Positions 1-64,000 of a DNA stretch of 64,000 bases are shown one piece after another (positions within the stretch are counted from its first letter, which is position 1; the number at the start of each line of letters is the position of its first letter). The stretch is from positions 141 to 64,140 of the forward strand of contig CAZNDH010000008.1 of assembly GCA_964571765.1 (NCBI GenBank), read 5' to 3'. The translations under genes and the position numbers were made by a program. This DNA is from an uncultured Acidimicrobiaceae bacterium (GTDB lineage Bacteria; Actinomycetota; Acidimicrobiia; Spongiisociales; ZC4RG35). Under the pieces are notes generated by a model. It saw only the letters and a list, made by a program, of their open reading frames with translations. It made no database searches and was not told where the DNA came from.

Positions 1-3000
1 TCTGGCCTCGACCTTCTCCACCACCTCGACCCGGGCGACCACCTTCCCGACTCCGCCGTTGGGTGAGTCGACGAAGTCGGCTGCCCGCTGCAGCACTTCG
101 ATGTCGCCCTCGGCGGCGGCGTCGGTCAGGTCGAGCTGGATGCCGGCCTCCACAGCGAGACCTTTGGGCGGTTCGGCTAGCTCACCGTCACGCACAGGCG
201 GGACCTGAGCCAGTTCGTCTCGCTCCAGGTACTCCACTCCGAGGGCCCGGAACACATAGTCGATGATCGAGTTGGCCATCTTGATGTTCTGATGCCCTTC
301 GACCATGCCCCGGGGCTCGAAGGTCTGGAAGGTGAAGGTGTCGACGTACTCGTCCAAGGGCACCCCGTACTGGAGTCCCTTCGACACCGCGATGGCGAAG
401 CAGGAGAGGATCCCTTTGAGGGTGGCGCCCTCCTTGGCCAGGTCGATGAATATCTCGCCGAGGGTCCCGTCGTCGTACTCGCCGGTGCGCAGGTACACCT
501 TGTGACCACCGACCCGGGCCTCCTGGTTGAAGCCGGAGCGTCGCGCCGGGAGGAGGAATCTGGGCGGCTGCAGACCCTGGGCATAGGCTTGAGTCGGAGA
601 GAGCCCCTTGGGCAGGTTGCCCCAATGGATCGCTTTCTCCGCCTCGACCGCAGCAGTCACCGCGGCTTCCTCGTCTTCGCTCTCCTCACCCTCGTCCGAG
701 GTGGAGTTGAGTGGTTGGGCCGCCTTGGAGCCGTCCCGGTAGATGGCCATCGCCTTCAAGCCCAGCTCCCAGGAGACCCGGTAGGCCTCCTCGATGTCCT
801 CCACCGTGATCTCGTTGGGCATGTTGATCGTGTTGTGATTCACGATTCCGTTACCCAGGAAGGCGTGGGTGTCGGGGACCGAAATGTCGAAGACCTCCTG
901 GTGTCCAGCGTCCGAGACCTCGATCACCGGACTGAAGTGGAGGTCATCAATGAGGACCTCCACCAGCCATTCGGGCAGCTCGACACCTGGCACCATGGCG
1001 ACCCGCTCCAGCGTGCGACGACTCACATGTACTGTCCTCGGGTCGTTGAGGAATGAGAAGCGGAGGCGTTCGCTGTGACCGCCCTGATCGAGTCGATCGA
1101 GCGGCATCATCCGATACAGCTCGGGTCCGGTTATCCCGGGGACGACATCGGCAGTCGATTGTGAGAAGTCCCTCTCGAAGAGCGTTTCGGCACGTGCTGC
1201 CTTGTCGGCCTCGACGAAACGAACGAGCCGCGCCAACCGTTGGGCCGCAGCACCGGCGGCGTACACCTCGTGGTATGTGCGTCCCGATACCTTGTTCGGC
1301 TTCGCACTACGACCATGGACCACGCCCAGGTTGGTCAGGACCGCCTGCAGATCGTCAGTCAAACCCTTCGAGGCGACGGTGATCCCCATCTTCGCCGAGC
1401 CTGACAGGGTGACGTACCCATCGAGGAACACACCCGACAGGAACTCGAGGATCATGTGCCGGGGCGAACGGAGGACCGCGTCGGGTATGCGCTTCTCCAG
1501 AGCGGTGTGACCCACCCCGAGATAATCGAGGAATTCCACGATGGTCTTCGAGGACACTTGCACACCTGGGCATCGGTCGCGGTGGCGTCGGATCGGTGCC
1601 TCGACACCGAACAACTGAGCCCAGCTCCGGGAAACGCGTTGGAGGACGCCCTCGTCGGAGTTGGTCACGGTGACGGTCCAGTTGGTTCTGGTCATGTGGC
1701 CCTCGGCAACGATGGCCCCCAACAGGAACGCCAACTCCGCGGTCATCTCTGCCGGAATGCTCACCTTCTTCTGCCCCCCGTATGACGCAGTGGGAGTGAA
1801 GTCATCGAAACGGGCTGGCAGCGCCGACCACATGTCGGCTCCATACCGCGTGGCCGCGTACTCGCCGGGCCGGATCTCCGACAGTGTCCGCCATTCGAGA
1901 CCACCGGGGACCGAGACCAGGAGTCGGTGGTTCGGAGTTCCTATGACCTCGTGGCCGGAACGCAGCTCGACCCTTCTGACCTGGCGCACTCCTCCGTAGT
2001 AGAAGGCGTCGGTCTTGCGACTGCCGTTGCGGGAGGCAACCTCCATGACGTGGTCACGGAACGAATCGGGAGCCTCGTCTCGATGCAGGGACCCAATGCG
2101 GACCAGGCCATCCTCTGTGGTGATCAGCGTTTCACCGATGACGCACTTCGAGATCGCCCCCGAGATGAAGGGTTGGGCGGCGGCCATCATCAGGATGTGC
2201 CCGTTGTGGTGGATGAACCGCTCCCCGTACTTCCCGTTGCGGTTGGCGGTGTCGAACACCGGGAGGTGCTCCTCCCTGACGTGAGGGGCGCCCTCGATGG
2301 TCTGGCGGCCGCAGATGTGATCGTTGGCCTCGCTGATCTGCGCCGAGGTGAACCCGAGCGCCTTGAGCAGGTTGAAGTCCCAGGAGGTGTACTCGTCGGC
2401 GGTGAACCCGATCCGCTGCAACGTCTCCTCGCCGAAGGTGAACACGTTGAAGGCGTGCTTCAACTCGAACACCGAAGGCAGGGTCTTGGCCAGCCTCTCC
2501 AGATCCTCGTCGACGAAGCCCTTGTCCAGGAGGGATTCCCGGTTGACATGAGGGGCGCCGTCGATCGAGCTGGTCCCGACGATGTACTCGACTATCTCGC
2601 CGATCTGGTCGGCGTCGTAGCCGAGGTGGCGCAAGGCCGGGGTCACCGACTGGTTGACGATCTTGAAGTAGCCGCCGCCGGCCAGCTTCTTGAACTTGAC
2701 CAGGGCGAAGTCCGGCTCCACTCCGGTGGTGTCACAGTCCATCAGAAGGCCGATGGTTCCCGTAGGCGCAATGACCGTCGCCTGGGCGTTGCGGTAACCG
2801 TTGGCCTCGCCCAACTCGATTGCCTGATCCCAGGATGATCGGGCGGCGTCGAGCAGGTCGTCGGGACAGAGGTCGGGGTTGATGCCCACCACCACATGGC
2901 TGACACCCTCGTAGGAAGGCTCGTCGTATGCGGCGCGGCGGTGGTTGCGGATCACCCGGAGCATCGACTCCCGGTTCTCCCCGAATCGGGGGAAGGGGCC

Positions 3001-4545
3001 GACCACACCCGCCATCTCCGCCGAGGTGGCATAGGCCAATCCGGTGAGGATCGAGGTGAGGGCACCGGCGATCGCCCGCCCCTCTTCGGAGTCGTAGGCG
3101 ATCCCCTGGCGCATCAAGAGCGAGCCGAGGTTGGCGTACCCCAGACCCAGGGTCCGGTAGTCGTAGGAGCCCTGGGCGATCTCCGGGGAGGGGAAGTGGG
3201 CCATCGCCACCGAGATCTCGAGGACGATCGTCCAGAGTCGGATGGCGTGTTGGTAGCCCTCGATGTCGAACACCCCGGTGGAGTCGTCGTAGAACCGGAC
3301 CAGGTTGATCGAGGCCAGGTTGCAGGCGGTATCGTCGAGGAAGAGATACTCGGAGCACGGGTTGCTCGCCCGGATCCGCCCGCCGGCCGGGCTGGTGTGC
3401 CACTCGTTGATGGTGGTGTCGAACTGGAGGCCGGGGTCGGCACAGGCCCATGCGGCGTCGGCGATCCGCTTCCACAGGTCACGTGCCTTGACCGTCTTGC
3501 GCACCGCACCATCGGTGCGGTTGGTCAGGTCCCAGTCGCCGTCGTCGAGCACCGTCTGGATGAAGTCGTTGCTCACCCTCACCGAGTTGTTCGAGTTCTG
3601 ACCGGAGACGGTGGCGTAGGCCTCCCCGTTGAAGTCGGCCGGATAGCCGCCGTGCTGGATGAGGACCCGTGCCTTCTCCTCCTCGACTTTCTTCCACTCG
3701 ATGAACTTCTCGATGTCGGGATGGTCGACGTCGAGAATCACCATCTTGGCGGCGCGACGGGTCGTGCCCCCCGACTTGATCGCGCCGGCGGCCCGGTCAC
3801 CGATCTTGAGGAACGACATCACCCCCGACGACTTGCCCCCACCGGAGAGACGCTCGTTCTCTGAACGGATCATCGAGAAGTTGGACCCGGCTCCGGAGCC
3901 GAACTTGAAGATCCTCGCCTCGCGGACCCAGAGGTCCATGATCCCACCCGGATTGACCAAATCGTCGCGCGCAGACAGGATGAAACATGCATGGGGGGCG
4001 GGGCGGCTGTAGGAGTCGGGGGAGGCGGTCAGCTCATCGCCGGCACCGTCGACATACCAGAAGCCCTGAGCGGGACCTTCCAGCCCGTATGCCCAGTTGA
4101 GCCCGGTGTTGAACCACTGGGGGGAGTTCGGTGCCGCCATCTGGGCAGCGAGCATGTACTTGAGCTCGTCTTCGAAGGCCTCGGCATCCTCGGGAGAGGC
4201 GAAGTAGCCCTCCTTCTCGCCCCAGTGGCGCCAGGTGCCGGCGAGGCGGTCGAACACTTGCTTGGCGGAGCGCTCCGGGCCGAGCACCGGCTCAGCGGCC
4301 TCGTCGAACAGCTGGATGCCCTCCTCGTCGAACTGGGGGACACCCGCCTTGCGGAAATACTTCGACACCATGATGTCCGAGGCCACCTGACTCCATTGGG
4401 CAGGGATCTCCGCTCCGGTCATCTCGAAGACCACCGAGCCGTCGGGGTTGCTGATCCGGGAGTCCCGATAGGTCCACTCGAAGGTGTGGTAGGGGTCCTT
4501 GCCGACCTCGGTGAAGCGTCGGGTGATCCGCAAGCCTTCGCTCAT
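1..4545 (-). CDS. nrdJ: Class II (adenosylcobalamin-dependent) ribonucleotide reductase, intein-containing; 3' end lies beyond window start
   Basis: Not in the ORF track because the frame runs off the left edge. ATG is at 4545-4543, preceded by GAGGAGG (reverse complement of 4552-4558). I hand-translated long stretches of the minus frame: 4545-4441, 3840-3781, and continuously 2160-481 and 60-1. I met no stop in any of them. Sequence read includes MSEGLRITRRFTEVGKDPYHTFEWTYRDSRISNPD..., GGKSSGVMSFLKIGDRAAGA, GAISK|intein|TINMPNEITVEDIEEAY, RSGFNQEARVGGHKVYLRTG. These are typical NrdJ motifs. The region between 3780 and 2160 was read less rigorously. Confidence 0.9.
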   Translation of the reverse strand, partial: MSEGLRITRRFTEVGKDPYHTFEWTYRDSRISNPDGSVVFEMTGAEIPAQWSQVASDIMVSKYFRKAGVPQFDEEGIQLFDEAAEPVLGPERSAKQVFDRLAGTWRHWGEKEGYFASPEDAEAFEDELKYMLAAQMAAPNSPQWFNTGLNWAYGLEGPAQGFWYVDGAGDELTASPDSYSRPAPHACFILSARDDLVNPGGIMDLWVREARIFKFGSGAGSNFSMIRSENERLSGGGKSSGVMSFLKIGDRAAGAIKSGGTTRRAAKMVILDVDHPDIEKFIEWKKVEEEKARVLIQHGGYPADFNGEAYATVSGQNSNNSVRVSNDFIQTVLDDGDWDLTNRTDGAVRKTVKARDLWKRIADAAWACADPGLQFDTTINEWHTSPAGGRIRASNPCSEYLFLDDTACNLASINLVRFYDDSTGVFDIEGYQHAIRLWTIVLEISVAMAHFPSPEIAQGSYDYRTLGLGYANLGSLLMRQGIAYDSEEGRAIAGALTSILTGLAYATSAEMAGVVGPFPRFGENRESMLRVIRNHRRAAYDEPSYEGVSHVVVGINPDLCPDDLLDAARSSWDQAIELGEANGYRNAQATVIAPTGTIGLLMDCDTTGVEPDFALVKFKKLAGGGYFKIVNQSVTPALRHLGYDADQIGEIVEYIVGTSSIDGAPHVNRESLLDKGFVDEDLERLAKTLPSVFELKHAFNVFTFGEETLQRIGFTADEYTSWDFNLLKALGFTSAQISEANDHICGRQTIEGAPHVREEHLPVFDTANRNGKYGERFIHHNGHILMMAAAQPFISGAISKCVIGETLITTEDGLVRIGSLHRDEAPDSFRDHVMEVASRNGSRKTDAFYYGGVRQVRRVELRSGHEVIGTPNHRLLVSVPGGLEWRTLSEIRPGEYAATRYGADMWSALPARFDDFTPTASYGGQKKVSIPAEMTAELAFLLGAIVAEGHMTRTNWTVTVTNSDEGVLQRVSRSWAQLFGVEAPIRRHRDRCPGVQVSSKTIVEFLDYLGVGHTALEKRIPDAVLRSPRHMILEFLSGVFLDGYVTLSGSAKMGITVASKGLTDDLQAVLTNLGVVHGRSAKPNKVSGRTYHEVYAAGAAAQRLARLVRFVEADKAARAETLFERDFSQSTADVVPGITGPELYRMMPLDRLDQGGHSERLRFSFLNDPRTVHVSRRTLERVAMVPGVELPEWLVEVLIDDLHFSPVIEVSDAGHQEVFDISVPDTHAFLGNGIVNHNTINMPNEITVEDIEEAYRVSWELGLKAMAIYRDGSKAAQPLNSTSDEGEESEDEEAAVTAAVEAEKAIHWGNLPKGLSPTQAYAQGLQPPRFLLPARRSGFNQEARVGGHKVYLRTGEYDDGTLGEIFIDLAKEGATLKGILSCFAIAVSKGLQYGVPLDEYVDTFTFQTFEPRGMVEGHQNIKMANSIIDYVFRALGVEYLERDELAQVPPVRDGELAEPPKGLAVEAGIQLDLTDAAAEGDIEVLQRAADFVDSPNGGVGKVVARVEVVEKVEAR
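832..2145 (-). mobile_element. Intein (438 aa) with LAGLIDADG homing-endonuclease domain, inserted in nrdJ between ...GAISK and TINMPNE...
   Basis: Cys1 codon TGC is at 2145-2143 (CVIGETLITTEDGLVRIG). Block B reads GTPNHRL. Two LAGLIDADG motifs are present: LAFLLGAIVAEGH and ILEFLSGVFLDGY. The C-terminus reads DTHAFLGNGIVNHN (Asn codon 834-832), followed by the +1 Thr (ACG 831-829). The element is in frame with both exteins. Confidence 0.85.
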
Positions 4546-4618
4546 CTGTAGTGCCTCCTCGCACTCGTGCCCTGGCCGGGCCTTTGACTACTCAACAGAA
4601 CTCTGTTGACAAGTTTCA

Positions 4619-4665
4619 CCACAAGATGTAGTGGTGCGCGGGGAAGTGTCCACAACATCTGGTAT
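4619..4665 (-). promoter_or_regulatory. Two tandem NrdR-box-like 16-mers in the nrdJ leader
   Basis: Box 1 is 4619-4634, CCACAAGATGTAGTGG, embedded in the 20-bp inverted repeat CACCAC-N8-GTGGTG. Box 2 is 4650-4665, CCACAACATCTGGTAT. Against the published NrdR-box consensus acaCwAtATaTwGtgt I count 12/16 and 10/16 matches. Their centres are 31 bp apart, which is the usual tandem spacing. Confidence 0.5.
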
Positions 4666-4675
4666 GGACTTCAAC

Positions 4676-4704
4676 ACTGTAATTACACGCGTGTCACAGG
4701 TCAA
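4676..4704 (-). promoter_or_regulatory. Putative sigma70-type promoter of nrdJ
   Basis: The minus strand reads TTGACC (4704-4699), a 17-nt spacer, then TACAGT (4681-4676). It sits just upstream of the NrdR-like boxes. Confidence 0.35.
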
Positions 4705-4712
4705 GTACCCAG

Positions 4713-4721
4713 TTATCCACA
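4713..4721 (+). promoter_or_regulatory. Perfect DnaA box TTATCCACA upstream of the nrdJ promoter
   Basis: Exact 9-mer seen in sequence. A second near-match, GTGTCCACA, lies at 4646-4654 and overlaps NrdR-like box 2. Confidence 0.35.
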
Positions 4722-4869
4722 ACCTCTGAACAGCCGTTTGCGGGCGGGCGCCAGCCCAGGCGACGGGGAAGTCAGCGCTCAACAGGCCCGGGGGAAGTGC
4801 CCGAACCATAGAGCCCGAGGTCGGCCCCGACCAGCAGGGACCGACCTCAGATTTCGCGGTCTTCTCGGG

Positions 4870-5058
4870 TCAGGGACGTCGGTCCCGACCTACGGTGCCG
4901 ATGATGATGGCGACTCCGATCACCACCAGGACCAGGGGGCCGATCAACCGGAGGTCGACGAGCCGGATGGTCCACACCCCGAGGGCTTCGAGGAAGAAGA
5001 CCACCCCGATGATGATGAACACCACCCCGGCGAGAAGGGTTCCACGGTGAAGGTTCAT
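4870..5058 (-). CDS. Small hydrophobic membrane protein (62 aa)
   Basis: ORF track entry. Two predicted TM stretches (AGVVFIIIGVVFFLEALGVW, IGPLVLVVIGVAIIIG). The ATG at 5058 overlaps the upstream stop as ATGA. Confidence 0.5.
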   Translation of the reverse strand: MNLHRGTLLAGVVFIIIGVVFFLEALGVWTIRLVDLRLIGPLVLVVIGVAIIIGTVGRDRRP

Positions 5059-5699
5059 CTGCGCACCTCGATCTTTCCCGCCCCCACATTGATCTCGAGG
5101 GTGAGACTCTCCGATGCGGTATCGAAGTCAGGGTCGGTATAGCTCAATCGTGGCGACAGCCCGTCGGCGCGCTCACCGAGAAGGAGTATCTCGCCCGCCC
5201 CGACCGTGGCCTCGATCTTCACCGGCAGATCAGCGGGCGCGATGAGTTGGATCTCACCGGCGGCCACCCCCACCTTCACAACGACCGGCTCGGTTACCGT
5301 CAGGCCGCCCAGATCGAGCCGCACCTGTCCCAGAGCCACGCCATAGCTGGCTTCTAGATCGCTCTGCTGGGTGACGGTTATGTTCCGCTGTCCGATCCCT
5401 CCGGAGAACCCGACGGGGGTCAGGGCCACCACCAGGGTGGCGATGCTGAGAAACACCCCCAGGGTGATCAGACCGGGGTGACGCCCCCGGAAGGCGCCGG
5501 CCACCAGGGCGACACCCACTGCGGCCAGCGCCGCCGGCAAGACCAGGCGAGGGCTGAGGTCGAGCACGTCGGTGGCATCGAGGAGCCACAACACCCCGAG
5601 CACCACCAAGATGGTCCCGGCAACGATGGCGCCGTAGGGCCGACCCCACTCCTGGGGGACTTCCCTTTCCGGGCTGTCAGGAACTTCAGGCGCGGTCAC
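5055..5699 (-). CDS. LiaF-like cell-wall-stress membrane protein (N-terminal TM segments plus C-terminal beta-rich LiaF/DUF2154-like domain)
   Basis: The C-terminal repeats VVVKVGVAAGEIQLIAPADLPVKIEATVGAGEILLLG...LEINVGAGKIEVRR resemble the LiaF C-terminal domain. The start is uncertain: the track gives TTG at 5711, I prefer GTG at 5699. Confidence 0.6.
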   Translation of the reverse strand: MTAPEVPDSPEREVPQEWGRPYGAIVAGTILVVLGVLWLLDATDVLDLSPRLVLPAALAAVGVALVAGAFRGRHPGLITLGVFLSIATLVVALTPVGFSGGIGQRNITVTQQSDLEASYGVALGQVRLDLGGLTVTEPVVVKVGVAAGEIQLIAPADLPVKIEATVGAGEILLLGERADGLSPRLSYTDPDFDTASESLTLEINVGAGKIEVRR

Positions 5700-6108
5700 G
5701 ACGGCTCCCAAGGTAGATCAGCGCCACACCGGCGACGATGATCGCCGCCGGCCAGAACACTCGTCCCAGCCACGGCATGTACTGTCGGGCGAGGAGGAAC
5801 AAACCCATCCCGACCAGAAAGACGCCGGCGATCACCGAGCCCTCGGGGCCGATCGGGTTCCCGGCGCGGGCCGGATCTCCCGGCCTCTCCTCGGGGATGA
5901 CGATCCAGGCGACGATATAGATCAGGATCCCCGACCCGCCGGCCAGGGCGAGCACAACGAACCCCAGCCTGAACCACAGCGGATCGGTGCCGAAGTACTG
6001 GCCCAGGCCTCCAGAGACCCCGGCGATCATCCGGTCCGTGGCGCTTCGGGTCAGCCGGCCAGGCCCCGGTGACTCCTCGGGCGGGGGAGTCGGTTCGGTT
6101 TCGGACAT
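5686..6108 (-). CDS. PspC-domain membrane protein
   Basis: LTRSATDRMIAGVSGGLGQYFGTDPLWFRLGFVVLALAGGSGILIYIVAWIVIPE is a classic PspC domain. ATG at 6108 is preceded by GAGGAGG, so I prefer it to the track start at 6135. Confidence 0.8.
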   Translation of the reverse strand: MSETEPTPPPEESPGPGRLTRSATDRMIAGVSGGLGQYFGTDPLWFRLGFVVLALAGGSGILIYIVAWIVIPEERPGDPARAGNPIGPEGSVIAGVFLVGMGLFLLARQYMPWLGRVFWPAAIIVAGVALIYLGSRRDRA

Positions 6109-6193
6109 GTGTGCCTCCTCTGCTCCCCTGGGCAATCATTCTCGAAGACCGCACCGGGTGCAAGGGCCAGAAGTCCCACCCAGTTGGTTGGCG

Positions 6194-6694
6194 TCAGTCG
6201 ACGTCGACTCTGAGGTCGAGGCTCCCGTCGCGCCAGCGCGCTCTCACCCTCACCTCGGAGGTCTCGCCGACCAGCTCAACGCGCACCTCGGGAGGGCCCG
6301 GGTCGTCGACCGCCACGGCGAATCCCGGGTTGGGGACCGCCGACAGGTAGGTCACGCTTCCGGGAGCCACCCGGATGGTGACCGTCCCTCCGACGGTTGG
6401 AATCACCACGGTTTCGGGTCCATATCCTGGGTCCTCCGGGGCCACTACGGGCGGGGACGAGGTCACCGTTGGGTTGAGGGAAGTGGTGCCGTGGCTCGGC
6501 GTGGTGGTCGGCGAACTCGTCGAGGCAGGCTCGCCGGGCGCGGTCGAGGTGGGGAGGCCGGGAGCGGCCACGTCGAGGGGTGCTCCTGCCCGGATCCCGA
6601 TTCGGTCGTCGGCGGCGCCGACTATCTGCCAGGTGACCGTGGTCGCCACCAGGAGCGCGGCCAACCAGGCCGCCACTGATCGCCACCTCATCAT
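6194..6694 (-). CDS. Secreted or membrane-anchored protein with Ser/Thr/Pro-rich linker and C-terminal beta-rich domain (paralogue of 8744-9271)
   Basis: The N-terminus is MMRWRSVAAWLAALLVATTVTW. A PTSTAPGEPASTSSPTTTPSHGTTS linker follows. The C-terminal domain reads GGTVTIRVAPGSVTYLSAVPNPGFAVAVDD...VRVRARWRDGSLDLRVDVD. Confidence 0.55.
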   Translation of the reverse strand: MMRWRSVAAWLAALLVATTVTWQIVGAADDRIGIRAGAPLDVAAPGLPTSTAPGEPASTSSPTTTPSHGTTSLNPTVTSSPPVVAPEDPGYGPETVVIPTVGGTVTIRVAPGSVTYLSAVPNPGFAVAVDDPGPPEVRVELVGETSEVRVRARWRDGSLDLRVDVD

Positions 6695-6795
6695 GGTGCG
6701 ATCTTGCCCCGGCCGATGGCAAGCCACTCCCAAGGAAAGCTCAAGTAATCCTCAAGGCCGCTGGTGAGCTGCGTCTCCGCCGATAGGCTCCGGGG

Positions 6796-7479
6796 GTGGC
6801 GCGCATCGTCCTCATCGAAGACGACGTGGAGATCCGCAGGCTGGTAGCCGACGCCCTTGCCGGGGAAGGCCATGACGTGGAGAGCACCGATCGAGCCCTC
6901 CCCGGGTTGGAGCTGGCGGTCAAGGGGCGTCCCGACCTGGTGTTGATGGATCTGGGGCTCCCCGACATCGATGGGACCGAGTTGCTGCGGATGCTCCGGG
7001 CGGTGTCCGACGTACCCGTGGTGGTGATCACCGCTCGCGGTGGCGACGACGTTGTGGTCCGCACCCTCGACGCCGGTGCCGACGATTACCTGGTCAAGCC
7101 GTTCTCGGTGTCCCAGCTCGAGGCGAGGGTCCGGGCAGTTCTCCGTCGTGGGGCTGGTGGCGACATCCCCACGGTGCACCGGGTGGGCGGCCTCGAGGTC
7201 GACGTCGCCGCCCGGGAGGCCACGCTCGACGGGTCCCCGCTCGATCTCAGCCCCAAGGAATTCGACCTGCTCCGTGTCCTCGTCGAGCGGCGCGGGCAGG
7301 TTGTCACCAAGAGAGACCTGATGGCCGAGGTCTGGCGCGAGCCCTACGGCGGCGCCGAACGCACCATCGACGTCCATATCTCCTGGCTGAGGAAGAAGCT
7401 GGGGGAGAGCGCCCACAAGCCCAGATATCTGCAAACCGTCCACGGCGTCGGGGTGAAGCTCGTCGATCCCGCCAAGTGA
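6796..7479 (+). CDS. OmpR/PhoB-family response regulator
   Basis: Receiver motifs are present (IVLIEDD, DLVLMDLGLPDIDG, KPF). A winged-helix output domain is also present (LSPKEFDLLRVL..., YLQTVHGVGVKL). Confidence 0.9.
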   Translation: MARIVLIEDDVEIRRLVADALAGEGHDVESTDRALPGLELAVKGRPDLVLMDLGLPDIDGTELLRMLRAVSDVPVVVITARGGDDVVVRTLDAGADDYLVKPFSVSQLEARVRAVLRRGAGGDIPTVHRVGGLEVDVAAREATLDGSPLDLSPKEFDLLRVLVERRGQVVTKRDLMAEVWREPYGGAERTIDVHISWLRKKLGESAHKPRYLQTVHGVGVKLVDPAK

Positions 7480-8741
7480 GACGGAGCCTCGCCTTTCTCA
7501 GCCTGGCCATCACCACCCTGGTGGTGATCTCACTCCTCGTCCCTCTCGGGCTTCTGGTGCGTCGTCAGGCATTCGACCAGGCTCGGGTCGAGGCCGAGCG
7601 CGAGGCCCGCTCCACTGCTGCCCTGGTCGCCCTGGCCCTCAGCTTCGATGCCTCCACAGGGGCCATCGAAGGCGCAGTCGGCCCGTTGCCTCCGGGAGTG
7701 GTGGTGGTGGTCTCAGACGGGGATACCTTTGGTGACCCTCTGCCTGATCAGGGAACCCTGGTCGAGGGCTCGATGGGTCTCAAGGCGACGGTCACCGCCG
7801 TGGTCCCGGGGGGCTGGGAGATCGCTTTCCCGGTCATCGGTCGCGATCGGGTCGCGGTGGTCGACGTGTTCGTCACCGACGAGGAGCTCGGCGAGGGTGT
7901 CGTCGGGGCATGGCTGCTCCTCGGACTGCTCGGGCTGGTGCTGGTAGGTGTGGCAGTGTGGGTCGCCGACCGGCTGGGGAGGCGACTGGTGGCGCCGGTC
8001 CGGGAACTGGCCGATGCGGCCCATCGCCTCGGTGAAGGTGACCTCGAGGTCAGGGTGGCTGCCGCCGACCCCGAGGAGCTGCGTGAGGTGGCTTCCGCCT
8101 TCAACACCCTGGCGGCGCGTCTCGGCGGGCTCCTCGCCGCAGAGAGGGAGGTCGTGGCCGACATGTCTCACCGGCTCCGCACCCCGATCACCTCACTCCG
8201 GCTCCAGGCGGAGCGGGTGGCCGATCACGCCGACCGGGCCGACATCGTCGCCCAGGTCGATCGTCTCGAGGAGGCGGTCGACGCCCTCATCGTCGGCGCC
8301 CGTACCCGGGGAAGTGCCGTGGGGAGTTGCCATCTCGACGAGGTGGTGTCCCGGCGTGCCCGGTTCTGGGGGGTCCTCGCCGAGGAGCAGGATCGGACCA
8401 TGGGGCTGAGCACCGCCTCCGGCGACGCCGAGGTGGCCCTGGCCCCGGAGCAGGTGGAGGACATTGTCGATGCTCTGGTGGGCAATGTCTTCAGCCACAC
8501 CGCTTCGGGTACCGCCTTCGAGGTGGCCACCGGGGTGACCGGCGGGACCCCTTGGCTCCAGGTCGCCGACCGGGGCCCCGGGGTCGGCGACCTCAACCTG
8601 GTGCGGAGGGGCGCGAGCACCTCGGGGTCCACTGGTCTGGGTCTCGATATCGTCCGCCGCACCGCCGAGCTCAGCGGAGGGGGTGTCGAGGTCGGTGATC
8701 GCGCCGGTGGTGGCGCCGAGATCACCGTGTGGCTGGGCTGA
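7476..8741 (+). CDS. Sensor histidine kinase
   Basis: GTGA overlap with the regulator stop. Two TM segments, a HAMP-like region, an H-box (VADMSHRLRTPITSL) and a G-box (GSTGLGLDIV). Confidence 0.85.
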   Translation: MRRSLAFLSLAITTLVVISLLVPLGLLVRRQAFDQARVEAEREARSTAALVALALSFDASTGAIEGAVGPLPPGVVVVVSDGDTFGDPLPDQGTLVEGSMGLKATVTAVVPGGWEIAFPVIGRDRVAVVDVFVTDEELGEGVVGAWLLLGLLGLVLVGVAVWVADRLGRRLVAPVRELADAAHRLGEGDLEVRVAAADPEELREVASAFNTLAARLGGLLAAEREVVADMSHRLRTPITSLRLQAERVADHADRADIVAQVDRLEEAVDALIVGARTRGSAVGSCHLDEVVSRRARFWGVLAEEQDRTMGLSTASGDAEVALAPEQVEDIVDALVGNVFSHTASGTAFEVATGVTGGTPWLQVADRGPGVGDLNLVRRGASTSGSTGLGLDIVRRTAELSGGGVEVGDRAGGGAEITVWLG

Positions 8742-8743
8742 GG

Positions 8744-9271
8744 TCAGGTCCGTCTGATCTCGATCTCCAGCCGCCCGTCGGACCTCAGCCTGATCTCGAA
8801 CCGGGCCTCGGCATCTCCCCTGCGGAACTCCAGGCGCACCCGGTCGTGCCGGGCGTCCTTGATGCGGACTTCCCAGCCAGGGGCCGAAATGTCGGTGATG
8901 ACCAGGGCACCCAGGCTGGTCTCCACCGTGACCGACCCCACCCCCGGGATGTGGAAGGTGCCCCCGCCCTCGGCGGCCGTCTTCCGCTCGACGGTGGTTG
9001 AAGTCGAGTCCCCCCCGGCGGTGGTGACGCTCGTCGAACTGCCCGCCGAGGTCACACTGGTCGAGCTGCTCGCCGTGGTCACAGTGGTGGACGTGCTCGA
9101 GGGGAGGGTGACCCCGGTCGCCGACGTGCTCGAGGCGGCCAACCCGGCCGAAAGGTCGAGAGCGGTCTCGGTCTCAACGGGGCTCCCGTCATCACCAGCC
9201 GCCCAGGCGACGCTAACCGCGAGCAGCGCTGCGGTGATAGAGGTGGATACTCCCAACAACTTCCTCGTCAT
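8744..9271 (-). CDS. Secreted Ser/Thr-rich protein, paralogue of 6194-6694
   Basis: ATG at 9271 is preceded by AAGGAGG. The signal-like N-terminus is MTRKLLGVSTSITAALLAVSVAWA. A poly-S/T linker follows. The C-terminal domain reads GGTFHIPGVGSVTVETS...APGWEVRIKD...VRLEFRRGDAEARFEIRLRSDGRLEIEIRRT. Confidence 0.6.
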   Translation of the reverse strand: MTRKLLGVSTSITAALLAVSVAWAAGDDGSPVETETALDLSAGLAASSTSATGVTLPSSTSTTVTTASSSTSVTSAGSSTSVTTAGGDSTSTTVERKTAAEGGGTFHIPGVGSVTVETSLGALVITDISAPGWEVRIKDARHDRVRLEFRRGDAEARFEIRLRSDGRLEIEIRRT

Positions 9272-9349
9272 CTCTGACCTCCTTGTCATCCTGCGGTTGT
9301 CGTGGGGACAGCATCGGTCGCCGCCCCTCATCAGGTCCTCAGCCGAAGG

Positions 9350-9988
9350 TCAAGAAGGGGTCAAGGACCCTGGCGTCTCGGAGACGATCTCCCACCGTCT
9401 CAGGAAGAACTGCACCAGGGGCCCGATGGAGATGGCGAAGAGCACCGTTCCCACTCCGAAGGTGCCCCCGAGCAGCCAACCCGCCGCCAGGACGGTGACC
9501 TCGATGATGCTGCGGGTGAGCCGGATCGACGGTCCCCGCCGCGCGATCCCGGTCATCAGCCCGTCCCGGGGCCCCGGGCCCAGGTTGGCCCCGATATACA
9601 TCCCCGAGGCGATCCCGATGATGAGCACGCCGCCGAGGAGCATGGGCCACGCCGCCCAGGGACTCCCTGCCTCGGGGACCACAGCAGAGGTCACGTCGAT
9701 CATCACCCCGATCACCACCGCGTTGAGCACCGTCCCCAGGCCGAACCGTTCTCCGAGGGGGATCCAGGCCAGCAGCACCAGCAGCGAGACGATCACCGAC
9801 CAGATGCCAACGGTGAGTCCGAATCGGATCGCCAGCCCCTGATGGAGCACGTCCCACGGGGGCACACCGAGGTTGGAGCGCAGCATCAGGCCGATGCCCG
9901 CCCCGAAGAGCACGAGGCCGCAGACCAACTGGGCCAGGCGTCGTGCGAGATGCTCTCCGCCGATGGGAATGAACATGGGCCGGGGCAC
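9350..9988 (-). CDS. YczE/YitT-like polytopic membrane protein
   Basis: The motifs LGVPPWDVLHQGL and GPGPRDGLMTG are typical of the YczE/DUF6198-type family. An alternative ATG start lies at 9976. Confidence 0.6.
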   Translation of the reverse strand: MPRPMFIPIGGEHLARRLAQLVCGLVLFGAGIGLMLRSNLGVPPWDVLHQGLAIRFGLTVGIWSVIVSLLVLLAWIPLGERFGLGTVLNAVVIGVMIDVTSAVVPEAGSPWAAWPMLLGGVLIIGIASGMYIGANLGPGPRDGLMTGIARRGPSIRLTRSIIEVTVLAAGWLLGGTFGVGTVLFAISIGPLVQFFLRRWEIVSETPGSLTPS

Positions 9989-10183
9989 GGTAGGGGATAA
10001 GGTGAACCTTCCAATGGATGGCCGCCCCGGGTCCAGCCCACACTGGTCGCACCGTGTCCCCCCGATGGGGGAGTTGACCGTCTACTGGGCGCTGATCTAC
10101 GGGGATTGTCGGAGTCTCGAGGAGGTCGGACTCACCTCGGGAGTGCGCAGGCCACGTCCCCTGCACATGGCACAGGTCTACCG

Positions 10184-11161
10184 ATGGGCCTGAGACAGCC
10201 GCCTAAGCAGGAGAAGGCCACCAGGGTCCTGGCCCGGATCCTGTTGCTCGTCGTGCTGATCGCCGGAGCGGGGTTGCTGGTTTGGAACGTCTCCACCGAG
10301 CAGAGGATCGAACTCGTGGAGAACGTCACCATCAGCTCCCTGGAGCTGGATCCGGAGACCTTTGTCACCTCCGGTGACCTCCGGGTCAGGGTGGTCGACC
10401 TATCGGCGGCCCCCCAGCCTGTCATCCTTCTCCATGACGTCGACGTGGCCGGCGGAGTCATATTCGACCAGCTAGCCCCTCTCGTCCAGGGGGAGTTCCG
10501 CCCGGTGGTGATCGACCTCCCCGGATTCGGCCTCAGTCAGCGAATGACCGAGCCGGGGACCCATCACACCGTCGCCGCCATGTCGGCAGTGCTCGCCGAC
10601 GTGGTTGAACAGCGCTACGGGTCGCCGGTGATCATGGTCGGGGTGGGCCTCGGGGGGATGGTCGCCTCCGAGACCGCGGTGACCCGCCCCGACCTGGTGC
10701 GGGGTCTGGTCATGGTCGACGTCGACTTCTGGAAGACGGACGGGTGGCGAGAGCGTGCCCAGAAGCTCCCCTGGATCGGGCGCGCCATGACATACACCTA
10801 CGAGACTTCGGGACGGTTGTCCGGCCGGACCTGGGCCCCGCACTGCAATGATGGAGGGTGGTGCCCCACCCCCCAACAGGTGGCCAATCGCAACGTGACC
10901 GCGGTCATCGCTGGGTCCACCGACTCGATCAACGCCTTCCACAACACCCCGCCCGCGTCCTTCGTACCATCGGACCTCAAGGAGGTGACGGTTCCCACCA
11001 CCTACGTGTGGAGCCTGCGGGGCGACGTGCCCCGCGACTCGGTGCAGCGGGTCAAGGCCGCCATCCCTCATGCAGTGATCAGCGACGTGGACGTGTGGGC
11101 CGCTCACGTGGAGGCCCCAGCGTCGATCATGGCCGCAATCCAGGCGGTTGCCGGGGGCTGA
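10184..11161 (+). CDS. Membrane-anchored alpha/beta-fold hydrolase
   Basis: An N-terminal TM segment (ILLLVVLIAGAGLLVW), the motif PVILLHDVD, and a nucleophile-elbow-like VGVGLGG. I prefer the ATG at 10184 to the track start at 10106. Confidence 0.65.
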   Translation: MGLRQPPKQEKATRVLARILLLVVLIAGAGLLVWNVSTEQRIELVENVTISSLELDPETFVTSGDLRVRVVDLSAAPQPVILLHDVDVAGGVIFDQLAPLVQGEFRPVVIDLPGFGLSQRMTEPGTHHTVAAMSAVLADVVEQRYGSPVIMVGVGLGGMVASETAVTRPDLVRGLVMVDVDFWKTDGWRERAQKLPWIGRAMTYTYETSGRLSGRTWAPHCNDGGWCPTPQQVANRNVTAVIAGSTDSINAFHNTPPASFVPSDLKEVTVPTTYVWSLRGDVPRDSVQRVKAAIPHAVISDVDVWAAHVEAPASIMAAIQAVAGG

Positions 11162-11176
11162 CCCGGGTGAGAACGG

Positions 11177-12154
11177 CTATGAGGGCGGAGGCAGCAACAG
11201 CAGCTTGCCGGTCGTTGTGCGACTCTCCAGGCGGCGGTGGGCCTCGGCCGCATCCTCCAATGGGTAGCGCCCTCCGATCCTCACCGTGAGCCTCCCGTCG
11301 CCTGCCCAGCCGAACAACTCGTCGGCTCGTCTCATCAGCTCTTCAGGAGTGGCGGTGTAGTGGCCCAAGGAAGGCCTGGTGAGGAATAGTGAGCCCTTGC
11401 TTCCCAGGACAAGCGGCGATACCGGGGGGACCACACCCGAGGCGTTGCCGAAGGTGACCATGGTCCCCCGGGGTCGGAGCAGGTCGAGGCCCCCCTCGAA
11501 GGTGTCGGCGCCCACCCCGTCATAGACCACGTCGAGCGCTCTGGGGCCGTATGCCCCCGCGATGGCCTCGACAAAGTCGACCTCGCGGTACTCGATCACC
11601 ATGTCGGCACCCGCCTGGCGGCTCAGCTCGGCCTTTTCCGCAGAGCCGACGGTGGTGATCACGGTGGCCCCACGCAGCTTGGCGATCTGGGTGAGGAGCA
11701 GGCCAACCCCTCCGGCGCCGGCGTGGACCAGGCACTTGCTCCCCTCGACGAGCCGGTAGGTGTCGGTGGCCAGGTAGTGGGCGGTCATCCCCTGGAGGAG
11801 CAGGGCGGTGGCCACCTCGAGGTCAAGGGTACTGGGGAGGGGCACCAGCCGGTTGGCAGGCACTACATGTCGTTCCCGGTAGCTGCCCAGGGCGTTGACC
11901 CACCCAACCCGGTCCCCGGTGGCGATCCCCGCAACGCCCTCTCCCACTTCGAGGACCACCCCGGCACCCTCGACGCCGGGGGTGATCGGGAACTCGACGG
12001 GGTAGACCCCCTGCCGGTGGTAGACGTCGATGAAGTTGACCCCGGCAACAGCCACCTCCACCAGCACCGCACCCGGCACTGCCCGGGGACCTGGAACGTC
12101 CTCCAACACCAATTCCTCGGGGCCGCCCGGGCGATGCACCACCACGGTCTTCAT
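11177..12154 (-). CDS. qor: NADPH:quinone oxidoreductase (zinc-type alcohol dehydrogenase superfamily)
   Basis: MKTVVVHRPGGPEELVLEDVPGP..., the Rossmann motif VHAGAGGVGLLLTQIAK, and the C-terminal RLESRTTTGKLLLLP. The ATG at 12154 forms an ATGA overlap with the upstream stop. Confidence 0.85.
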   Translation of the reverse strand: MKTVVVHRPGGPEELVLEDVPGPRAVPGAVLVEVAVAGVNFIDVYHRQGVYPVEFPITPGVEGAGVVLEVGEGVAGIATGDRVGWVNALGSYRERHVVPANRLVPLPSTLDLEVATALLLQGMTAHYLATDTYRLVEGSKCLVHAGAGGVGLLLTQIAKLRGATVITTVGSAEKAELSRQAGADMVIEYREVDFVEAIAGAYGPRALDVVYDGVGADTFEGGLDLLRPRGTMVTFGNASGVVPPVSPLVLGSKGSLFLTRPSLGHYTATPEELMRRADELFGWAGDGRLTVRIGGRYPLEDAAEAHRRLESRTTTGKLLLLPPPS

Positions 12155-12624
12155 GGTCTCTCCACTCTCCATCCTCTCGTCCGTAACTCGTCGGCCAGGG
12201 TCTCATCGGCGAGGGGGGACAGGTCGATGCCGCTGCGTTCCACTCCGAGACGACGCTCCACCGTGTCGCGCAGGGTCCGGGCCCAGGCCCGTCCTCTCGC
12301 CTCCGCCTCGAGGCTGAGGGTGGCGTCGGGGTTGACGGTGTAAACCCGGGCGGTCACCTGGGGGCTGGCCCGTGATCCGCGCTCGCCGTAAACCAGGAGG
12401 ATCCCGCCGGCGGGCAGGTCCTGGATCCCTCCCACCTCGACAAAAGGACCCTCGTAGGCCCATCCGGAGCTCTTGGCGGTGTCCACCATCTCGACCACCT
12501 TGGCCCAGTTCTTGCGGCGCTCGTCGCCCACCAGGGGCACTTCGACCGGCACCAGGATCGTTTCGCCCATGGGTCGAGGGTAAGGGAATTGGAGCGCGAT
12601 CGGGGCATCGCCATATACCCTCAT
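12151..12624 (-). CDS. Hypothetical protein, translationally coupled to qor
   Basis: ORF track entry with high G/C at third codon positions. I recognise no family. The start is uncertain: 12624 lies only 3 nt from the divergent ATG at 12628, and 12570 is an alternative. Confidence 0.45.
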   Translation of the reverse strand: MRVYGDAPIALQFPYPRPMGETILVPVEVPLVGDERRKNWAKVVEMVDTAKSSGWAYEGPFVEVGGIQDLPAGGILLVYGERGSRASPQVTARVYTVNPDATLSLEAEARGRAWARTLRDTVERRLGVERSGIDLSPLADETLADELRTRGWRVERP

Positions 12625-12627
12625 CTC

Positions 12628-13623
12628 ATGGCCAAGGTTCGAATGTTCGCCAACCTGCGCGAGATCGCCGGCACCGGGCGCGCCGAGATCGATGCGGAGA
12701 CCGTCGCCGAGGTGATCATGGTGGCCTCAGAACGATACGGCGACGACTTCGCCCGCGGGGTCGAGGTCTCCCGGGTGTGGGTCAACGGTTTGGAGGCCGC
12801 ACCCGACTCAGCGGTGGGTGCCGACGACGAAGTGGTCCTCCTCCCCCCGGTGTCTGGTGGGAGCCAGCCGGCGGCGGTGCCCACGATAGACCTGCTCGCA
12901 TTCGTTCCTCTGGTGGCCGCGGTCGTGGCGGTGGCGGCCAGCCGCCAGGAGCAGGCCATCTGGGTAGCTGTCCTGGTCGCCCTGGTCGCCCTGTGGTCCG
13001 TCGACCTCAACTCGACCGTCACCGGGAGGGGCCGGCTCTTCGCCCCGCTCGCCGTGGTCACCTGCGGCGCCATTGGGGCCCTGTCGGCCCACGTGCTCGG
13101 GACCGGCGGATATGGCTTGGCCATGGCGGCCGCGGTGGTTGTGTGCCTTGGCTGGGCGGTCGCCTTCGAGGAGTACCGACAGGTAGAGGTGCTCACCTCA
13201 ACCGCCCTGGCCGGGCTCTTGGGAGCCTTGGCGGTGGCCTCCATGGTGCTCACCAACTCTGCCCATGCTCCCGACACCCGCGCCGTGGACATCTTCCTGG
13301 TGGCGGTGATCGCCGGGATCGCCCTCGGGGCCCTGGTCTCTCGGATTCCCGCCATCCCCTTCCTCGACCCCGTCACCACCACCGCCATGGTGGCGGTGTT
13401 GGGCACGGTCGTGGCCGCCTGGATCTGGGAGGCCGACGTCGTGGGATACCTCCTGGTCGGCTTGGGAGTGGCGGTGGCATTGGTCGGCGGGCGCGGCTTG
13501 TCCTCGATGATGCGTACCGGAGTGGTTCGGCTCACCGAGAGGACGCCTGGCCTGATCCCGTCACTCGATAGTGTGGTTCTTGCCGCGGCGATCTACTTCC
13601 CTCTGGTCGGGCTGATCCTCTGA
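12628..13623 (+). CDS. MoaD/ThiS-like beta-grasp domain (ending ...PPVSGG) fused to a polytopic membrane domain
   Basis: Residues 1-78 (MAKVRMFANLREIAGTGRAEIDAETVAEV...DDEVVLLPPVSGG) look like a complete MoaD-type sulfur carrier, including the diglycine (codons 12856-12861). The frame then continues for about 250 aa of hydrophobic helices. Confidence 0.65.
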   Translation: MAKVRMFANLREIAGTGRAEIDAETVAEVIMVASERYGDDFARGVEVSRVWVNGLEAAPDSAVGADDEVVLLPPVSGGSQPAAVPTIDLLAFVPLVAAVVAVAASRQEQAIWVAVLVALVALWSVDLNSTVTGRGRLFAPLAVVTCGAIGALSAHVLGTGGYGLAMAAAVVVCLGWAVAFEEYRQVEVLTSTALAGLLGALAVASMVLTNSAHAPDTRAVDIFLVAVIAGIALGALVSRIPAIPFLDPVTTTAMVAVLGTVVAAWIWEADVVGYLLVGLGVAVALVGGRGLSSMMRTGVVRLTERTPGLIPSLDSVVLAAAIYFPLVGLIL

Positions 13624-13675
13624 TCACCGTCCACTGACTACTCCAAGTGGTGGCTCGGGGTTAGCATCTCCTCGA

Positions 13676-14764
13676 ATGACAGCCCCCAAGCCGCTCGCCC
13701 GCGCGCTTCTCGTCGTCGTTCTCATCGCTGCGGTGAGCGCTGTGCCCCTGCCCTCGGCGGCGGTCACCCGGGCCCAGGTCGATGCCGCCTGCGAGGACTC
13801 CCGGGAGCAGCTGGCCAACTACCGCCTTGCCCAGCAGCGCTTCGGGGAGGCGGCCAATGCCTACGACGCCGTCCTCAACGAGATCGACCTCCTCGAACGT
13901 CAGCAGGCCAGGATCCAGACCTCGGTGGGCAACACCGCCAACGAGTTGGACTCGGCGAAGAAGCGGTTCGAGGACCACGCCGTTGAGCTCTACATGCGAG
14001 GCGGCGTCTCCAGCCCGGGGATCATCCTCAGCGCCTCTTCGGTCGACCAGCTCCTCACCACCACCGAGTTCCTCTCCTCGGCGGCGGTTGGGGGGCAACG
14101 CTCCATCCACGACCTGATCGCCCAGATCGGCGAACTGGAGAGGTTCCAGGTCGATCTCGACGAGATCCACTCTCAGCTCATGGACAAAGAGGCCGAGGCC
14201 GCTGCCCTGGCCTTCGAGCTCAACTCGGCCATGGAGGCCGAGCAGGCCGCCTACTCCCGGCTGAGCACTCGCTGCAAGCAGCTCACTTCGAAGTACGAGG
14301 CGGAGCAGGCGGCGCTCCGGGCTGCCGCCCGCCAGCGTGCCGCCGGGTCGGTCCAGGTCGGGCCGTTCATCTGCCCGTTCACCAAGGGCCGCACCTCTTT
14401 CACCAACAGCTGGGGGGCGCCTCGCTCCGGGGGTCGGAGCCACAAGGGGACCGACCTTTTCGCCGCCTTGAACGAGCCGACGTACGCCGTCGCCGCCGGG
14501 GTGGTCTTGACTGGCAACAGTGGTCTGGGTGGTCGCACCATCTGGCTGATAGCCACCAACGGGGTGGCCTACTACTACGCCCACCTCGCCAACTGGAACG
14601 TGTCCAATGGCCAGCAGGTCAGCCAGGGACAGACCATCGGCTTCAACGGCGACTCGGGCAACGCTCGGGGGGGGGCCCCTCACCTCCACTTCGAGATCCA
14701 CCCTGGCGGCAGGGGCAGCCCGGCGGTCAACCCCTATCCCACGCTGGTCGCAGCCTGCCGGTAA
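13676..14764 (+). CDS. Secreted M23-family metallopeptidase with N-terminal coiled-coil region
   Basis: Signal peptide plus a long heptad-like region. The M23 motifs GRSHKGTDLFA and HLHFEIHPGG are present. Confidence 0.85.
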   Translation: MTAPKPLARALLVVVLIAAVSAVPLPSAAVTRAQVDAACEDSREQLANYRLAQQRFGEAANAYDAVLNEIDLLERQQARIQTSVGNTANELDSAKKRFEDHAVELYMRGGVSSPGIILSASSVDQLLTTTEFLSSAAVGGQRSIHDLIAQIGELERFQVDLDEIHSQLMDKEAEAAALAFELNSAMEAEQAAYSRLSTRCKQLTSKYEAEQAALRAAARQRAAGSVQVGPFICPFTKGRTSFTNSWGAPRSGGRSHKGTDLFAALNEPTYAVAAGVVLTGNSGLGGRTIWLIATNGVAYYYAHLANWNVSNGQQVSQGQTIGFNGDSGNARGGAPHLHFEIHPGGRGSPAVNPYPTLVAACR

Positions 14765-14774
14765 CCTTGGCCGC

Positions 14775-15308
14775 GTGACCGAACGGCGACGGCGGATCGA
14801 TATGGTGCTCGAGCCCGAGTACCTCGACGACATCAGCACCATCCACCTCGAAGAGTTGAAGAAGCGGCGGGACACCGCCGAGGACGTCGAGTCCCAGATC
14901 TCCTATTACCGGCGGCTCATCCATGGCCGGATGGACCTGCTCGCCTTCGAGATGAAGCGACGGCGTGGGGAAGAGGAGCGGACCCTCATCGAGGCTCTAC
15001 CCGAGATACTCTCCTCCGGCCTGGTGCTGGGCAGCGAGCCCAGCCTCAAGCATCTGGACACCATGCCCCCTCTCCCCTCGACCACGGGTCGGCGTCTCAT
15101 CGACCAGATCATGGACGACGGCGTCCTCACCCAGCTCCCCGACCTCGGGGACGACGAAGTGTCCGAAGCGATGGAGCGACTCGGCGAGGTGGAAGTGGTG
15201 CTTTCCAATCAGCGCCGGCAGCTCCACTCGGTGATCGACGCGGTGCAGAGGGAGATCGTTTCGCGGTATCGCAGCCAGCAGGACGACGGGGCCGCCGTCT
15301 CCGGGTAG
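14775..15308 (+). CDS. RsiG-like (c-di-GMP-binding anti-sigma factor family) protein
   Basis: Two helices each carry ExxxSxxRxxxHxxxD: EDVESQISYYRRLIHGRMD (14889-14936) and EVVLSNQRRQLHSVID (15192-15239). This matches the RsiG ExxxSxxRxxxQxxxD signature except for Q to H. The start is GTG 14775 or ATG 14802. Confidence 0.6.
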   Translation: MTERRRRIDMVLEPEYLDDISTIHLEELKKRRDTAEDVESQISYYRRLIHGRMDLLAFEMKRRRGEEERTLIEALPEILSSGLVLGSEPSLKHLDTMPPLPSTTGRRLIDQIMDDGVLTQLPDLGDDEVSEAMERLGEVEVVLSNQRRQLHSVIDAVQREIVSRYRSQQDDGAAVSG

Positions 15309-15338
15309 GGCACCACCCTTGCCTGTACACGGCTGAAC

Positions 15339-16280
15339 ATGCTGGCGAGGAGCCTCCGCTCGGGGCTGGTGGAGACCTACCACGACGGGGTGGTGGCGGT
15401 CTGCGACCCCGCGGGGCAGATAGTGGCTTCGTCGGGGGACACCGAGCGCCCCTTCTACCTGCGCTCGGCGGCCAAGCCGTTCCAGGCGCTGGTTTCCCAG
15501 GAGAAGGGGGCTGGGTTGAAGCCGGTCGAGCTGGCTCTGGCATCGGCGTCCCACCGCGGGAATCCGGCGCAGGTGGCCGTCGTCGAGGCGATGCTGGCCG
15601 CCGCAGGGCTCGACGAGGATGACCTCGGATGCCCTCCCGACTGGCCACTGGCGCACCCTGCCTCGAGGCGCCTGGTTGCCTCGGGCCATCGGCGCCCCCG
15701 GCGCACATGGCATAACTGCTCGGGCAAACACGCCGGGTTCCTTCGGGCATGTGCCGCCCGTGGCTGGCCCATCGACGGCTACCTCGACCCGGGACACCCG
15801 CTGCAGATGGCCGTCGTTTCCCTGGTATCCGAGTTGGGCGGCTACCGGGTCGACCCCGTGGGGGTCGACGGCTGTGGTGCCCCGGTCCTTCGTACCAACG
15901 CCGCCGCCATGGCCCGCCTCTTTGCCTCTCTGGCCTCTGATCCGGCGCTGGCCGAGGTGTATCGGGTGATGCACCGGTATCCCGCCCTGGTTTCGGGGGT
16001 AGACGAGGGTGATGCCGCCATCGCCACGGTGATCGATGCGGTAGCCAAGGGGGGCGCCCAAGGTTGTCTCGGGGTGGCCGTGGCCCCAAGTCTCGGGGTG
16101 GCGGTCAAGTCGTGGGACGGAGACCACGCCGTGGCGGTGATCGGAGCGGTTGCCGCCCTGGAACGCCTGGGGGTGCTGACACCCAACGCCTCTGCCCGGC
16201 TGGGAGGACACGCCCGCCCTTCGGTGCTCGGAGGGGGCGAGCCGGTCGGCGAGGTGGAGCCCGTGGTGGACTGGTCGTGA
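15339..16280 (+). CDS. Asparaginase-II family protein (Rhizobium-type)
   Basis: The motifs RSAAKPFQA, SASHRG and HNCSGKHAGFL are characteristic of the family. Confidence 0.8.
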   Translation: MLARSLRSGLVETYHDGVVAVCDPAGQIVASSGDTERPFYLRSAAKPFQALVSQEKGAGLKPVELALASASHRGNPAQVAVVEAMLAAAGLDEDDLGCPPDWPLAHPASRRLVASGHRRPRRTWHNCSGKHAGFLRACAARGWPIDGYLDPGHPLQMAVVSLVSELGGYRVDPVGVDGCGAPVLRTNAAAMARLFASLASDPALAEVYRVMHRYPALVSGVDEGDAAIATVIDAVAKGGAQGCLGVAVAPSLGVAVKSWDGDHAVAVIGAVAALERLGVLTPNASARLGGHARPSVLGGGEPVGEVEPVVDWS

Positions 16281-16693
16281 GGGAAGTCCTCGAGGAGCGG
16301 ATCGAACGCTGGCTCGACGACCCCGACTCCAGCGTGGAGTACGCCGAGGAGGTCGAGGGGCGCTGGGCGGTGCGGATGGGCCAGCAGGTCCGCGACGCCA
16401 CCACGGTGTGGTTCGAGGTCGGGGAGCGCAGCCTGATGGTCGAGGCCTACGTATTCCCCGGTCCCGAGCACCCGGGGCCCAGCCACCACCTCGCCCTGGT
16501 GAGAAACCGACGCGCCTGGCGGGTGTTCTTCGCCGTCGACGAGGAGGACGCCCTGGTGCTCCGGGGTCGGATCGCTGCCGAACGGGTCACCCTCGAGGAG
16601 CTCGACATGGTCCTCGGCGAGTTGTACGAGATGGTGGAGCTCTCGTTTCGCGGGTTCATCGAGTTCGCGAAAAATCCACCTAGAAACTTGTGA
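16277..16693 (+). CDS. YbjN-like (putative sensory-transduction or chaperone-like) domain protein
   Basis: GTG at 16277 overlaps the upstream stop as GTGA. The sequence WFEVGERSLMVEAYVF...FAVDEEDALVLRGRIAAERVTLEELDMVLGELYE resembles actinobacterial YbjN-domain proteins. Confidence 0.55.
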   Translation: MREVLEERIERWLDDPDSSVEYAEEVEGRWAVRMGQQVRDATTVWFEVGERSLMVEAYVFPGPEHPGPSHHLALVRNRRAWRVFFAVDEEDALVLRGRIAAERVTLEELDMVLGELYEMVELSFRGFIEFAKNPPRNL

Positions 16694-16743
16694 ACAAAGC
16701 GGTGTGGACAAAGCCTGTGGATAAGCCGGATTGCTGTGGGTAA
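16689..16743 (+). promoter_or_regulatory. Array of four co-oriented DnaA-box-like 9-mers
   Basis: TGTGAACAA (16689-16697), TGTGGACAA (16703-16711, reverse complement of TTGTCCACA), TGTGGATAA (16716-16724, reverse complement of TTATCCACA) and TGTGGGTAA (16735-16743). Confidence 0.4.
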
Positions 16744-16960
16744 CTACGGATCGGCTCACTGCGGATCCCAGATCGGCGCTGGCTTACACTGCATTACGCT
16801 GTCGGAGGTTCCTCAGATGGTGATTGAAACCGGGTGGGGGGTTGTCGTAGATTCGCCAGCGAACGCCCCAGAGGCCATTCGGAGAAGCGTCCGTTCGGGG
16901 AAGTGCGGAGGAGGCTCCGGAGGTCACTGGGGCGTTCGTCGTTGCATTGAGCCCGGGGCA

Positions 16961-17617
16961 TCAGTCCCGGCAGGTCCACCAAAGTCGGGTGACCCCGAGA
17001 CAGGACTCACCGGGAGTGACCGCCTTGTCCGGGCCGACGATCAGGGTGGTGGTTGTGGTGGGGGGCAGGGTGGTGGTGGGGGGAAGGGTGGTCGTGGTGG
17101 TGGCCGGCTGGGGTGCGGTGGTTGCGGCCGGCTGGGGAGCGGTGGTGGTCGGGCTCGAGCTTCCCCCAGACGGACTCGTGGTCTTCTTCATGAAGACCAC
17201 GGTCACGTAGAGGCGACCGTCGGGGGCGTAGGCGGTACCGACGCCTACGTAGTTGAAGTCGCCGAGGATGTTTTCCCGGTGGCCCGCGGAGTTCATGAAC
17301 GCGCTGTGGAGCGAGTCGACGGTGCCGCCCCTGCCAACGTTCTCGCCCATCTTCTCCCATCCGGTGCCTCCCGCCGGGGTGAAGTTGGAGTGGTAGATCT
17401 TGTCGGCGTCGATCATCGCCTGGGTGTGGTTGCGGGCATGGGAGACCAGGTTGCCCTCGGTGGTCAGGGATCCCAGACCGCGGGCGGCTCGCTCACCGTT
17501 GATCTTGGCCAGGAACCCGGCTTCGGAGGATGCGTCGGCAGCCGCCGTGGTGGCCAGCCCGGCGACGGCCAGCACCGCGACCAGGAGTACCGACAGCCAA
17601 TGCTTCAGTCCCAGCAT
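16961..17617 (-). CDS. Secreted CAP/SCP (PR-1-like) domain protein with Thr/Pro-rich C-terminal tail
   Basis: Signal peptide present. The motifs HARNHTQAM...GENVG...AFMNSAGHRENIL...YVGVG are typical of the domain. The tail contains a 24-nt tandem duplication (17102-17125 and 17126-17149) encoding TTAPQPA(A/T). Confidence 0.8.
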   Translation of the reverse strand: MLGLKHWLSVLLVAVLAVAGLATTAAADASSEAGFLAKINGERAARGLGSLTTEGNLVSHARNHTQAMIDADKIYHSNFTPAGGTGWEKMGENVGRGGTVDSLHSAFMNSAGHRENILGDFNYVGVGTAYAPDGRLYVTVVFMKKTTSPSGGSSSPTTTAPQPAATTAPQPATTTTTLPPTTTLPPTTTTTLIVGPDKAVTPGESCLGVTRLWWTCRD

Positions 17618-17748
17618 CCACTCTCATCGGCCCTTCCCACGGCCAACTTGAGCACCCTGAGTGGTCGCACTTTCCGCTTAGTGGGGACGAGACCGGTCGA
17701 TCCCTGGTTTGAGGGGTGCATGCCCCGCAGGCTCTCCCGGAGGAATGG

Positions 17749-18630
17749 TCAGATCCCGAACATCACCTCGCGGAGGTTGAGCATCTGGGGTTGGTAGGTG
17801 TCGAGGTCGATGCGCATCGAGCCGAGACGGAGGCCGGTCATCCCCTCCCCGACGTTGGTCATCACCCGCAACGTCCCTTCGTCGTGGCTGAGGACCCCCA
17901 GCCCGAGGCAGCCGCCACCAGCGCTCTGCACCCCGACCAGCACCCCGTCGAGCCGGGAAAGCTGCAGACCGGCGGGAAGGGTGGGGGCGAACACGGTGGG
18001 GCGAACCTTCCACCGGTCGAGTGGTGCCCGCAGCGCGGCGGCGAACCCCTCGGAGCGTTTCCGGGCGCGGGTGTCGGGTGACATGGGGAGGATGGCCGGA
18101 TCGGTGGCGGTCACGGCCACCTCGACCCCGAAGAAGCGCCGGAGCATTCCCACCAGCGGCTCCATCTCCTCGCCCCTCTGCAGGGCGATGATCCGGTCGG
18201 GACGGCACAACTCGGCCTTGTGGTACTTGAGGGTCTCTCCGGCCACGCCCGAGATCACCGCGGTGGTGTCGATGATGACCACGTCGCCCAGCTCCCGGGC
18301 CCTCCGGGTCATCACCGACGTGGCGATCACCTGCTGGAGGACGAGACGCGAGGGGGTGACGGTCCCCACGAAGTGGAGACCGTCGGGCCGATCGAGACGG
18401 CCCATGTCGTCGAGGGTGTGGAACACCTTGAGGGAGACACAGGCCGGGGGGCCGACCGTGGCGTTGCCCACGTCGGCGTCGACCAGGACCGGGGTCCGGC
18501 CCAAGGCCAGGGCGTGTCGCACCGCCTCCAGGGCGATCGAGGTCTTGCCGGTGTCCAACCCGCCGATGAGCATCGAAACCGGGGTGGCGCCCACCAGCCG
18601 GGCCACAGCATCGAAGGTCATCTCGGCCAT
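17749..18630 (-). CDS. Clp1/Grc3-like P-loop protein (putative polynucleotide kinase family)
   Basis: The P-loop GGLDTGKTSIA is followed by VLVDADVGN, a Clp1_P-like arrangement. I prefer ATG at 18630: the minus strand reads TATATT (18642-18637), 6 nt, then ATG, which suggests a leaderless start. The track start at 18699 would overlap the divergent gene. Confidence 0.5.
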   Translation of the reverse strand: MAEMTFDAVARLVGATPVSMLIGGLDTGKTSIALEAVRHALALGRTPVLVDADVGNATVGPPACVSLKVFHTLDDMGRLDRPDGLHFVGTVTPSRLVLQQVIATSVMTRRARELGDVVIIDTTAVISGVAGETLKYHKAELCRPDRIIALQRGEEMEPLVGMLRRFFGVEVAVTATDPAILPMSPDTRARKRSEGFAAALRAPLDRWKVRPTVFAPTLPAGLQLSRLDGVLVGVQSAGGGCLGLGVLSHDEGTLRVMTNVGEGMTGLRLGSMRIDLDTYQPQMLNLREVMFGI

Positions 18631-18697
18631 CGGGGCAATATAGGGAGTCGCCCCCCGGCGAGGACCGGGCTGCCCCAGGTCGTCTACCGTCGCCGGC

Positions 18698-19501
18698 ATG
18701 TCGTTGCCGATCAGCTTTCTCTCCGACTTCGGGCATCAGGACGAGTTCGTCGGGGTGGTCCACGGTGTTCTCGCCCGGCTCTCACCGGAGTCGACGGTGA
18801 TCGACGTGGGCCATGGGTTCGCCCCGGGAAACGTGAGGGCCGCCGCCCTCGCCCTGACCCGGGCTATCCAGTACCTCCCCGAAGGGGTGTGCCTGGCGGT
18901 AGTCGACCCGGGGGTGGGGTCGGCACGGCGGGCGCTCGCCGTCCGCAGTGAGTGGGGCTTCTTCGTCGGGCCCGACAACGGGCTGCTCTCCCCGGCAGTG
19001 GCCATGACCGGGGGGGCGGAGCAAATGGTCTCCGTCGAGAACCCCGAGGTCATGATCCCCTCACCCGGCGCCACCTTCCACGGTCGCGACCTCTTCGCTC
19101 CCGCGGCCGCCCTGCTCGCCTCGGGTGAGGCGGTGTTGGAGGACCTCGGCCCTGAGGTCTCCGGCAACGAGTTGGTCCCGCTCCTCCTCCCGCTCACCGA
19201 GGCCGACGGCTCCCGGGTCACCGGTGAGGTCTGGTGGGTCGATCGCTTCGGCAACGCCGAGACGAACATCGCCCCCGAGGATCTGGCGGCCTTGGGAGCG
19301 GCTCCGGGCGACACGGTCACCGTCCGTGTGGGCCCGGCCATCCACAATCTCGCCTGGGTGATCAGCTATTCCGATGTCGAGGAAGGACAGGGCCTGGTCC
19401 ACGTCGACTCCGCCGGCCTGATGGCCCTGGCGGTCCGCGGCGGTCGCGCCGATGAGACTTTCAACCTCATGGACGGCGTGGCGGTGACTATGGCCCGGTG
19501 A
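18698..19501 (+). CDS. SAM hydroxide adenosyltransferase family protein (DUF62)
   Basis: ISFLSDFGHQDEFVGVVHGVL, VVDPGVGSARR and FHGRDLFAPAAA are family motifs. Confidence 0.8.
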   Translation: MSLPISFLSDFGHQDEFVGVVHGVLARLSPESTVIDVGHGFAPGNVRAAALALTRAIQYLPEGVCLAVVDPGVGSARRALAVRSEWGFFVGPDNGLLSPAVAMTGGAEQMVSVENPEVMIPSPGATFHGRDLFAPAAALLASGEAVLEDLGPEVSGNELVPLLLPLTEADGSRVTGEVWWVDRFGNAETNIAPEDLAALGAAPGDTVTVRVGPAIHNLAWVISYSDVEEGQGLVHVDSAGLMALAVRGGRADETFNLMDGVAVTMAR

Positions 19502-19607
19502 AGATCAGCCAGAGCTGGACGATCCCGGCGACGGCGATCATGGCGAGAAGGATGACGAGGACTATCGCTGTGGCCGGTCGCACCGGCCGAAGAGAGTACA
19601 AAATTGT

Positions 19608-19633
19608 CGGGGCCCCCGTGAAAGGGGGCCCCG
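19608..19633 (-). terminator. Putative intrinsic terminator (minus-strand sense)
   Basis: A perfect 10-bp stem (CGGGGCCCCC / GGGGGCCCCG) with a 6-nt loop. On the minus strand it is followed by ACAATTTTG. Confidence 0.5.
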
Positions 19634-19825
19634 ACTACATGAAGGAGGGTTCCGTTACCGTGGGGCGGGCTGGGAGGCTATCCGTTCACACCAAGGACAA
19701 AGAACGTGCCCTAGGCATGAGGGGAACGGAGTTCCCTCCTTCCTGCATGCCTCCACATTATCGACCACTGTGCGTGTTAGTTGAGCACTTTCTGCGAATT
19801 CCTGTTGGGTCAGAAATCAGCAGGA

Positions 19826-20863
19826 TCAACCGGTAGATGGAGCCGCCGACGGGTCCCGGGCCTCGGTCATCCCCGGGTCCTCGTCGGGCCCCTCCCCAGG
19901 CTCCTCGCCGTCGCCCCCGTCCGGGACATCGGCGAGGCCACAGTCGACCAGGACCGTCTCGGTGTCGCCACCGCCGAAGCGCACCCGCTCGAAGGCGACC
20001 ACCGCGGCCAGTTGCTCCTCGCTGAGAGCACCTCCGAATCCGGGCATGACGCCCCCACCGCCGACCGGCTTGTCGGTGTCCCCGTAGGTTCCCCGGCCCG
20101 CATTCTGGAACCCGGTCGTTCCCAGGTTGACCCACTCGATATGGTCGGAGCAGGCCCCAAAGGTGGTGATCACCCCGGTCATGGGGAGCGCCACGCCTCC
20201 CTGGCCCTGGGCGCCGTGGCAGGAGGAGCAGTTGACGCCTCCCACCGCACCGCCGGCATAGATCGTCCCCCCGATGGCGATGAAGTCCTGACCGTCGGTC
20301 GCCGGCGTCCTCCCGGTGAACTCGGAGCCGTCGCAGTCGACGATCTCGCCGGTGATCACGTCGGTTCGCAACTCTGTGGCCTCTCCGCACTCGCCGGTGG
20401 CCGCCCCACCCAGGGCGAACAAGGCGATGAGGGGGGCTGCGAGCAGAAGGGAGGTCAGCCAGCGAGGGATGGCGGTGTTGGTTCGCTCCCTGATCCCGGC
20501 GGTGGGCACGGTGATCACCTCAGGGAGGTGGGCCGCCTCCCGGGATGTGACTTCGGCGGGCGGGGTGGCCACGGTGGCCGCCACCGGGGCTGGTGTCGTC
20601 GGTACCGGGGGCGCTGGGGACGCTTCCGGCTCCTCAGATGGGGCCGCCTCCTCGCTGGGCGGCTCCGCCGGGGGCGCCGTCTCAACAGTGGGCTCGGGCA
20701 CACCGGAGACACCGGTGGCGGGGATGTCACCACCGCCGGCCCAGGCGGTGAGCACCTCATCGACGGTGGCGCCGGTCTCGGCTGCCCTGGCCGCGGCGGA
20801 GCGCTGCACCAGGGGCTCGGGAAGGCCCATGACGGCGGCGGCTGCGCTGAGAAGCTCGCTCAT
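19826..20863 (-). CDS. Membrane-anchored monohaem c-type cytochrome (CcoP-like) with N-terminal cytoplasmic module
   Basis: A single haem-c motif CSSCHG and a VMPGFGGALSEEQLAAVVAF class-I cytochrome c tail. One TM segment (WLTSLLLAAPLIALFAL). The stop-start overlaps the upstream gene. Confidence 0.75.
   Translation of the reverse strand: MSELLSAAAAVMGLPEPLVQRSAAARAAETGATVDEVLTAWAGGGDIPATGVSGVPEPTVETAPPAEPPSEEAAPSEEPEASPAPPVPTTPAPVAATVATPPAEVTSREAAHLPEVITVPTAGIRERTNTAIPRWLTSLLLAAPLIALFALGGAATGECGEATELRTDVITGEIVDCDGSEFTGRTPATDGQDFIAIGGTIYAGGAVGGVNCSSCHGAQGQGGVALPMTGVITTFGACSDHIEWVNLGTTGFQNAGRGTYGDTDKPVGGGGVMPGFGGALSEEQLAAVVAFERVRFGGGDTETVLVDCGLADVPDGGDGEEPGEGPDEDPGMTEARDPSAAPSTG
20729..20863 (-). 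repeat. About 135-nt segment duplicated at 21487-21621 (5' ends of the two cytochrome c genes)
   Basis: The two stretches align by eye at high nucleotide identity (not computed). They encode SELLSAAAAVMGLPEPLVQRSAAARAAETGATVDEVLTAWAGG and SELLSAAAAALGLPEPLVRRSAEARAAETGTTVDEVLTAWAGG. Confidence 0.8.
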
Positions 20864-21621
20864 CGGTCGCCCATGGTTACCGACTCGGAGAGATAGGCGA
20901 CCAGCGCCTCGAGATGTTCCTCACGGAGGTTGTGGGGAGGATGGCCCCCCGCACCGGCCACCACTGCGGCGGTCTCGGCCTGATTGAGACGGGCGCCCAC
21001 GTTGGCCAGGTCGGGGCCGAAACGACGTGAGCCCAGGACCTGGTTGGTGTCGTTCAGAGTGACGGCGCCCAGTCCGACGTCGGCGATCACCGGCCGGACC
21101 ATCTGGGTGTGGCAGGCGGCACATCCGAGGTTGACGTAGACCGAGCGGCCCTCCTCTGCCAGGGCACCGAAGGGGAGCGCCGAGGTGCGTTCGCCTGGGC
21201 TGTCGATGGGCACCGACGGTCCGATCAACGCCACCAGCAGCACCACCAGGAACAAACCGACCACCCCGGCGAACATCTTGAGCGGTTTGTCGGCCGCACC
21301 AACCAGCACTGGAGGCCTGTAGGGAACCATGGCCTCCTCGGGGAGCTCCTCAGCCGCCGGTGGTGTCGGGGCGGTGGGAGGAGGCGCCTCGGGCGTCGCC
21401 GGGGCCTGATCCCCCTCCGGTGGGACACCCTCATCCACCGGGGATTCCTCGGCCTCGCCTGCAGTTGGGGAGGCAGTGGGTGCCGGGGCACCACCCGCCC
21501 AGGCGGTGAGCACCTCGTCGACCGTGGTCCCGGTCTCGGCGGCCCGGGCCTCGGCCGACCGGCGCACCAGGGGCTCGGGGAGCCCGAGGGCGGCGGCGGC
21601 TGCACTGAGCAACTCGCTCAC
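20860..21621 (-). CDS. ccoO: CcoO-like monohaem cytochrome c subunit (cbb3 oxidase subunit II family)
   Basis: GRSVYVNLGCAACHTQMVRP and LGSRRFGPDLANVGAR match CcoO/FixO signatures. GTG at 21621 forms a GTGA overlap with the CcoN-like stop. The track's longer N-terminus overlaps that gene. Confidence 0.75.
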   Translation of the reverse strand: MSELLSAAAAALGLPEPLVRRSAEARAAETGTTVDEVLTAWAGGAPAPTASPTAGEAEESPVDEGVPPEGDQAPATPEAPPPTAPTPPAAEELPEEAMVPYRPPVLVGAADKPLKMFAGVVGLFLVVLLVALIGPSVPIDSPGERTSALPFGALAEEGRSVYVNLGCAACHTQMVRPVIADVGLGAVTLNDTNQVLGSRRFGPDLANVGARLNQAETAAVVAGAGGHPPHNLREEHLEALVAYLSESVTMGDR

Positions 21622-23054
21622 GAGCTCTGCTCCACGGTGACCAGCATCTCCTGGGTGCGCGCCGGGCCCCTGACCACCGTCCCCAGGATGGTTGAGGCGT
21701 AGGCCGCATGACCGAGGAAGGCGATCAGCGATGCGCCCAAGGCGAACAGCAGGAAGGTGTCGACCACCGGCCCGGCTCCGGCCCCCCATCCCTCCCCGGC
21801 ATCGACATAGGCGCCCGAGTTGGACCCGGCTATCCAGGAGTAGCCGCTGACCAGCCCGGCGGCGGTGAGGAACACCAGGACGCCGATGGAGCCGATCAGG
21901 GTGAGGCGTATGAAGCTGCGGGCTCGCCTCGGCGAGGGCATGTCCCTGCCGATCAGTCGGGGCAGTGCGGCAAAGGACACCCCGGCGACGAGCAGGACGC
22001 CGACCCCGGCGATGGCGGTGTACTCCACCGCCTCCCAGAAGGAGGTGAGAGTGGCCACCGCCGCCACCGAGCGGAAACCGGCTATGGCGGCCAGGGCGCC
22101 CACCCCGGCGGCGAGGAAGAGCCCGTACACCCCGGCGGACACCCCCGGGTGGTCACCGAGACGCGACCAGGAGCCCTCCAGCGTCAACGATACGTTGGCC
22201 GCGTTGGCCACGGCACCGATGGGGAAGGCCAGGCCCAGGGCGGCGGCGACACCGGCCAGCCAGCCGGGCCCCGGCCCGAAGATCAACTGGGCAGTGCCCC
22301 ACCAGACCGAGGCGAGGCCAAGTGACCAGAACCCCACCGCGGCCAGGGTGCGGCTGGCCAGTGGGACGTCCAATTCCCTGACGACGGTGTAGTAGAAGAC
22401 CCCGGTGCCCAGCGTCATCACAACCATGGTCACCAGACCGGCGGCGAGGAACATGTCGTTATAGGCCATGGCCACCGGGGTGAGGAACGGCGAGTGCCCG
22501 GCGGCGTAGGCCGCGTAGAGCAAGGGAAGCCAGGTGACCCCGCCCAGGACGAACCAGATGGTCACATACGAGTGCTTCTCCTCCCGCTCTGCGATGGTAC
22601 GGGCGGTGACCAGGAACGGCACTGCCAGCACCCCCACCATGGGGAGGTCGATCCACCAGGGGAGGGAGAACGGCTGGCGGCCGCTACCCAGCCCCAACCC
22701 GATGACGACAACCCCAAGTAGGACCAGGCCAGCTGTTCCGAGGAGCCCCAGTCCAGCGAGACGAGGGTTCCACAGCCTGACCCCGGTCAACCTGGGAAGC
22801 ACGTAGTACACCCCACCAACCAGAGAGATCACCCCGAATCCGAGGAGTAGGACCAGGTTCGCCATCGGCTCGAGCCGGCCGAAGCTGATCAGGGAAAGGC
22901 CGGCGAAGCGGAGCGAGGCCAGGGAGAGCACCGCGAGCAGGCTGCCTGCCACAAGGAACAGTGCCCCGACCACGAAATGGGTGACCGCCACGCGGTCCCC
23001 CTCGGCGCCACCGCCGAGGATGGCCCTGATGTCGGTTGTTCGGGTGCCGGTCAA
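21618..23054 (-). CDS. CcoN-like haem-copper oxidase subunit I homologue lacking canonical His ligands
   Basis: A 478-aa, 12-TM-like protein. Blocks SFGRLEPMANLVLLLGFG, YYVLPRL, LPWWIDLP and EEKHSYVTIWF resemble cbb3 CcoN. The protein has only 5 His, with no HH or HxH pair (see findings). Confidence 0.75.
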   Translation of the reverse strand: MTGTRTTDIRAILGGGAEGDRVAVTHFVVGALFLVAGSLLAVLSLASLRFAGLSLISFGRLEPMANLVLLLGFGVISLVGGVYYVLPRLTGVRLWNPRLAGLGLLGTAGLVLLGVVVIGLGLGSGRQPFSLPWWIDLPMVGVLAVPFLVTARTIAEREEKHSYVTIWFVLGGVTWLPLLYAAYAAGHSPFLTPVAMAYNDMFLAAGLVTMVVMTLGTGVFYYTVVRELDVPLASRTLAAVGFWSLGLASVWWGTAQLIFGPGPGWLAGVAAALGLAFPIGAVANAANVSLTLEGSWSRLGDHPGVSAGVYGLFLAAGVGALAAIAGFRSVAAVATLTSFWEAVEYTAIAGVGVLLVAGVSFAALPRLIGRDMPSPRRARSFIRLTLIGSIGVLVFLTAAGLVSGYSWIAGSNSGAYVDAGEGWGAGAGPVVDTFLLFALGASLIAFLGHAAYASTILGTVVRGPARTQEMLVTVEQSS

Positions 23055-23292
23055 ACGTCTTCCTCACAAGGGACGAGACGGCGGGAGCTTAACCCGGCGA
23101 TCCGTCGCACTCGCCTTGGTGCCTGGAGGGAATGGCCAACGGCTGAGAAGACGTCCTCTCCTCCCCGCCCAGTCGTGTCGGAGGTGCGGGGTCGCATCCA
23201 GAGGTACTCCACGCCGAACTCAGGGTGCCGGGTGTTTTGTGGTACAAACATCGTGACAGGGGATCGAGAGACGCGAGGTCCCGACACCAGCC

Positions 23293-23925
23293 ATGTACCG
23301 CCTTGCAGAACTGAGCGACACCCGGCGCCGAACCATCGGTGCAGCCCTGCTGATCGCCGGGCTCCTCGGTTTGGTGGTAGGGGTAGTCGTCATCCACTGG
23401 GCCTCCTTTCCCGAGACCGAGGTGGTCAACGGGCTCGAGGTCCCGGTGGTGGTCGACTACCTGAACTGGTTCCCCAGGGGCTCACTGTGGCTAGGGCTCG
23501 GTTATCTCATCGTCTTCGGGGCAACCAGCCTGGCCCTGGTCGGTGGCACATTCCTCTGGGTCCTCAACCAGAAGATGACCTGGGCCCGGGCCACCATCGC
23601 GGCCATGCTCACCTGGATAGCCCTGGTCTTCTACCTGGGGATGGTCCCCTCGGAGTTCCTCACCTTTGCCCAGACCGACCTCGACTGGTCGTCCCAGCGG
23701 ATCGCCATCACGATTCCACCGATCCTGGTCCTGGGCAACGAGATCGACATCAGCTGGGCAGCGGTACGCGACTCGATCCAAGCGGGATACAGCATGGGCA
23801 TGTTGGGGCTGGCCATCGTGCTCGGGCTCCAGATTCAGAAGATCAAGGACGGCAGGCCGGCCAAGGCGCAGCCCTCCGAGTTGCTCTCCCCCTATGGTCG
23901 GCCGCTGCTGAGGGGTGACCGCTGA
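23293..23925 (+). CDS. Polytopic membrane protein, first gene of the b6c-type operon
   Basis: ORF track entry with 4-5 hydrophobic helices. TGATG overlap with the ferredoxin gene. I recognise no family. Confidence 0.5.
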   Translation: MYRLAELSDTRRRTIGAALLIAGLLGLVVGVVVIHWASFPETEVVNGLEVPVVVDYLNWFPRGSLWLGLGYLIVFGATSLALVGGTFLWVLNQKMTWARATIAAMLTWIALVFYLGMVPSEFLTFAQTDLDWSSQRIAITIPPILVLGNEIDISWAAVRDSIQAGYSMGMLGLAIVLGLQIQKIKDGRPAKAQPSELLSPYGRPLLRGDR

Positions 23926-24374
23926 TGCCCAGAGGCGTCGTCGACGAGACCCCGCCGATCAGGGATGACTACCAGCTGGCACTGGTGGAGGGCGACTACT
24001 TCGCCGACAAGCTGCGTCCCAAGCAGTTTCTCCACATCGACCAGTCGGAGTGCATCCTCTGCGAGGGGTGTGTCGACATCTGCCCATGGAAGTGCATCCA
24101 CTACCTGTCGCTCGACGCCATTTCCGAAGGGGTCAACGTCGACCATCCCGCCGACGATGCGCAGAACTACGGCTTCTTCATCGTCGACGAGGACGAGTGC
24201 ACCCGATGTGCCCTGTGCATCGACCGCTGTCCCACCGGGGTGATCTCCCTGGGCAAGTTCGAGGGCTCGCTGGCCGAACAGGCCGCCGAGCTGGGGCTGG
24301 ATCGCCGTCCCTGGGACTTCGACACCGGCCAACGTGACTTCAAGAACGGCTACTCGTACGGTATGCGCTGGTAG
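23925..24374 (+). CDS. 2[4Fe-4S] ferredoxin-like protein
   Basis: Two cluster motifs: CILCEGCVDICP and CTRCALCIDRCP. Confidence 0.8.
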   Translation: MPRGVVDETPPIRDDYQLALVEGDYFADKLRPKQFLHIDQSECILCEGCVDICPWKCIHYLSLDAISEGVNVDHPADDAQNYGFFIVDEDECTRCALCIDRCPTGVISLGKFEGSLAEQAAELGLDRRPWDFDTGQRDFKNGYSYGMRW

Positions 24375-24383
24375 GGAGGTGTA

Positions 24384-25160
24384 GTGGCCAACGGCAACGG
24401 GAGAACGGGTCTGAAGGACCGGGTGAAGGAGGCCCAGGAAAAGCTCTGGGGCTCACAGGTGGTTGATGCCATCCTCCGCCCGGGGTCTCCCTTCAAGCAG
24501 GGCTACCAGGACAGTCCGCGGAACCGCTCCTACGTGGTCATGAACAACGTCCTCTACCACCTGCACCCGGTCAAGGTGAAGCGCCACGGGGTGAAGCTCT
24601 CCTACACGTTGTGTCTAGGCGGGCTCAGCTTCTTCCTCTTCATCCTGCTCACCATCACCGGCATCTTCCTCATGTTCTATTACACCCCGACCACCGAGCT
24701 CGCCTACGCCGACATCGAGCGTCTCTCCACCGACGTGGCCTTCGGGACCATGGTGCGCAACCTGCACCGTTGGGGGGCCCACCTCATGGTCCTATCGGTG
24801 TTCCTCCACATGAGCCGGGTCTTCTACCACGGCGCCTACAAGCCGCCCCGTGAGTTCAACTGGGTGATCGGGGTCATCCTCCTCTTCCTCACGCTGTTCC
24901 TCTCATTCTCGGGGTACCTGCTCCCCTGGGATCAGCTCGCCTACTGGGCTGTGACCGTGGGCTCCAACATGGCGGCGGCTTCACCGGTTATCGGCGACCA
25001 GGTCCAGTTCGCCCTGTTCGGAGGGGTGGAGGTCAGCGGGGCCAGCCTGCTCCGCTTCTATGTCCTTCACGTGCTGGGCTTTCCCTTCATCATCGTCATC
25101 TTCATGGCCGTCCATTTCTGGCGTGTCCGCAAGGACGGCGGGATCTCGGGGCCTCTGTAG
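24384..25160 (+). CDS. petB: Cytochrome b6-like (N-terminal four-helix half of cytochrome b)
   Basis: GGGAGG lies upstream of the GTG start. The motifs RNLHRWGAHLMVLSVFLHM, YLLPWDQLAYWA and LHVLGFPFIIVIFMAVHF supply the haem-b ligand histidines. Confidence 0.9.
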   Translation: MANGNGRTGLKDRVKEAQEKLWGSQVVDAILRPGSPFKQGYQDSPRNRSYVVMNNVLYHLHPVKVKRHGVKLSYTLCLGGLSFFLFILLTITGIFLMFYYTPTTELAYADIERLSTDVAFGTMVRNLHRWGAHLMVLSVFLHMSRVFYHGAYKPPREFNWVIGVILLFLTLFLSFSGYLLPWDQLAYWAVTVGSNMAAASPVIGDQVQFALFGGVEVSGASLLRFYVLHVLGFPFIIVIFMAVHFWRVRKDGGISGPL

Positions 25161-25168
25161 GTGTAGCC

Positions 25169-26110
25169 ATGGTGGACATACCCGAAGACCTTCTGAGGAG
25201 ATCTGCGGAGGCCAAGGCCCGCGCCTTGGGCGTCCCGGTTGAGGACGTCCTCGCCGAGATGAAGGGGGAGGGCCCTCCGGTGGAGATCCCCCCACCCGAC
25301 GAGCCGCCCGCACCGGAGACCGCCGAAGAGGTCGCCGCGGAGACCGAGCCTGATCCGGAGCCGGTCCTCGAGGTCCCACAGGAGGACCAGCCCGACGCCG
25401 AGGTCGAGGTCGAGGCCGACGGCGATCAGGAGGTGGACCCGGAGGAGCCCAAGGTGGCGGTCTACGACGAAGAGCCGGTCCCCGAGCCCGAGCCGGTGGC
25501 GGCACCGCCTCCGGGCAACGGAGGGGGCCGGGTGGCCGCGTTGGTGACCCCGCGTCCGGTGGTTCCACCCACCGGTGTCCCTGAAGGGGTCCGTACCCAG
25601 CGCCTGCTCACCGTGGTCAAGGCGCGGGCCATCCAGAACGTCAAGGCCGAGCCCAGCGACAAGGTCAACACGTGGCCCCACCTGATGCTCCTCGAGTTCG
25701 GTGCCCTGCTCGCCATAACCGGCCTCTTGGTGATCATGGCGGTGGTAATCCACTCGCCCTTGCTCGACCCGGCCAACCCCAACGCCACACCCAACCCATC
25801 CAAGGCGCCCTGGTACTTCCTCGGCCTCCAGGAGCTGCTCAGCTACTTCGACCCTCAGATCGCCGGTGTGATGATCCCGCTGTTCATCGGGATCATCGGC
25901 TTCATGGCAATACCCTTCGTCGACAAGAACCCGTCCACCCGGCCCAGTGACCGCAAGTTCGCCATCATGCTGTACTCGATCTTCCTCGCCGGGTCGGCCA
26001 CGCTGACCATTTTCGGTGTCCTCTTCCGAGGTCTCGGGTTCAACTTCTCCTATCCGTGGCGGGACGGGATCTTCTTCGACGACCTACTCGACTGGGTGCA
26101 CTTCGAATGA
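25169..26110 (+). CDS. petD: Cytochrome b C-terminal half (subunit IV-like) with long acidic N-terminal extension
   Basis: PSKAPWYFLGLQELLSYF is the PEWY-type Qo motif region. The N-terminus MVDIPEDLLRRSAEAKARALGVPVEDVLAEMKG repeats the module seen on the two cytochrome c genes. Confidence 0.85.
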   Translation: MVDIPEDLLRRSAEAKARALGVPVEDVLAEMKGEGPPVEIPPPDEPPAPETAEEVAAETEPDPEPVLEVPQEDQPDAEVEVEADGDQEVDPEEPKVAVYDEEPVPEPEPVAAPPPGNGGGRVAALVTPRPVVPPTGVPEGVRTQRLLTVVKARAIQNVKAEPSDKVNTWPHLMLLEFGALLAITGLLVIMAVVIHSPLLDPANPNATPNPSKAPWYFLGLQELLSYFDPQIAGVMIPLFIGIIGFMAIPFVDKNPSTRPSDRKFAIMLYSIFLAGSATLTIFGVLFRGLGFNFSYPWRDGIFFDDLLDWVHFE

Positions 26111-26991
26111 CCTTCACCAACATGGTCCTGATCGGGGTGGCCGTCTTCGCCATCCTCGGCGCCATCGGAGCCTTCACCATCGCCTTCCGCCGCTCCCAGG
26201 CAGCCAGACCCCGGTCACCGGTGGAGGGGGTCTCCGAGGAGACCAGGCGGGCCGATCGCTCCCTGGTCGGGGTGAGGGTGGAGCCGATTGTGGTGGAGAT
26301 GGCCGAGCCGGAAGCCGAGGTCGAAGAGGGGCCCGAAGAGGTCGAGGAGCCGGACGCTGTCTCGGTCCGGCTGGTCGAGTCCCAGCGAGTGATCGAGGTC
26401 TCCCCCGAGGAGTCCGGAGTGAGCCGGCGCCAGTTCTTCAACCGGGCGATGAACGCCACCTTCTTCTCCTTCCTCGGCTTGATGGGAGTGAGCTCCCTGG
26501 CGATGTTCTGGCCCCGGCTGACCGGAGGGTTCGGAGCGGACATCGACGCCGGTGGGGTCACCGACCTGCAGACCCAGGTGGTGGCTCCCGACGGCTCGGT
26601 GGTGCCGGTGTTCGTCCCCGAGGCCCGGGCCTACGTGGTACCGGCACCCGACACCCTCTCCGAGCAATTCGTCGACCAGCCGGTCGCCGCTGCCGGCCTG
26701 ATGGCCCTCTTCCAGCGTTGTGTTCACCTCGGATGCCGGGTGCCCTGGTGTGCCACGGCGGTCGGCTTCGAATGCCCCTGCCACGGTTCCCGTTACAACG
26801 CCATCGGCGAGTACTTCGGAGGCCCCGCCGGCCGTAACCTCGACCGCTTCGCCGTCGAGCTCAGCGGCGACCGGTTCATCATCCGCACCGGGACCATCAT
26901 CGAGACCCCTCGCGCCCCCGCCCTCTCGGTGGCCTACCCGCAGGGCCCGAGTTGCATCGGCGTGGTCGGAGAGGACGAGGAAGACCACTAG
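26107..26991 (+). CDS. Rieske [2Fe-2S] protein
   Basis: ATGA overlap with the previous gene. The motifs CVHLGC and CPCHGS are present, with an internal SRRQFF twin-arginine-like segment. Confidence 0.9.
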   Translation: MTFTNMVLIGVAVFAILGAIGAFTIAFRRSQAARPRSPVEGVSEETRRADRSLVGVRVEPIVVEMAEPEAEVEEGPEEVEEPDAVSVRLVESQRVIEVSPEESGVSRRQFFNRAMNATFFSFLGLMGVSSLAMFWPRLTGGFGADIDAGGVTDLQTQVVAPDGSVVPVFVPEARAYVVPAPDTLSEQFVDQPVAAAGLMALFQRCVHLGCRVPWCATAVGFECPCHGSRYNAIGEYFGGPAGRNLDRFAVELSGDRFIIRTGTIIETPRAPALSVAYPQGPSCIGVVGEDEEDH

Positions 26992-27007
26992 TGGGGCCGA
27001 TGCCGGC

Positions 27008-28705
27008 ATGACCACCGAGATCATCACCGTCCTCGCCGTTATTGCCGGGATCGCCTGGCTCGGTGTGATGCTGGTCGCCGCATTCCGCAACCGCGGAGGC
27101 GAGGAGGTCCCCCCCAACCTGCAGCCCGGGATCGATGACCAGCAACTCGAGACCCGGCGGCTCGAGGGTGGTCAGAAGGCGGCGATCGTCTTCTCCGCCT
27201 TCCTCGCGGTGGCCCTCCCCCTCCATTTCCTCTCTGAGCCCAGCCGCCAGGCCGGCTTCGTCGAGGAGTTCGCCGAGGCCTCGGTGTCCCGGGGCGAGTC
27301 GCTGGCAATCGAGTTCGCTTGCTTCAGCTGCCACGGCCCCCTCGGGGCGGGCGGGGTGGCTCGTTTCGTCGAGCAGCGTTCCGGGGTGACTGTGGACTGG
27401 TTGACCCCCCGGCTCGACGACATCTTCTACCGCTACGGCGACGACGAGGTGGCCTTCTGGATCACCTATGGCCGTCCCAACACCCCGATGCCTCCTTGGG
27501 GCCTGGCCGGGGGTGGCCCGATGAACGAGCACCAGGTGCAGGATTTGGTCAGCTACTTGCGCACCATCCAGCGACCCCAGCAGGAGGTGGCGAACCAGGC
27601 GGCCGCGGCCCCGGGCAGCGAAGCGGCCCGGCTAGCCGGTGCCGACGCCGCGGTCGAGGCGGCGATCATCGACCAGTTGCAGGTGATAGCCGAGATGGAC
27701 CAGGCGCCCGAGGACCTCGCATTCGTTGGTCCTCTCGCCGAGAGAGCTCGCCAGGTCTTTGACGGGGCAGGCTCCGGCTTCGACACCGATGCCGACGGGC
27801 TCAGCGACGTCGCCGAAGTCGAGCTCACCGAGATCTCTGAGGCCGCCTATCTGTACTTCCAGGCGTTCGATCCCATCCAACTCGACCCCGAGGTAGCCGA
27901 CGCAGAGCTATTCGACGAGGCGATGGATCGGCTCCGCCAGGCGGCTCAGCGGGATCCGATCCTCCGCCCCCAAGTGGACGTCATCGAGAGAATCCTGGAG
28001 ACCGCCGAAGGGGAGGACACCGACGGCGACGGCATCCCCGACGCCGCCGAGACCCGGATCAACGCCCAGCTGACCGAGGCGGCCAGGGCGACCATCCCCG
28101 GTGAGGTGGCGACGGTGGTCCGTCTCGATCCGTCCAACCCGGAGACCACGTCGGGAGTGCCCGACCGCACCGCGGCGAGCAGGCTGGTGGGCGCACTGGA
28201 GTCGGTGGCGGTGGCCAAACGGGTCCTGGTGGAGAACGAGGACCGGATCAGGCCGGCCGAGGAGGCCGGGCTCGCCTTCCTTCGTCAGGCCCAACGAGAA
28301 CGGCGGTGGGATGTCGATGTCCCCGGTGTCGCCGCCGCCATGGGAGCCACCGAGGGGGAGGCTGCTCGAGCGGTCGGGCTGTTCAACGCCAACTGCGCCC
28401 GTTGTCACACCGCCGGCTTTTCGGCCGGCATGGCCTTCACCCAGGAGGTCGGGTCCGGTGGCTTCGGCCCGGCCCTATGGGAAGGCCGGCCGGTGGTCCA
28501 GTTCGGCGAGGCCCCCACCGACGAGACCCAGACCGACCTGTTGGTCGATTTCCTAACCAACGGCTCGGAGCCTCAGCGGCCCTACGGGCTCAACGGGGTG
28601 GGCACGGGCCGGATGCCAGGGTTCGGTCCCGTACTCCCGGAGTCCGACATCGAGCTTCTCGCTCGTTACCTGAGATCGGGCAACCTCAGCGGGAGGGAGG
28701 AATAG
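27008..28705 (+). CDS. Membrane-anchored dihaem c-type cytochrome (QcrC-like) with about 250-aa insert between the haem domains
   Basis: Haem motifs CFSCH (27320-27334) and CARCH (28394-28408). N-terminal TM segment. The start ATG at 27008 is in frame within track ORF 26720-28705. Confidence 0.8.
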   Translation: MTTEIITVLAVIAGIAWLGVMLVAAFRNRGGEEVPPNLQPGIDDQQLETRRLEGGQKAAIVFSAFLAVALPLHFLSEPSRQAGFVEEFAEASVSRGESLAIEFACFSCHGPLGAGGVARFVEQRSGVTVDWLTPRLDDIFYRYGDDEVAFWITYGRPNTPMPPWGLAGGGPMNEHQVQDLVSYLRTIQRPQQEVANQAAAAPGSEAARLAGADAAVEAAIIDQLQVIAEMDQAPEDLAFVGPLAERARQVFDGAGSGFDTDADGLSDVAEVELTEISEAAYLYFQAFDPIQLDPEVADAELFDEAMDRLRQAAQRDPILRPQVDVIERILETAEGEDTDGDGIPDAAETRINAQLTEAARATIPGEVATVVRLDPSNPETTSGVPDRTAASRLVGALESVAVAKRVLVENEDRIRPAEEAGLAFLRQAQRERRWDVDVPGVAAAMGATEGEAARAVGLFNANCARCHTAGFSAGMAFTQEVGSGGFGPALWEGRPVVQFGEAPTDETQTDLLVDFLTNGSEPQRPYGLNGVGTGRMPGFGPVLPESDIELLARYLRSGNLSGREE

Positions 28706-29062
28706 ATGTTCCGTGAGCTGTTCCGATCCCTGCTCTCGGCGAACATGTTCGTCACCGGGATCATCCTCACCCTGGTCTCGGTCCTCCTCTTCTACGGGTC
28801 GATGTATCTGTTCAACTACACCAACTTGGGCAAGAAGCTCGGCTTCTTGGTGACCGGTGCCGCGGTCTTCGGCTGGTTGTCGATCAGCTCACTCCTGTTC
28901 GTGGTCTACGCCCCACGGGGTCCCCGTCCGGCGAGCATCGAGGGGCTCAACGCCTTCGAAGTCCGGATCATCCCCCTCACCTACCTCATGGTCGCGGCGG
29001 TCCTCTTCTTGGTATTCCTCACCGCCCTCCACCAGTACGAGGAGACCCGCGAAGGCGACTAG
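28706..29062 (+). CDS. Small three-TM membrane protein, last gene of the b6c-type operon
   Basis: The ATG comes immediately after the upstream stop. Three hydrophobic helices. Confidence 0.5.
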   Translation: MFRELFRSLLSANMFVTGIILTLVSVLLFYGSMYLFNYTNLGKKLGFLVTGAAVFGWLSISSLLFVVYAPRGPRPASIEGLNAFEVRIIPLTYLMVAAVLFLVFLTALHQYEETREGD

Positions 29063-29152
29063 GTGTCTCCCGCCCGAGCAGGGACTTCGTACTTCGTTCC
29101 CCTGCAGTCACAGCACGAGTAGCGGGAGCCAGCAGGCAGGGAGCTTCAGGGC

Positions 29153-29761
29153 TCAGCCGTAATAGCTGAGGATTTGGAGCTCGTGGGAAAGGTCGACCTG
29201 TCGCACCGCCACCGACGGGGGCACATCCACCCTGACCGGGGCGAAGTTGAGGATCGAGGTGATCCCGGTGCCGACCAGGGCGTCGGCCACCTTCTGGGCA
29301 GCCCCGGCAGGCACCGTGAGAATGGCCATGTCGAACAACTCGGCGGCGCGGTCCTCAGGCATCAGATCCAGAGAGCGCACCTCGATTCCCGAGACCTTCT
29401 CGCCGATCCGTCTCGGGTCGACGTCGTATATGACTGCCACGTCGAATCCCCTCCGAGTCAGGCCGGAGTACCGGGCCAGGGCAGTCCCCAGGTTGCCGGC
29501 GCCGAAGATCGCGACCCGCCGACGCTTCTCGATGCCCAGCTCCCGGCGTATCCGATCGCGTAGGTTGGCCGCTGGATAACCCACCCCGCGGATCCCCTGG
29601 AAGCCGAGCGCCGCCAGGTCCCGCCGGACGTTGGCCGCGGTCACCCCTCCGGCCTCGGCCAGCTCGTCGGAGCTGACCGTTTCCCGGGAGCCGTTGCCGT
29701 CTTCGAGGAGACGCAGATACCTGGGGAGCCTGACCACGGTGGCCCGGGAGAGGTGAGTCAT
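29153..29761 (-). CDS. rex: Redox-sensing transcriptional repressor Rex
   Basis: MTHLSRATVVRLPRYLRLLE..., VTAANVRRDLAALG and the Rossmann motif VAIFGAGNLGTALA. The upstream part of track ORF 29153-30427 is antisense to the next gene. Confidence 0.9.
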   Translation of the reverse strand: MTHLSRATVVRLPRYLRLLEDGNGSRETVSSDELAEAGGVTAANVRRDLAALGFQGIRGVGYPAANLRDRIRRELGIEKRRRVAIFGAGNLGTALARYSGLTRRGFDVAVIYDVDPRRIGEKVSGIEVRSLDLMPEDRAAELFDMAILTVPAGAAQKVADALVGTGITSILNFAPVRVDVPPSVAVRQVDLSHELQILSYYG

Positions 29762-29830
29762 CGACAGGCGACGATACATCCGCTCACCGGTTCTGCTTTC
29801 TGCCCGGGCGCCTCCTACGCTCGGGACTCG

Positions 29831-31069
29831 ATGAGCTCTTTTGGGGTCCTGGTCGTGGGTGGTGGCCCAGCGGGAAGCGCCGTTGCTCTGTGGCTGGCCA
29901 GGGCCGGCCACCAGGTGACCATGGTCGAGGCCAAGGAGTACCCCAGGGAAAAGACCTGCGGCGACGGCCTCACCCCGAGGGCGATCCTCCAACTCGATGA
30001 GATGGGTTTCGACTTCGACGTTCCCGGCTTCCACCGCATCGATGGGCTGCGTTCCTTTGCCGGAGACGAGCTGATGATCGAGATGCCCTGGCCGGAACAC
30101 AGCCGGTTCCCCAACTGGGGTGGGGTGATCCGCCGGCGTGATCTCGACGAGCAGGTCGCCCGTCTCGCCGAGAAGGAGGGGGTGGCAATCCGGGAGAAGA
30201 CCACGGCGACCCCGATGATCGAGGAGGGGAGGCTGGCCTTGGTCGAGCTCAACAGTGGCGGGGAACGCGAACTGGTCACCCCGGACATCACGGTGATCGC
30301 CGACGGCTCGATGAACCGCTTCGGGAGGGAGCTGGGGACCGCCCGGCGCAAGGACTACCCGCTGGGCCTGGCCGCCCGCGGCTACTACAGCTCCCCGCGA
30401 TCCGACGACCCCTTCCTGGAGAGCCAACTCGACCTGCGAGACTCCTCGGGGGCGACCATGCCCGGATATGGATGGGTGTTCCCGCTAGGGGACGGGACGG
30501 TCAACGTGGGAGTCGGACTGCTCTCCACCTTCAAGAGGTGGAAGCACGTCAACACCACCCACATGATGAACGACTATGCGGCCAATGCCCCCGAGTACTG
30601 GGGTCTCTCCGAGGGGACCAAGCTGACCAAGCCGGTGGGTGGCAAGCTGATCATGTCGTTCTCCCGGGGCCCCCTGGTCGGCGCCAACTGGATAACCATC
30701 GGCGACGCTGCCGGCTCGATCAACCCGTGGAACGGAGAGGGGATCTCCTATGCCTACGAGACTGGCCGTCTTGCCGCCGACTACGTGGGTCAGGCGATCG
30801 CCACCGGCGACCTCGGGTTGCTCCGACGCTACCCCCAGCGCCTCGAGGACGAGTTCGGGCTCTACTACAAGATGGCCCGGATCTTCGTCAAGTTGATCGG
30901 CAACCCCCCGGTGATGCGCACCCTGGCCCACACCGGCCTGCGTAACCGGCCCCTCATGGAGTGGACCCTCAAAGTGATGGCCAACCTTCTCGACGAAGAC
31001 GAGAAGCACGTCGGCGAGCGGGCTTACGACGCACTGGCCGCCATCGTCCGCACCCTTCCCACCAAGTGA
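29831..31069 (+). CDS. Geranylgeranyl reductase-family FAD-dependent oxidoreductase (MenJ-like candidate)
   Basis: FGVLVVGGGPAGSAVALWLARAGHQVTMVEAKEYPREKTCGDGLTPRA is the family N-terminus. Confidence 0.8.
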   Translation: MSSFGVLVVGGGPAGSAVALWLARAGHQVTMVEAKEYPREKTCGDGLTPRAILQLDEMGFDFDVPGFHRIDGLRSFAGDELMIEMPWPEHSRFPNWGGVIRRRDLDEQVARLAEKEGVAIREKTTATPMIEEGRLALVELNSGGERELVTPDITVIADGSMNRFGRELGTARRKDYPLGLAARGYYSSPRSDDPFLESQLDLRDSSGATMPGYGWVFPLGDGTVNVGVGLLSTFKRWKHVNTTHMMNDYAANAPEYWGLSEGTKLTKPVGGKLIMSFSRGPLVGANWITIGDAAGSINPWNGEGISYAYETGRLAADYVGQAIATGDLGLLRRYPQRLEDEFGLYYKMARIFVKLIGNPPVMRTLAHTGLRNRPLMEWTLKVMANLLDEDEKHVGERAYDALAAIVRTLPTK

Positions 31070-31169
31070 CCGCTGAGTCGCCGGTGGGGTGCCACTCACA
31101 CGGGAGACGGCGACCGGAGACCCGCTCACATCTGCTCTCCGGATGCCGATATGAGGTTCAGGTAGAAAC

Positions 31170-31835
31170 ATGGACCGTCCTGAGCTGCTCGCCTTCGACG
31201 TGAATGAGACCCTGCTCGATCTGGCGCCGCTGATGCGGCGGGTCGACGACGTGGTGGGCGCCCCGGCCGGGGAGTGGCTGGTGCGGGCGCTCCATGCCTC
31301 GCTGGTGGCCAACGAGGTGGGGTGGTACCGGCCATTCGACGAGATAGGGGTCGACGCCCTGGTCGGCCTGGCGAGAAGGCGCGGCCTATCGCTGAGTCCG
31401 GCGTCGGCCGGTGAGGTGGTGCAGACCATGTGGCGGCTCCCCATCCACCTCGACGTCTACAACGCCCTGGAGCGTCTCTTCGACGACGGATACGCCATGG
31501 TGGCGCTGACCAACAACTCGACGGCCGCGGCCAACGCCCAGATCGAGGCCGCCGGGCTCCACGTCTTCTTGAGGCGGGTGATCTCGGTCGAGGAGGTGGA
31601 GCTGTTCAAGCCGGCGGCCGAGGTCTACCTCCACGCCGCCAGGGTGATGAAAGTCGAGTCGAGGTCGATGATGATGGTGGCCGCCCACGACTGGGACTGC
31701 GCCGGGGCGATGGCCATCGGTGCCCGGGCCGCCCTGGTCGCACGTCACGGCGCCCGGTGGTCGCTGCCCGGGTCTGGGCCCGAGCTGACCGTCGAAGACC
31801 TGACCGCCCTGGCCGCCGCCCTCACCGGGGCCTGA
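31170..31835 (+). CDS. HAD-superfamily hydrolase (haloacid dehalogenase type II-like)
   Basis: LLAFDVNETLLDL (DxN/DxT motif I), LTNNS, and KP...MMVAAHDWDCAGA. Confidence 0.7.
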   Translation: MDRPELLAFDVNETLLDLAPLMRRVDDVVGAPAGEWLVRALHASLVANEVGWYRPFDEIGVDALVGLARRRGLSLSPASAGEVVQTMWRLPIHLDVYNALERLFDDGYAMVALTNNSTAAANAQIEAAGLHVFLRRVISVEEVELFKPAAEVYLHAARVMKVESRSMMMVAAHDWDCAGAMAIGARAALVARHGARWSLPGSGPELTVEDLTALAAALTGA

Positions 31836-31848
31836 GAACCCCGTTCCC

Positions 31849-32297
31849 GTGATTTCGGGCCGATTCGCGGCCGCCTCTATGCTCCAAACGGTGACTCTGG
31901 GCGACTACCTGCCGATCGCCGTGATGATGATTCTGGCCGCCGGATTCGTCGCGGTCTCGCTGCTGGTGTCCCGTCTCTTCAGCCCGGACCGGCCCACTCC
32001 GGAGAAGCTCGACCCCTACGAGTGCGGGATCGTCCCCGAGGTGGAGCCCTCCCAGCGGTTCCCGATCAAGTTCTATCTGGTGGCGATGCTCTTCGTCATC
32101 TTCGATGTGGAGATCATCTTCCTCTTCGCCTGGGCCTCGATCTGGGTCGACCTGGGATGGTATGGGGTGGCCGCCATCCTCATCTTCACCTTTTTCGTGG
32201 CCGAGACGCTGGCCTACGTGTGGAAGCGGGGTGCCCTCGACTGGAACGTGAGAGGCCGGACCCGCTACCTGCCCCGGTCCGGTGAGGAGGCCGCCTG

Positions 32298-32298
<1 letters not shown>
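31849..32298 (+). CDS. nuoA: NADH-quinone oxidoreductase subunit A (operon 1)
   Basis: YECGI...[27 protein letters not shown]. An alternative start ATG lies at 31879. Confidence 0.85.
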
Positions 32299-32761
<463 letters not shown>

Positions 32762-32765
<4 letters not shown>

Positions 32766-33235
32766 TCCCTGAGCTCGAGGCGGTGGCGGGCCGGTTCGAA
32801 GGGGTGCGATGGGAGGAGTCCCAAGGCCAGGCCGTTGCCGAGGTCCCCTCAGACCAGTGGTATCCGTTCGCCGAAGCCCTCAAAGGGGCCGGCTTCGAGA
32901 TGTGCTCCGATGTGACCGCGGTCGACTGGATGCGGGCACGTCCCCAGCGCTACCAGGTAGTGGCCAACCTGACGTCCATCGGTCTTCTCACCCGGGTGCG
33001 GATGGTCACCGCGCTCGACCGCGAACAGCCCTCGCTGGCCTCGATCACCCCGATCTGGCCCGGCGCCGGTTTCGCCGAGCGCGAGGTCTACGACATGTTC
33101 GGCATCATTTTCGAGGGACACCCCGACCTGACCCGGATCCTCATGCCCGACGACTGGGAGGGCCACCCCCTGCGCAAGGACTTCGGGGTGGGGTCTGTAC
33201 CTGTCCAGTTCAAGACCTCACCAAAGGCGACCTGA
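32762..33235 (+). CDS. nuoC: NADH-quinone oxidoreductase subunit C (operon 1)
   Basis: TTG at 32762 overlaps the nuoB stop. ANWHEREV-type motif [40 protein letters not shown]. Confidence 0.85.
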
Positions 33236-34581
33236 TGGACACGGGCAAGGATCTGGAGCAGGTCGACCTCTGGGTGGCCGGGACCGAGGAGCCCCGGTTC
33301 CAACCCACCGACGAAGGGGCCCAGGAGATGGCCGACGTGGAGACCGAGCCTCGCCTCGCCGAGCAGTCCGGCCGGGTAGTCGAGGACGACTACCTCTTCG
33401 ACGACGAGGCCCCCGGCGAGGAGCGAATGATCGTCAACATGGGTCCCCAACACCCCTCTACCCACGGTGTCCTCCGATTGCAGATCGAGATGGAGGGGGA
33501 GGTGGTACGGCGGAGCAAGCCGATCATCGGTTACCTCCATACCGGGATGGAGAAGACCGCGGAGCAGCTCACTTTCGGCCAAGGACCCACCAACGTGACC
33601 CGGATGGACTACCTGGCCCCGCTGCACTGCGAGCTGGCCTACTGCCTGGCAGTGGAGAGACTCCTCGGGGTGGAGGTCCCCCCCCGGGCCCAGGCCATCC
33701 GGGTGCTGATGACCGAGCTCAACCGAGTCTCCTCGCACCTGGTGGCTCTGGCCACCAACGGGATGGACATCGGGGCAATCTCGATGATGATCTACGGGTT
33801 CAGGGAACGGGAATCGATTCTCGCCTTCTTCGAAAAGACCACCGGGCTGAGGATGAACCACAACTACATCCGGCCCGGGGGCGTCGCCGCCGACCTTCCC
33901 CCAGGATGGAAGGACGATGTCGGCGCCCTACTCACCGAGCTGCCGGGCCGGATCCGCCAGTACGACGACCTCCTCGAGAACAATCCGATCTGGCTGGCCC
34001 GCACCAAAGGAGTAGGGGTGATCACTGCCGAAGAGGCGATTGCCTACTCGATCACCGGGCCGGCCCTGCGTGCCGCCGGTGTGGCCTGGGACCTGCGCAA
34101 GGCGTTCCCCTACTCCGGCATCGAGGACTACCAGTTCGAGGTGGTCACCGGTGAGAGCGGCGATGTCTACGACCGCTACCGGGTGCGGGTCGATGAGATC
34201 GGCGAGTCGCTCAAGATCGTCGAGCAGGTGATGGATGCCATGCCCCGAGGTGACTTCCGGGTGCCCGACCGCAAGATCACCCCGCCGCCCCGCGCCCGGA
34301 TCGACGAGTCGATGGAAGCCCTGATCCACCACTTCAAACTGTTCACCGAGGGTTTCAAGGTGTCTCCCGGGGAGACCTATGCGGCGGTTGAGTCACCCCG
34401 AGGGGAGCTGGGCTGCTACCTGGTCTCTGACGGGGGTGCCCGCCCCTACCGGATGCACACCCGGGCCCCCTCCTTCTACAACCTGCAGGGCCTGCCCATC
34501 GCCATGGTCGACAGCTTGATGGCCGACACCGTGGCCACCATCGCCTCGATGGACCCGGTCATGGGGGACGTGGACCGTTGA
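33235..34581 (+). CDS. nuoD: NADH-quinone oxidoreductase subunit D (operon 1)
   Basis: ATGA overlap with nuoC. NMGPQHPSTHGVLRL, and a C-terminus ending ...MGDVDR. Confidence 0.95.
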   Translation: MDTGKDLEQVDLWVAGTEEPRFQPTDEGAQEMADVETEPRLAEQSGRVVEDDYLFDDEAPGEERMIVNMGPQHPSTHGVLRLQIEMEGEVVRRSKPIIGYLHTGMEKTAEQLTFGQGPTNVTRMDYLAPLHCELAYCLAVERLLGVEVPPRAQAIRVLMTELNRVSSHLVALATNGMDIGAISMMIYGFRERESILAFFEKTTGLRMNHNYIRPGGVAADLPPGWKDDVGALLTELPGRIRQYDDLLENNPIWLARTKGVGVITAEEAIAYSITGPALRAAGVAWDLRKAFPYSGIEDYQFEVVTGESGDVYDRYRVRVDEIGESLKIVEQVMDAMPRGDFRVPDRKITPPPRARIDESMEALIHHFKLFTEGFKVSPGETYAAVESPRGELGCYLVSDGGARPYRMHTRAPSFYNLQGLPIAMVDSLMADTVATIASMDPVMGDVDR

Positions 34582-35198
34582 GCCACTGGCCGGATCCCAC
34601 CCAGGCCAGGGCCAGGGAGATCCTGTCCCGCTACCCGGAGAGGAGGTCGGCGGTGATGCCCCTGCTCTACCTGGCGATGTCCGAGGAGGGCTATCTCAGT
34701 GAGGAAGGCATGGCGGAGGTGGCCGATTGGTGCGGGATCACCCCCGCCCAGGTGCAGGCGGTTGCCTCGTTCTACACCATGTACAAACGCGAGCCCACCG
34801 GCCGCTACCTGATCTCCTGCTGCACTTCGATCAGCTGCATGCTCCTGGGTGCCGATGAGGTGCTCCATGCCCTCGAGGACGAATCGGGGGTCCCCCACGG
34901 GGAGACCGACCCCGAGGGTCTCGTCTCGGTGGAGCACGTGGAGTGCATTGGTGCCTGCGGCGGGGCGGTGGCCGTCCAGGTCAATTATGAGCTCATCGAG
35001 GGGGTCACCCCGGAGCGGGCCCGTTCCCTGGTCAACTGGCTGCGTGACGCCCGTCCCGGGACCTTGGTCTCCGACGAGATGCAGGGGCTCTTCGGTGGGA
35101 CCCGGTCGTTCGACTGGGCGATCAGGGAGAGCGTCGGCGCCACCGGCCCCTTCCCGGCCTTCCAGCCGCTGGGCACCGTCGGGGAGGACGCCAGGTGA
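34578..35198 (+). CDS. nuoE: NADH-quinone oxidoreductase subunit E
   Basis: [2Fe-2S] cysteine pattern in CCTSISCML and ECIGACG. The TTG start overlaps the nuoD stop. Confidence 0.9.
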   Translation: MSHWPDPTQARAREILSRYPERRSAVMPLLYLAMSEEGYLSEEGMAEVADWCGITPAQVQAVASFYTMYKREPTGRYLISCCTSISCMLLGADEVLHALEDESGVPHGETDPEGLVSVEHVECIGACGGAVAVQVNYELIEGVTPERARSLVNWLRDARPGTLVSDEMQGLFGGTRSFDWAIRESVGATGPFPAFQPLGTVGEDAR

Positions 35199-36637
35199 CC
35201 ACCCTTCTCGTCACCCGCCGAATGGTGGAGCACCCCACCGACTCCCACACCATCGAGCGCTACCTGGCTACCGGCGGGTATCAGCAGGCTCGCCGGGCCA
35301 TGGGGATGACCCGGGACCAGCTGATCGAGGAGGTCAAGGCGTCGGGTCTGCTGGGCAGGGGTGGGGCCGCCTTCTCCGCCGGCCTCAAGTGGAGCTTCCT
35401 CGCCCCGGCCAGGCCCGCCTATCTGGTGGTCAACGGGGACGAGTCCGAGCCGGGCACCTTCAAGGACCGCCAACTCCTCGAGCGCGACCCGCATCAGCTC
35501 ATCGAGGGGATCATCATCACCGCGGTGGCCAACGAGGTCCATCACGCCTTCGTCTACATCAGGGGCGAGTACTCCAAGCCGGCGAGACGGGTCCAGGCGG
35601 CGGTCGACGAGGCCTATGCCCAGGGCTTCCTGGGAGAGGGGATCTTCGGCACCGACTACGACCTGGAGGTGGTGATCCATCTCGGCGCCGGGGCCTACAT
35701 CTGCGGGGAGGAGACCGCCCTGATCAACTCCCTGGAAGGTCTAAGGGGCGAGCCCCGACTCAAGCCTCCCTATTTCCCGGCGGCCAAAGGCCTCTACATG
35801 ATGCCCACCATCGTCAACAACGTGGAGACGCTTTCCCACCTGCCACACATCATGGAGATGGGCGCCGACAGCTACGCCTCGGTCTCACCGAGCCCCGATA
35901 CCGGCACCTTCCTCATGTCGCTCTCCGGTCACCTCCGCCGGCCGGGCAACTACGAGCTGCCCCACGGGATCACCTGGCGGGAGCTGATCTACGACATCGG
36001 TGGAGGCATCCCCGGGGACAAGGCCCTCAAGGCGTGGATTCCCGGCGGAGCGTCGGCGCCATGGTTCGTGCCCGACCTCCATCTCGACCTCGAGGTCTCC
36101 AAGGACGCCACCGCCGCGGCCGGCTCGATGCTCGGCTCCGGTGCGGTGATCGTCATGGACGAGGACACCTGCATGGTGCGGGCCGCCGAGAGGGTGGTCC
36201 GCTTCTTCGCCCACGAGTCGTGCGGCCAGTGCACCCCTTGCCGCGAAGGCACCACCTGGCTGGAGATGATCCTGCGTCGCATCGAGGAAGGCACCGGGCG
36301 GGCGGTCGACCTCGACTTGATGGTCGACGTCAGCGACGGGATCAGCATCGGATTGGGCTGGCCTCCGAAGATGACCACCATCTGCCCGCTGGGCCCGTCG
36401 GCGGTGTCCCCGATCAAGGCGCTCAAGGACTACTTCCGCCACGAGATCGATGCCCACATCGCCCACGGTGGATGCCCGTTCGCGATGACCAATGGGGGGC
36501 CTCCCCCAGAGCCCGCCCCGCCGGGCGACGGCGGGGCCACCGAGGCTGGGCGATCAGCAGAGGCGGTCGGCGACCATGAGGATCACGAGGAAGGCAAGCA
36601 GCCGCCAGGTCCCCGCTCGATGGAGGAGGAGGAATGA
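35195..36637 (+). CDS. nuoF: NADH-quinone oxidoreductase subunit F
   Basis: GLLGRGGAAFSAGLKW (FMN/NADH site), YICGEETALINSLEG and ESCGQCTPCREG. Confidence 0.95.
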   Translation: MTTLLVTRRMVEHPTDSHTIERYLATGGYQQARRAMGMTRDQLIEEVKASGLLGRGGAAFSAGLKWSFLAPARPAYLVVNGDESEPGTFKDRQLLERDPHQLIEGIIITAVANEVHHAFVYIRGEYSKPARRVQAAVDEAYAQGFLGEGIFGTDYDLEVVIHLGAGAYICGEETALINSLEGLRGEPRLKPPYFPAAKGLYMMPTIVNNVETLSHLPHIMEMGADSYASVSPSPDTGTFLMSLSGHLRRPGNYELPHGITWRELIYDIGGGIPGDKALKAWIPGGASAPWFVPDLHLDLEVSKDATAAAGSMLGSGAVIVMDEDTCMVRAAERVVRFFAHESCGQCTPCREGTTWLEMILRRIEEGTGRAVDLDLMVDVSDGISIGLGWPPKMTTICPLGPSAVSPIKALKDYFRHEIDAHIAHGGCPFAMTNGGPPPEPAPPGDGGATEAGRSAEAVGDHEDHEEGKQPPGPRSMEEEE

Positions 36638-39063
36638 GCGACCCGGAGATGGTCATGATCACCATCGACGGGGTGGAGCGTGAGGTTCCCGCCGGGGAGC
36701 TGTTGATCAAGGCCGCCGAGGACGAGGGCACCTACATCCCCCGCTTCTGCTGGCATCCGCGGATGGCCCCGGTGGGCATGTGCCGGATGTGCCTGGTCGA
36801 GATCGACACTCCACGCGGCCCGGCGATGGTCACCGCCTGCACCACCACCGTGGCCGAGGGGATGGCGGTCGACACCGTCGGTGACGAGGTGAAGAAGGCA
36901 CAGGAGGCCATCCTCGAGTTCCTCCTGGCCAACCATCCCCTCGACTGCCCGGTTTGCGACAGAGGAGGCGAGTGCCCCCTCCAGGACCAAGCTCTCTCCC
37001 ATGGTCCGGGGGAGAGCCGGTTCGTCGAGATCAAGCGGACCTACGAGAAGCCGATTCCGATATCCGACCTGGTCCTCCTCGACCGGGAGCGGTGCATCCT
37101 CTGCGCCCGCTGTACCCGGTTCTCCGACGAGATCTCCGGCGACCCGCTGATCGAGTTCAAGGAGCGGGCCAACGTGACCGAGGTCAACACCTTCCCCGAC
37201 CTGCCCTTCTCCTCCTACTTCTCGGGGAATACCGTCCAGATCTGCCCGGTGGGGGCGCTGACCGCCAGACCCTACCGTTTCAAGGCCCGACCCTGGGACC
37301 TGGCAAGAGTGGAGAGCTCGTCGTTGTTCGACACCGCCCATCCCCGGGTGGAGGTCCATGCCAGCCAGAACGTGATCCTCCGGATCACCGGGGTCGACAA
37401 CGATGCCACCAACCACGGCTGGCTCTCCGACAAGGCCCGCTTCGGGTTCGAGCATCTCGACGTGCCGGAGCGGCTGACCACCCCCCTGGTCCGCCGCGAC
37501 GGCGAGCTGGTCGCCGTGGGGTGGCACGAGGCACTGGAGATCGCCGCCAACCGACTCGACCTGATCCGCGCCGATGACGGCGGCGAGGCCCTGGCGGTGA
37601 TCGGAGGCGCCCAGGGGACCAACGAGGACGCCTACGCCATCTCCAAGTTCGCCCGGGTGGCCCTGGGCACCAACCACGTCGACTGTCGTGTGGACGATGC
37701 CCTGGGCTCGCACTTTCTCGCAGCCACCGTGGATCGGGCCCTGATCGCCGACCTGGACCGGGCCGACACCATCCTGGTTTGGGGTCCCGACCTCAAGGAG
37801 GAGCACCCGACGCTGTACCTCCGGGTGCGCCGCGCCGTCCAGGACCTGGGAGCCACCCTGGTGGTGGTCCATCCCCGGGCCACCGGTCTCGACGACCGGG
37901 CTGCCATCAAGCTCCACTACCGCCCCGGAGGCGGGTTCGACCTGCTCGACGCCATCGCCGACGGCTCCCACCCGGAGGTGAGCCGGGCCCTGACCGCCGA
38001 GCGGGTGGTTGCCCTGGTGGGGACGACCGGGGTGACCGACGGCAGGCGACTTCCCGAGTCGGTAGCCGCCCTGGTCCGTCAGAAGGCGGCAACCTGTCGG
38101 ATCCTTCCCCTCAACTCGCGGGCCAACACCTACGGGGCCCTGGACATGGGTCTTGCTCCCGACCTGCTCCCCGGCAGGGTGGCTCTCGACGCCGGGGCGG
38201 CCGCCACCCTGGAAGCCTGGTGGGGCCCGGTCCCATCCCGACAGGGGCGCGACACCGGTGGAATCCTCGAGGGGCTGGTCAGCGGTGAGGTGCGCGGTCT
38301 GATCTTGGTGGGGGCCGATCCCTTGGGCGACGTCCCCGACCGTGCGCTGGCCGTCGAGGCCATCGACGCCGCCGAGTACCTGGTCTCGATGGACACCTTC
38401 CTCCACGACTCCAACCGGGACGCAGACCTGATCCTGCCCGCAGCCACCTTCACCGAGAAGGACGGCACGGTGACCAACGTCGAGGGGCGGGTGCAGCGTC
38501 TCAACCAGCTGAGACCGCCTCCCGGCCAGGCACGGGTCGACTGGGCGGTCCTCGAGGACCTGGCGACCCTTCTCGGCAATGGCCTGGGCCTGGTCTCGGC
38601 GGAGACGGTGACCAAGGAGATCTCTGAGGTGGCTCCGGTCTACCGCGGGATCACCTGGGATCTCCTCGACTGGGACCAGCGCGACGGGGTGGTGGTCCCA
38701 CTCGAGGGTTCCCAACCACTGAGCCACATCCCGGTGGCGCTCGAGGGCAACCGGGCACCGTCGGCGGAACTGGTCCTCCATGCCGCCCGGGTGATGTACG
38801 ACGACGGGGTCCGCCTCCGCCATTCTGCATCGTTGCACCATCTCGCCCCGGGGCCGGTAGCCCATATCAGCCCTGGAGACGCGCCCGGCCTCGGCGCCCG
38901 GGAGGGGTCTCCGCTGAGGCTGGTGACCAAGACCGGCGAGGGGGACTTCCGCGCGATCGTCGACGAGAGCACCCCCCGCGGTGTGGTCTACGTCCCCCTC
39001 AACCAGCCAGGTGCCGCTGCCCTCGGCACCGACCCGGTAGTCAGGGTGAAGGTGGTGACATGA
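36634..39063 (+). CDS. nuoG: NADH-quinone oxidoreductase subunit G
   Basis: N-terminal [2Fe-2S] and [4Fe-4S] motifs (CRMCLVEID, HPLDCPVCDRGGEC, CILCARCTRF) plus a molybdopterin-oxidoreductase-like body. Confidence 0.95.
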   Translation: MSDPEMVMITIDGVEREVPAGELLIKAAEDEGTYIPRFCWHPRMAPVGMCRMCLVEIDTPRGPAMVTACTTTVAEGMAVDTVGDEVKKAQEAILEFLLANHPLDCPVCDRGGECPLQDQALSHGPGESRFVEIKRTYEKPIPISDLVLLDRERCILCARCTRFSDEISGDPLIEFKERANVTEVNTFPDLPFSSYFSGNTVQICPVGALTARPYRFKARPWDLARVESSSLFDTAHPRVEVHASQNVILRITGVDNDATNHGWLSDKARFGFEHLDVPERLTTPLVRRDGELVAVGWHEALEIAANRLDLIRADDGGEALAVIGGAQGTNEDAYAISKFARVALGTNHVDCRVDDALGSHFLAATVDRALIADLDRADTILVWGPDLKEEHPTLYLRVRRAVQDLGATLVVVHPRATGLDDRAAIKLHYRPGGGFDLLDAIADGSHPEVSRALTAERVVALVGTTGVTDGRRLPESVAALVRQKAATCRILPLNSRANTYGALDMGLAPDLLPGRVALDAGAAATLEAWWGPVPSRQGRDTGGILEGLVSGEVRGLILVGADPLGDVPDRALAVEAIDAAEYLVSMDTFLHDSNRDADLILPAATFTEKDGTVTNVEGRVQRLNQLRPPPGQARVDWAVLEDLATLLGNGLGLVSAETVTKEISEVAPVYRGITWDLLDWDQRDGVVVPLEGSQPLSHIPVALEGNRAPSAELVLHAARVMYDDGVRLRHSASLHHLAPGPVAHISPGDAPGLGAREGSPLRLVTKTGEGDFRAIVDESTPRGVVYVPLNQPGAAALGTDPVVRVKVVT

Positions 39064-40154
39064 GCTGGCCCGGGTTCTGGATCGTGGTCCTCCGGGTGGT
39101 CCTCACCTTCGGATTGCTGCTGACGGTCACGGTGATCAACGTGTGGGCCGAGCGAAAGATCCTGGCCGACATGCAGAGCCGGCTGGGGCCCACCCGGGCT
39201 GGTCCCTGGGGGATCCTGCAGACGGTGGCCGACGGGCTCAAGCTGTTCTTCAAGGAGTCGGTGACCCCGCGCAAGGTCGAGCTGGGGATGTACATGCTCG
39301 CACCGTTCCTCGCGGTGATCCCCGCCTTCCTCATCTTCATGGTTATCCCCTGGGGCCGCCCCTTCAGCATCGGAGGCCATGAGGTGGCCCTGCAGGGGAC
39401 CGACCTCAACGTCGGGCTGCTCTTCATCCTGGCGATGTCGTCCATGGCGGTGTACGCCGTGGTCCTGGCCGGCTGGTCCTCGGGCTCGAAGTACCCACTG
39501 ATCGGGGGGGTGCGGGCCACCGCCCAGGCGATCTCCTATGAAGCAGCCATGGGGCTGTCCATGGTGGCGGTGGTCCTGTTCACCGCCACGCAGGGAGAGG
39601 GAGGCACCCTCTCCCTGGCCGAAATCGTGGCTCGCCAGTCGGGCAACTGGGGCGACGTCCTCCCGGTCTTCTCGGTGGTTCCCCGTTGGAACCTGTTTCC
39701 CCAGCTGGCGGCGTTCGCCATCTTCATGATCGCCATCGTCGCCGAGACGAACCGGGCCCCCTTCGACCTGGTCGAAGCAGAGCAGGAGATCGTCGGCGGG
39801 TTCCACACCGAGTACTCCGGGATGAGGTTCGCCATGTTCTTCCTCGCCGAGTACATCAACATCTTCTCGATGTCGGCGCTGGCCGCCACCCTGTTCCTCG
39901 GCGGCTGGAACGGGCCCACCTTCGACGGTGTCCTGCCCGGGTTCGTCTCCGGGCTGCTGCCCACGGTGTGGTTCCTGCTCAAGACCTACCTCATCGTCTT
40001 CGTCTTCTTCTGGATCCGGGCGACGCTGCCCCGGCTGAGATACGACCAACTGATGACCTTGGGCTGGAAACGGCTCATCCCGGCGGCACTGGCCTGGATC
40101 GTGGTGTCGAGCGTGGTCATGGGGTGGAGGCAATTCGGAGCACCCTGGAGCTGA
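39060..40154 (+). CDS. nuoH: NADH-quinone oxidoreductase subunit H (operon 1)
   Basis: AERKILADMQSRLGP, GWSSGSKYPLIGG and ETNRAPFDLVEAEQEIVGGFHTEYSG. Confidence 0.95.
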   Translation: MSWPGFWIVVLRVVLTFGLLLTVTVINVWAERKILADMQSRLGPTRAGPWGILQTVADGLKLFFKESVTPRKVELGMYMLAPFLAVIPAFLIFMVIPWGRPFSIGGHEVALQGTDLNVGLLFILAMSSMAVYAVVLAGWSSGSKYPLIGGVRATAQAISYEAAMGLSMVAVVLFTATQGEGGTLSLAEIVARQSGNWGDVLPVFSVVPRWNLFPQLAAFAIFMIAIVAETNRAPFDLVEAEQEIVGGFHTEYSGMRFAMFFLAEYINIFSMSALAATLFLGGWNGPTFDGVLPGFVSGLLPTVWFLLKTYLIVFVFFWIRATLPRLRYDQLMTLGWKRLIPAALAWIVVSSVVMGWRQFGAPWS

Positions 40155-40155
40155 C

Positions 40156-40800
40156 ATGGGAATCATCACCGAGCTGATCAAGGGACTGGCGGTCACCGGC
40201 AAGACCATGTTGGGGACCATCACGGGCAAGGAGCTGGTCACGACCCCCTATCCCGATGTGATGAGAGAGAAGCCCCAACGCTTCCACGGGCGTCACGTCC
40301 TCAACCGCTACCCGGATGGGATGGAGAAGTGCATCGGCTGCCAGCTGTGCGCTGGGGCCTGCCCCGCCGATTGCATCTACGTGCGGGGGATGGACAACGA
40401 CCCCGAGCACCCGACCTCGCCTGGGGAGCGCTTCGGCTACGTCTACGAGATCAACATGCTCCGCTGCATCTTCTGCGGCCTGTGTGTCGAGGCTTGCCCC
40501 ACCGAGGCGATCACCATGACCCACCTCTTCGAGATGTCGACCACCACCCGCGAGGACGCCATCTACACCAAGGAGACGCTGCTCATGGACGACCGGGGCC
40601 GGGTGCCCCACATGTTCCCCGACGATCCTCTCGCCGACCTCGCCGAGCTCGACCGGGCTGACGGGTGGCTCCGGGCCACCTCCCCTGCCGGGATTGCCGC
40701 CTACCAGGGCGAGGTGATGTGGCAGGGGACGCCGGGGCCGGCGGAATGGGATCCCGAGCCGTCCCAGGAGGCAGGCGACCGCCGAGGGACGTCCGGATGA
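40156..40800 (+). CDS. nuoI: NADH-quinone oxidoreductase subunit I (operon 1)
   Basis: CIGCQLCAGACP and CIFCGLCVEACP. Confidence 0.95.
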   Translation: MGIITELIKGLAVTGKTMLGTITGKELVTTPYPDVMREKPQRFHGRHVLNRYPDGMEKCIGCQLCAGACPADCIYVRGMDNDPEHPTSPGERFGYVYEINMLRCIFCGLCVEACPTEAITMTHLFEMSTTTREDAIYTKETLLMDDRGRVPHMFPDDPLADLAELDRADGWLRATSPAGIAAYQGEVMWQGTPGPAEWDPEPSQEAGDRRGTSG

Positions 40801-41321
40801 TCGAGGCGATCCTCTTCGTCCTGATGGGGACGACCGCGGTCGCCGGGGGGGTCGCCGTGGTGATCGCCCGCAACCCGGTGTACTCGGCAATGGGCCTTCT
40901 GGCCACACTGTTCTCGGTGGCGGTGCTCTATGTAGTCCATCTCGCCCATCTGGTTGCCGCGGTCCAGGTCATCGTGTACGCCGGGGCGGTGATGACCCTG
41001 TTCCTCTTCGTCATCATGCTCATTGGGGTAGACAAGAGCGAGACCCGTGATGAGCGCCTCCCCTACCAGCGGTTGATCGTCATCGTGCTCGGGATGCTCA
41101 TCGTCGCCGGTGGTATCGGGATCACCGTGTTCGGTGACTTCGACTGGGTGCCGGCAGCGGCCGCCTCGATGTCGCCGGAGGCCACCAACGGCACCGTGCA
41201 GGCGGTGGCCGAGCCGCTGTTCACCGAGTGGGTGCTCGCCTTTCAGGCGACCGCCTTGCTCCTCACCATCGCCGCCGCCGGTGCCGTCGCCCTGGCCCAC
41301 TTCCGCCGGAGGGGGAGCTGA
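40797..41321 (+). CDS. nuoJ: NADH-quinone oxidoreductase subunit J (operon 1)
   Basis: ATGA overlap with nuo[23 protein letters not shown]...[19 protein letters not shown]. Confidence 0.9.
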
Positions 41322-41623
41322 TGGTCGATCCCGGCTGGTACATGTCCCTCGCTGCCGCCCTCTTCACCATCGGCGCCCTGGGCATGCTGGTGCGTCGCAA
41401 CGCCCTGGTGATGTTCATGTGCATCGAGCTGATGCTCAACGCGGTCAACCTCACCCTCATCGCGGCGGGGCGGGCTCTCAACGACATCGCCGGCCAAGTT
41501 GCGGTGTTCTTCATCCTGGTGGTGGCCGCCGCCGAGGTGGTGGTCGGGTTGGCGATCATCGTCTCCATCTTCCGGCTCCGTTCGACCGCCTCCGTAGACG
41601 AGCTGGCGGAGCTCCGAGGATGA
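41321..41623 (+). CDS. nuoK: NADH-quinone oxidoreductase subunit K (operon 1)
   Basis: [11 protein letters not shown]...[17 protein letters not shown]. Confidence 0.9.
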
Positions 41624-41678
41624 GCTCGCTTCACTCGCTCATCCTCGGTACCAAGTTCCAAATACTGGGGGTCACGGA

Positions 41679-43565
41679 GTGACCTCCCTCCTCTGGCTGA
41701 TAATCGCTCTCCCGCTCGGCGGGGCACTGTTCCTCCACTTCGCCGGGAGGTTCCTCAGGGAGCCACTACCGGGGTGGCTGGCCACCGCGGCCATGTCGGG
41801 GTCCTTTCTGATTGCTTTGGCCGCCGCCATTCCCTTCTTCCGGGGCGACGGACCCACCGAGACCCTGCTCCTCTGGGAGTGGATGCCGGCGATCGGGGCC
41901 AATCTGGAGATCCAATGGGACCCGCTGTCGGCACTGATGACCCTGGTGGTCACCGGGGTGGGCTCGTTGATCCACCTGTTCTCCATCGGCTACATGCATG
42001 GCGACGATCGGTTCGGCCGGTTCTTCACCTACCTCAACCTCTTCGCTGCCTCGATGCTCACCCTGGTCCTCGCCGGCAACTTCGCCATGCTCTTCCTCGG
42101 CTGGGAGCTGGTGGGGCTGTGCTCCTACCTGCTCATCGGGTTCTGGTTCACCCGGCACTCGGCGGCCGGGGCCGCCAAGAAGGCGTTCGTGGTCAACCGG
42201 ATCGGCGACCTCGGCCTGATGGTGGGGCTGATGCTGGTGTTCGCCACATTCGGCACCCTGTCCTACACCGGGGTCCTCGACCGGGCCGATGAGCTGTCAA
42301 CCGCCACGGCGACCGCCATCGGCCTCCTCTTCCTCCTCGGGGCGGCGGGCAAGTCGGCGCAGATCCCCCTCTACGTGTGGCTTCCCGACGCCATGGAAGG
42401 CCCCACCCCGGTGTCGGCCCTGATCCACGCGGCCACCATGGTCACCGCCGGGGTCTACCTGGTGGCCCGCTCGGCGGCCATCTTCGACCTGTCCGAGGTG
42501 GCCCAGGTGACGGTGGCCACCGTGGGCGCCGTCACCGCCCTGTGGGCGGCATCGATCGCCCTGGCCCAGCGTGACATCAAGAAAGTCCTTGCCTACTCCA
42601 CGGTGTCTCAACTCGGGTTCATGTTCCTCGCGGTGGGTGCCACCGCCTATGTGGCCGGGATATTCCACCTGATGACACACGCCTTCTTCAAGGCGCTGCT
42701 CTTCCTCGGGGCCGGTGCGGTGATCCACGGCATGTCCGGGGAGCAGGACATGCGCCGCATGGGCGGGCTCTTCACGCGGATGCGGGTCACTGCGGTGACC
42801 ATGGCCATCGGCGTCCTCGCCATTTCGGGCATCCCCCCCCTGGCCGGGTTCTGGTCGAAGGACGAGATCGTCGCCAGCGCTTTCGCCCGCAGCGGGTGGT
42901 TCGGCGCCCTCATGGTGGTGGCCCTCTTGGCCGCGGTGCTGACAGCCTTCTACATGACCCGTCTCTGGGTGATGGTGTTTCTCGGTCAGCCCCGCTGGGA
43001 CGAGGCCGAGGTCCATCCCCATGAGGCGCCCCGGGTGATGACCCTCCCCCTGGTGGCCCTGGCCGGGCTCACCCTGGTCGGCGGTCTGATCAACACCCCG
43101 TTCCGCTACACCCTGGAGCACTTCCTCGAGCCGGCCTTCGAGGGTGTCGCCATGCAGCACCCTCCGGAGGGGTGGTTGATGTTCACCGTCCTCGCCGGGG
43201 TCTCGGTGCTCGCCGGGGTGGCCGGGATCGCCGCCGCCTTCTTGGCCTACCACCGTCCCGAGGAGCAGTGGCTCGACTTCGAGGACAGCCTCCAGCCGGT
43301 GTGGGGGGCCTGGGAGGGCGCCTATCGGGTCGACGATCTGTACGGGGCGGCCATCGTCGCCCCCGGCCGCAAGGCCGCCGGGTGGGCCGCCTTCTCGGTC
43401 GACGTCCCCGTGATCGACGGGCTGGTCAACGGGGTGGGCCGGGTGGTGCGTGGCGTCGGTGACACGGTGCGGCAGCTCCAGACCGGCCAGGTGCGGACCT
43501 ACGGCGCCCTGCTCCTCACCGGCGGCATCGCAGTGGTCCTTTGGCTGGTGGCGACAGGCTCATGA
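41679..43565 (+). CDS. nuoL: NADH-quinone oxidoreductase subunit L (operon 1)
   Basis: LGWELVGLCSYLLIGFW, GKSAQIPLYVWLPDAMEGPTPVSALIHAATMV and STVSQLGFM. Confidence 0.95.
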   Translation: MTSLLWLIIALPLGGALFLHFAGRFLREPLPGWLATAAMSGSFLIALAAAIPFFRGDGPTETLLLWEWMPAIGANLEIQWDPLSALMTLVVTGVGSLIHLFSIGYMHGDDRFGRFFTYLNLFAASMLTLVLAGNFAMLFLGWELVGLCSYLLIGFWFTRHSAAGAAKKAFVVNRIGDLGLMVGLMLVFATFGTLSYTGVLDRADELSTATATAIGLLFLLGAAGKSAQIPLYVWLPDAMEGPTPVSALIHAATMVTAGVYLVARSAAIFDLSEVAQVTVATVGAVTALWAASIALAQRDIKKVLAYSTVSQLGFMFLAVGATAYVAGIFHLMTHAFFKALLFLGAGAVIHGMSGEQDMRRMGGLFTRMRVTAVTMAIGVLAISGIPPLAGFWSKDEIVASAFARSGWFGALMVVALLAAVLTAFYMTRLWVMVFLGQPRWDEAEVHPHEAPRVMTLPLVALAGLTLVGGLINTPFRYTLEHFLEPAFEGVAMQHPPEGWLMFTVLAGVSVLAGVAGIAAAFLAYHRPEEQWLDFEDSLQPVWGAWEGAYRVDDLYGAAIVAPGRKAAGWAAFSVDVPVIDGLVNGVGRVVRGVGDTVRQLQTGQVRTYGALLLTGGIAVVLWLVATGS

Positions 43566-43701
43566 GATTGCTGAGCAACCTCATGGGTCGTACTCGGTAC
43601 CCCGTACCGGGGATCTCGACTCCCCTTCCCCTGCTGGCGGAGTGGGCGATACGGGTGCGCCGAGCGAGCCGGGTAGGGAGCGGAGCAGAGCGGAGCGACC
43701 G

Positions 43702-45234
43702 ATGCTGACCGCCCTCGTGCTATTGCCCTTGGCAGGTGCCGCCATAGTGGCGGTGGTTCCGGCCCGCCGGCGCGAGCTCCACGTTCCACTGGGGATCGCC
43801 TCGTCGATGGCCCCGCTCGCCCTGGCCGGCTATCTGTTCTGGGTGTTCGAGCCGATCGACCGGTTCCAGTTCGCGGTCGACGTCCCCTGGTACCGGCCCT
43901 GGGGAATCGGGTGGAGTCTCGGTGTCGACGGGATCTCGATGCCGCTGGTGGTGCTCACCGCCCTGCTCATCCCGATCGCCCTGGGCGCTTCGACGGCGAT
44001 AACCCACAAGACCCGCCAGTTCGTCGCCCTCACCCTCCTCCTCGAGGCCGGGATGATCGGCGCCTTCCTCGCCACCGACCTGTTCCTCTTCTTCGTGTTC
44101 TTCGAGGCGATCCTGATCCCCATGTACTTCATAATCGGGGTGTGGGGGAGCGAGCGCCGGGTGTACGCCGCGGTCAAGTTCTTCATCTACACCGCCCTGG
44201 GCTCGGCCCTGATGCTGGCGGGGATCATCGCCATGGCGGTCCTCCACTCGGCTCAGACCGGGGCGCCCTCCTTCGCCCTGGCCGACCTGATGGCCCTGGA
44301 ACTTTCGGCCGGCGCCGAGCGCTGGCTGTTCGCCGCGTTCGCCATCGCCTTCGCGGTCAAGGTACCCCTTTTCCCGTTGCACACCTGGCTGCCCGATGCC
44401 CATACCGAAGCGCCCACCGCCGGGTCGGTGCTCCTCGCCGGGGTCCTCCTCAAGCTGGGAACCTACGGGCTGATCCGGTTCAACCTGAGCTTCTTCCCCC
44501 AGGCCTCGGTGGACGCGGTGTGGGTGATGGGGGGCCTCGCAGTGGTGGGGATCGTCTACGGGGCGGTGGTGGCCATCGTCCAGCCCGACCTGAAGCGCCT
44601 GGTCGCCTATTCCTCGGTGAGCCACCTGGGGTTCATCGTCCTGGGCACCTTCGCCCTCACCTCCTCCTCGCTCCAGGGTGCGGTGATCCAGAACTTCAAC
44701 CACGGGCTGACCACCGGGGCGTTGTTTCTCCTGGTGGGGATGATCTACGAGCGACGCCACACCAAGCAGATCGCCGAGTTCGGCGGGTTGCAGAAGGTGA
44801 TGCCGGTGTTCGCCGGCTTCTTCCTCCTCATGGTCTTCGCCTCCATTGGCCTTCCCGGGCTCAACGGGTTCATTGGCGAGTTCCTGGTCCTGGTGGGCAG
44901 CTTCCCCACCCTTCCCGCACTGGCGGTGGTCGCTGCCCTCGGGGTGATCCTGGCCGCGGTATACCTGCTGTGGGCATACCAGCGTGTGTTCACCGGTCTC
45001 CCCGAGAGGGAGGAGAACCGTCTCCTCGTCGATCTCACTCCCCGCGAGATCTCCCTGCTCGCCCCGTTGGCGGTGTTGGTGGTGGTCCTCGGCCTCTTCC
45101 CCAACGTCCTCCTCGACAAGATCGCCCCTTCCACCGAGTCGACGCTCGACCGCATCGAGGCCGCCACTGACTATGTGGTGCCCTTCCCGGGGCGTCTCGG
45201 TGATGTGTTCCTCGCCGGGGATGGTGGAGGATGA
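43702..45234 (+). CDS. nuoM: NADH-quinone oxidoreductase subunit M (operon 1)
   Basis: ATG at 43702 (MLTALVLLPLAG...). FAVKVPLFPLHTWLPDAHTEAPTAGSVLLAGVLLK. The track ORF starts upstream, in the spacer. Confidence 0.9.
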   Translation: MLTALVLLPLAGAAIVAVVPARRRELHVPLGIASSMAPLALAGYLFWVFEPIDRFQFAVDVPWYRPWGIGWSLGVDGISMPLVVLTALLIPIALGASTAITHKTRQFVALTLLLEAGMIGAFLATDLFLFFVFFEAILIPMYFIIGVWGSERRVYAAVKFFIYTALGSALMLAGIIAMAVLHSAQTGAPSFALADLMALELSAGAERWLFAAFAIAFAVKVPLFPLHTWLPDAHTEAPTAGSVLLAGVLLKLGTYGLIRFNLSFFPQASVDAVWVMGGLAVVGIVYGAVVAIVQPDLKRLVAYSSVSHLGFIVLGTFALTSSSLQGAVIQNFNHGLTTGALFLLVGMIYERRHTKQIAEFGGLQKVMPVFAGFFLLMVFASIGLPGLNGFIGEFLVLVGSFPTLPALAVVAALGVILAAVYLLWAYQRVFTGLPEREENRLLVDLTPREISLLAPLAVLVVVLGLFPNVLLDKIAPSTESTLDRIEAATDYVVPFPGRLGDVFLAGDGGG

Positions 45235-46685
45235 GCGGCGAGGTCAATTGGCTGGCCATCCTCCCCGAGCTGATCCTCGCCGTAGGTGCAGCCGGGGTGC
45301 TTCTCGCCGAGGTGCAGTGGAAACCCCGGGCCCGGGTGTTGGCCGCGGTCGCCGCCGGCTCGTTGCTCCTCTCCGCCGGGGTCACCCTGGTGCAGTGGGC
45401 GGTGGCCGGGGACGCATCGGGGGCGGGCACAACCGACGACCTGGTCGCCTTCTCGGGAATGGTGCTCATGGACCGGTTCGCCATCTTCGGCCGCTTCGCC
45501 TTGATCGTGCTCACCGCGGTCGGCCTGGTCGCTGCCTGGCGGCTGGTCCAGTCCCTGGGTCGGCGGGCCGCCGAGATGGTGGCTTTGGTTCTCCTCGCCA
45601 CCACCGGGTTCTCCTTGATGGTCTCGGCCAACAACCTGGTGATGCTGTTCCTCGGCCTCGAGGTGGGCTCGATTGCCCTCTACGTGCTGGCGGGTATGAC
45701 CCGGGACCGTATTGGCTCGGACGAGGCGGCGATCAAGTACTTCCTGCTGGGATCGTTTGCCTCGGCGATCTTCGTCTACGGGGTTGCCCTCCTCTACGCC
45801 GGGACCGGCGAGTTCGAGATCATCGCCATCCGCCAGTTCCTCCTCGCCAATGTGGTGACCAGCCCGGCGATCATCCTGGTTGCCCTGGGCCTGATGATCG
45901 TGGGGTTGGGTTTCAAGATCTCGGCGGCCCCGTTCCACAGCTGGGCTCCCGACGTCTACCAGGGCGCTCCTGCCGGGGTGGTCGGCTACATGGCGGCGAT
46001 GGCCAAGGTGGCCGGGTTCGTGGCCCTGGCCCGGATATTCCTCACCGGCGTCATCGAGTTCGAGGCGTCCTGGGTCCCGGTGATGGCCGCGGTGTCTGCC
46101 GTCTCGATGCTTCTCGGGGCGCTGGCCGCCCTGGTTCAGAGCGACCTGCGCCGGATGCTGGCCTACTCCGGTGTCGCCCATGCCGGGTTCATCATGACCG
46201 GGGTGGTCGGGGGCAGCTCGACGGCGATGCTGTTCTACGTGGCGATCTACGCGGTTCAGCTGGTAGGGGCCTTCGCCGTGGTCACCGCGGTGAGCGGCCC
46301 CCGGGGCTCGGCGTCGGCCCTCTCCGACTACCGGGGCATGGCGGCGAGGAGCCCGGGCTTGGCCGCCGGGTTCACCGTGATCCTCTTTGGGATGGCCGGC
46401 CTCCCGTTGACCGCAGGCTTCATCGCCAAGTTCGGGGTGTTCTCCGACGCCTGGGCCGGCGGTCTCCCCTGGCTGGTGGTGGTGGCGGTGCTCGCCTCGG
46501 TGATCGCCCTCGCCTTCTACCTGCGGGTGATCGTCACCATGTACATGGAGGATGAGGAGGCCGAGGCGCTCCCGGTGCCTGTCACGGTGAGGCTGGTCCT
46601 GGGGGCGGCAGTGGCCGCCACCTTGGTCTGGGGGGTGTTCCCCGGCTCCCTCCTCGATCTTGCCGCCGATGCCTTCCCTCTGTAG
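45231..46685 (+). CDS. nuoN: NADH-quinone oxidoreductase subunit N (operon 1)
   Basis: GFKISAAPFHSWAPDVYQGAP and LAYSGVAHAGF. Confidence 0.9.
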   Translation: MSGEVNWLAILPELILAVGAAGVLLAEVQWKPRARVLAAVAAGSLLLSAGVTLVQWAVAGDASGAGTTDDLVAFSGMVLMDRFAIFGRFALIVLTAVGLVAAWRLVQSLGRRAAEMVALVLLATTGFSLMVSANNLVMLFLGLEVGSIALYVLAGMTRDRIGSDEAAIKYFLLGSFASAIFVYGVALLYAGTGEFEIIAIRQFLLANVVTSPAIILVALGLMIVGLGFKISAAPFHSWAPDVYQGAPAGVVGYMAAMAKVAGFVALARIFLTGVIEFEASWVPVMAAVSAVSMLLGALAALVQSDLRRMLAYSGVAHAGFIMTGVVGGSSTAMLFYVAIYAVQLVGAFAVVTAVSGPRGSASALSDYRGMAARSPGLAAGFTVILFGMAGLPLTAGFIAKFGVFSDAWAGGLPWLVVVAVLASVIALAFYLRVIVTMYMEDEEAEALPVPVTVRLVLGAAVAATLVWGVFPGSLLDLAADAFPL

Positions 46686-47862
46686 GGCCGGGCTGACCCT
46701 GATCGGAGGCGTGGTGCTGGCCATGGTCGGAGCCGTGCCCGCCCAGGCCGCGGAGACCACCAACAGCGAGATCGTTCTCATTCGCCAGGGCGACGTCGTC
46801 GACGACGACCTCTACGCCACCGCCATCTCGGTGAGGGTGACCGGGGTCATCGACGGCGATCTGATCGCCTTTGCCGCCGAACAGGTGGTCATCGACGGTC
46901 GGGTGACCGGTTCGGTGACGGTGGTCGCCCCCCGGGTCGTGGTCGACGGCACGATCGAAGGGTCACTGCGTCTGGTGGTCAACGATCTCGTGGTCGGGGG
47001 TACCGTCGGTGGCGATGTGGTCGGGGTCGGCGCCGACCTCAGGTTCGGCTCCGACTCGAGGGTCGAGGGCGAGATCCTGGCATGGACCTACCGCATGGAG
47101 GCGATGGGCTCGATCGGGTCGAGGCTGGGAGGAACCCAGAGGCACCTCGACCTCGCCGGTGCGGTCGGAGGAAGCGTGGATGTCACCGTCAACCGGCTTC
47201 GGGTGGTGGGGCCGCTGACCGTGGGGGGCGATCTGGTCTACCGCTCGCGCCACAGCGGCGAAGGCCTCGACCAGGCCGAGGTTGCCGGGACCCAGGTGCA
47301 GCGCCAGCCTCTCCCGCCCAACCTCCGGGTGCGCGCCCTTGGGGCCCTCGCCCGGGTCATGGCAGTGATCTTCCTCGGGATCGCCGCGGTGACCACTGTC
47401 TGGGGCTGGCCTGACCGCACCGCCATGGCCGCCGATCAGGTCGGGGCCCATCCCTTGCGGGCCTGGCTGGGGGGCGCCTCGGTGTTTCTCTCGCCGGTTC
47501 TGGTGGTCCTGGTCGCGGGGCTGGTAATCGCCCGGGCCCCTCCAGCCGCCGGGGTCCCGCTCCTCGCCCTGGCGGTTCCCATCTTCTTCGCCCTCCTCGG
47601 GGTCCTCCTGGTCGTCTCTCTGGTCGCCGGGGTGCCGGTTTCGGCATGGACGGGCCGCCAGATGTTCAGGAGATGGGGTGTGCACGGCTCCACCCTGGCC
47701 GGCTCGCTGGTGCTCGGCATGGTCTGGCTGCTCCCCTGGGTGGGGCTCCTGGTGCCACTGGTCGCTCTACCCCTGGGGCTGGGAGCCTGGCTACGGGCGC
47801 TTCGGCCTCAGGAGGTGGTAGCGGCCCCTTCTGATGAGTCCGCGGTGTCCGCCTCCTCCTGA
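46669..47862 (+). CDS. Signal-peptide protein with repetitive beta-helix-like (bactofilin-like) region and C-terminal multi-TM domain
   Basis: The ATG at 46669 overlaps the nuoN 3' end. The signal peptide is MPSLCRAGLTLIGGVVLAMVGAVPAQA. Degenerate repeats occur (V.GxIDGDL, V.GRVTGSV, VDGTIEGSL, VGGTVGGDV). The last 170 aa or so are hydrophobic. Confidence 0.5.
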   Translation: MPSLCRAGLTLIGGVVLAMVGAVPAQAAETTNSEIVLIRQGDVVDDDLYATAISVRVTGVIDGDLIAFAAEQVVIDGRVTGSVTVVAPRVVVDGTIEGSLRLVVNDLVVGGTVGGDVVGVGADLRFGSDSRVEGEILAWTYRMEAMGSIGSRLGGTQRHLDLAGAVGGSVDVTVNRLRVVGPLTVGGDLVYRSRHSGEGLDQAEVAGTQVQRQPLPPNLRVRALGALARVMAVIFLGIAAVTTVWGWPDRTAMAADQVGAHPLRAWLGGASVFLSPVLVVLVAGLVIARAPPAAGVPLLALAVPIFFALLGVLLVVSLVAGVPVSAWTGRQMFRRWGVHGSTLAGSLVLGMVWLLPWVGLLVPLVALPLGLGAWLRALRPQEVVAAPSDESAVSASS

Positions 47863-48011
47863 CCCTCGAAGGCGTCGTGGAGGTAACCCAGGCTGACGTG
47901 GCCGCAGGTACCACACACGGTCCGCTGCAGGCCGTAGTTGTGGGTGGCAGTCACCTGCTCGTGCAGGCAGGCCTCGCCGCCACCTCGGTTACGGAAGCTC
48001 TTGGTCCACAT
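47808..48011 (-). CDS. Small Cys/His-containing protein (67 aa), possible zinc ribbon
   Basis: ATG at 48011 is preceded by AAGGAG. Third codon positions are G/C-rich. The CLH...CGTCGH pattern is present. Confidence 0.5.
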   Translation of the reverse strand: MWTKSFRNRGGGEACLHEQVTATHNYGLQRTVCGTCGHVSLGYLHDAFEGQEEADTADSSEGAATTS

Positions 48012-48159
48012 TTGCTCGTTTCTCCTTCGGAACGGCATTTCCCCTATTGATCGGCAGGTCGGGTCGGCATATCGCGAACCAATCCTGGATCGGGCGATCG
48101 GACTAGTCAGCAGGCCGGCCAGTTCCTCAGACCGGAGATTCGCTTATCGTCTTAGGCGG

Positions 48160-49164
48160 ATGGCCCCGGTGAGCGACCTCTTCGACCGCCCGGTCCGGGA
48201 TTTGAGGATCTCGGTGACCGACCGCTGCAACTTCCGGTGCACCTATTGCATGCCCCGGGAGGTGTTCGGGCCCGAGCACGTCTTCCTGCCCCGTGACCAG
48301 CTGCTCACCTTCGAGGAGATCAGGGCCTTGGTGGCCGTTTTCACCGCACGAGGGGTGAACAAGGTGCGGATCACCGGAGGCGAGCCGCTGCTCCGCAAGG
48401 GCGTCGAGGAGCTGGTGGCGATGATCGCCTCCGTGGACGGGATCGAGGACCTCACCCTGACCACCAACGCCTCCCTCTTGTCGAGGAAGGCCGCCGACCT
48501 GGCCGCTGCCGGGCTGAATCGGGTCACGGTGAGCCTTGACGCCATCGACGACCCCACTTTCATGGCGATGAACGACGTCGGGTTCCCGGTGTCGACGGTG
48601 CTCACCGCCATCGAGGATGCCGCCGCGGTCGGGCTGGGCCCGATCAAGGTGAACTGCGTGGTGAAACGGGGGGTCAACGAGCACGCCGTGGTCGCCATGG
48701 CCCGTCATTTCAAAGGCTCGGGTCACATCGTCCGCTTCATCGAGTACATGGACGTGGGGAGCACCAACGGCTGGCGTCTCGACGACGTGGTCCCGGCGGC
48801 GAAGATGTTGGAGATGGTGAGCCGGGTGTTTCCGTTGGAGCCGGTGCCCCCCAACTACCCGGGTGAGGTGGCCAACCGGTTCCGCTATCTCGACGGGGAA
48901 GGCGAGATCGGGATCATCGCCTCGGTCACCCGGCCGTTCTGCGGATCGTGCACCCGGGCCCGGGTGTCGGCGGAGGGGATGATGTACACCTGCCTCTTCG
49001 CCTCCACCGGCACCAGCCTCCGAGATGCCCTCCGTTCCGGCGAGGACATCGGCGCCCTGGTCGACGAGGTCTGGGGCAAACGCGACGACCGATACTCCGA
49101 GATCCGGTCGTCTCACACCAGACGGCTCTCCGTCCCCGTGGAGATGTCCTACATCGGGGGCTGA
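48160..49164 (+). CDS. moaA: GTP 3',8-cyclase (molybdenum cofactor biosynthesis protein A)
   Basis: Radical-SAM motif DRCNFRCTYCMP, RITGGEPLLR, and the C-terminal FCGSCTRARVSAEG cluster motif. Confidence 0.9.
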   Translation: MAPVSDLFDRPVRDLRISVTDRCNFRCTYCMPREVFGPEHVFLPRDQLLTFEEIRALVAVFTARGVNKVRITGGEPLLRKGVEELVAMIASVDGIEDLTLTTNASLLSRKAADLAAAGLNRVTVSLDAIDDPTFMAMNDVGFPVSTVLTAIEDAAAVGLGPIKVNCVVKRGVNEHAVVAMARHFKGSGHIVRFIEYMDVGSTNGWRLDDVVPAAKMLEMVSRVFPLEPVPPNYPGEVANRFRYLDGEGEIGIIASVTRPFCGSCTRARVSAEGMMYTCLFASTGTSLRDALRSGEDIGALVDEVWGKRDDRYSEIRSSHTRRLSVPVEMSYIGG

Positions 49165-49838
49165 CCCACAGGCGGCGTCCTCTTCCCCGAGGCGACCCGG
49201 TAGCCGGCCCAGATCAGAGTGACCGCGAGAAACAACGACAGGGCGAAGCCGCTCGACTCGCCCAGCGCCAGACCGGTGCCTCCCCAGGCGGCGGCGAGCA
49301 CCCCGCCGACGATGAGCAGGCTGCCCCATACAACGGCACGATTGCGTCTCCAGAAGCGGACCACGCTGACCAGAGCGAGGGCGATGAGGATGGTCGACCC
49401 GGTGGCCCCACCGATGATTGCGAACAGCCGGGGGCCGAACCCAGCAGCGAACATGTCGTGGGGGATCCCGTCGGCGGGGAGGGGCTGCTGGAAGGGGACG
49501 GTCGCCACCAGGGTGGTGGAGATGGCGGTGATCGCCCCGAGGATGATCAACATGACATTGCCGCTGCGCTTGCCCACCACCAGGAACATCGAACCCAGGG
49601 CGAGGAAGGGGATGTTGAGGACCCCTCCGAAGAGGTAGAAGACCCGGTAGGAGAAGCCGGTCCATCCGGCGGTGAGACCGTAGAACAGCGCCCAGGTGGC
49701 GATGGCGAACATGGTGATCCCCGCCCCGTAGGCGGCGATGTGGGGTCGGGGGCGGCGGCGATGGTCCCTCCACAGGTCGACGGCGAACCAGGTGGCCGCC
49801 CCGGCGGCGACGAAGGAGAGCACCGAGTCGAGGTCCAT
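49149..49838 (-). CDS. Polytopic membrane protein, unknown family
   Basis: ORF track entry with about 7 hydrophobic helices. It converges on moaA and overlaps it by 16 nt. Confidence 0.5.
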   Translation of the reverse strand: MDLDSVLSFVAAGAATWFAVDLWRDHRRRPRPHIAAYGAGITMFAIATWALFYGLTAGWTGFSYRVFYLFGGVLNIPFLALGSMFLVVGKRSGNVMLIILGAITAISTTLVATVPFQQPLPADGIPHDMFAAGFGPRLFAIIGGATGSTILIALALVSVVRFWRRNRAVVWGSLLIVGGVLAAAWGGTGLALGESSGFALSLFLAVTLIWAGYRVASGKRTPPVGQPPM

Positions 49839-49864
49839 CCCGGTGTGAGGTTATTGCCGCCGCG

Positions 49865-50416
49865 ATGACCCCCGACCCGACACCGTGTCGGTACAACAAT
49901 GTCCCGATGCGCCCGGTGGTGGTCCAATTCCTCAAGTATCCCGATGCCCTCCATTGGGGGTTCGACGCGGTATACCTGGGAGAGGATGAGCACGGGTGGT
50001 GGGTAGGGCTGCCCGCCGGGTCGAGACGATGGAAGGGTGATCGCCCGGTGGCCCCTTCCGCCGAGGACGCGGTCCTGTGCGCACCTTGGGAGGGGTGGTG
50101 GCACCTCCACTACACCGGCGTCGGCCATGACACCTACACCCACTTCGTCGACATCGTGACCCAACCGCTGTGGCAGTCGGAAGGCCGCTACGAGATGGTC
50201 GACCTCGATCTCGACGTGGCCCTCACCCCTGAAGGGCGAGTGGTTGTCGAAGACGAGGACGAGTTCCTGATCCACCAGGTGAAGTACGGGTACACCCCGG
50301 AGATGATCGAGCGGGCGCTGGCCGAGACCACCCGGATCATCCGGGCCCTCGAGCACCGTGAAGAGCCGTTTTTCGCCGTGGCCGAAGGCTGGCTGCGCCG
50401 GCTCGGCACGAGCTAG
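49865..50416 (+). CDS. DUF402-domain protein
   Basis: HFVDIVTQP...YEMVDLDLDV...DEDEF is typical of DUF402. An alternative start ATG lies at 49907. Confidence 0.65.
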   Translation: MTPDPTPCRYNNVPMRPVVVQFLKYPDALHWGFDAVYLGEDEHGWWVGLPAGSRRWKGDRPVAPSAEDAVLCAPWEGWWHLHYTGVGHDTYTHFVDIVTQPLWQSEGRYEMVDLDLDVALTPEGRVVVEDEDEFLIHQVKYGYTPEMIERALAETTRIIRALEHREEPFFAVAEGWLRRLGTS

Positions 50417-50422
50417 CGAGGT

Positions 50423-50469
50423 GTGCATTTGCACGGAGGTGCGAAAAGCGCGACCTGGTGCATATGCAT
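50423..50469. repeat. Left repeat module: palindromes GTGCATTTGCAC and GTGCATATGCAT, 35 bp apart
   Basis: 50423-50439 (GTGCATTTGCACGGAGG) is the perfect reverse complement of 51424-51440. 50449-50469 (CGCGACCTGGTGCATATGCAT) is a 19/21 direct repeat of 51455-51475. Confidence 0.8.
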
Positions 50470-50548
50470 GCCCAGCTCGAGGGGGTTGAACCGGTTGGTG
50501 TGGTCGAGCAGAGTCGGGCGTGTGGGGGATCGTCGTCGGATTGACGCC

Positions 50549-51454
50549 ATGGCTTCACGGCAGTACGGGGTGTTCAACACCCGGCAGGCCCGCGAGGCCG
50601 GCTTCGACAAGAGCGCCGTCATGCGCCGGCTGGCGTCGGGGGAGTGGCTCAGGCTCGACCCCAGCGTGTACTGCGTCGCCTCCGCTCCTCCCAGATGGGA
50701 GCGGAGCCTGGCGGCTGCCGTCCTCAGCCGTAGTAACGCCCTGGTCACCGGTGGCTCGGCAGCGTGCCTTCACGGTCTACGCGGTTTCAGTCCCGGACGC
50801 CCGGTGATCATGGTGCCGATCGGCTCCAATGCCCGGTCGGAGATCGCCGACGTGGTTCAGGCGAAGAGGTTCGACTCGGTCGCCAGAACCCGTGTTAGTG
50901 GGTTCGAGGCGACCACGGTGGCCGAGACCCTGTTGGTGTTGGCCCGCACCCTCCCGGAAAGCAGAGTGGAGGCGGTCTTCGACGACGCCCTTCTCTCCAA
51001 GAAGATGAGGCTGAGCGAGTTGGAGGTGCCGCTGGCCAGAGAGGTGGCCAGCCGGGCAAAGGGTTTGTCGCTGATCCGTCGGCTCGTGGCCGAACGTCAT
51101 CCCCTGGCGCCCAGCCTTGACTCGACCTATCTGGAGGCAATGTTGGAGATGGTGCTGAGCGGGGCGAGCCTGCCGCCCTGGACCCGCGAGTACCGGTTCC
51201 GGATCCGCGGGGCATCACCGAGGGTCGACGTGTTCATCCCGGCGTGGTCACTGGTCGTCGAGGCCGACGGCCGCAACTGGCACGCCCGTCGCTCGGACTT
51301 CGAAAAGGACCGCAAGCGGGACAACAGCCTGGCCACTAAGGGCATACAGGTCTTACGGTTCACTTACGAGATGCTGGAGTCCGATCCAGGCGGGTGCCTC
51401 GACACCATCATCCGCACCGGTTCCCTCCGTGCAAATGCACTGGGGCTCGGATAA
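50549..51454 (+). CDS. AbiEi-like N-terminal wHTH domain fused to DUF559 (Vsr-like endonuclease fold) domain
   Basis: The N-terminus is GVFNTRQAREAGFDKSAVMRRLASGEWLRLDPSVY. The C-terminus is VDVFIPAWSLVVEADGRNWHARRSDFEKDRKRDNSLATKGIQVLRFTYEML. Confidence 0.75.
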   Translation: MASRQYGVFNTRQAREAGFDKSAVMRRLASGEWLRLDPSVYCVASAPPRWERSLAAAVLSRSNALVTGGSAACLHGLRGFSPGRPVIMVPIGSNARSEIADVVQAKRFDSVARTRVSGFEATTVAETLLVLARTLPESRVEAVFDDALLSKKMRLSELEVPLAREVASRAKGLSLIRRLVAERHPLAPSLDSTYLEAMLEMVLSGASLPPWTREYRFRIRGASPRVDVFIPAWSLVVEADGRNWHARRSDFEKDRKRDNSLATKGIQVLRFTYEMLESDPGGCLDTIIRTGSLRANALGLG

Positions 51455-51475
51455 CGCGACCAGGTGCAAATGCAT
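51424..51475. repeat. Right repeat module: palindromes GTGCAAATGCAC and GTGCAAATGCAT, 35 bp apart
   Basis: See the left module. Seen directly in sequence. Confidence 0.8.
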
Positions 51476-52548
51476 CAGCCGACGAGGAGCGGAATCTCAA
51501 CTTCGGCCCGGCTCAGACCGCCGTGGTAGCAGGCCAGCCGCTTGTCGAAGCCTTTGGGGATGACGGCGAGGTGGTCGGGGGGTAGCAAGACCTGTTCGCC
51601 GAGGCGAGACCGGGCGGCCGGCCCCGGCTCCGGTCCCACCAGGGTGGCGGGGTCGGCCAGATCGCCACCCGTCTCGGCGGCCAGATCCTCCATAACCTTC
51701 CGGTCACCCCACATCTGCACCCCGCGGGTGTCGCCGGCGAACCTGAGGCCGGAGTAGGCCGGGCTTCGCACCAGGTGCTTGTTGTGGTCGGGAAACGCAG
51801 CCAGACCGTGGTCGGCGGTCCCGACCAGGGCGACCCGAGCCGGCAGGTGGTTGGCGATCCCATCCCAGAGACGGGCCGCCTCGGCGATCGCCTCGGCGAA
51901 CTCCCCGGATTCGAGGCCGAAGACATGGCCGGCAAAGTCGACCTGGGGGAAGTAGGTGAAGAGAAGACGTCCCGGTTTGGCGAGCTGCAAGGTGGCTTGG
52001 GCCATCTCCGAGGTCTCCCACACCCCCTCGAAACGAGCCCCCCGATAGACCGCCTGAGACAGCGGGGACCCGGTGAAACCCCCAGGCTGGACGGTGATCG
52101 GCTCGACCCCGGCCCCCCGGAGCCGCTCCCACAGGTTGGGGCGGGGCAACAGCTCCGGATAGGGATACTCCACCGGGTCACCGGCCAGGTCGACCCACTT
52201 CAATGTGTTGACCACCCGTCCGGCCTCCTCCATCCAGGCGAGGTGGGCCACCAGACCATGGCGCGATGGCGCGGTGCCGGTGGCCACCGTGGCCAGTGAG
52301 ACGCTGGTCGTGGTGGGGAAGGGAGCGTCGATGATGGCCCGCATCGCCGATCGGAAGGTGGCCGCCGCGGGATGGCCCAGCTGGGCGACCCCGAGGCCGT
52401 CGAATAGAAGGAGAACGTAGGTGTCGGCCTCGGGAACCAGGTCCGGGTCGTGCAGCCGGGGTGAGGGCGCGCTCCCGGTGAGGCGGAACTCGATCTCGGC
52501 CACCAGGTTGACCAGGCCACTGCCGTCGTATGAGGGGCTCACCGCCAT
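51475..52548 (-). CDS. Alkaline-phosphatase-superfamily protein (type I phosphodiesterase/nucleotide pyrophosphatase-like)
   Basis: LLLFDGLG, FPTTTSVSLATVATG, DFAGHVFG and GTADHG match the metal-ligand pattern of this superfamily. Confidence 0.65.
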   Translation of the reverse strand: MAVSPSYDGSGLVNLVAEIEFRLTGSAPSPRLHDPDLVPEADTYVLLLFDGLGVAQLGHPAAATFRSAMRAIIDAPFPTTTSVSLATVATGTAPSRHGLVAHLAWMEEAGRVVNTLKWVDLAGDPVEYPYPELLPRPNLWERLRGAGVEPITVQPGGFTGSPLSQAVYRGARFEGVWETSEMAQATLQLAKPGRLLFTYFPQVDFAGHVFGLESGEFAEAIAEAARLWDGIANHLPARVALVGTADHGLAAFPDHNKHLVRSPAYSGLRFAGDTRGVQMWGDRKVMEDLAAETGGDLADPATLVGPEPGPAARSRLGEQVLLPPDHLAVIPKGFDKRLACYHGGLSRAEVEIPLLVG

Positions 52549-52586
52549 GGCGGCAGGCTAGGGACCGGCGGCCTCTCCGCCCTGAC

Positions 52587-52615
52587 TTCGACCGCAAAGA
52601 GGGTCTGCTTATACT
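52587..52615 (+). promoter_or_regulatory. Putative promoter of the second nuo operon
   Basis: TTCGAC (52587-52592), a 17-nt spacer, then TATACT (52610-52615), 35 nt upstream of the nuoA2 ATG. Confidence 0.35.
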
Positions 52616-52650
52616 CGCCGACAGGTCGTGATTCCCCAGGTACCACAGGC

Positions 52651-53016
52651 ATGAGCACGTACTTCGAGAGTTATGTGACCGTGGGTGCATTCGCCGCCCT
52701 CGGGGCGGTTCTCGTCCTCATCATGCTGGGCATTGCAACAGTGCTCCGCCCCAACAAGCCAAGTCAGGCAAAGCGGACCACATACGAGTGTGGGGTCGAT
52801 CCGGTGGGCACCGGGTGGAGCCAGACATATGTCCGCTACTACGTGTTCGGCCTGCTCTTCCTGGTGTTCGACGTCGAGGCGGTGTTCATCTTCCCCTGGG
52901 CGATCGCCGCCGAGGAGTTGGGGATGTTCGGCCTGGTGGCGATGATCCTGTTCATGCTGACCCTGGTCGAAGGTCTCGTCTATGCGGTCAAGAAAGGTGT
53001 GCTGAGGTGGGAGTAG
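52651..53016 (+). CDS. nuoA: NuoA-like subunit (operon 2)
   Basis: YECGV...[22 protein letters not shown]. Confidence 0.9.
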
Positions 53017-53504
53017 TCCAGAAGTTCGGGGCCCCCAAGCCGGTCTCGTGGCTGCTCAACTGGTCCCGCAAGTACTCCCTGTGGCTGTTCCAGTTCGGCC
53101 TTGCCTGCTGCGCAATCGAGCTGATGGCGGCATCGGGGCCCCGCTACGACTTCATGAGGTTCGGGATCATTCCCCTACCCGCCTCGCCCCGCCAGGCGGA
53201 TCTGATGGTGGTGGCGGGCACGGTCACCGACAAGATGGCCCCTGCGGTCCGGCGTCTCTACGACCAGATGCCCGAGCCCAAGTACGTGATCTCAATGGGC
53301 TCATGCGCCAATTGCGGCGGCCCCTACTGGGACTCCTACTCGGTGACCAAAGGGGTAGATCAGGTGATCCCGGTCGACGTCTACGTTCCCGGCTGCCCAC
53401 CCCGCCCCGAGGCTCTCATGGAGGGGATCGTCCTCCTGCAACGTCTCATCCAGGACGAGAACATCAAGGAGAAGTGGAACCGGCGTGACCTCCAACCAGT
53501 CTGA
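53007..53504 (+). CDS. nuoB: NuoB-like subunit (operon 2)
   Basis: GTG at 53007 overlaps the nuoA2 3' end. [23 protein letters not shown] and VPGCPP. Confidence 0.9.
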
Positions 53505-54078
53505 GACCACGGCCAACCCGCTCCAGGATCTCGCCGACCGGGTGACCGGGTCGGTTGGCGGGACTTCCGAGATCCAGTTCGACACCATCAAGGTGCGGGT
53601 CCCCATCACCGACTGGGTGGAGGCCCACCGCAAAGCCCGCGAAGATCTCGGGCTGGTCTTTTTCTCCTGGCTGTCGGCGATCGACTGGGCCAATCAGGTG
53701 GAGGCGGGCGATCCGCTCGGCGAAGAAGTCGAGGAGAGGCTGGAGTTGCTCACCACCCTGTCGGACATCACCGAGGGACATCGGGTCACATTCTCCACCG
53801 ACCTGCCCCGGGAGGAGGCGTCGATCCCCACCCTGGTGGAGGTGTTCCCCGGGGCCAACTGGCATGAGCGGGAGGCTCACGAGATGTTCGGCATAGTCTT
53901 CGAGGGCCATCCCGACCTGAGCCATCTCTACCTCCCCGACTCATTCATCGGCCACCCGTTGCGCAAGAGCTATCCACTGCTGAGCCGGGAGGTCAAGCCA
54001 TGGCCGGGCACGGTGGACGTCGAGGCGATGCCCGGCGAGGACGATGACCAGCCGACCACCGAGAACCCGGAGGCCTGA
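53485..54078 (+). CDS. nuoC: NuoC-like subunit (operon 2)
   Basis: [39 protein letters not shown]. Confidence 0.9.
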
Positions 54079-55268
54079 TGGCGCTCGACGCCGACACCGT
54101 TCGCCACCTCAGCGAGGCCACCGTCTCGGTCGAGTTGGAGACCGGGGACATGACCCTCAACATCGGGCCCCAACATCCCTCCACCCACGGCGTGCTCCGT
54201 CTGGTGGCCCGGGTCGACGGGGAACGGGCCTTCGACGTCAAGCCGGTGATCGGGTACATGCACCGGGGGTACGAGAAGTTGGTCGAGGTGCGGACCTACC
54301 CCCAGATCACCACCATCATCAACCGGATCGACTGGGTGTCGGGATACGCCAACGAGGTCCCATTCATCGTGGCAGCCGAGAAGCTGATGGAGCTCGAGGT
54401 CCCCGAGCGGGCCCAGTACATCCGGCTGATCCTCACCGAGATGGCCCGGATGTCGTCGCACTTGGTGTTCATGGCCTCCTACCCCCTGGAGCTGGGGGCA
54501 GCCACCCCGCTCTTCTTCGCCCTCCGGGAGCGGGAGCGGATCCTCGACCTCCTGGAGAGCGTCACCGGTGGAAGGTTCCATCCCAACTTCAACCGAATCG
54601 GTGGGGTCAAGCCGGCATACGGCGCCGGGTCGTCCACCCGCAAGATGGTCCAGGACCTGCCCGCAGGGTTCCTCGCCGAGACCCGGGCTGCCATGGACCG
54701 GGTGGGCGAGGTTTGTGACGAGCTGGAGGCTCTGGTCGCCGGGAACGAGATCATCCTGGCCAGGACCAAGGGAGTGGGTGTGATCCCACCGGAGGTGGCC
54801 GCCGCCTACGGGGTGTCCGGGCCCAACCTGCGGGCATCGGGGGTGTCCTTCGATCTACGCCGGGTGGAGAATTACCTTCCCTACGACGATTTCGACTTTC
54901 GGGTGGTCACCGCGGAGAACGGCGACAGCTGGGACCGCTGGTGGGTCCGGCTCCAGGAGATCCGTGAGTCCTCGAAGATCGTCCAGCAGGCCATCGACGG
55001 GATCCCCGCAGGCCCGCTCCAGGCAAAGGTGCCCCGCATCATCAAGGTGCCCAAAGGGGAGACCTACGTCCGGGCGGAGAACCCCAAGGGGGAAATGGGG
55101 TACTACCTGGTATCCGACGGTGGTCTGGGGCCCTACCGGCTCAAGATCCGCTCGGCCAGCTTCTCCAACCTCTCCATCCTCCCCTGGGTTCTGGAAGGCG
55201 CCCTGGTCCCCGACATCATCGCCATCATGGGCTCGTTGGACTTCGTTTTGGGGGACGTGGACCGATGA
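54078..55268 (+). CDS. nuoD: NuoD-like subunit (operon 2)
   Basis: NIGPQHPSTHGVLRL, and a C-terminus ending ...LGDVDR. Confidence 0.95.
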   Translation: MALDADTVRHLSEATVSVELETGDMTLNIGPQHPSTHGVLRLVARVDGERAFDVKPVIGYMHRGYEKLVEVRTYPQITTIINRIDWVSGYANEVPFIVAAEKLMELEVPERAQYIRLILTEMARMSSHLVFMASYPLELGAATPLFFALRERERILDLLESVTGGRFHPNFNRIGGVKPAYGAGSSTRKMVQDLPAGFLAETRAAMDRVGEVCDELEALVAGNEIILARTKGVGVIPPEVAAAYGVSGPNLRASGVSFDLRRVENYLPYDDFDFRVVTAENGDSWDRWWVRLQEIRESSKIVQQAIDGIPAGPLQAKVPRIIKVPKGETYVRAENPKGEMGYYLVSDGGLGPYRLKIRSASFSNLSILPWVLEGALVPDIIAIMGSLDFVLGDVDR

Positions 55269-55285
55269 TTCGGTTTGTCGTGGTG

Positions 55286-55345
55286 CTTGGTACTTGGCGC
55301 TTGGTACTTGGACCTTCCCGGTACCCGGTACCCAGTACCCAGTAC
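55286..55345 (+). repeat. GTAC-core tandem repeats in the nuoD2-nuoH2 spacer
   Basis: 2 x CTTGGTACTTGG (55286-55297 and 55300-55311), then CGGTACC CGGTACC CAGTACC CAGTAC (55319-55345). The two arms are imperfectly complementary. Confidence 0.85.
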
Positions 55346-55368
55346 AGGGCGCGCAGAAAGGCCACGCA

Positions 55369-56373
55369 GTGGAGTTCTTGACCGACCTCCTCTCCAATTT
55401 CTGGATCGCCTTGGCGGCCAAACTGGCCCTGGTCGCACTGATGATCCCGCTCCTCGGGATGGCCATCGGATTCGCCGAGATCAAGCTGTCGGCAAAGATG
55501 CAGGCTCGGATGGGGCCCTATTTCGCCGGAGGTCGCTGGGGCTGGGCCCAGTTGATCGCCGACGGGATCAAGTTCTTCCAGAAGGAGGACCTCATCCCCG
55601 AGGAAGCCGACCGCCCGGTGTTCAAGCTCGCCCCGCTGGTGGTGATGGTGGGCACGGTTGCGTTATTCGTGGTGATCCCCTTCGGGCCCGGCCTGATCTT
55701 TCGCGACCTCTCGGTGGGGATCTTCTACGCCCTCGCGATCTCCTCGCTGAGCACCGTGGGGGTGCTCATGGCCGGCTGGTCGTCGGCCAACAAGTACTCC
55801 CTTCTCGGTGGTCTGCGCGCCGCAGGCCAGCTGATCGCCTACGAGGTGCCCCTGGTGTTCGCCGCGGTCGGTGTGGTGATCATGGCGGGGACGATGAGCA
55901 TGGCGGGGATCGTCGAAGCCCAGATCAACGCGGGATACCCCTTCGTCATCTTCCAGTTCATCGGATTCGCCATCTTCATCATCGCCTCCCTTGCCGAGCT
56001 CTCCCGAATCCCCTTCGACCTCCCCATAGCCGAGTCGGAGCTGGTCATGGGGTACCTCACCGAATATTCCGGGTTCCGCTTCCTCTTCTTCTTCCTCGCC
56101 GAGTTCGCCAACATGTTCACTCTGTCGGCGATCGCGGTCACCTTGTTCCTCGGCGGCTACTGGCTGCCCGGGATCCCCGAGGGCATCCTCGAGTTCGCCG
56201 GCCCGGCGATCCTCATCGGCAAGGTGTTCCTCCTGGTGTTCGCCATGATCTGGTTCCGCTGGACCTTCCCCCGGTTCCGCCAGGACCAGCTCCAGACCCT
56301 GGCTTGGAAGTGGTTGATCCCCATCGCCCTGGTCAACCTGACCCTGACCGGGATCTTCAAGGTGGTGCTGTGA
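55369..56373 (+). CDS. nuoH: NuoH-like subunit (operon 2)
   Basis: GTG at 55369 follows GAAAGG. AEIKLSAKMQARMGP, GWSSANKYSLLGG and RIPFDLPIAESELVMGYLTEYSG. Confidence 0.9.
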   Translation: MEFLTDLLSNFWIALAAKLALVALMIPLLGMAIGFAEIKLSAKMQARMGPYFAGGRWGWAQLIADGIKFFQKEDLIPEEADRPVFKLAPLVVMVGTVALFVVIPFGPGLIFRDLSVGIFYALAISSLSTVGVLMAGWSSANKYSLLGGLRAAGQLIAYEVPLVFAAVGVVIMAGTMSMAGIVEAQINAGYPFVIFQFIGFAIFIIASLAELSRIPFDLPIAESELVMGYLTEYSGFRFLFFFLAEFANMFTLSAIAVTLFLGGYWLPGIPEGILEFAGPAILIGKVFLLVFAMIWFRWTFPRFRQDQLQTLAWKWLIPIALVNLTLTGIFKVVL

Positions 56374-56870
56374 TGACGACCGAGCCGAGGCGCAATATCC
56401 CCGGCCGGGGGTTGCTCAAAGGGATGGCGGTGACTTTCGGCACCATGGTGCGCACCATCTTCCGTCCCAAGCGTTACCTGCGGACGGTCAACTACCCCAA
56501 GGACAAGGAAGTCCCGGTACCCCGGGCCCGGGGGGTGATCGCCCTCGACCAGGAGGCGTGCACGGTGTGCATGCTCTGCGCCCGGTCCTGTCCCGACTGG
56601 TGCATCTACATCGAGGGTCACAAGGAGGAGATCCCGCCGGACAAGCCTGGCGGCCGGATCAAGGTCCGCTCCAAGCTCGACCGGTTCGACATCGACTACG
56701 CCCTGTGCATGTACTGCGGGATCTGCGTCGAGGTGTGTCCCTTCGACGCATTGTTCTGGAGCCCGGAGTACGAGTACTCCGAGCCCAACATGGGCGCCAT
56801 GCTCCACGACATGGACCGTCTCCAGGACTGGCTGGAGACCGTCCCTGACCAACCTGGGCTCGAGAAGTGA
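56373..56870 (+). CDS. nuoI: NuoI-like subunit (operon 2)
   Basis: CTVCMLCARSCP and CMYCGICVEVCP. Confidence 0.9.
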   Translation: MTTEPRRNIPGRGLLKGMAVTFGTMVRTIFRPKRYLRTVNYPKDKEVPVPRARGVIALDQEACTVCMLCARSCPDWCIYIEGHKEEIPPDKPGGRIKVRSKLDRFDIDYALCMYCGICVEVCPFDALFWSPEYEYSEPNMGAMLHDMDRLQDWLETVPDQPGLEK

Positions 56871-57418
56871 GCTTCGGGGACTGGATCGGGGAGCCTGTCA
56901 ACTGGGTTTTCGCTGCAATCGGGGCGGGCATCCTCTTCGCCGGGCTCAGGGTGGTCACCGCCCCCAACCTGGTGCACGCCGCCCTCTACCTGGTTGCCAC
57001 CTTCGCCGGGATCGCCGGGTTGTTCCTCATCCTCTCCGCCGAGTTCGTCGCCTGGGCCCTGGTGCTGATCTACATAGGGGCGGTGGTGGTCCTCTTCCTC
57101 TTCGGGATCATGATCACCAGGGCTCCCACCGGGGTCGACGAGGGTCTCAGCGCCCAACATCGGATGGGGCCTGCGGTGCTCGCCGCCGGGCTGTTCGCCC
57201 TGATGGCATGGACCGCCTTCCAGGCGTTCGGTACCGACGCCCTGATCGCCACCGGTCAACCCACCGAGACAGAGGTGCTCGGCCGGGCCCTGCTGGGCAG
57301 GTTCGTCATACCCTTCGAGGTGGTCGGCTTCATCCTGCTCGCCGCCCTCATCGGCGGCATCACCATCGCCCGCCGAGACCTCACCCCGGCAGAAGAGGAA
57401 GAGAGGGCATCGGTGTGA
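56867..57418 (+). CDS. nuoJ: NuoJ-like subunit (operon 2)
   Basis: GTGA overlap with the previous gene. VTAPNLVHAALYLVATFAGIAGLF...LIYIGAVVVLFLFGIM. Confidence 0.9.
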   Translation: MSFGDWIGEPVNWVFAAIGAGILFAGLRVVTAPNLVHAALYLVATFAGIAGLFLILSAEFVAWALVLIYIGAVVVLFLFGIMITRAPTGVDEGLSAQHRMGPAVLAAGLFALMAWTAFQAFGTDALIATGQPTETEVLGRALLGRFVIPFEVVGFILLAALIGGITIARRDLTPAEEEERASV

Positions 57419-57720
57419 CCCTTATCCAGTTTCTCATCCTCGGTGCCGGACTGTTCTCGCTTGGGGTCTACGGGCTGCTGGTGAGGCGGAACATCGTGCT
57501 CATCCTCCTCTCCGTCGAGCTGATGCTGGCCGCGGTCAACATAAACCTTGTGGCCTTCGAGGCGTTCCTGGTCACCTCCGAGGCCATCGGTCAGGTCTTC
57601 GCCCTCTTCGTGATCACCGTGGCCGCCGCCGAGGTGGGCATCGGCCTGGCCATCGTCCTGATGATCTTCCGCAACCGGCGGTCCGCCAACGTCGACGAGC
57701 TCTCCCTGATGAGGTGGTAG
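57415..57720 (+). CDS. nuoK: NuoK-like subunit (operon 2)
   Basis: SVELMLAAVNINL...AAAEVGIGLAIVLMIFR. Confidence 0.9.
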   Translation: MTLIQFLILGAGLFSLGVYGLLVRRNIVLILLSVELMLAAVNINLVAFEAFLVTSEAIGQVFALFVITVAAAEVGIGLAIVLMIFRNRRSANVDELSLMRW

Positions 57721-57784
57721 TGATGGGCTCGCTCGGCCCGCTGTCTTTCGTACTTGGTATCAGGTGCCAGGAGATGGGCTCGTG

Positions 57785-59806
<2,022 letters not shown>

Positions 59807-59828
59807 GTTATGGAGGAGAGGCCTAGAG

Positions 59829-61454
59829 ATGGAATGGTTTGAAAGCTGGGGTCTGACGATGATCGTCTTCCTCCCCCTGGTCGGAGCGTTGCTCATCGGG
59901 GTCATCCCCGAGGACAACGAGGAGGCGATCAAGCGCACCGGCCTCACCATGGCGGTCCTCGCCTTCCTCGCCAGCCTCTTCCTCGTCAGTCAGTTCGACT
60001 ACTCGGCCCGGGGCTACAACAATTACCAATTCGAGGTCGACGTCACCTGGATCGGGGCGATCAACTCCAACTACCACATCGGGGTCGACGGGATCAGCCT
60101 GCCTCTGTTGGTCCTGTCCACCTTCATCGTGGTCCTGGCGGTGATCTACTCGTGGAACCACTGGGAGGAGCCGAGGAATCCCAAGGCCTTCCTGATTCTC
60201 ATGATGATCCTGGCCACCGGGATGAACGGCACCTTCGTCGCCCTCGACCTGGTGCTGTTCTTCATCTTCTTCGAGGTGGTGCTGCTCCCCATGTACTTCA
60301 TGATCGGGATCTGGGGGGATAAGACCCCGCGGCGGATCCCCGGGTTCAAAAGGGAGTTCGAGACCCGGCTCTATGCGGCGATCAAGTTCTTCCTCTTCAC
60401 CCTGTTCGGCTCGGCGTTCATGCTCCTCGGGTTCCTCGCCCTCTATTTCGAGTCGGGCAACGTCAGCGACCTGGGGCGGACTTTCGACATCCCCTTGCTC
60501 ACCGAGTTGGGGGCCGCCGGCGCATTCACCGGCACCTTCGCCTTCCTGGTTTTCGGGGCGATGTTCTTGGGGTTCGCGGTCAAGGTGCCAATGTGGCCGC
60601 TTCACACTTGGCTTCCCGACGCCCACACTGCGGCGCCCACGGTGGGCTCGGTGCTCCTGGCCGCCATCCTCCTCAAGCTGGGCTCGTACGGGTTCATCCG
60701 GATCTCGCTGCCGATACTCCCCGACGAGGCGGCGCGCTGGGCCCCGGTCATCGCCATCCTGGCGGTGATCGGGATCATCTACGGCTCACTGGCCTGTCTC
60801 GCCCAGACCGACATGAAACGGCTGATCGCTTTCTCCTCGGTGGGCCACATGGGTTTCGTCATGCTGGGGATCGCCACCCTGACCGACATCGGGATCAACG
60901 CCGCCATCATCGGGATGGTGGCCCACGGTCTGATAACCGGGCTCCTCTTCTTCCTCGCCGGCTCGCTCAGCCACCGATACCACACCCGGGAGATGGCACG
61001 TCTCGGAGGCAACATGAAGCTGATGCCGGTGATGGGAGGGATCCTCGCCTTCACCGCCATGGCCTCTCTGGGGCTCCCCGGCCTGGCCGGGTTCTGGGGG
61101 GAGTTCATGTCGCTGGTCGGCGCCTACAACCCCCTCGACGGGCTGTCGCTGGGGGTGTTCCGCACCGCCATGGTGTTGGGCGCCATCGGAACCGTGCTCA
61201 CCGCGGGCTACATGCTGATGATGCTGCAGAAGGTGAACCTGGGCGAGCCCTCAGCCGAGTGGGCGGGACACCAGCTCCACGACGTCAACCGATTCGAGCT
61301 GGCCTCATGGGCGCCGCTCATCGTGCTCATCGTGGTCATCGGGCTCTACCCAAGGCTGATCTTCGACACCACCACCGATACCGTGACCTCCCTGGTGGAG
61401 ATGGCGTTCCATGGAGACACGGTCGCCTCACTCTCTTCGTCCGGGGGTGGCTAG
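59829..61454 (+). CDS. nuoM: NuoM-like subunit (operon 2)
   Basis: FAVKVPMWPLHTWLPDAHTAAPTVGSVLLAAILLK. Confidence 0.9.
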   Translation: MEWFESWGLTMIVFLPLVGALLIGVIPEDNEEAIKRTGLTMAVLAFLASLFLVSQFDYSARGYNNYQFEVDVTWIGAINSNYHIGVDGISLPLLVLSTFIVVLAVIYSWNHWEEPRNPKAFLILMMILATGMNGTFVALDLVLFFIFFEVVLLPMYFMIGIWGDKTPRRIPGFKREFETRLYAAIKFFLFTLFGSAFMLLGFLALYFESGNVSDLGRTFDIPLLTELGAAGAFTGTFAFLVFGAMFLGFAVKVPMWPLHTWLPDAHTAAPTVGSVLLAAILLKLGSYGFIRISLPILPDEAARWAPVIAILAVIGIIYGSLACLAQTDMKRLIAFSSVGHMGFVMLGIATLTDIGINAAIIGMVAHGLITGLLFFLAGSLSHRYHTREMARLGGNMKLMPVMGGILAFTAMASLGLPGLAGFWGEFMSLVGAYNPLDGLSLGVFRTAMVLGAIGTVLTAGYMLMMLQKVNLGEPSAEWAGHQLHDVNRFELASWAPLIVLIVVIGLYPRLIFDTTTDTVTSLVEMAFHGDTVASLSSSGGG

Positions 61455-61654
61455 GTGCCGGGGAGCATCGGTGTGCCTGTCCCTGTGGGGGGACCGTCTG
61501 AAGGGAAGCAAGGGCAAGGGGGATATGAACCGCCAGCGAACTCGTCCGCGACCGATAGGCCCTCCGGAGGCGGGAGGCGGCCTCGGCTTCGCCTCGGGCC
61601 CCCCTGGACGGCCCTCCGGGCTGGCGGTTCCCCGGTGGACAAGGGGACATCGCG

Positions 61655-63136
61655 ATGACCTGGGAGGTCGACTACCTTGCGCTGTCACCCGAGCTGATCG
61701 TGGTCGGCACCTTGTTGGTGGTGCTGGTGCTCGACCTGGTGTTGCCCCGGCCGCTCAAGTACTGGACGGCCACGGTCGCCGTCGCCGGCACGGCAATGGC
61801 CTTGATCCCCCTGGCCTTCATGGCGTTCGACGGCACGGTGCGATCGATGTTCGACGGGTCGTTCGTCGTTGACCAGTTCGCCGTGGTGCTCAAGGTGGTC
61901 TTCCTCATCGCCGCCTATGTGGTCTTCCTCATGTCGCACCACTACATCGAGTCGGACCGCTACTACCAGGGGGAGTACTACTTCCTCCTGCTCGCCTCGC
62001 TGCTCGGCTCGCTGGTCATGGCCTCGGCCCGCGACCTCATCGTCCTTTTCATCGGGCTGGAGCTGACCACCGGGCCGCTGTACATGCTGGCCGGGTGGCG
62101 CAAAGGTGACGTCAAGTCCAACGAGGCCTCGATGAAGTACTTCGTCCTCGGGGTGCTCTCCACCGCGATCATGCTCTACGGGATGTCGCTCCTGTTCGGG
62201 GTCACCGGGGAGATCACCTTCGCCGGTCTCGCCGAGGCCACCGCCGGCCGGGCCGGGGAGCCCATGCTGGTGATGGCGGTGCTGTTCGTCATCGTCGGCT
62301 TCGCCTTCAAGGTGTCGGCGGTTCCCTTCCACTTCTGGGCCCCGGACACCTACGAGGGGGCACCGACACCGATCACCGCCTACCTCTCGGTCAACTCCAA
62401 GGCGGCGGGGTTCGTCGCCATGCTCCTGGTGATGTACCTCGCCCTCCCCGGGCTCTCCGAGATCTGGGCGCCGGCGCTGTGGCTGCTGGCAGCCCTGTCG
62501 ATGACCGTCGGCAACCTAACGGCTCTCCGCCAGTCGAACATCGTCCGTCTGCTTGCCTACTCGTCGATCGCCCAGGCCGGTTTCATGCTGGTGCCTTTCG
62601 CCGCCGCCGGGGTCGCCGGGGCCGACCTCGAGGAGGCTTTCGCCGCCACGGTCATCTACCTGGTGATCTACGCGGTGATGAACCTGGGGGCGTTCGCGGC
62701 GGTCATCGCCGGAGCCCGGGTCACCCGATCGGGCGAGATCCCCGCCTGGGCCGGTCTGGCGAGGATCGACCCCCGAGCCGGGGTGCTGCTGGCGGTGTTC
62801 TTCTTCAGCCTGGCAGGGATCCCACCGCTGGCGGGATGGTTCGCCAAGTTCGTCATGTTCCGATCGGTGATGATCGCCGGCGGGGCAGCAACCGTTGTCC
62901 TGGCGGTGATCGCCGCGGTCAATGCGGTGGTCTCGCTGTACTACTACGCCCGAGTGGTGCGCACCGTGTGGATGGACGACGCCGAGTTGGGATCGGCCGA
63001 GCCGGTCTCCCCCCCGGCTGGTTCGCTCCGGTTGGCGCTGGGGATCGCGGCGGTGCTGACGGTGGTGGTGGGCTTCTACCCGGCGATCGCCACATTCGTC
63101 GGCGAGGCCTCGAGGGTCATTGCCACCGGTGGATGA
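61655..63136 (+). CDS. nuoN: NuoN-like subunit (operon 2)
   Basis: GFAFKVSAVPFHFWAPDTYEGAPTPITAYL and LAYSSIAQAGF. Confidence 0.9.
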   Translation: MTWEVDYLALSPELIVVGTLLVVLVLDLVLPRPLKYWTATVAVAGTAMALIPLAFMAFDGTVRSMFDGSFVVDQFAVVLKVVFLIAAYVVFLMSHHYIESDRYYQGEYYFLLLASLLGSLVMASARDLIVLFIGLELTTGPLYMLAGWRKGDVKSNEASMKYFVLGVLSTAIMLYGMSLLFGVTGEITFAGLAEATAGRAGEPMLVMAVLFVIVGFAFKVSAVPFHFWAPDTYEGAPTPITAYLSVNSKAAGFVAMLLVMYLALPGLSEIWAPALWLLAALSMTVGNLTALRQSNIVRLLAYSSIAQAGFMLVPFAAAGVAGADLEEAFAATVIYLVIYAVMNLGAFAAVIAGARVTRSGEIPAWAGLARIDPRAGVLLAVFFFSLAGIPPLAGWFAKFVMFRSVMIAGGAATVVLAVIAAVNAVVSLYYYARVVRTVWMDDAELGSAEPVSPPAGSLRLALGIAAVLTVVVGFYPAIATFVGEASRVIATGG

Positions 63137-63157
63137 GGTAGGCCTCGCTGCGTCCGG

Positions 63158-63736
63158 CTAGCGAGTGAGCTCGCCTCGTTTCAGCGCCCGGTACTCGCGG
63201 TCGAGCAACGACCAGTGGGAGTGGTCTACCCAGTTGCCCCTGATGAGGAGCTCCTCACGCAGCACCCCCTCGCGAGTGAACCCCAGCTTCTGGGCGACCC
63301 GGTCGGAGGCGTCGTTGCCCACGGCGATGCGGAGGACCGCCTTGTGATAGCCCAGGGCGTCGAATGCCTCTCGTAGGATGCGGTCGACCGCCTCGGTGCA
63401 CACGCCGTGGCCGGTCTCGCCGGAATGCACCCAGTACCCGATCTCGACGATTTTTCCCAGTTTGGACACCGTCCAGAACGAGACGTTGCCGATGTGGCGG
63501 GTGGGGTCGTCCTTTCTCCTGATCGAGTAGTCCCAGGCGCGCTCCTCCCGCCAGGCCAGCATCGACTCGCGGAGGAATGCTGCGGTGTCGCCGGAGTTGT
63601 AATCCATGCGGGCCCAGGGAAGCCACTGGTTGAGATCGGGAAGCGACGCCCGGATTGCCTCGTCCACGGTGTGGGCGTCACGGCGGGCGAAGCGCTGGAG
63701 CTGGAGACGCTCGGTTTCGAGGAGGCCCCTGGGCAT
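63158..63736 (-). CDS. GNAT-family N-acetyltransferase (RimJ/RimL-like)
   Basis: ATG at 63736 (MPRGLLETERLQLQRF...). IGYWVHSGETGHGVCTEAV...LGYHKAVLRIAVGNDASDRVAQKLGF. The track ORF extends upstream to the window edge. Confidence 0.85.
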   Translation of the reverse strand: MPRGLLETERLQLQRFARRDAHTVDEAIRASLPDLNQWLPWARMDYNSGDTAAFLRESMLAWREERAWDYSIRRKDDPTRHIGNVSFWTVSKLGKIVEIGYWVHSGETGHGVCTEAVDRILREAFDALGYHKAVLRIAVGNDASDRVAQKLGFTREGVLREELLIRGNWVDHSHWSLLDREYRALKRGELTR

Positions 63737-63775
63737 CGGTTCAGGATATAGGCAGGAATAACCTCTACAACGCCC

Positions 63776-64000
63776 ATGTGGGAGCATCTCAAGATCCACG
63801 ACGACTACCCCAACCCCGGGGACCGGCCAATGGCCGCGGTCCTGGCTCCGCTGTACCTCGATGACGACGGGCGTATCAGGGTGGTGCTCACCAAGCGGCC
63901 TGAAACCATGCCCACCCATGCCGGGCACATATCCTTCCCCGGGGGGCGACCCCACCCCGGTGACGATGGACCGGTGGCCACCGCCTTGCGGGAGGCGCAC
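63776..64000 (+). CDS. Nudix hydrolase (CoA-pyrophosphatase-like), 3' end beyond window
   Basis: Not in the ORF track because there is no stop in the window. Hand translation from ATG 63776 gives MWEHLKIHDDYPNPGDRPMAAVLAPLYLDDDGRIRVVLTKRPETMPTHAGHISFPGGRPHPGDDGPVATALREAH. This ends inside the Nudix box (GGx5Ex7REAxEE). Confidence 0.7.
   Translation, partial: MWEHLKIHDDYPNPGDRPMAAVLAPLYLDDDGRIRVVLTKRPETMPTHAGHISFPGGRPHPGDDGPVATALREAH

Follow-up and report, generated by a model that had tools for sequence, protein, structure and literature searches.

The cytochrome b of the actinobacterial bcc complex, QcrB, is an unsplit protein of ~540 aa that lacks haem ci. Among anammox bacteria, the Rieske/cytochrome b complexes Kuste4569-4574 and Kustd1480-1485 are reportedly the subject of work by Kartal et al. 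in 2013 and de Almeida et al. in 2016. This anammox-type architecture is 'subfamily G' of Dibrova et al. (PMC5600118), and in AlphaFold3 models of the anammox complexes the FeS chain lies beneath haem cN/bN (Hauser et al. 2025, PMC12954380). That ferredoxin might feed electrons into the b6f complex at haem cn is an old proposal (PMC5600118), and the ext cluster of Geobacter contains no ferredoxin (PMC5877670). A split cytochrome b has been noted in Ilumatobacter, Rubrobacter and Conexibacter (Kao & Hunte 2014, PMC4122944).

The window analysed here is a 64,000-nucleotide stretch from an uncultured Acidimicrobiaceae bacterium. Seven tightly packed plus-strand genes (23293-29062; intergene gaps of -4 to +16 nt, with no strong internal terminator found between them) encode, in order, a four-helix membrane protein, a 2x[4Fe-4S] ferredoxin, cytochrome b6, subunit IV, a Rieske protein, a dihaem cytochrome c and a three-helix protein, and they face a CcoN/CcoO/cytochrome c operon on the opposite strand. 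All ten genes named in the initial annotation exist, at the coordinates it gave or close to them; we correct the start of the dihaem cytochrome c to 27008, place that of the Rieske protein most likely at ATG 26107 (an ATGA overlap with the subunit IV stop) and that of the CcoO-like protein at GTG 21621 (a GTGA overlap with the CcoN stop). The features are as follows.

19826-20863, minus strand: membrane-anchored mono-haem cytochrome c, CcoP-like (Pfam Cytochrom_C/Cytochrome_CBB3; one CSSCH)
20860-21621, minus strand: CcoO/FixO-like mono-haem cytochrome c (PF02433, 1.4e-12; one CAACH)
21618-23054, minus strand: CcoN-like 12-helix protein of haem-copper-oxidase fold, ligand-less (PF00115, 1e-23, 84 bits)
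23055-23292, no strand: divergent intergenic region (two conserved motifs in an alignment of nine orthologous regions)
23293-23925, plus strand: 210-aa membrane protein with four TM helices (AlphaFold; no family match)
23925-24374, plus strand: 149-aa 2x[4Fe-4S] ferredoxin (Fer4 families; two CxxCxxCxxxCP motifs)
24384-25160, plus strand: cytochrome b6, four helices (PF00033, 2e-50)
25169-26110, plus strand: subunit IV, three TM helices (PF00032; Qo motif APWY)
26107-26991, plus strand: Rieske [2Fe-2S] protein with one N-terminal TM helix (PF00355; ATGA start/stop overlap)
27008-28705, plus strand: membrane-anchored dihaem cytochrome c (CFSCH and CARCH; two Cytochrome_CBB3/Cytochrom_C domains)
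28706-29062, plus strand: 118-aa, three-TM small subunit candidate (three hydrophobic segments; TAG/ATG junction)
29153-29779, minus strand: rex, redox-sensing repressor, convergent with the operon (Put_DNA-bind_N and CoA_binding)

Cytochrome b is split at the same place as in the b6f complex of cyanobacteria and chloroplasts and the b6c complex of Firmicutes and Heliobacteria, as had been recognised from the sequence, and it retains the four haem histidines and the CxGG haem-ci cysteine (C77). Its best relatives in the PDB are cyanobacterial and plant b6 chains (E = 7e-49, with YCLGG aligned to LCLGG), and it scores 213 bits with the b6 model PRK03735. Residues H59, H61, H68, C77, G79 and G80, the four haem ligands and R247/R249/K250 are invariant in 90 of 90 loci. 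Unlike b6f and b6c, the b6 protein carries a cytoplasmic N-terminal extension of ~55 aa with an invariant YHLHP motif, the Qo motif reads APWY rather than PEWY or PDWY, and the cytochrome is a dihaem c rather than cytochrome f or a fusion of subunit IV with cytochrome c. The APWY motif, W169-P-H171 and E176 of subunit IV are invariant, the WPH...EF stretch lying near the expected haem-ci site; F177 is invariant in 74 Acidimicrobiia loci and is a phenylalanine in eight of nine loci from other classes. CxGG, E176 and H171 are invariant in operons of the ferredoxin type and replaced in the NAD(P)-type paralogues. The Rieske protein (CVHLGC...CPCHGSRY; 61.9 bits with the b6f PetC model) has the Ser/Tyr pair of high-potential Rieske proteins, the serine in all 76 loci scored and the tyrosine in 75. 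The haem motifs of the dihaem cytochrome, CFSCH and CARCH, stand at positions 105 and 463, the two haem domains being separated by a long acidic insert, and a match to TSP3_bac repeats was below threshold (23.4 bits, cut-off 25). The three-TM protein at the operon's end was correctly predicted; it has no family match, its gene directly abuts the cytochrome c stop codon, and tblastn finds the protein in other classes too, besides more than 40 Acidimicrobiia loci.

Compared with QcrCAB of Mycobacterium and Corynebacterium, the locus belongs to the same phylum and is alike in its predicted route from menaquinol through a dihaem cytochrome c to an aa3-type oxidase, but QcrCAB has another gene order and no ferredoxin, and the NCBIfam models for actinobacterial QcrB, QcrA and QcrC score only 119, 21 and 19 bits here against cut-offs of 500, 275 and 200. 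The b6 protein does pass the NCBIfam ExtP model of the Geobacter selenite/tellurite cluster ExtOPQ (NF040969; 298.5 bits, cut-off 290), and PGAP for this reason names the Egicoccus and Euzebya orthologues 'ExtP'. That name is an over-extension for the actinobacterial b6 proteins: subunit IV reaches only 50 bits with ExtQ (cut-off 150), and the ext multihaem cytochromes, porin and rhodanese genes of the Geobacter cluster are absent.

The first two genes set the operon apart from b6f, where ferredoxin is a transient soluble partner and not a dedicated, co-encoded one. The initial annotation gave the 210-aa protein five TM segments; a confident AlphaFold model (pLDDT 88) instead shows four long helices (9-37, 64-89, 97-128 and 155-186), with N-in/C-in topology and a conserved cytoplasmic tail, S-x-YGRPL. 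Homologues occur class-wide, diverging fast (19-66% identity within the class) around invariant W97, P119, D160, Q182, S199 and G202; searches of Pfam and NCBIfam gave no match and the PDB no fold match (best E = 0.57). In other classes a small membrane ORF likewise lies upstream of the ferredoxin gene, and we propose that the protein is an anchor or partner of the ferredoxin. The predicted TGATG overlap between the two genes is present in the sequence, and the same 1-nt overlap recurs in at least nine related loci. The ferredoxin itself, which has no signal peptide or TM segment and would thus be cytoplasmic, carries conserved N- and C-terminal extensions and is the operon's best-conserved protein (91% identity among near relatives, against 88% for b6 and 66% for Rieske). 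Its eight cluster cysteines are invariant in 78 of 78 loci, save C95 (77 of 78; one glycine), and a ninth, C57, is invariant; the monomer model is poor (pLDDT 52.7). NuoI was considered and rejected as its identity: it scores 41.9 bits with the NuoI model, under the cut-off of 113, and the true nuoI lies at ~40228-40581 in the window. Judged by sequence, nothing outside its own family comes closer to it than the 2x[4Fe-4S] domain at the C-terminus of Fer4_20+Pyr_redox_2 proteins, which is 48% identical over 89 aa (E = 8e-18), where the genome's own NuoI reaches 30%; these proteins are FAD/NAD(P) subunits of 615-694 aa encoded directly upstream of a paralogous b6 in related Actinomycetota. The anammox complexes are known for the same architecture, and the arrangement seen here resembles a pared-down form of their NAD(P)-reducing arm. 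We found no description of this conserved ferredoxin and anchor pair in the literature.

The order ferredoxin-b6-subunit IV-Rieske-cytochrome c is found in 78 of 80 Acidimicrobiia loci and in each of the ten loci retrieved for other families of Actinomycetota, the Nitriliruptoria Egicoccus and Euzebya among them, and a ferredoxin homologue adjoins b6 in ~125 of 301 Actinomycetota genomes. With the ferredoxin and membrane genes so strongly conserved and translationally coupled, the initial annotation's grouping of them with the complex does not fail for want of conservation. Its contrast with qcrCAB stands as far as the split cytochrome b goes, but the ferredoxin-b6c operon is the norm of the lineage in Acidimicrobiia and Nitriliruptoria and no oddity of this locus. 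Nor was a separate canonical complex III found on searching the genome, in which the operon's b6 is the sole cytochrome b. The genome has one canonical A-type oxidase, within a caa3-type cluster on another contig (C11), two 2-oxoacid:ferredoxin oxidoreductase (OFOR) genes, and no cytochrome bd; the PetG/L/M/N subunits and CCB factors that distinguish b6f are absent, with no homologue of CCB1 or CCB2/4 found.

The plus-strand operon would encode the organism's sole complex III, a b6c-type menaquinol:cytochrome c oxidoreductase with a split cytochrome b, covalent haem ci, a Qo site of the APWY kind and a Rieske protein of high-potential type; its dihaem cytochrome c would pass electrons to the caa3 oxidase, whose genes lie elsewhere. 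The operon's first two genes would add to this, throughout the lineage, a module on the cytoplasmic (n) side, the two products being kept in fixed ratio through the TGATG overlap. We give even chances to the proposal that in this module two clusters on the cytoplasmic side form an electron branch at haem ci/bn, in whichever direction it runs. The ferredoxin may dock where b6/subunit IV face the cytoplasm, with the conserved tail of the anchor holding it, and its two clusters would wire haem ci/bn over a short distance to a soluble partner of low potential. Gene content, motifs, conservation, synteny and the ferredoxin's homology to the NAD(P)/FAD subunit's FeS tail in paralogous complexes are observed; the physical association, contact topology and electron direction are what we infer. 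We would favour input, from ferredoxin reduced by 2-oxoacid:ferredoxin oxidoreductases through haem ci to menaquinone, because the full Qi-site apparatus is kept (the CxGG cysteine and the Glu and His of subunit IV). Other enzymes, such as that of a second NuoI-like cluster at ~56.4 kb of the window, could equally re-oxidise reduced ferredoxin, and a few genomes of one family have b6 and no ferredoxin match at E<=1e-8, which counts against this reading. The low-potential branch suggested in the initial annotation is reasonable in view of the FeS tail, homologous to the ferredoxin, that NAD(P)/FAD subunits beside a paralogous b6 carry; the annotation's overall reading is partly supported.

The initial annotation further joined the two divergent operons into one 'supercluster', and a tentative case can be made that they are co-regulated by Rex and that the CcoN, CcoO and cytochrome c proteins physically partner the b6c complex. 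The minus-strand operon resembles cbb3-type oxidase (CcoNOP) in its CcoN fold, CcoO- and CcoP-like cytochromes, gene order and translational coupling (ATGA between the mono-haem cytochrome c, which has a single CxxCH and one TM segment at residues 136-154, and its upstream gene). It differs in scoring far under the equivalog cut-offs (TIGR00780, 90.6 bits against 583; TIGR00781, 45 against 200) and in lacking any haem or CuB ligand: as had been noted, alignment to solved CcoN (9g6b_A/3mk7_A) shows all six histidines and the cross-linked tyrosine replaced (H60>A, H207>A, Y251>V, H257/258>AQ, H345>V, H347>Y), so that the protein cannot reduce oxygen at a binuclear centre. 'Remnant' is nonetheless the wrong word for it, because the ligand-less state is common to 25 of 25 homologous loci, down to 23% identity, marking an old, maintained protein. 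In favour of a partnership, an N-terminal cytoplasmic 'handle' module, which begins the 165-aa N-terminal extension of subunit IV, recurs in both c cytochromes of the minus-strand operon (the two copies of the module being 81% identical), and a fourth copy adjoins the caa3 genes. The divergent pairing described in the initial annotation is real but not general. It holds for 26 of the 80 Acidimicrobiia loci, and other classes show traces of it (L094, L099); most Acidimicrobiia, and the Nitriliruptoria loci, have no CcoN-like gene near the ferredoxin-b6c operon. The length of 238 bp for the control region depends on TTG 23054 being the CcoN start; its counterpart in relatives is ~150-170 bp, and the window has an insert of ~100 nt. 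Two motifs are conserved across the nine regions aligned, GACGGCGGGAGCtTAAC at 23077-23093 and TGTGGTA(C/G)AAAC at 23238-23249, the latter extended -10-like and ~45 nt ahead of the ATG; no sigma-70 consensus match was found in 23055-23292. The rex gene does lie beside the operon's end, as predicted, and does so in ten other loci and in two from other classes (L095 and L100). Because the Rex operator TTGTGA-N6-TCACAA, with up to three mismatches allowed, is absent from the control region, the link between rex and the operon is one of synteny alone. A supercluster of this kind is compatible with a two-cluster branch and does not exclude it.

Alternatively, though we consider this rather unlikely, electrons could run the opposite way: quinol would bifurcate at Qo, the high-potential electron passing through Rieske and the dihaem cytochrome c to the oxidase and the low-potential electron leaving by way of bL, bH/ci and both [4Fe-4S] clusters, so that a ferredoxin-type acceptor in the cytoplasm is reduced. 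Such a mechanism would be a simpler version of the one by which the anammox complexes are proposed to make NAD(P)H. Like those complexes, the locus has a b6-type four-helix cytochrome b with subunit IV, the haem-cN cysteine, a high-potential-type Rieske protein and an operon-encoded FeS protein placed on the cytoplasmic side, a likeness to Kuenenia drawn from published description. The Ser/Tyr pair, typical of Rieske proteins above +300 mV and conserved in all but one of 76 loci, favours output energetically when coupled with menaquinone at ~-70 mV, since symmetry about the quinol potential would put haem bL at ~-450 mV, enough for a [4Fe-4S] cluster (as argued for anammox in PMC12954380); the homology between the ferredoxin and the FeS tail that NAD(P)/FAD subunits carry points the same way. 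However, the Qi-site elements are strictly kept, and the operon has no NAD(P)/FAD or Fer4_20 domain, so that there are two clusters instead of the anammox four. The locus departs from the anammox complexes also in its dihaem rather than hexa- or octahaem cytochrome c, a subunit IV of three TM helices rather than five, an extra four-helix anchor and three-helix subunit, and a host that is an aerobe with this as its sole complex III. Since this aerobe has a caa3 oxidase, no bd oxidase and no second complex III, the Q cycle would be lost if electrons were drained from the b chain.

It is improbable that the anchor and ferredoxin are not subunits at all but serve in the maturation of covalent haem ci on the n side or in assembly of the complex, a role that CCB1-4 fill in chloroplasts and cyanobacteria. 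The genome's lack of CCB1 and CCB2/4 homologues would fit such a role, as would the pair's company with b6 proteins that keep CxGG and its absence from paralogous clusters whose b6 lacks the cysteine; we know of no haem-ci attachment system outside cyanobacteria. Against this, complexes without haem ci contain an electron-transfer domain homologous to that of the ferredoxin, the ferredoxin's very high conservation and its place in a coupled first pair better fit a stoichiometric subunit, no CCB factor known to us is an FeS protein, and the anchor bears no similarity to CCB families. Least probable is an independent small membrane redox module that shares the operon and exchanges no electrons with b6c, which the fast evolution of the anchor might suggest but which sits poorly with a ferredoxin gene that keeps its place directly upstream of b6 from class to class, where the ferredoxins are 33-42% identical, and with paralogous clusters that fuse the homologous domain to a subunit also encoded directly upstream of b6.

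Under the preferred reading, a two-cluster branch with electrons entering at haem ci, the complex would have a ferredoxin:quinone reductase of its own, comparable to the route that has long been suggested for cyclic flow in b6f. The sole quinol-oxidising respiratory complex of this organism would then, to judge from its genes, combine a chloroplast-like split cytochrome b with a proposed built-in ferredoxin and a membrane anchor.

The plus-strand operon joins a split cytochrome b, a Rieske protein and a dihaem cytochrome c to a two-cluster ferredoxin and a membrane protein, which we call the anchor, and it faces a second operon across the intergenic region 23055-23292. The genes are as the initial annotation described them, apart from minor adjustments of gene starts and of the number of helices in the first product: it had been given five transmembrane helices, and its confident AlphaFold model (pLDDT 88) has four long helices and two short beta-hairpins in the outer loops.

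Genes of the two divergent operons and rex, in window coordinates
19826-20863, minus strand: further mono-haem cytochrome c
20860-21621, minus strand: CcoO/FixO-like mono-haem cytochrome c
21618-23054, minus strand: CcoN-like protein (PF00115, 1e-23)
23293-23925, plus strand: membrane protein (the anchor)
23925-24374, plus strand: 2x[4Fe-4S] ferredoxin, overlapping the anchor gene at TGATG
24384-25160, plus strand: cytochrome b6 (PF00033)
25169-26110, plus strand: subunit IV (PF00032), three TM segments
26107-26991, plus strand: Rieske protein, starting in an ATGA overlap
27008-28705, plus strand: dihaem cytochrome c
28706-29062, plus strand: 118-aa three-helix protein
29153-29779, minus strand: rex, convergent with the plus-strand operon

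Gaps between the seven plus-strand genes range from -4 to +16 nt, and no strong terminator was found inside their operon; the three minus-strand genes are translationally coupled, and a strong terminator at 19606-19635 closes them off. The window is high in G+C (64-71%), and its nearest public counterparts are loci in Acidimicrobiia MAGs, with cytochrome b6 84-93% identical. A geranylgeranyl-reductase-family FAD oxidoreductase gene (29753-31069, plus strand), divergent from rex and located between the complex III operon and the nuo genes, could encode a MenJ-like menaquinone side-chain saturase.

Cytochrome b is split as had been claimed, a four-helix b6 and a three-helix subunit IV being encoded by separate genes (24384-25160, PF00033, and 25169-26110, PF00032). 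Kao and Hunte reported split cytochrome b in Ilumatobacter coccineum, Rubrobacter, Patulibacter and Conexibacter in 2014, and the Qo motif APWY of subunit IV places the present complex in their "APWY clade" (PMC4122944). The haem bL/bH ligands H128, H142, H229 and H244, placed by alignment to b6 of 7r0w, are invariant in 94 loci. The haem-ci cysteine (C77-L-G-G) is invariant in all 90 loci of the ferredoxin type and aligns with YCLGG of cyanobacterial b6, so that, judged by sequence, it is a putative covalent haem ci/cn site such as is found in b6f and Firmicute complexes. Across the 90 orthologous loci there is no variation in H59, H61, H68, C77-x-G-G, the four haem histidines or R247/R249/K250 of b6, nor in W169-P-H171, E176 or APWY of subunit IV, where F177 is likewise constant except for a Leu in one locus of another class. 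In the Rieske motif (CVHLGC...CPCHGSRY), all 76 loci scored have the Ser and 75 of them the Tyr; this pair is taken as the signature of high-potential Rieske proteins (PMC3509893; PMC12954380). The operon's cytochrome c has two CxxCH motifs only.

The solved structures nearest to b6 are those of cyanobacterial and plant b6 (E 7e-49), as against ~1e-24 for actinobacterial QcrB, and its profile scores are 298.5 bits for NCBIfam "ExtP" (cut-off 290), 213 for b6 and 119 for actinobacterial QcrB (cut-off 500). The operon does not match canonical qcrCAB, in which QcrB is unsplit: on the QcrB, QcrA and QcrC models of the actinobacterial cytochrome bcc complex its scores fell far below the cut-offs (NF050120, 119 of 500 bits; NF050121, 20.9 of 275; NF050122, 18.6 of 200), and neither a second cytochrome b nor a cytochrome bd was found in the genome, a 2.17-Mb MAG that is 90% complete. 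The genome's one canonical A-type oxidase belongs to a caa3-type cluster on contig C11, in which subunit II carries a fused CxxCH domain and is accompanied by subunits I and III and by haem O synthase. We thus conclude that the operon encodes the organism's complex III and not an accessory complex. Of the Geobacter Ext module, the ExtP model is passed (298.5 of 290 bits) but ExtQ is failed (50 of 150), and no ext cytochromes or porin occur near the operon; the ext cluster was also rejected as a precedent for the ferredoxin, since ExtM and ExtN are multihaem cytochromes (PMC5877670). NCBI names the b6 proteins of Egicoccus halophilus (locus L096) and Euzebya pacifica (L097) "selenite/tellurite reduction operon b-type cytochrome ExtP". 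The name arises because the NF040969 cut-off (290 bits) is only just passed; with no ext genes near either b6, it is probably an over-extension.

The synteny of the ferredoxin and the membrane gene was surveyed across the phylum Actinomycetota. By tblastn, and as far as contigs reach, the order ferredoxin, b6, subunit IV, Rieske, cytochrome c is conserved in 78 of 80 Acidimicrobiia loci, among them Ilumatobacter, Microthrix, Iamia, Aquihabitans, Actinomarina and the acIV lineage. Nearly all of these loci have a multi-helix membrane ORF ending at the ferredoxin start or a few bases from it, with a 1-nt overlap in at least nine. Ten loci from other families, including Egicoccus halophilus and Euzebya pacifica of the class Nitriliruptoria, share the identical order without exception; each has a small membrane ORF directly upstream of the ferredoxin, seven have a detectable 3-TM gene and two have rex nearby. 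Of 301 genomes sampled from the phylum, 128 hold a homologue of the ferredoxin (E <= 1e-8) and about 125 a b6 at E < 1e-100, the two matches adjoining on the same strand, 40-150 nt apart, across many families. Such recurrence indicates that the arrangement goes back to the ancestor of a large section of Actinomycetota, mostly aerobic, that excludes the class Actinomycetes. The initial observation is confirmed and its interpretation supported in part, and the locus is ordinary for its lineage.

The ferredoxin is the best-conserved product of the operon, with 91% identity among near relatives (b6, 88%; Rieske, 66%; cytochrome c, 60%), and its gene lies 9 nt upstream of b6. Its 149 residues hold Fer4-type domains only. 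Conservation extends beyond the two canonical CxxCxxCxxxCP motifs to a ninth, invariant cysteine (C57), to a segment near the N-terminus (Y16, L18, V21-D22, PKQF-HID) and to the C-terminal tail, GYxYGMR. Because no signal peptide, Tat motif or hydrophobic segment was found in it, the protein should be cytoplasmic. Its AlphaFold2 model, from a 53-sequence alignment, was too poor for fold searches (pLDDT 52.7), and its profile matched only generic dicluster proteins among PDB sequences (polyferredoxin, NuoI, HdrA). Orthologues are publicly named "4Fe-4S binding protein", "ferredoxin" or, wrongly, "NuoI" or "PreA". That it is a stray NuoI can be dismissed, since it reaches 41.9 bits on TIGR01971, where the cut-off is 113; the genuine nuoI, at 130 bits, lies 16 kb downstream (C8:40368-40721; window ~40228-40581, plus strand). 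A second, weaker NuoI-type gene (83 bits; window ~56439-56816, plus strand), within a 533-aa open frame, suggests an additional complex-I-like or related FeS membrane system.

The anchor matches no known family, and a Foldseek search of its model against the PDB returned no relative (best E 0.57). It is homologous across the class, with W97, P119, D160, Q182, S199 and G202 invariant and an S-x-YGRPL motif at the C-terminus. Positive charges before helix 1 and the even helix count suggest that both termini, including the conserved tail, are cytoplasmic. The equivalent ORF in other classes is shorter and has a basic stretch after the last helix, followed by a Gly-Tyr-Lys/Arg tail. From the conserved or basic tail and the TGATG coupling we infer that the anchor is the ferredoxin's membrane partner. 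In the limited set of literature searched, we found no description of this gene pair in Actinomycetota.

A second Rieske/b6 cluster occurs in several related genomes, of which G160 belongs to the same family and G133 to the same order (loci L088-L091, at G133:C20, G170:C4, G160:C1 and G299:C1). In this cluster the gene directly upstream of b6 encodes a protein of 615-694 aa with Fer4_20, Pyr_redox_2 and C-terminal 2x[4Fe-4S] domains. Beyond its own family, the window's ferredoxin has its closest relative in that C-terminal domain, with 48% identity across 89 residues (E 8e-18), as compared with 30% identity and 44 bits for the NuoI of its own genome. In these NAD(P)-type clusters the CxGG cysteine of b6 is replaced by Tyr or Arg and Glu176 of subunit IV by His, with His59, the haem ligands and APWY retained; the ferredoxin-type clusters keep both CxGG and Glu176. 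The cytochrome c of L088-L091 matches just the first haem domain (~130-150 aa) of the window's dihaem protein. These second clusters represent an anammox-like architecture in aerobic-type actinobacteria, their large Fer4_20/FAD/NAD(P) subunit fitting, by description, both the anammox "NAD(P) oxidoreductase" of Kuste4569-4574 and Kustd1480-1485 and Dibrova's subfamily G (PMC5600118; PMC12954380).

In AlphaFold3 models of the anammox complexes, a set of four FeS clusters separates haem cN/bN from FAD at the cytoplasmic face (PMC12954380), and, taken with the homology of the dicluster tail, this makes the ferredoxin look like the membrane-proximal two-cluster piece of that arm, encoded as a separate protein. 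Both types encode a cytoplasmic FeS subunit in the operon beside b6. However, the present ferredoxin has no NAD(P)/FAD domain, there is no Pyr_redox or Fer4_20 domain in the whole operon, and where the anammox type pairs a multihaem cytochrome c of 6-8 haems with a subunit IV of five helices, two CxxCH motifs and three TM segments are found here. The N-terminal extension of b6, on the cytoplasmic side, contains an invariant YHLHP motif (window 24558-24566, residues 59-61), and its His59 is a candidate counterpart of a His ligating the "novel interfacial haem b" predicted in anammox complexes, with ligands His43/His62 (PMC12954380), although comparison with these published positions alone gives no simple match in residue spacing. 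Split cytochrome b in this lineage and FeS/NAD(P) arms on subfamily-G complexes were already known (PMC4122944; PMC5600118; PMC12954380); the locus is an undescribed variant of known FeS-armed Rieske/b6 complexes, testable in cultured strains.

The minus-strand operon had been called a cbb3-like remnant. Where cbb3 CcoN has H60, H207, Y251, H257, H258, H345 and H347, its CcoN-like protein carries A, A, V, A, Q, V and Y, so that all six His ligands of haem b, haem b3 and CuB and the cross-linked Tyr of the oxidase are replaced. The ligands are also missing from every one of the 25 homologous loci, which range down to 23% identity and take in Actinomarina and one other class; this argues not for decay but for an old, maintained, non-catalytic protein of oxidase fold; the two c cytochromes that accompany it are intact. 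Divergent pairing with the b6c operon occurs in 26 of the 80 Acidimicrobiia loci, making the CcoN-like operon a frequent but not obligatory neighbour. A cytoplasmic module of ~40 aa (the "handle") is common to the N-termini of subunit IV and both minus-operon c cytochromes, hinting at a physical link between the two operons. A fourth copy, 67% identical to that of the CcoO-like protein, occurs in a 414-aa polytopic membrane protein (C11:4648-5892), whose gene is 2.2 kb from the nearest gene of the caa3 cluster (ctaE/D/C with fused cytochrome c, ctaB). Two conserved motifs lie in the shared intergenic region, and one of them, TGTGGTA(C/G)AAAC, is the sole promoter lead, a sigma-70 consensus scan of 19400-30000 having given no match; compared with eight orthologous loci, the region contains ~100 extra nt at 23140-23237. 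As for rex, the adjacency noted in the initial annotation stands, and the gene also accompanies the operon in other classes, which points to a possible functional tie. Region 23055-23292 contains no Rex operator (TTGTGA-N6-TCACAA, up to 3 mismatches), and matches to this pattern in the whole window were fewer than expected by chance (5 against 8.9).

The facts described here fit a cytoplasmic-side electron branch on complex III, and we see a roughly even chance of the ferredoxin being a genuine subunit for electron transfer. If it is, we lean slightly towards input over output. Reduced ferredoxin would pass electrons to haem ci and thence to menaquinone, much as the classical b6f proposal has ferredoxin input at haem cn (PMC5600118). 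Consistent with input, the Qi-site elements are strictly kept, the complex is the sole complex III of an aerobe, and the genome encodes two 2-oxoacid:ferredoxin oxidoreductases, both of them possible sources of reduced ferredoxin in such an organism. Their genes lie at C15:32471-33157 and C20:11887-12528, one within a 1244-aa open frame. We take the quinone to be menaquinone, and presume the redox potentials, from knowledge of the family. Alternatively, bifurcation would drive the reduction of a low-potential acceptor, and the Ser/Tyr Rieske together with the presumed menaquinone supports the energetic argument made for anammox (PMC12954380). A third possibility is that the anchor and ferredoxin mature haem ci: the gene pair tracks the CxGG cysteine, and a genome search gave no match to CCB1 or CCB2/4, a result shared by the B. 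subtilis control and hence not diagnostic; a purely assembly role is, however, at odds with the ferredoxin's homology to the electron-transfer domain of complexes that have no haem ci.

Rieske/cytochrome b complexes are usually viewed as closed quinol:cytochrome c machines, and to our knowledge only the anammox complexes have been much discussed as exceptions; these bear a large NAD(P) oxidoreductase arm and are difficult to work with. A pared-down form of that arm, with two [4Fe-4S] clusters borne by a 149-aa protein and a putative membrane partner beside it, is a constant feature of the sole complex III in widespread aerobic Actinomycetota, and several carriers are in culture (Ilumatobacter, Aquihabitans, Euzebya, Egicoccus). 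The present analysis also corrects an annotation problem, b6 being named "selenite/tellurite reduction ExtP" and the ferredoxin sometimes "NuoI". It is conceivable, though we consider it rather unlikely, that several aerobic classes, namely Acidimicrobiia (with marine Actinomarina and freshwater acIV among them) and Nitriliruptoria, have as their complex III a b6c complex coupled to ferredoxin, whose two-cluster subunit exchanges electrons directly with haem ci/bn. Were this so, these organisms would possess a built-in ferredoxin:menaquinone reductase, or an electron-bifurcating quinol oxidase yielding low-potential reductant in air, and the complex would be the first natural, genetically fixed link from FeS to haem cn, as debated for chloroplast cyclic electron flow. 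If the ferredoxin sits under haem ci, these organisms would offer a tractable system for studying whether FeS carriers can inject electrons at haem cn of b6-type complexes, and likewise for testing whether Qo-site bifurcation can be tapped for low-potential reductant.

What the first reader, a model, noticed from the sequence alone, without database searches (positions are those of the whole stretch)
21618..23054. CcoN-like oxidase subunit that appears to have lost every haem and CuB histidine ligand while its c-type cytochrome partners stay intact
The 478-aa protein clearly belongs to the cbb3 CcoN lineage. I recall Pseudomonas stutzeri CcoN from memory and compare by hand. SFGRLEPMANLVLLLGFG aligns with SFGRLRPLHTNAVIFAFGG, KHSYVTIWF with KHIYVGNWF, and LEGSWSRLGDHP with LSGAWHKLRSDP. 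At the ligand positions, however, the residues differ. The low-spin haem His in RPLHTN is Ala/Asn. The CuB His in YGHNAV has no counterpart. The HH pair in IWAGPHHLHY aligns with VWWGTAQLIF. The HVH pair in TIGHVHAGA aligns with AVEYTAIAG. The whole protein has only five His (H26, H161, H187, H302, H449) and no HH or HxH. The gene is nevertheless intact and codon-typical. It is translationally coupled (GTGA) to a CcoO-like gene that keeps CAACH and GSRRFGPDL, and a further CSSCH cytochrome follows. A cofactor-less pseudo-oxidase core retained with redox-active cytochromes c would be a new kind of respiratory module. It might act as a scaffold or proton-channel subunit of the neighbouring bc-type complex, or as an enzyme with a different active site.
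Basis: partly seen in the sequence, partly recalled or inferred. Interest (0 to 1): 0.85.

Follow-up and report, generated by a model that had tools for sequence, protein, structure and literature searches.

The report
Cofactor-less cbb3 oxidase shell
This gene encodes a well-conserved copy of the catalytic subunit of a cbb3-type respiratory oxidase that has lost every residue needed to hold its haems and copper, so it cannot reduce oxygen and most likely serves as a membrane scaffold for two still-functional cytochromes c next to a cytochrome b6/Rieske complex.

Summary
Window 21618-23054, on the minus strand, encodes a 478-aa protein with the 12-helix fold of cbb3 CcoN (predicted model TM-score 0.85-0.87 to 3MK7 chain A). 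It has no His at any of the six haem/CuB ligand positions. The cross-linked Tyr, the Ca-site Glu and most proton-pathway residues are also gone.

It is not a pseudogene. dN/dS is about 0.10. The gene is present with fixed synteny in all 80 Acidimicrobiia loci fetched. It is translationally coupled (GTGA, ATGA) to a CcoO-like monohaem cytochrome c and a second monohaem cytochrome c.

It is not a one-off. Of 105 full-length sequences compared (the window protein plus 50%-identity representatives), 67 lack all six His, including natural CcoN-CcoO fusions. In every sampled clade with enough flank, the gene lies beside a ferredoxin-cyt b6-subunit IV-Rieske-cytochrome c operon.

Across the ligand-less clade, only CcoN framework residues stay conserved. 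No new clade-wide polar site appears. The protein also evolves much faster than cyt b6.

The best reading is a dead-enzyme scaffold that anchors c-type cytochromes of a b6c-linked electron relay. This function is inferred, not shown. I found no description in the searchable literature. Databases call these proteins cbb3 oxidase subunit I.

The parts
21618..23054 (-). N': CcoN-like 12-TM protein, 478 aa, lacking all six His ligands, the cross-link Tyr and the Ca-site Glu
   Evidence: dN/dS is 0.10.
20860..21621 (-). O': CcoO-like membrane-anchored monohaem cytochrome c, 253 aa. It has a novel N-terminal cytoplasmic domain, a Pro/Ala/Glu-rich linker, a TM helix, CAACH and GSRRFGPDL. Invariant H227 sits where canonical CcoO has the Met ligand.
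   Evidence: GTGA overlap with N'. Pfam FixO E=1.4e-12. Aligns to residues 8-117 of 203 in 3MK7_B. Conservation. Met->His.
19826..20863 (-). P'-like membrane-anchored monohaem cytochrome c, 345 aa. It has the same N-terminal domain, a linker, a TM helix, CSSCH and a conserved MPGF Met-ligand motif.
   Evidence: ATGA overlap with O'. Pfam Cytochrom_C, and a weak TIGR00782 ccoP hit. Conservation.
23055..23292 (.). 238-bp divergent intergenic region between the N'O'P' operon and the b6/Rieske operon. It is the presumed shared promoter region and contains an imperfect palindrome TTTGTGGTACAAA.
   Evidence: No Rex-type operator was found. Regulatory function was not tested.
23293..23925 (+). Conserved unknown membrane protein (210 aa), first gene of the b6/Rieske operon
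   Evidence: No Pfam or NCBIfam hit. Present in all 80 loci and, as an unannotated small protein, in distant clades. dN/dS is 0.09.
23925..24374 (+). 2x[4Fe-4S] ferredoxin-like subunit (149 aa)
   Evidence: Pfam Fer4 families. Median identity 91% across 45 species.
24384..25160 (+). Cytochrome b6-type subunit (258 aa)
   Evidence: Pfam Cytochrome_B E=2e-50. NCBIfam ExtP 298.5 bits against a cut-off of 290.
25169..26110 (+). Subunit IV (PetD)-like protein with a long N-terminal extension that begins with the same ~45-aa domain as O' and P'
   Evidence: Pfam Cytochrom_B_C. Domain HMM hit E=3e-8.
26107..26991 (+). Rieske [2Fe-2S] protein (ATGA overlap with subunit IV)
   Evidence: Pfam Rieske. 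Coordinates.
27008..28705 (+). Membrane-anchored dihaem cytochrome c (CFSCH, CARCH) with TSP3-type repeats between the haem domains
28706..29062 (+). Small unknown membrane protein (118 aa) that closes the b6/Rieske operon
   Evidence: No Pfam hit. A gene without Pfam hits sits at the same position, after the cytochrome c gene, in L081, L083, L085 and L091; homology to the window protein was not tested.

Best explanation
N' is a catalytically dead, cofactor-free descendant of the cbb3 oxidase catalytic subunit CcoN. It keeps the 12-helix fold and its partnership with a CcoO-type haem c subunit, but it cannot bind haem b, haem b3 or CuB and so cannot reduce O2 or NO.

What is shown: the fold, the loss of ligands, the purifying selection and the gene linkage.

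What is inferred: N' works as a membrane platform that holds O' (one haem c) and the CcoP-like P' (one haem c) at the outer face of the membrane. Together they form a membrane-bound two-haem cytochrome c module. This module belongs functionally, and probably physically, to the divergently encoded ferredoxin-cyt b6-subunit IV-Rieske-dihaem c menaquinol:cytochrome c oxidoreductase. It would relay or buffer electrons between that complex and a real terminal oxidase encoded elsewhere.
For: Fold:
- The AF2 model has pLDDT 85.6 and pTM 0.88.
- Best structural matches are cbb3 CcoN chains, TM 0.85/0.87 and E=1.4e-16. A-type oxidases and NOR follow at about 1e-8 to 1e-9.
- A natural N'O' fusion from a distant clade gives the same result, TMt 0.86-0.89.

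Loss of all cofactor determinants:
- Six His, Y251 and E122 are gone, as are the proton-pathway residues S240, H243, Y317, N333 and H337.
- In the alignment of 105 full-length sequences (window protein plus 50%-identity representatives), 67 lack all six His.

Selection:
- Median dN/dS is 0.104 over 293 orthologue pairs. Cyt b6 gives 0.071 and a neighbouring reductase 0.10.
- 105 of 478 positions are at least 97% conserved in 81 orthologues.

Scaffold rather than new enzyme:
- Of 41 columns at least 75% conserved across ligand-less representatives, 38 carry the canonical CcoN consensus residue. The 3 clade-specific ones are Gly, Pro and Gly.
- N' diverges far faster than its redox neighbours. 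Median identity is 61% for N' against 85% for cyt b6 and 91% for the ferredoxin. In distant lineages it is 26-33% for N' against 70-80% for cyt b6.

Partner kept:
- O' is adjacent and translationally coupled, or fused, in nearly every clade sampled; in one (L090) the downstream gene has no detectable FixO domain.
- CxxCH and GxxRxGPDL are conserved.

Link to the b6/Rieske complex:
- The divergent arrangement is kept in all 80 Acidimicrobiia loci.
- It is also kept in distant clades where other flanks are rearranged, or where cytochrome c maturation genes are inserted between the two operons.
- A novel ~45-aa cytoplasmic domain occurs in the window only on O', P' and b6-complex subunit IV. Where O' is fused to N', that domain is multiplied on subunit IV.
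Against: No direct evidence for physical association, haem or Cu content, or electron transfer.

A dN/dS of 0.10 and 105 near-invariant positions are a lot of constraint for a pure scaffold.

In the Acidimicrobiia subfamily, polar residues sit exactly at the former active site: Q256 invariant, E344 98.8%, and Y345 and N66 each 91%. This could mean a residual or new function there.

Gene order around the locus is conserved well beyond the respiratory genes within the class, so synteny alone is weak evidence at that depth.

If H227 really replaces the Met ligand, the O' haem would probably have a lower potential. That fits a simple high-potential relay less well.

I could not check whether these genomes encode a genuine terminal oxidase. 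The window has none.
Confidence: 0.55

Rival explanations
1. N' keeps or has acquired an ion- or proton-conducting (energy-coupling or gating) role. It would use the emptied oxidase shell as a channel associated with the b6/Rieske complex.
For: There is strong purifying selection. In the Acidimicrobiia subfamily a membrane-embedded carboxylate E344 (98.8%) sits with Q256, N66 and Y345 near the outer side at the former haem/CuB site. Many other ligand-less clades place an Arg at the H257/H258 positions.
Against: S240, H243, Y317 and N333 of the canonical C-family proton pathway are replaced by Ala or Gly. No polar or charged residue specific to the ligand-less clade is conserved clade-wide. The candidate residues differ between subclades.
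Confidence: 0.12
2. N' still binds a cofactor (haem, metal or quinone) through non-His ligands and has a new catalytic or electron-transfer role that accepts electrons from the O' haem.
For: Y345 sits at the H347 position and M64 lies next to the H60 position. E344 and Q256 are also conserved in the subfamily. The O' haem otherwise has no obvious in-complex acceptor. Partial-loss relatives exist that keep haem ligands but not CuB ligands, so intermediate electron-transfer forms are plausible.
Against: These residues are not conserved in the other ligand-less clades, where the same columns hold F, L, I, T, A, W or E. Second-shell residues that hold haem propionates and Ca in canonical CcoN (the R57, E122 and R437 equivalents) are also unconserved. 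M64 is only 74% conserved.
Confidence: 0.1
3. N'O' is an assembly or maturation factor (for example a holding platform) for c-type cytochromes or for the b6/Rieske complex, rather than a stable subunit of the working respiratory chain.
For: In distant clades the gene lies directly next to cytochrome c maturation genes: ccmE/F/H and ccmABC in L087 and L090, and ResA/ResB/CcsA in L085 and L089.
Against: In the window and the 80 close loci no maturation genes are adjacent. O' itself is a haem c protein with a conserved haem site, which suits a redox subunit. Clustering of maturation genes with their client cytochromes is common and non-specific.
Confidence: 0.08
4. The gene is a decaying pseudogene or an annotation artefact with no function.
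For: All catalytic residues are lost. The score is far below the CcoN equivalog threshold.
Against: The reading frame is intact, GC3 is a gene-typical 0.87 and there is a ribosome-binding site. dN/dS is 0.10. The scan found it in 130 GTDB species, and gene order is conserved in the 80 loci fetched. The AF2 model is confident.
Confidence: 0.01

Closest known systems
cbb3-type cytochrome c oxidase CcoNOP (C-family haem-copper oxidase; e.g. Pseudomonas stutzeri, PDB 3MK7)
   Same: The 12-TM subunit I fold matches (TM 0.85-0.87). Gene order is N-O-(P-like) with translational coupling. The O subunit has an N-terminal TM helix, CxxCH and GxxRxGPDL. Many framework motifs are shared: YY..PR, R..K/R.YV..W, YY..V, GFWSL, W.G, GP.P.W and P+L.GR.
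   Different: None of the six His ligands is present. The cross-linked Tyr251 and Ca-site Glu122 are absent and most proton-pathway residues are lost. O' lacks the C-terminal half of CcoO, and in this subfamily has His where the Met ligand should be. P' has one haem instead of two. O' and P' carry a novel cytoplasmic N-terminal domain. The TIGR00780 score is 90.6 against a cut-off of 583.
CydA' of archaeal CydAA' cytochrome bd-family oxidases (a paralogous core subunit that lost its haem ligands; recalled from Murali et al. 2021, not re-read here)
   Same: A core subunit of a respiratory oxidase retained as a cofactor-poor structural partner under selection.
   Different: The fold and superfamily are unrelated. 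In CydAA' the partner CydA keeps the catalytic haems, so the complex is still an oxidase. Here no subunit of the module keeps an O2-reducing site.
Membrane-anchored cytochromes c that link bc complexes to oxidases (cytochrome cy in the R. capsulatus CIII2CIV supercomplex, PDB 6XKW; dihaem QcrC of actinobacterial bcc-aa3 supercomplexes)
   Same: They match the proposed function: tethered haem c domains that relay electrons from a Rieske/cyt b complex in organisms or complexes without a freely diffusing carrier.
   Different: Those proteins use a single TM helix or are part of the bc complex itself. Here the anchor is a full 12-TM oxidase shell encoded in its own operon. The function is inferred, not shown.
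Nitric oxide reductases and the recently described HCO families with altered active sites (eNOR, bNOR, sNOR, gNOR, nNOR; PMC11214002)
   Same: They are members of the HCO superfamily whose active-site residues differ from those of O2 reductases.
   Different: The families described there keep an active site with haem and metal ligands, at most with a substituted metal ligand such as Asp for His in gNOR. N' has none. Structural similarity to NorB is weaker (E about 8e-9).

Membership tests
C-family haem-copper oxidase catalytic subunit (CcoN, TIGR00780) | 12-TM subunit I fold homologous to CcoN | tested here: met
   Pfam COX1 E=1e-23. phmmer and profile hits to cbb3 CcoN chains only. AF2 model TM 0.85/0.87 to 3MK7_A.
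C-family haem-copper oxidase catalytic subunit (CcoN, TIGR00780) | Six invariant His ligands: haem b (H60, H347), haem b3 (H345) and CuB (H207, H257, H258) | tested here: not met
   They map to A65, Y345, V343, A205, A255 and Q256 in three independent alignments. The protein has only 5 His, none at these sites. Some orthologues have one His in total.
C-family haem-copper oxidase catalytic subunit (CcoN, TIGR00780) | Cross-linked active-site Tyr in TM7 (Y251) | tested here: not met
   Y251 maps to S249. In 81 orthologues the column is Ala, Ser or Gly. It is Tyr in 95% of canonical representatives.
C-family haem-copper oxidase catalytic subunit (CcoN, TIGR00780) | Ca-site and propionate-binding residues and the proton pathway (E122, R57, S240, H243, Y317, N333, H337) | tested here: not met
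   E122->Q127, R57->E62, S240->A238, H243->G241, Y317->A315, N333->A331 and H337->T335. Only Y223 and T215 are kept. Of these, the R57, E122, Y317 and H337 columns were checked across the ligand-less clade and are unconserved.
C-family haem-copper oxidase catalytic subunit (CcoN, TIGR00780) | Score at or above the curated equivalog cut-off | tested here: not met
   90.6 bits against a cut-off of 583.15.
cbb3 oxidase operon (ccoNOP) | Adjacent CcoO monohaem c subunit with TM anchor, CxxCH and GxxRxGPDL | tested here: met
   FixO E=1.4e-12. Aligns to residues 8-117 of 3MK7_B. GTGA coupling. However, the C-terminal half is replaced and the Met position holds His. The TIGR00781 score is 45 against a cut-off of 200.
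cbb3 oxidase operon (ccoNOP) | Dihaem CcoP subunit | tested here: not met
   The third gene has a single CSSCH. The TIGR00782 hit is only E=1.6e-4 over the last haem domain.
cbb3 oxidase operon (ccoNOP) | O2 reduction with haem b/b3-CuB; Cu and haem b content | not testable with these tools
   This needs purification with haem and metal analysis and an activity assay.
Ligand-less CcoN-like clade (defined here) | No His at any of the six ligand columns, paired or fused with a CcoO-like haem c domain | tested here: met
   The window protein groups with 66 other ligand-less sequences in the 105-sequence alignment, in a crude neighbour-joining tree. The O' partner is seen.
Ligand-less CcoN-like clade (defined here) | Encoded divergently from a ferredoxin-cyt b6-subunit IV-Rieske-cytochrome c operon | tested here: met
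   True of the window, of the 80 loci wherever the contig reaches far enough, and of the distant clades L081, L083, L085, L086, L090 and L091. L087, L088 and L089 have too little upstream flank to tell.
Pseudogene | Disrupted frame or relaxed selection (dN/dS near 1) | tested here: not met
   The ORF is intact. Median dN/dS is 0.104, range 0.03-0.18.

The most novel reading that the evidence does not exclude
The ligand-less CcoN shell, its two cytochromes c, the ferredoxin-bearing b6/Rieske complex and the shared tethered cytoplasmic domain together form a previously unrecognised type of respiratory supercomplex in Acidimicrobiia and related lineages. In it the emptied oxidase core is not inert. 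It would use the conserved polar cluster at the former active site (N66, Q256, E344, Y345) to bind a non-canonical cofactor or cation, or to conduct protons. That would give a new energy-coupling or catalytic function that evolved from a dead oxidase.
Probability: 0.15. Interest if true: 0.9.

Novelty: new variant of a known kind. Interest (0 to 1): 0.7.

Why it matters
Haem-copper oxidase subunit I is the textbook cofactor-binding catalytic core of aerobic respiration. A large, deep and strongly selected clade that keeps the fold and the CcoO partner but none of the cofactor ligands shows that the scaffold has a second, non-catalytic life. It also gives a concrete case of pseudoenzyme evolution in a respiratory complex.

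There is a practical consequence. NCBI and JGI name these proteins 'cbb3-type cytochrome c oxidase subunit I'. Genome-resolved studies list cbb3 oxidases for MAGs from annotation; in one such study (PMC8357290) the MAGs concerned appear to be actinobacterial, though I could not confirm their taxonomy or that their genes belong to this family. Where this family is counted as a cbb3 oxidase, inferences of high-affinity, microaerobic O2 respiration in Acidimicrobiia may be wrong.

The finding also points to an uncharacterised ferredoxin-containing Rieske/cyt b6 complex and a new tethered cytoplasmic domain. Both are experimentally tractable.

Tried and rejected
Literature. Eight full-text searches and a reading of PMC11214002 found no description of a ligand-less CcoN family. 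The library is incomplete, so prior notice cannot be excluded.

Taxonomy of the distant ligand-less clades. The listing of cluster members and two further homologue searches returned no organism names. Only the close group is assignable, to Acidimicrobiia MAGs.

Terminal oxidase inventory. The window has no other HCO gene. Whole genomes, for example the chromosome OZ244163.1 behind L073, could not be fetched.

Structure coordinates. The AF2 models are not exposed as files. Cavity and packing analysis of the old haem pockets, and inspection of the N'-O' interface, were therefore impossible.

Rex operator. A search for TGTGA-N6-TCACA with up to 1 mismatch gave 0 hits in the window.

N-terminal domain and the two small membrane proteins. 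There were no Pfam hits even at E<=10.

An early assumption of mine was wrong. I took the retained YY motif (Y221/Y222) to be the cross-link Tyr. The HMMER map shows it corresponds to Y222/Y223 of P. stutzeri, and that Y251 maps to S249.

A frame error in my first O' query was corrected and later calls.
Full report
**What is at the coordinates.**
The ORF 21618..23054 lies on the minus strand. It encodes 478 aa from a TTG start preceded by GAGGA. GC3 is 0.87, typical of genes in this roughly 67% GC window.

Its stop overlaps the GTG start of the next gene (GTGA, start 21621). That gene's stop overlaps the ATG of a third gene (ATGA). The three genes therefore form a translationally coupled operon, here called N'-O'-P'.

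**Homology and fold.**
- Pfam COX1 matches over residues 21-410 (E=1e-23, 84 bits).
- NCBIfam's CcoN equivalog model scores only 90.6 bits against a cut-off of 583.
- The only solved structures hit by sequence are cbb3 CcoN chains, with 3MK7_A at E=1.4e-17 for the single sequence and 5e-22 for a 26-sequence profile.
- An AF2 model built on 26 family members has mean pLDDT 85.6 and pTM 0.88, with 12 long helices.
- Foldseek ranks cbb3 CcoN first (TM 0.85/0.87, E=1.4e-16). A-type and B-type oxidases and NorB come far behind.

**Ligand positions.**
Three alignments agree: phmmer, profile hmmsearch, and a MAFFT alignment of 105 full-length sequences, the window protein plus representatives, that includes canonical CcoNs.

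| P. stutzeri CcoN residue | Role | Residue in N' |
|---|---|---|
| H60 | haem b ligand | A65 |
| H207 | CuB ligand | A205 |
| H257 | CuB ligand | A255 |
| H258 | CuB ligand | Q256 |
| H345 | haem b3 ligand | V343 |
| H347 | haem b ligand | Y345 |
| Y251 | cross-linked Tyr | S249 |
| E122 | Ca site | Q127 |
| R57 | haem propionate | E62 |
| S240 | proton pathway | A238 |
| H243 | proton pathway | G241 |
| Y317 | proton pathway | A315 |
| N333 | proton pathway | A331 |
| H337 | proton pathway | T335 |

Full-length orthologues P0074 and P0082 contain a single His in total, which rules out an alignment artefact.

**Not a pseudogene.**
- A scan of one genome per GTDB species found relatives in 130 species. 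The best 80 are nearly all labelled Acidimicrobiia or Actinomycetota MAGs.
- NG86 dN/dS over 293 orthologue pairs with at least 80% identity has a median of 0.104 (range 0.03-0.18). Comparable values are 0.071 for cyt b6, 0.051 for the ferredoxin, 0.13 for O' and 0.21 for P'.
- In 81 orthologues, 105 of 478 positions are at least 97% conserved. The only conserved His is H26, at the cytoplasmic start of TM1.

**Not a one-off.**
A profile search of 1.84 billion 50%-identity representatives gave 941 hits at E<=1e-3 and 79 at E<=1e-30. The 105-sequence alignment is the window protein plus the full-length members of the best 150 hits:
- 22 have all six His.
- 67 have none.
- 16 are partial.

The ligand-less set includes many 620-700-aa natural CcoN-CcoO fusions with one CxxCH. 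In a crude neighbour-joining tree most of the ligand-less sequences group on one side of the midpoint root, with a few nested among canonical clades. A fused member (P0165) modelled with its own alignment has pLDDT 81.5 and pTM 0.87. Its N' part matches cbb3 CcoN at TMt 0.86-0.89.

**What is still conserved.**
Across the 67 ligand-less sequences, 41 columns are at least 75% conserved.
- 38 of them carry the same residue as the canonical consensus. These are framework Gly, Pro, Trp, Tyr and Arg of CcoN motifs.
- The three clade-specific columns are Gly, Pro and Gly.
- Canonical-invariant functional residues (ligands, N208, Y251, E122, Y317, H337, the R57 and R437 equivalents) are unconserved.

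So the clade as a whole kept the shell and gained no common new polar site.

N' also evolves much faster than its redox neighbours:
- Median identity to the window across 45 species is 61% for N', 85% for cyt b6 and 91% for the ferredoxin.
- In distant lineages cyt b6 stays at 70-80% while N' drops to 26-33%.

There is one caveat. Inside the Acidimicrobiia subfamily, polar residues sit at the old active site: Q256 invariant, E344 98.8%, Y345 91% and N66 91%.

**The partners.**
O' is 253 aa. It aligns to P. stutzeri CcoO from the TM helix through CxxCH to GSKRTGPDL, which is residues 8-117 of 203. The C-terminal half is replaced by a short tail.
- Fused ligand-less O' domains keep the canonical WS(I/T)MPSY Met-ligand motif.
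- The window's subfamily has GGH227PP at that place, with H227 invariant.
- This suggests His/His ligation of the haem. That is an inference.

P' is 345 aa. It is a TM-anchored monohaem cytochrome c with conserved CSSCH and MPGF, and a weak CcoP-like hit.

**Neighbourhood.**
A tightly packed operon is transcribed divergently from N' across a 238-bp gap. It encodes, in order:
- an unknown 210-aa membrane protein;
- a 2x[4Fe-4S] ferredoxin-like protein;
- cytochrome b6;
- a subunit IV-like protein;
- a Rieske protein;
- a dihaem cytochrome c;
- a 118-aa membrane protein.

This arrangement is present in the 80 close loci wherever the contig reaches far enough. Gene order beyond the respiratory genes is conserved there too, so synteny is weak evidence at that depth.

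The arrangement also holds in much more distant ligand-less clades where other flanks have changed:
- fused forms in L081-L084;
- L085, with ResA/ResB/CcsA inserted between the two operons;
- L086;
- L090, with the ccm genes inserted;
- L091.

L087 and L089 show N'-O' next to cytochrome c maturation genes on short contigs.

**A shared domain.**
An HMM of the first ~45 residues of O' and P' orthologues hits exactly three ORFs in the 64-kb window: P' (3e-25), O' (5e-25) and the N-terminus of the b6-complex subunit IV-like protein (3e-8). By topology all three N-termini are cytoplasmic. This is inferred from CcoO and PetD topology.
- The three-gene pattern holds in 61 of the 86 loci that have any hit.
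- In lineages where O' is fused to N', and so has no free N-terminus, subunit IV carries 3-4 tandem copies.
- The domain has no Pfam match.

This co-variation between the two operons is the best sequence-level hint of a physical or functional coupling.

**Interpretation.**
Shown:
- a CcoN-fold protein without any cofactor ligand;
- strong selection on it;
- pairing with a haem c CcoO-like partner in nearly every sampled clade (the L090 partner has no detectable FixO domain);
- genetic linkage to a ferredoxin-bearing b6/Rieske operon.

Inferred: N' is a structural platform that anchors O' and P' haem c domains on the outer membrane face. The module would act as an electron relay or buffer attached to the b6/Rieske complex and would feed a genuine oxidase encoded elsewhere.

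Rivals are a residual ion or proton pathway, a cofactor bound by non-His ligands, and an assembly factor. They are not excluded, but they lack clade-wide support. The pseudogene reading is refuted.

**What could not be done.**
- No oxidase inventory of the genomes was possible. The window has none, only two complex-I-type clusters.
- No coordinate-level analysis of the models was possible.
- No taxonomy was recovered for the distant clades.
- No expression data were available.

**Novelty.**
Eight literature searches found no description of this family. NCBIfam has no dedicated model. Sources label these proteins as cbb3 oxidase subunit I. At least one MAG study lists cbb3 oxidases from annotation, apparently for actinobacterial MAGs; whether those genes belong to this family was not checked.

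I rate it a new variant of a known kind, a cofactor-less derivative of the C-family oxidase, with interest 0.7.

Noticed in passing
window 20860-21621 (-), 19826-20863 (-), 25169-26110 (+); L081 6733-7956, L083 6797-7960: An undescribed ~45-aa cytoplasmic N-terminal domain (consensus roughly SxLLSAAAAALGLPExLVxRSAxARAAETGxSVDEILAxWAGG) sits on long Pro/Ala/Glu-rich linkers. It is found only on O', P' and b6-complex subunit IV. Where O' is fused to N', subunit IV carries 3-4 tandem copies. It has no Pfam match.
   Followed up: partly
window 23293-29062 (+): The Rieske/cyt b6 operon contains a 2x[4Fe-4S] ferredoxin-like gene and two conserved unknown small membrane proteins. The cyt b6 scores above the NCBIfam 'ExtP' equivalog cut-off (298.5 against 290). 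This looks like an uncharacterised ferredoxin-bearing b6c-type complex.
   Followed up: partly
window 20860-21621 (-), residue H227: In this subfamily the CcoO-like cytochrome has an invariant His (GGHPP) where fused relatives and canonical CcoO have the Met ligand motif (S-I/T-M-P-S-Y). This suggests a switch from His/Met to His/His haem c ligation.
   Followed up: partly
proteins P0215, P0223, P0256, P0249, P0222, P0247: Other CcoN(O) relatives show partial ligand loss. Some keep haem ligands but not CuB ligands (patterns HQAKEH, HEAPHH, SQHEHH). Others have Met in place of the last His (HHHHHM). These may be further unrecognised HCO variants or intermediates on the way to complete loss.
   Followed up: no
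window 27008-28705 (+): The dihaem cytochrome c of the b6/Rieske operon has thrombospondin type-3-like Ca-binding repeats (DTDADGLSD, DTDGDGIPD) in the long linker between its two haem domains.
   Followed up: no
window 31849-~47000 (+) and 54048-63136 (+): There are two separate complex-I-type gene clusters. One is a nuoA-onward operon next to the respiratory island. The other has a 49-kDa-like subunit and three antiporter-like (Proton_antipo_M) subunits.
   Followed up: partly
window ~23236-23248: An imperfect palindrome TTTGTGGTACAAA lies in the divergent intergenic region between N' and the b6 operon. A Rex-like repressor gene lies nearby (about 29153-29800, minus strand; identified from its N-terminal sequence and from Put_DNA-bind_N/CoA_binding hits on the syntenic genes in related loci), but no Rex-type TGTGA-N6-TCACA site occurs in the window.
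   Followed up: partly
L085, L087, L089, L090: In distant ligand-less clades the N'-O' genes lie directly next to cytochrome c maturation genes. These are System I ccm genes in L087 and L090, and System II ResB/CcsA in L085 and L089.
   Followed up: partly
window 50417-51454 (+): A gene with AbiEi antitoxin and DUF559/REase-like domains sits between the two complex-I-type clusters.
   Followed up: no

What the first reader, a model, noticed from the sequence alone, without database searches (positions are those of the whole stretch)
50423..51475. DUF559/AbiEi-like gene bracketed by four copies of a GTGCA-N2-TGCA(C/T) palindrome arranged as an inverted pair plus a direct pair
Upstream of the gene lie GTGCATTTGCAC (50423) and GTGCATATGCAT (50458). 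At and after its stop lie GTGCAAATGCAC (51429) and GTGCAAATGCAT (51464). The spacing is 35 bp in both modules. 50423-50439 is the perfect 17-bp reverse complement of 51424-51440. 50449-50469 repeats directly at 51455-51475 (19/21). Two readings are possible. In the first, these are operators for the gene's own AbiEi-type wHTH domain. AbiEi antitoxins are known to autoregulate through paired inverted repeats. In the second, they are the boundaries of a selfish cassette of about 1 kb, a Vsr-fold endonuclease inserted between the DUF402 and phosphodiesterase genes. No cognate AbiEii-like toxin gene is adjacent.
Basis: partly seen in the sequence, partly recalled or inferred. Interest (0 to 1): 0.6.

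Follow-up and report, generated by a model that had tools for sequence, protein, structure and literature searches.

The report
Palindrome-framed DNA-binding nuclease gene cassette
A 1-kb insert carrying a DNA-binding nuclease gene sits between two copies of a 47-base palindrome that is also scattered around the genome only in species with this gene, which resembles known repeat-plus-enzyme partnerships (REP/RAYT) but uses an unrelated, uncharacterised enzyme.

Summary
The four 12-mers occur nowhere else in the window (0 expected). They are the outer ends of two copies of one 47-bp palindromic module, ATGCAWWTGCAC-N23-GTGCAWWTGCAT.

The modules bracket a 310-aa gene that encodes an AbiEi-like DNA-binding half fused to a Vsr/I-Bth0305I-like nuclease domain. 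The whole unit (about 1,053-1,058 bp) is an insert. In 9 of 11 congeners the DUF402 and phosphodiesterase genes converge with overlapping or near-abutting stop codons (spacers up to about 120 bp), and neither gene nor module is present.

The module is dispersed, with 11 copies in this genome. It is multi-copy only here and in the one congener with the orthologous gene. That holds across 61 relatives and 185,579 species genomes.

Solo modules are clean ~47-bp insertions at the rpoD|tRNA and thrB|bS22 sites. A second paralogue in the same genome has its own module family (GTGTGCA-N25-TGCACAC, 18 copies), with the same gene-repeat co-occurrence. Almost every homologue examined is framed by lineage-specific palindromes. 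No RAYT and no AbiEii gene is present.

Best reading: the modules are the protein's cognate sites, and the pair behaves like a REP/RAYT-type partnership. The upstream module probably also acts as an operator. Binding, cleavage and mobilisation are inferred, not shown.

The parts
49865..50416 (+). DUF402 gene (left flank of the insert); stop TAG at 50414-50416
   Evidence: Pfam DUF402, E 8.6e-8. Orthologues in 10 of the 11 congeners abut or lie close to the phosphodiesterase gene.
50417..50422 (.). 6-bp spacer CGAGGT between the DUF402 stop and module U. It is either residual ancestral intergenic sequence or the left junction.
   Evidence: Read. If the insert were removed, GGT|CAGCC would restore a TCA stop for the phosphodiesterase gene (inference).
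50423..50469 (+). Module U: 47-bp palindromic module GTGCATTTGCAC GGAGGTGCG AAAAG CGCGACCTGG TGCATATGCAT. Its outer 10-mers TGCAWWTGCA are at 50424-50433 and 50459-50468.
   Evidence: ssDNA fold -17.1 kcal/mol, z -4.8. It is a member of an 11-copy family in the genome.
50486..50514 (+). Putative promoter of the cassette gene: -35 TTGAAC 50486-50491, 17-nt spacer, -10-like CAGAGT 50509-50514, then 7 nt to the start codon (leaderless type).
   Evidence: TTGA, GCAnnnT and the (A/G)TGGGGGA start are conserved in 14 clade-A loci. The E. coli-consensus scan found nothing, so this rests on conservation only.
50522..51454 (+). Cassette gene, 310 aa. The AbiEi-like DNA-binding half (wHTH plus AbiEi C-domain, about residues 1-195) is fused to a Vsr/DUF559-like nuclease domain (about residues 215-300). 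Its last 8 codons and the TAA stop lie inside module D.
   Evidence: Pfam AbiEi_4 1.5e-8 and DUF559 4.8e-7. PADLOC AbiEi 1.5e-23. AlphaFold2 pLDDT 90.7, pTM 0.81. Foldseek 6Y8Q AbiEi E 6.5e-6; 3R3P I-Bth0305I TM 0.75; 1VSR; 3HRL. D...ExDG..H...DRxRxN is invariant in 20 homologues. The start is set by the conserved N-terminus MGDxRxID.
51429..51475 (+). Module D: GTGCAAATGCAC TGGGGCTCG GATAA CGCGACCAGG TGCAAATGCAT, in the same orientation as U. Its last base is the first base of the TCA (reverse-strand TGA) stop of the phosphodiesterase gene.
   Evidence: It is a weak hairpin (z -2.5 / -1.8) but both outer 10-mers are intact.
51475..52548 (-). Type I phosphodiesterase/nucleotide pyrophosphatase gene (right flank). 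Its 3' end is the recurrent home of clade-A cassettes.
   Evidence: Pfam Phosphodiest 2.7e-17. Ten or more metagenome homologues of the cassette gene also sit at this gene's 3' end.

Best explanation
The locus is a self-contained accessory cassette of about 1,053-1,058 bp with the layout [47-bp module]-[promoter]-[AbiEi-like wHTH + Vsr-like nuclease gene]-[47-bp module]. It is lodged between two convergent housekeeping genes.

What I infer the module to be: the cognate DNA site of the encoded protein. The two outer TGCAWWTGCA motifs, always 25 bp apart, would be bound by the AbiEi-like halves of a dimer. The Vsr-like catalytic domains would then sit over the pseudo-palindromic centre. This geometry matches the ~60-bp footprint of the related homodimeric homing endonuclease I-Bth0305I.

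Roles, in decreasing order of support:
1. Shown: the modules mark the ends of the inserted unit.
2. Inferred: the upstream module, 16 bp from the -35, serves as an autoregulatory operator, as in AbiEi.
3. Inferred, not shown: the protein acts in trans on the module and thereby spreads or maintains the solo copies scattered through the genome. This would work like RAYT acting on REP/REPIN, but with a PD-(D/E)xK-type nuclease instead of a HUH tyrosine transposase.
For: Insert status:
- Nine of 11 congeners have DUF402|PDE with overlapping or near-abutting stops and nothing between.
- The insert ends at the exact last base of module D.

Dispersal:
- There are 11 copies in the 2.17-Mb genome, all intergenic and without extended flank homology.
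- Solo copies are clean ~47-bp insertions. The rpoD|tRNA-Asn site is filled in G000 and G008 and empty in 9 congeners. The thrB|bS22 site is filled only in G000.
- G008's solo copies lie at loci where G000 has none.

The gene goes with the repeat:
- The full module occurs 9 (G000) and 4 (G008) times and 0 times in 59 other relatives.
- The 12-mer half-site occurs 11 and 6 times against at most 1 elsewhere, which is the level of the reversed-pattern control.
- Among 185,579 species genomes only G008 (Acidimicrobiia MAG LejiaB_65_21) is multi-copy.
- G000 and G008 are exactly the two genomes with the 65%-identical orthologue.

Replication within the same genome:
- Paralogue C5:76323-77210 is framed by 2+2 GTGTGCA-N25-TGCACAC modules. 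There are 18 copies in G000.
- At least 8 copies occur only in the 7 of 61 genomes whose clade-B-type gene is framed by that module.

Generality: homologues in L020-L036 and L127-L144 are each framed by lineage-specific palindromes with TGCA-type ends.

Protein:
- It combines an AbiEi fold with a Vsr/I-Bth0305I fold.
- The catalytic motif is invariant.
- I-Bth0305I is homodimeric with a ~60-bp footprint (PMC3239194).

No alternative mobiliser of the REP type: Y1/RAYT is absent from G000, G008, G011, G007 and G024, while the controls are positive.

Constraint is strongest on the outer 10-mers, at about 2 bits per position.
Against: - No binding, cleavage or transposition has been observed. Everything mechanistic is inference.
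- No target-site duplication or defined junction rule was found.
- Copy numbers are low (11 and 18) compared with REPs.
- Family-1 modules show no copy-specific compensatory changes (self 6.3 versus non-self 6.8 pairs, p 0.97). A hairpin or cruciform requirement is therefore unsupported here.
- Clade-A genes sit at the phosphodiesterase 3' end in many lineages. This looks more like long residence than frequent jumping.
- Two genomes rich in family-2 modules (G007 with 29, G011 with 12) carry a cognate gene with an in-frame TGA.
- An earlier check of the same idea on other DNA did not find the repeat to go with the gene.
- No strain-level presence/absence polymorphism was found. All three other assemblies carry the cassette.
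- A stand-alone PD-(D/E)xK transposase has no precedent (own knowledge).
Confidence: 0.55

Rival explanations
1. Regulatory sites only. The protein is an autoregulated stand-alone nuclease, for example a defence or addiction-type gene. Module U is its operator and module D is a second operator, a roadblock or a terminator between convergent genes. The solo copies are a small regulon or decoy sites. Nothing is mobilised by the protein.
For: - The N-terminal half is a full AbiEi fold.
- AbiEi and Rv2827c autoregulate through inverted repeats (PMC7319586, PMC3985639).
- U lies 7-16 bp upstream of the conserved -35 in G000, G008, L129, the C5 paralogue and L030.
- Several solo copies lie just upstream of promoters or starts: thrB|bS22, rpoD|tRNA and C22:176.
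- Constraint is on sequence, not on pairing.
Against: - It does not explain how identical 47-bp sites appear as clean insertions at unrelated loci in only two species.
- It does not explain why a downstream copy is conserved across the whole family.
- It does not explain why the modules mark the exact ends of the insert.
- The invariant nuclease motif needs a substrate.
- No toxin partner exists: AbiEii is absent.
Confidence: 0.25
2. The modules are independent MITE/REP-like elements moved by some other, unidentified enzyme. They merely prefer to land next to each other and in the short spacers around this gene. On this view the DUF559 gene is a bystander or hitch-hiker.
For: - Modules also bracket an unrelated accessory arginase-like gene (C2:36112 and 37072).
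- They cluster near tRNA genes.
- Modules occur in tandem arrays in relatives.
Against: - There is strict genome-level co-occurrence of each module family with its own gene clade, twice over.
- Every gene subclade has a different module that frames it on both sides.
- No RAYT/Y1 transposase is present.
- The ORF's 3' end is built into module D in both G000 and G008.
Confidence: 0.08
3. A free-standing homing endonuclease gene. The nuclease cuts the empty DUF402|phosphodiesterase junction in naive genomes and is copied in by recombinational repair. The palindromes are by-products.
For: - The catalytic domain is closest in fold to the homing endonuclease I-Bth0305I (TM 0.75).
- The same site is occupied in the non-sister genomes G000, G008 and G033 and in many metagenome lineages.
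- The empty sites are clean.
Against: - There is no donor-like co-conversion tract. G000's flanks stay closest to gene-less G011 right up to both junctions.
- The empty junctions do not resemble the module.
- Homing does not predict intact flanking target-like palindromes or solo copies elsewhere.
- A clade-A member in G004 sits at another site.
Confidence: 0.07

Closest known systems
REP/REPIN-RAYT systems (REPtrons) of Proteobacteria (PMC3116915, PMC3337134)
   Same: A chromosomal enzyme gene is flanked by copies of a short palindromic repeat. The same repeat is scattered in extragenic sites of the same genome. Each enzyme lineage has its own repeat family. The repeat population goes with the presence of the gene.
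   Different: The enzyme is unrelated: AbiEi-like wHTH plus a Vsr-like PD-(D/E)xK-type nuclease, not a HUH Y1 transposase, and Y1_Tnp is absent. There is no GTAG/CGTC tag. The module is 47 bp with two conserved outer motifs at fixed N25 spacing. Copy numbers are 10-30, not hundreds. The host is Acidimicrobiia. Trans-mobilisation is not shown.
AbiEi antitoxin of the type IV AbiE toxin-antitoxin/abortive-infection system (S. agalactiae 6Y8Q; M. tuberculosis Rv2827c; PMC3985639, PMC7319586)
   Same: The N-terminal ~190 residues have the two-domain AbiEi fold. Paired inverted repeats lie next to the gene's own promoter.
   Different: There is no AbiEii toxin next to the gene or anywhere in the genome. 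The AbiEi-like part is fused to a nuclease domain. The repeat lies upstream of the -35 rather than over the promoter. It is repeated downstream of the gene and at 9 other loci.
EDxHD homing endonuclease I-Bth0305I and Vsr (3R3P, 1VSR; PMC3239194)
   Same: The C-terminal domain has the Vsr-like fold (TM 0.75 to 3R3P). It is a multidomain protein with separate DNA-binding parts. The expected long pseudo-palindromic target (~60-bp footprint) matches the 47-bp module in size and symmetry.
   Different: The gene is not in an intron or intein. It is flanked by intact target-like sites instead of a split target. No co-conversion was seen. No methyltransferase partner is present as with Vsr. Sequence similarity is marginal (E 0.8).
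IS200/IS605-family elements and their miniature derivatives (PATEs), own knowledge
   Same: A short element with hairpin-forming sequences at both ends, no obvious target duplication, seamless presence/absence, and miniature gene-less derivatives in the same genome.
   Different: No TnpA or TnpB is present (for Y1). The two ends here are complete copies of the same palindrome in direct orientation. No conserved target tetranucleotide was seen.

Membership tests
AbiE type IV toxin-antitoxin (AbiEi antitoxin) | Two-domain AbiEi fold (N-terminal wHTH plus C-terminal domain) | tested here: met
   Pfam AbiEi_4 1.5e-8. PADLOC AbiEi 1.5e-23 over residues 1-169. Foldseek 6Y8Q E 6.5e-6, TM(target) 0.58-0.60.
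AbiE type IV toxin-antitoxin (AbiEi antitoxin) | Bicistronic operon with an AbiEii (DUF1814 nucleotidyltransferase) toxin | tested here: not met
   The downstream gene is a convergent phosphodiesterase. PF08843 is absent from G000, G008 and G011, with positive controls.
AbiE type IV toxin-antitoxin (AbiEi antitoxin) | Negative autoregulation by binding inverted repeats in its own promoter | not testable with these tools
   Module U ends 16 bp upstream of the conserved -35. Binding was not tested.
REP/REPIN-RAYT (REPtron) | Gene encodes a RAYT (IS200/IS605-like HUH Y1 transposase) | tested here: not met
   The protein is AbiEi plus DUF559. PF01797 is absent from 5 genomes, with controls positive in 6 of 14.
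REP/REPIN-RAYT (REPtron) | Gene flanked on both sides by the palindromic repeat | tested here: met
   U 50423-50469 and D 51429-51475. The same holds in G008 and in most homologues.
REP/REPIN-RAYT (REPtron) | The same repeat is dispersed in extragenic sites of the genome | tested here: met
   11 copies on 8 contigs, all intergenic. Copy number is low relative to typical REPs.
REP/REPIN-RAYT (REPtron) | The repeat family co-occurs with its cognate gene across genomes | tested here: met
   Family 1. Family 2. A relic copy in gene-less G011, orthologous to C22:176, has a broken 10-mer.
REP/REPIN-RAYT (REPtron) | Conserved 5' GTAG or CGTC tetranucleotide on the REP | tested here: not met
   Module ends are (A/G/T)TGCAWWTGCA.
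Homing endonuclease gene (EDxHD / Vsr-like) | Vsr-like catalytic fold with a conserved acidic/His motif | tested here: met
   Foldseek 3R3P TM 0.75, 1VSR, 3HRL. D227, E238, D240 and H245 are invariant.
Homing endonuclease gene (EDxHD / Vsr-like) | The target is the uninterrupted insertion site. Spread is by recombinational repair with co-conversion of flanks. | tested here: not met
   No donor-like tract lies next to either junction. The empty sites do not resemble the module. The gene is flanked by intact palindromes.
Insertion sequence / MITE with terminal inverted repeats | Recognised transposase family and target-site duplication | tested here: inconclusive
   The outer 12-mers of U and D form 11/12 inverted termini. 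No duplication is evident at 11 copies. Only the Y1 family was searched.
Integron gene cassette / attC | Cassette arrays next to an IntI integrase; excision leaves one attC | tested here: not met
   Cassettes are single and scattered. The empty sites retain no module. IntI itself was not searched.
Vsr very-short-patch repair endonuclease | Stand-alone ~150-aa enzyme paired with a cytosine methyltransferase | tested here: not met
   TIGR00632 scores 12.9 bits against a cut-off of 97.9. The protein is a 310-aa fusion. The neighbours are DUF402 and a phosphodiesterase.

The most novel reading that the evidence does not exclude
AbiEi-DUF559 proteins are the enzymes of a previously unrecognised class of chromosomal mobile or self-maintaining DNA in Actinobacteria. 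In this reading a wHTH-guided Vsr-fold nuclease recognises a 40-50-bp palindrome by its two outer motifs. By cutting there it moves or copies both gene-less 47-bp modules and the 1-kb module-gene-module unit, inserting and excising seamlessly. It would be a functional analogue of REPIN-RAYT built on a PD-(D/E)xK-type nuclease with no HUH or DDE transposase.
Probability: 0.35. Interest if true: 0.85.

Novelty: new variant of a known kind. Interest (0 to 1): 0.66.

Why it matters
DUF559/AbiEi_4 fusion proteins are a very large family in Actinobacteria, often multi-copy, with no assigned function. Full-text searches for DUF559 found no paper describing them as framed by cognate palindromes or linked to dispersed repeats.

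If the protein does act on its modules, three things would follow:
- It would be a second, mechanistically independent solution to the REP/RAYT lifestyle.
- It would explain the origin of short palindromic intergenic repeats in high-GC Gram-positive genomes.
- It would provide a family of nucleases with long, easily read, naturally diversified recognition sites, since each gene comes with its target written next to it.

This locus is a clean test case. It combines a precise empty-site panel and two non-cross-reacting gene/module pairs in one small genome. It also shows genome-level co-occurrence that holds for both the full module and its half-site.

Tried and rejected
- Copy-specific stem complementarity was tested to see whether the hairpin is selected. 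It was negative for the window's family (inner arms self 6.27 versus non-self 6.80, p 0.97; outer arms p 0.74). It was also negative for family 2 in G000, G030 and G053, and positive only in G024 (p 0.003). I therefore do not claim a structural (RNA or cruciform) constraint here.
- I tested for recent duplication of U and D. Their identity of 36/47 equals the family mean, so I rejected it.
- I looked for a co-conversion or homing tract in the DUF402 and PDE flanks and found none.
- Rfam gave no family for the modules, only a sub-threshold Hammerhead_II hit inside the ORF.
- The E. coli-type promoter/terminator scan found nothing. The promoter call rests on conservation.
- The ferritin gene as a synteny anchor for the C2 modules was uninformative, because the gene is unique to G000 in the genus.
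- I attempted a gain-versus-loss polarity for the cassette. The backbone of the locus tree is weak (supports 49-87%). Only (G000,G011) and a few other nodes are firm. I therefore claim only three or more events, not their direction.
- I considered the ARG-box/ArgR operator idea for TGCAWWTGCA and dropped it. The module is confined to two species and moves with the DUF559 gene.
- I considered the integron attC idea and dropped it (see membership test).
Full report
**1. The observation**

- They are the only matches to GTGCAWWTGCAY in the 64-kb window. None is expected in dinucleotide-preserving shuffles.
- TGCAWWTGCA gives 4 matches against 0.03 expected.
- The 17-nt perfect inverted match 50423-50439 / 51424-51440 is confirmed.
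- The 19/21 direct match 50449-50469 / 51455-51475 can be read.

**2. What the palindromes are**

A scan of the whole assembly (G000: 2.17 Mb, 79 contigs, 66% G+C; the window is C8:141-64140) shows that each pair of 12-mers is the two ends of one 47-bp near-palindromic module. Its consensus is ATGCATTTGCACCAGGGTGCGGAAAACGCGACCTGGTGCAAATGCAT.
- There are 11 copies: C2:36112, 37072 and 49826; C3:8897; C8:50563 and 51569 (window 50423 and 51429); C22:176; C31:458; C34:799; C40:125; C44:83.
- Similarity stops at the module edges.
- All copies are intergenic, several 3-7 bp after a stop codon.
- The outer TGCAWWTGCA motifs, always 25 bp apart, are almost invariant. The interior is only partly conserved.
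- U and D are both in the gene's orientation. They are no more alike (36/47) than random family pairs (36.6 +/- 2.2), so they are not a fresh duplication.
- U folds well as a hairpin (z -4.8). D folds poorly (z -2.5 / -1.8).
- There is no copy-specific compensatory pairing in this family (p 0.97). The detectable constraint is therefore on sequence, which suits a double-stranded protein-binding site.

**3. The gene**

Conservation of TTGA(-35)-N17/18-GCAnnnT-N6/7-(A/G)TGGGGGA in 14 related loci puts the start at GTG 50522. The promoter is of the leaderless type (-35 at 50486-50491, -10-like at 50509-50514).

The 310-aa product has these features:
- Pfam AbiEi_4 and DUF559.
- PADLOC AbiEi, E 1.5e-23, over its first 169 residues.
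- A confident AlphaFold2 model: pLDDT 90.7, pTM 0.81.
- The N-terminal ~190 residues superpose on S. agalactiae AbiEi (6Y8Q, E 6.5e-6).
- The C-terminal ~100 residues superpose on the catalytic domain of the homing endonuclease I-Bth0305I (3R3P, TM 0.75), on Vsr (1VSR) and on the DUF559 protein NGO0050 (3HRL).
- The motif D227...E238-x-D240-G-R-x-x-H245...D254-R-x-R-x-N259 is invariant in 20 homologues down to ~28% identity. The nuclease site is therefore under selection.

No AbiEii toxin gene is adjacent or anywhere in G000, G008 or G011, so this is not an AbiE toxin-antitoxin pair.

**4. Empty-site test**

In 9 of the 11 other species of the genus, DUF402 and the phosphodiesterase gene converge directly. 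The stops usually overlap in C-TAG-CC, though a few genomes have spacers up to about 120 bp. Neither gene nor module lies between them.

In G000 the extra DNA runs from just after the DUF402 stop (50417) to 51474/5. Module D's last T supplies the first base of the phosphodiesterase stop. The unit that is present or absent is therefore module-gene-module, 1,053-1,058 bp.

Only G008 (Acidimicrobiia MAG LejiaB_65_21) has the orthologue at the same site. It is 65% identical and has degenerate U and D modules. Its ORF also ends inside D. G033, in another genus, has a 53%-identical relative at the same site, framed by a different 45-bp palindrome.

Trees:
- A tree of eight flanking proteins makes G000 sister to the gene-less G011 (100% support). 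It places G008 with the gene-less G009 (90%).
- The nuclease tree gives ((G000,G008),G004,G033).

At least three gain or loss events at this one junction are needed, and each left a seamless site. The flanks of G000 stay closest to G011 right up to both junctions, so there is no sign of homing-type co-conversion.

In metagenome contigs, clade-A relatives (48-65% identity) almost always sit at the 3' end of this phosphodiesterase gene, each subclade with its own framing palindrome. This shows long association with the site as well as turnover.

**5. Solo modules are insertions**

- Between rpoD and tRNA-Asn, G000 and G008 carry a module and nine congeners have a clean, shorter spacer.
- Between thrB and the bS22 gene, only G000 has one, just upstream of the conserved promoter.
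- G008's four intact solo copies lie at loci where G000 has none.
- G011 has one copy orthologous to G000's C22:176, with one outer motif mutated. The family therefore predates the G000/G011 split and has largely gone from the genome that lacks the gene. G011 is only 62% complete, which limits this point.

**6. The gene goes with the repeat**

Family 1:
- The full module pattern occurs 9 times in G000, 4 times in G008 and 0 times in 59 other relatives. The controls give 0.
- The 12-mer half-site GGTGCAAATGCA occurs 11 and 6 times, against at most 1 elsewhere. That equals the reversed-pattern control.
- In one genome for each of 185,579 species, only G008 is multi-copy.
- G000 and G008 are exactly the two carriers of the orthologous gene.

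Family 2 repeats the result inside the same genome:
- A second paralogue (C5:76323-77210, 44% identity) lies between a response-regulator gene and a metY-like gene. It is framed by 2+2 modules of a different family, GTGTGCA-N25-TGCACAC, which has 18 copies in G000.
- Among the 61 genomes, at least 8 copies occur only in G000, G005, G007, G011, G024, G030 and G053. Each of these has a gene of this type framed by that module.
- The two families do not mix. They share a TGCA-N25-TGCA core and differ in the bases outside it.

No RAYT/Y1 transposase exists in five of these genomes.

**7. How it most likely works**

Shown:
- The unit is an accessory insert bounded by the modules.
- The modules are dispersed as discrete insertions.
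- Each module family tracks its own gene clade.

Inferred:
- The AbiEi-like halves of a dimer read the two outer motifs.
- The Vsr-like domains meet over the pseudo-palindromic centre. This compares with I-Bth0305I, which is homodimeric, footprints ~60 bp and is most specific at a central pseudo-palindrome (PMC3239194).
- The upstream module, 16 bp from the -35, doubles as an operator, as for AbiEi and Rv2827c (PMC3985639, PMC7319586).

Speculative: nicking or cutting at modules drives their copying and the seamless gain and loss of both the modules and the whole cassette.

Against this:
- There is no target duplication or junction rule.
- Copy numbers are low.
- Residence at one site is long.
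- The cognate genes carry an in-frame TGA in two module-rich genomes.
- No strain-level polymorphism was seen.
- An earlier check elsewhere in this scan did not find repeat and gene to co-occur.

**8. Comparison with the known**

It works most like a REPtron (RAYT plus REP/REPIN), but it fails the defining enzyme criterion. It shares its DNA-binding half with AbiEi but lacks the toxin. It shares its catalytic fold with EDxHD homing endonucleases and Vsr but shows neither an intron/intein home nor co-conversion nor a methyltransferase partner.

Full-text searches for DUF559 found no description of this layout. Earlier notes of this scan report the same layout in 57 or more genomes. I treated those as leads only. 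The tests here were run independently, and this protein has no close relative among those notes.

**9. Verdict**

This is an apparently undescribed variant of the enzyme-plus-cognate-palindrome theme, and its mechanism remains to be shown at the bench.

Noticed in passing
outside the window: G000 contig C5:76158-77306 (gene 76323-77210): A second AbiEi-DUF559 paralogue (44% identity) lies between a response-regulator gene and a metY-like gene. It is framed by 2+2 modules GTGTGCA-N25-TGCACAC. There are 18 copies of this module in the genome, mostly as tandem pairs with a 52-bp period. In gene-less congeners (G001, G003, G010) a small membrane-protein ORF occupies the site instead.
   Followed up: partly
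outside the window: G000 contig C2:36112-37665: Two family-1 modules bracket an arginase/agmatinase-like accessory gene. Its orthologue occurs only in G002 (85% identity); the other congeners have only a 32-34% paralogue. Next comes a ferritin gene unique to G000 in the genus, then tRNA-Gly. This is a small variable island punctuated by modules.
   Followed up: partly
outside the window: C31:458, C40:125, C44:83, C7:3879: Four of 29 modules lie within 35-65 bp of a tRNA gene, and only 23 tRNAs were detected. Five of the 11 family-1 copies lie within 800 bp of a contig start. Modules may favour tRNA neighbourhoods or sit near assembly-breaking sequence.
   Followed up: no
window 50547-50609 (- strand): A sub-threshold Rfam hit to Hammerhead_II (24.3 bits against a gathering score of 37, E 0.03) lies inside the cassette ORF. 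It is most likely chance.
   Followed up: no
L008/L053 (G011:C146), DUF402|PDE junction: In the gene-less sister genome the phosphodiesterase has a 3-residue C-terminal extension (..LLIAGTG*). It is encoded by CTAGCCGGTGCCGGC, which contains CCGGTGC, the same 7 bases as the module arm next to the outer motif. This could be a footprint of a lost cassette or chance.
   Followed up: no
G007 contigs C28:11004-11451, C41:13041-13181; L127:1115-1330: Modules also occur as tandem arrays of 3 with a 50-60-bp period. This is seen for family 2 in G007, and for three D modules after the gene in a G008-like metagenome contig.
   Followed up: no
L071 and L098 (two Streptomyces species): A conserved site TGCATATGCAC-N23-GTGCATATGCA with similar flanks occurs once per genome in unrelated Streptomyces. 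No DUF559 gene is nearby. It may be an operator of some other regulator.
   Followed up: no
L164-L173, downstream of thrB: A strongly conserved promoter-like element GGTTTGACCTAA...CACCATTG precedes the tiny basic protein gene MGSLIKKRRKKMSKHKYRKRLKANRHKRKK (bS22-like) across the genus. The G000 solo module sits immediately upstream of it.
   Followed up: no
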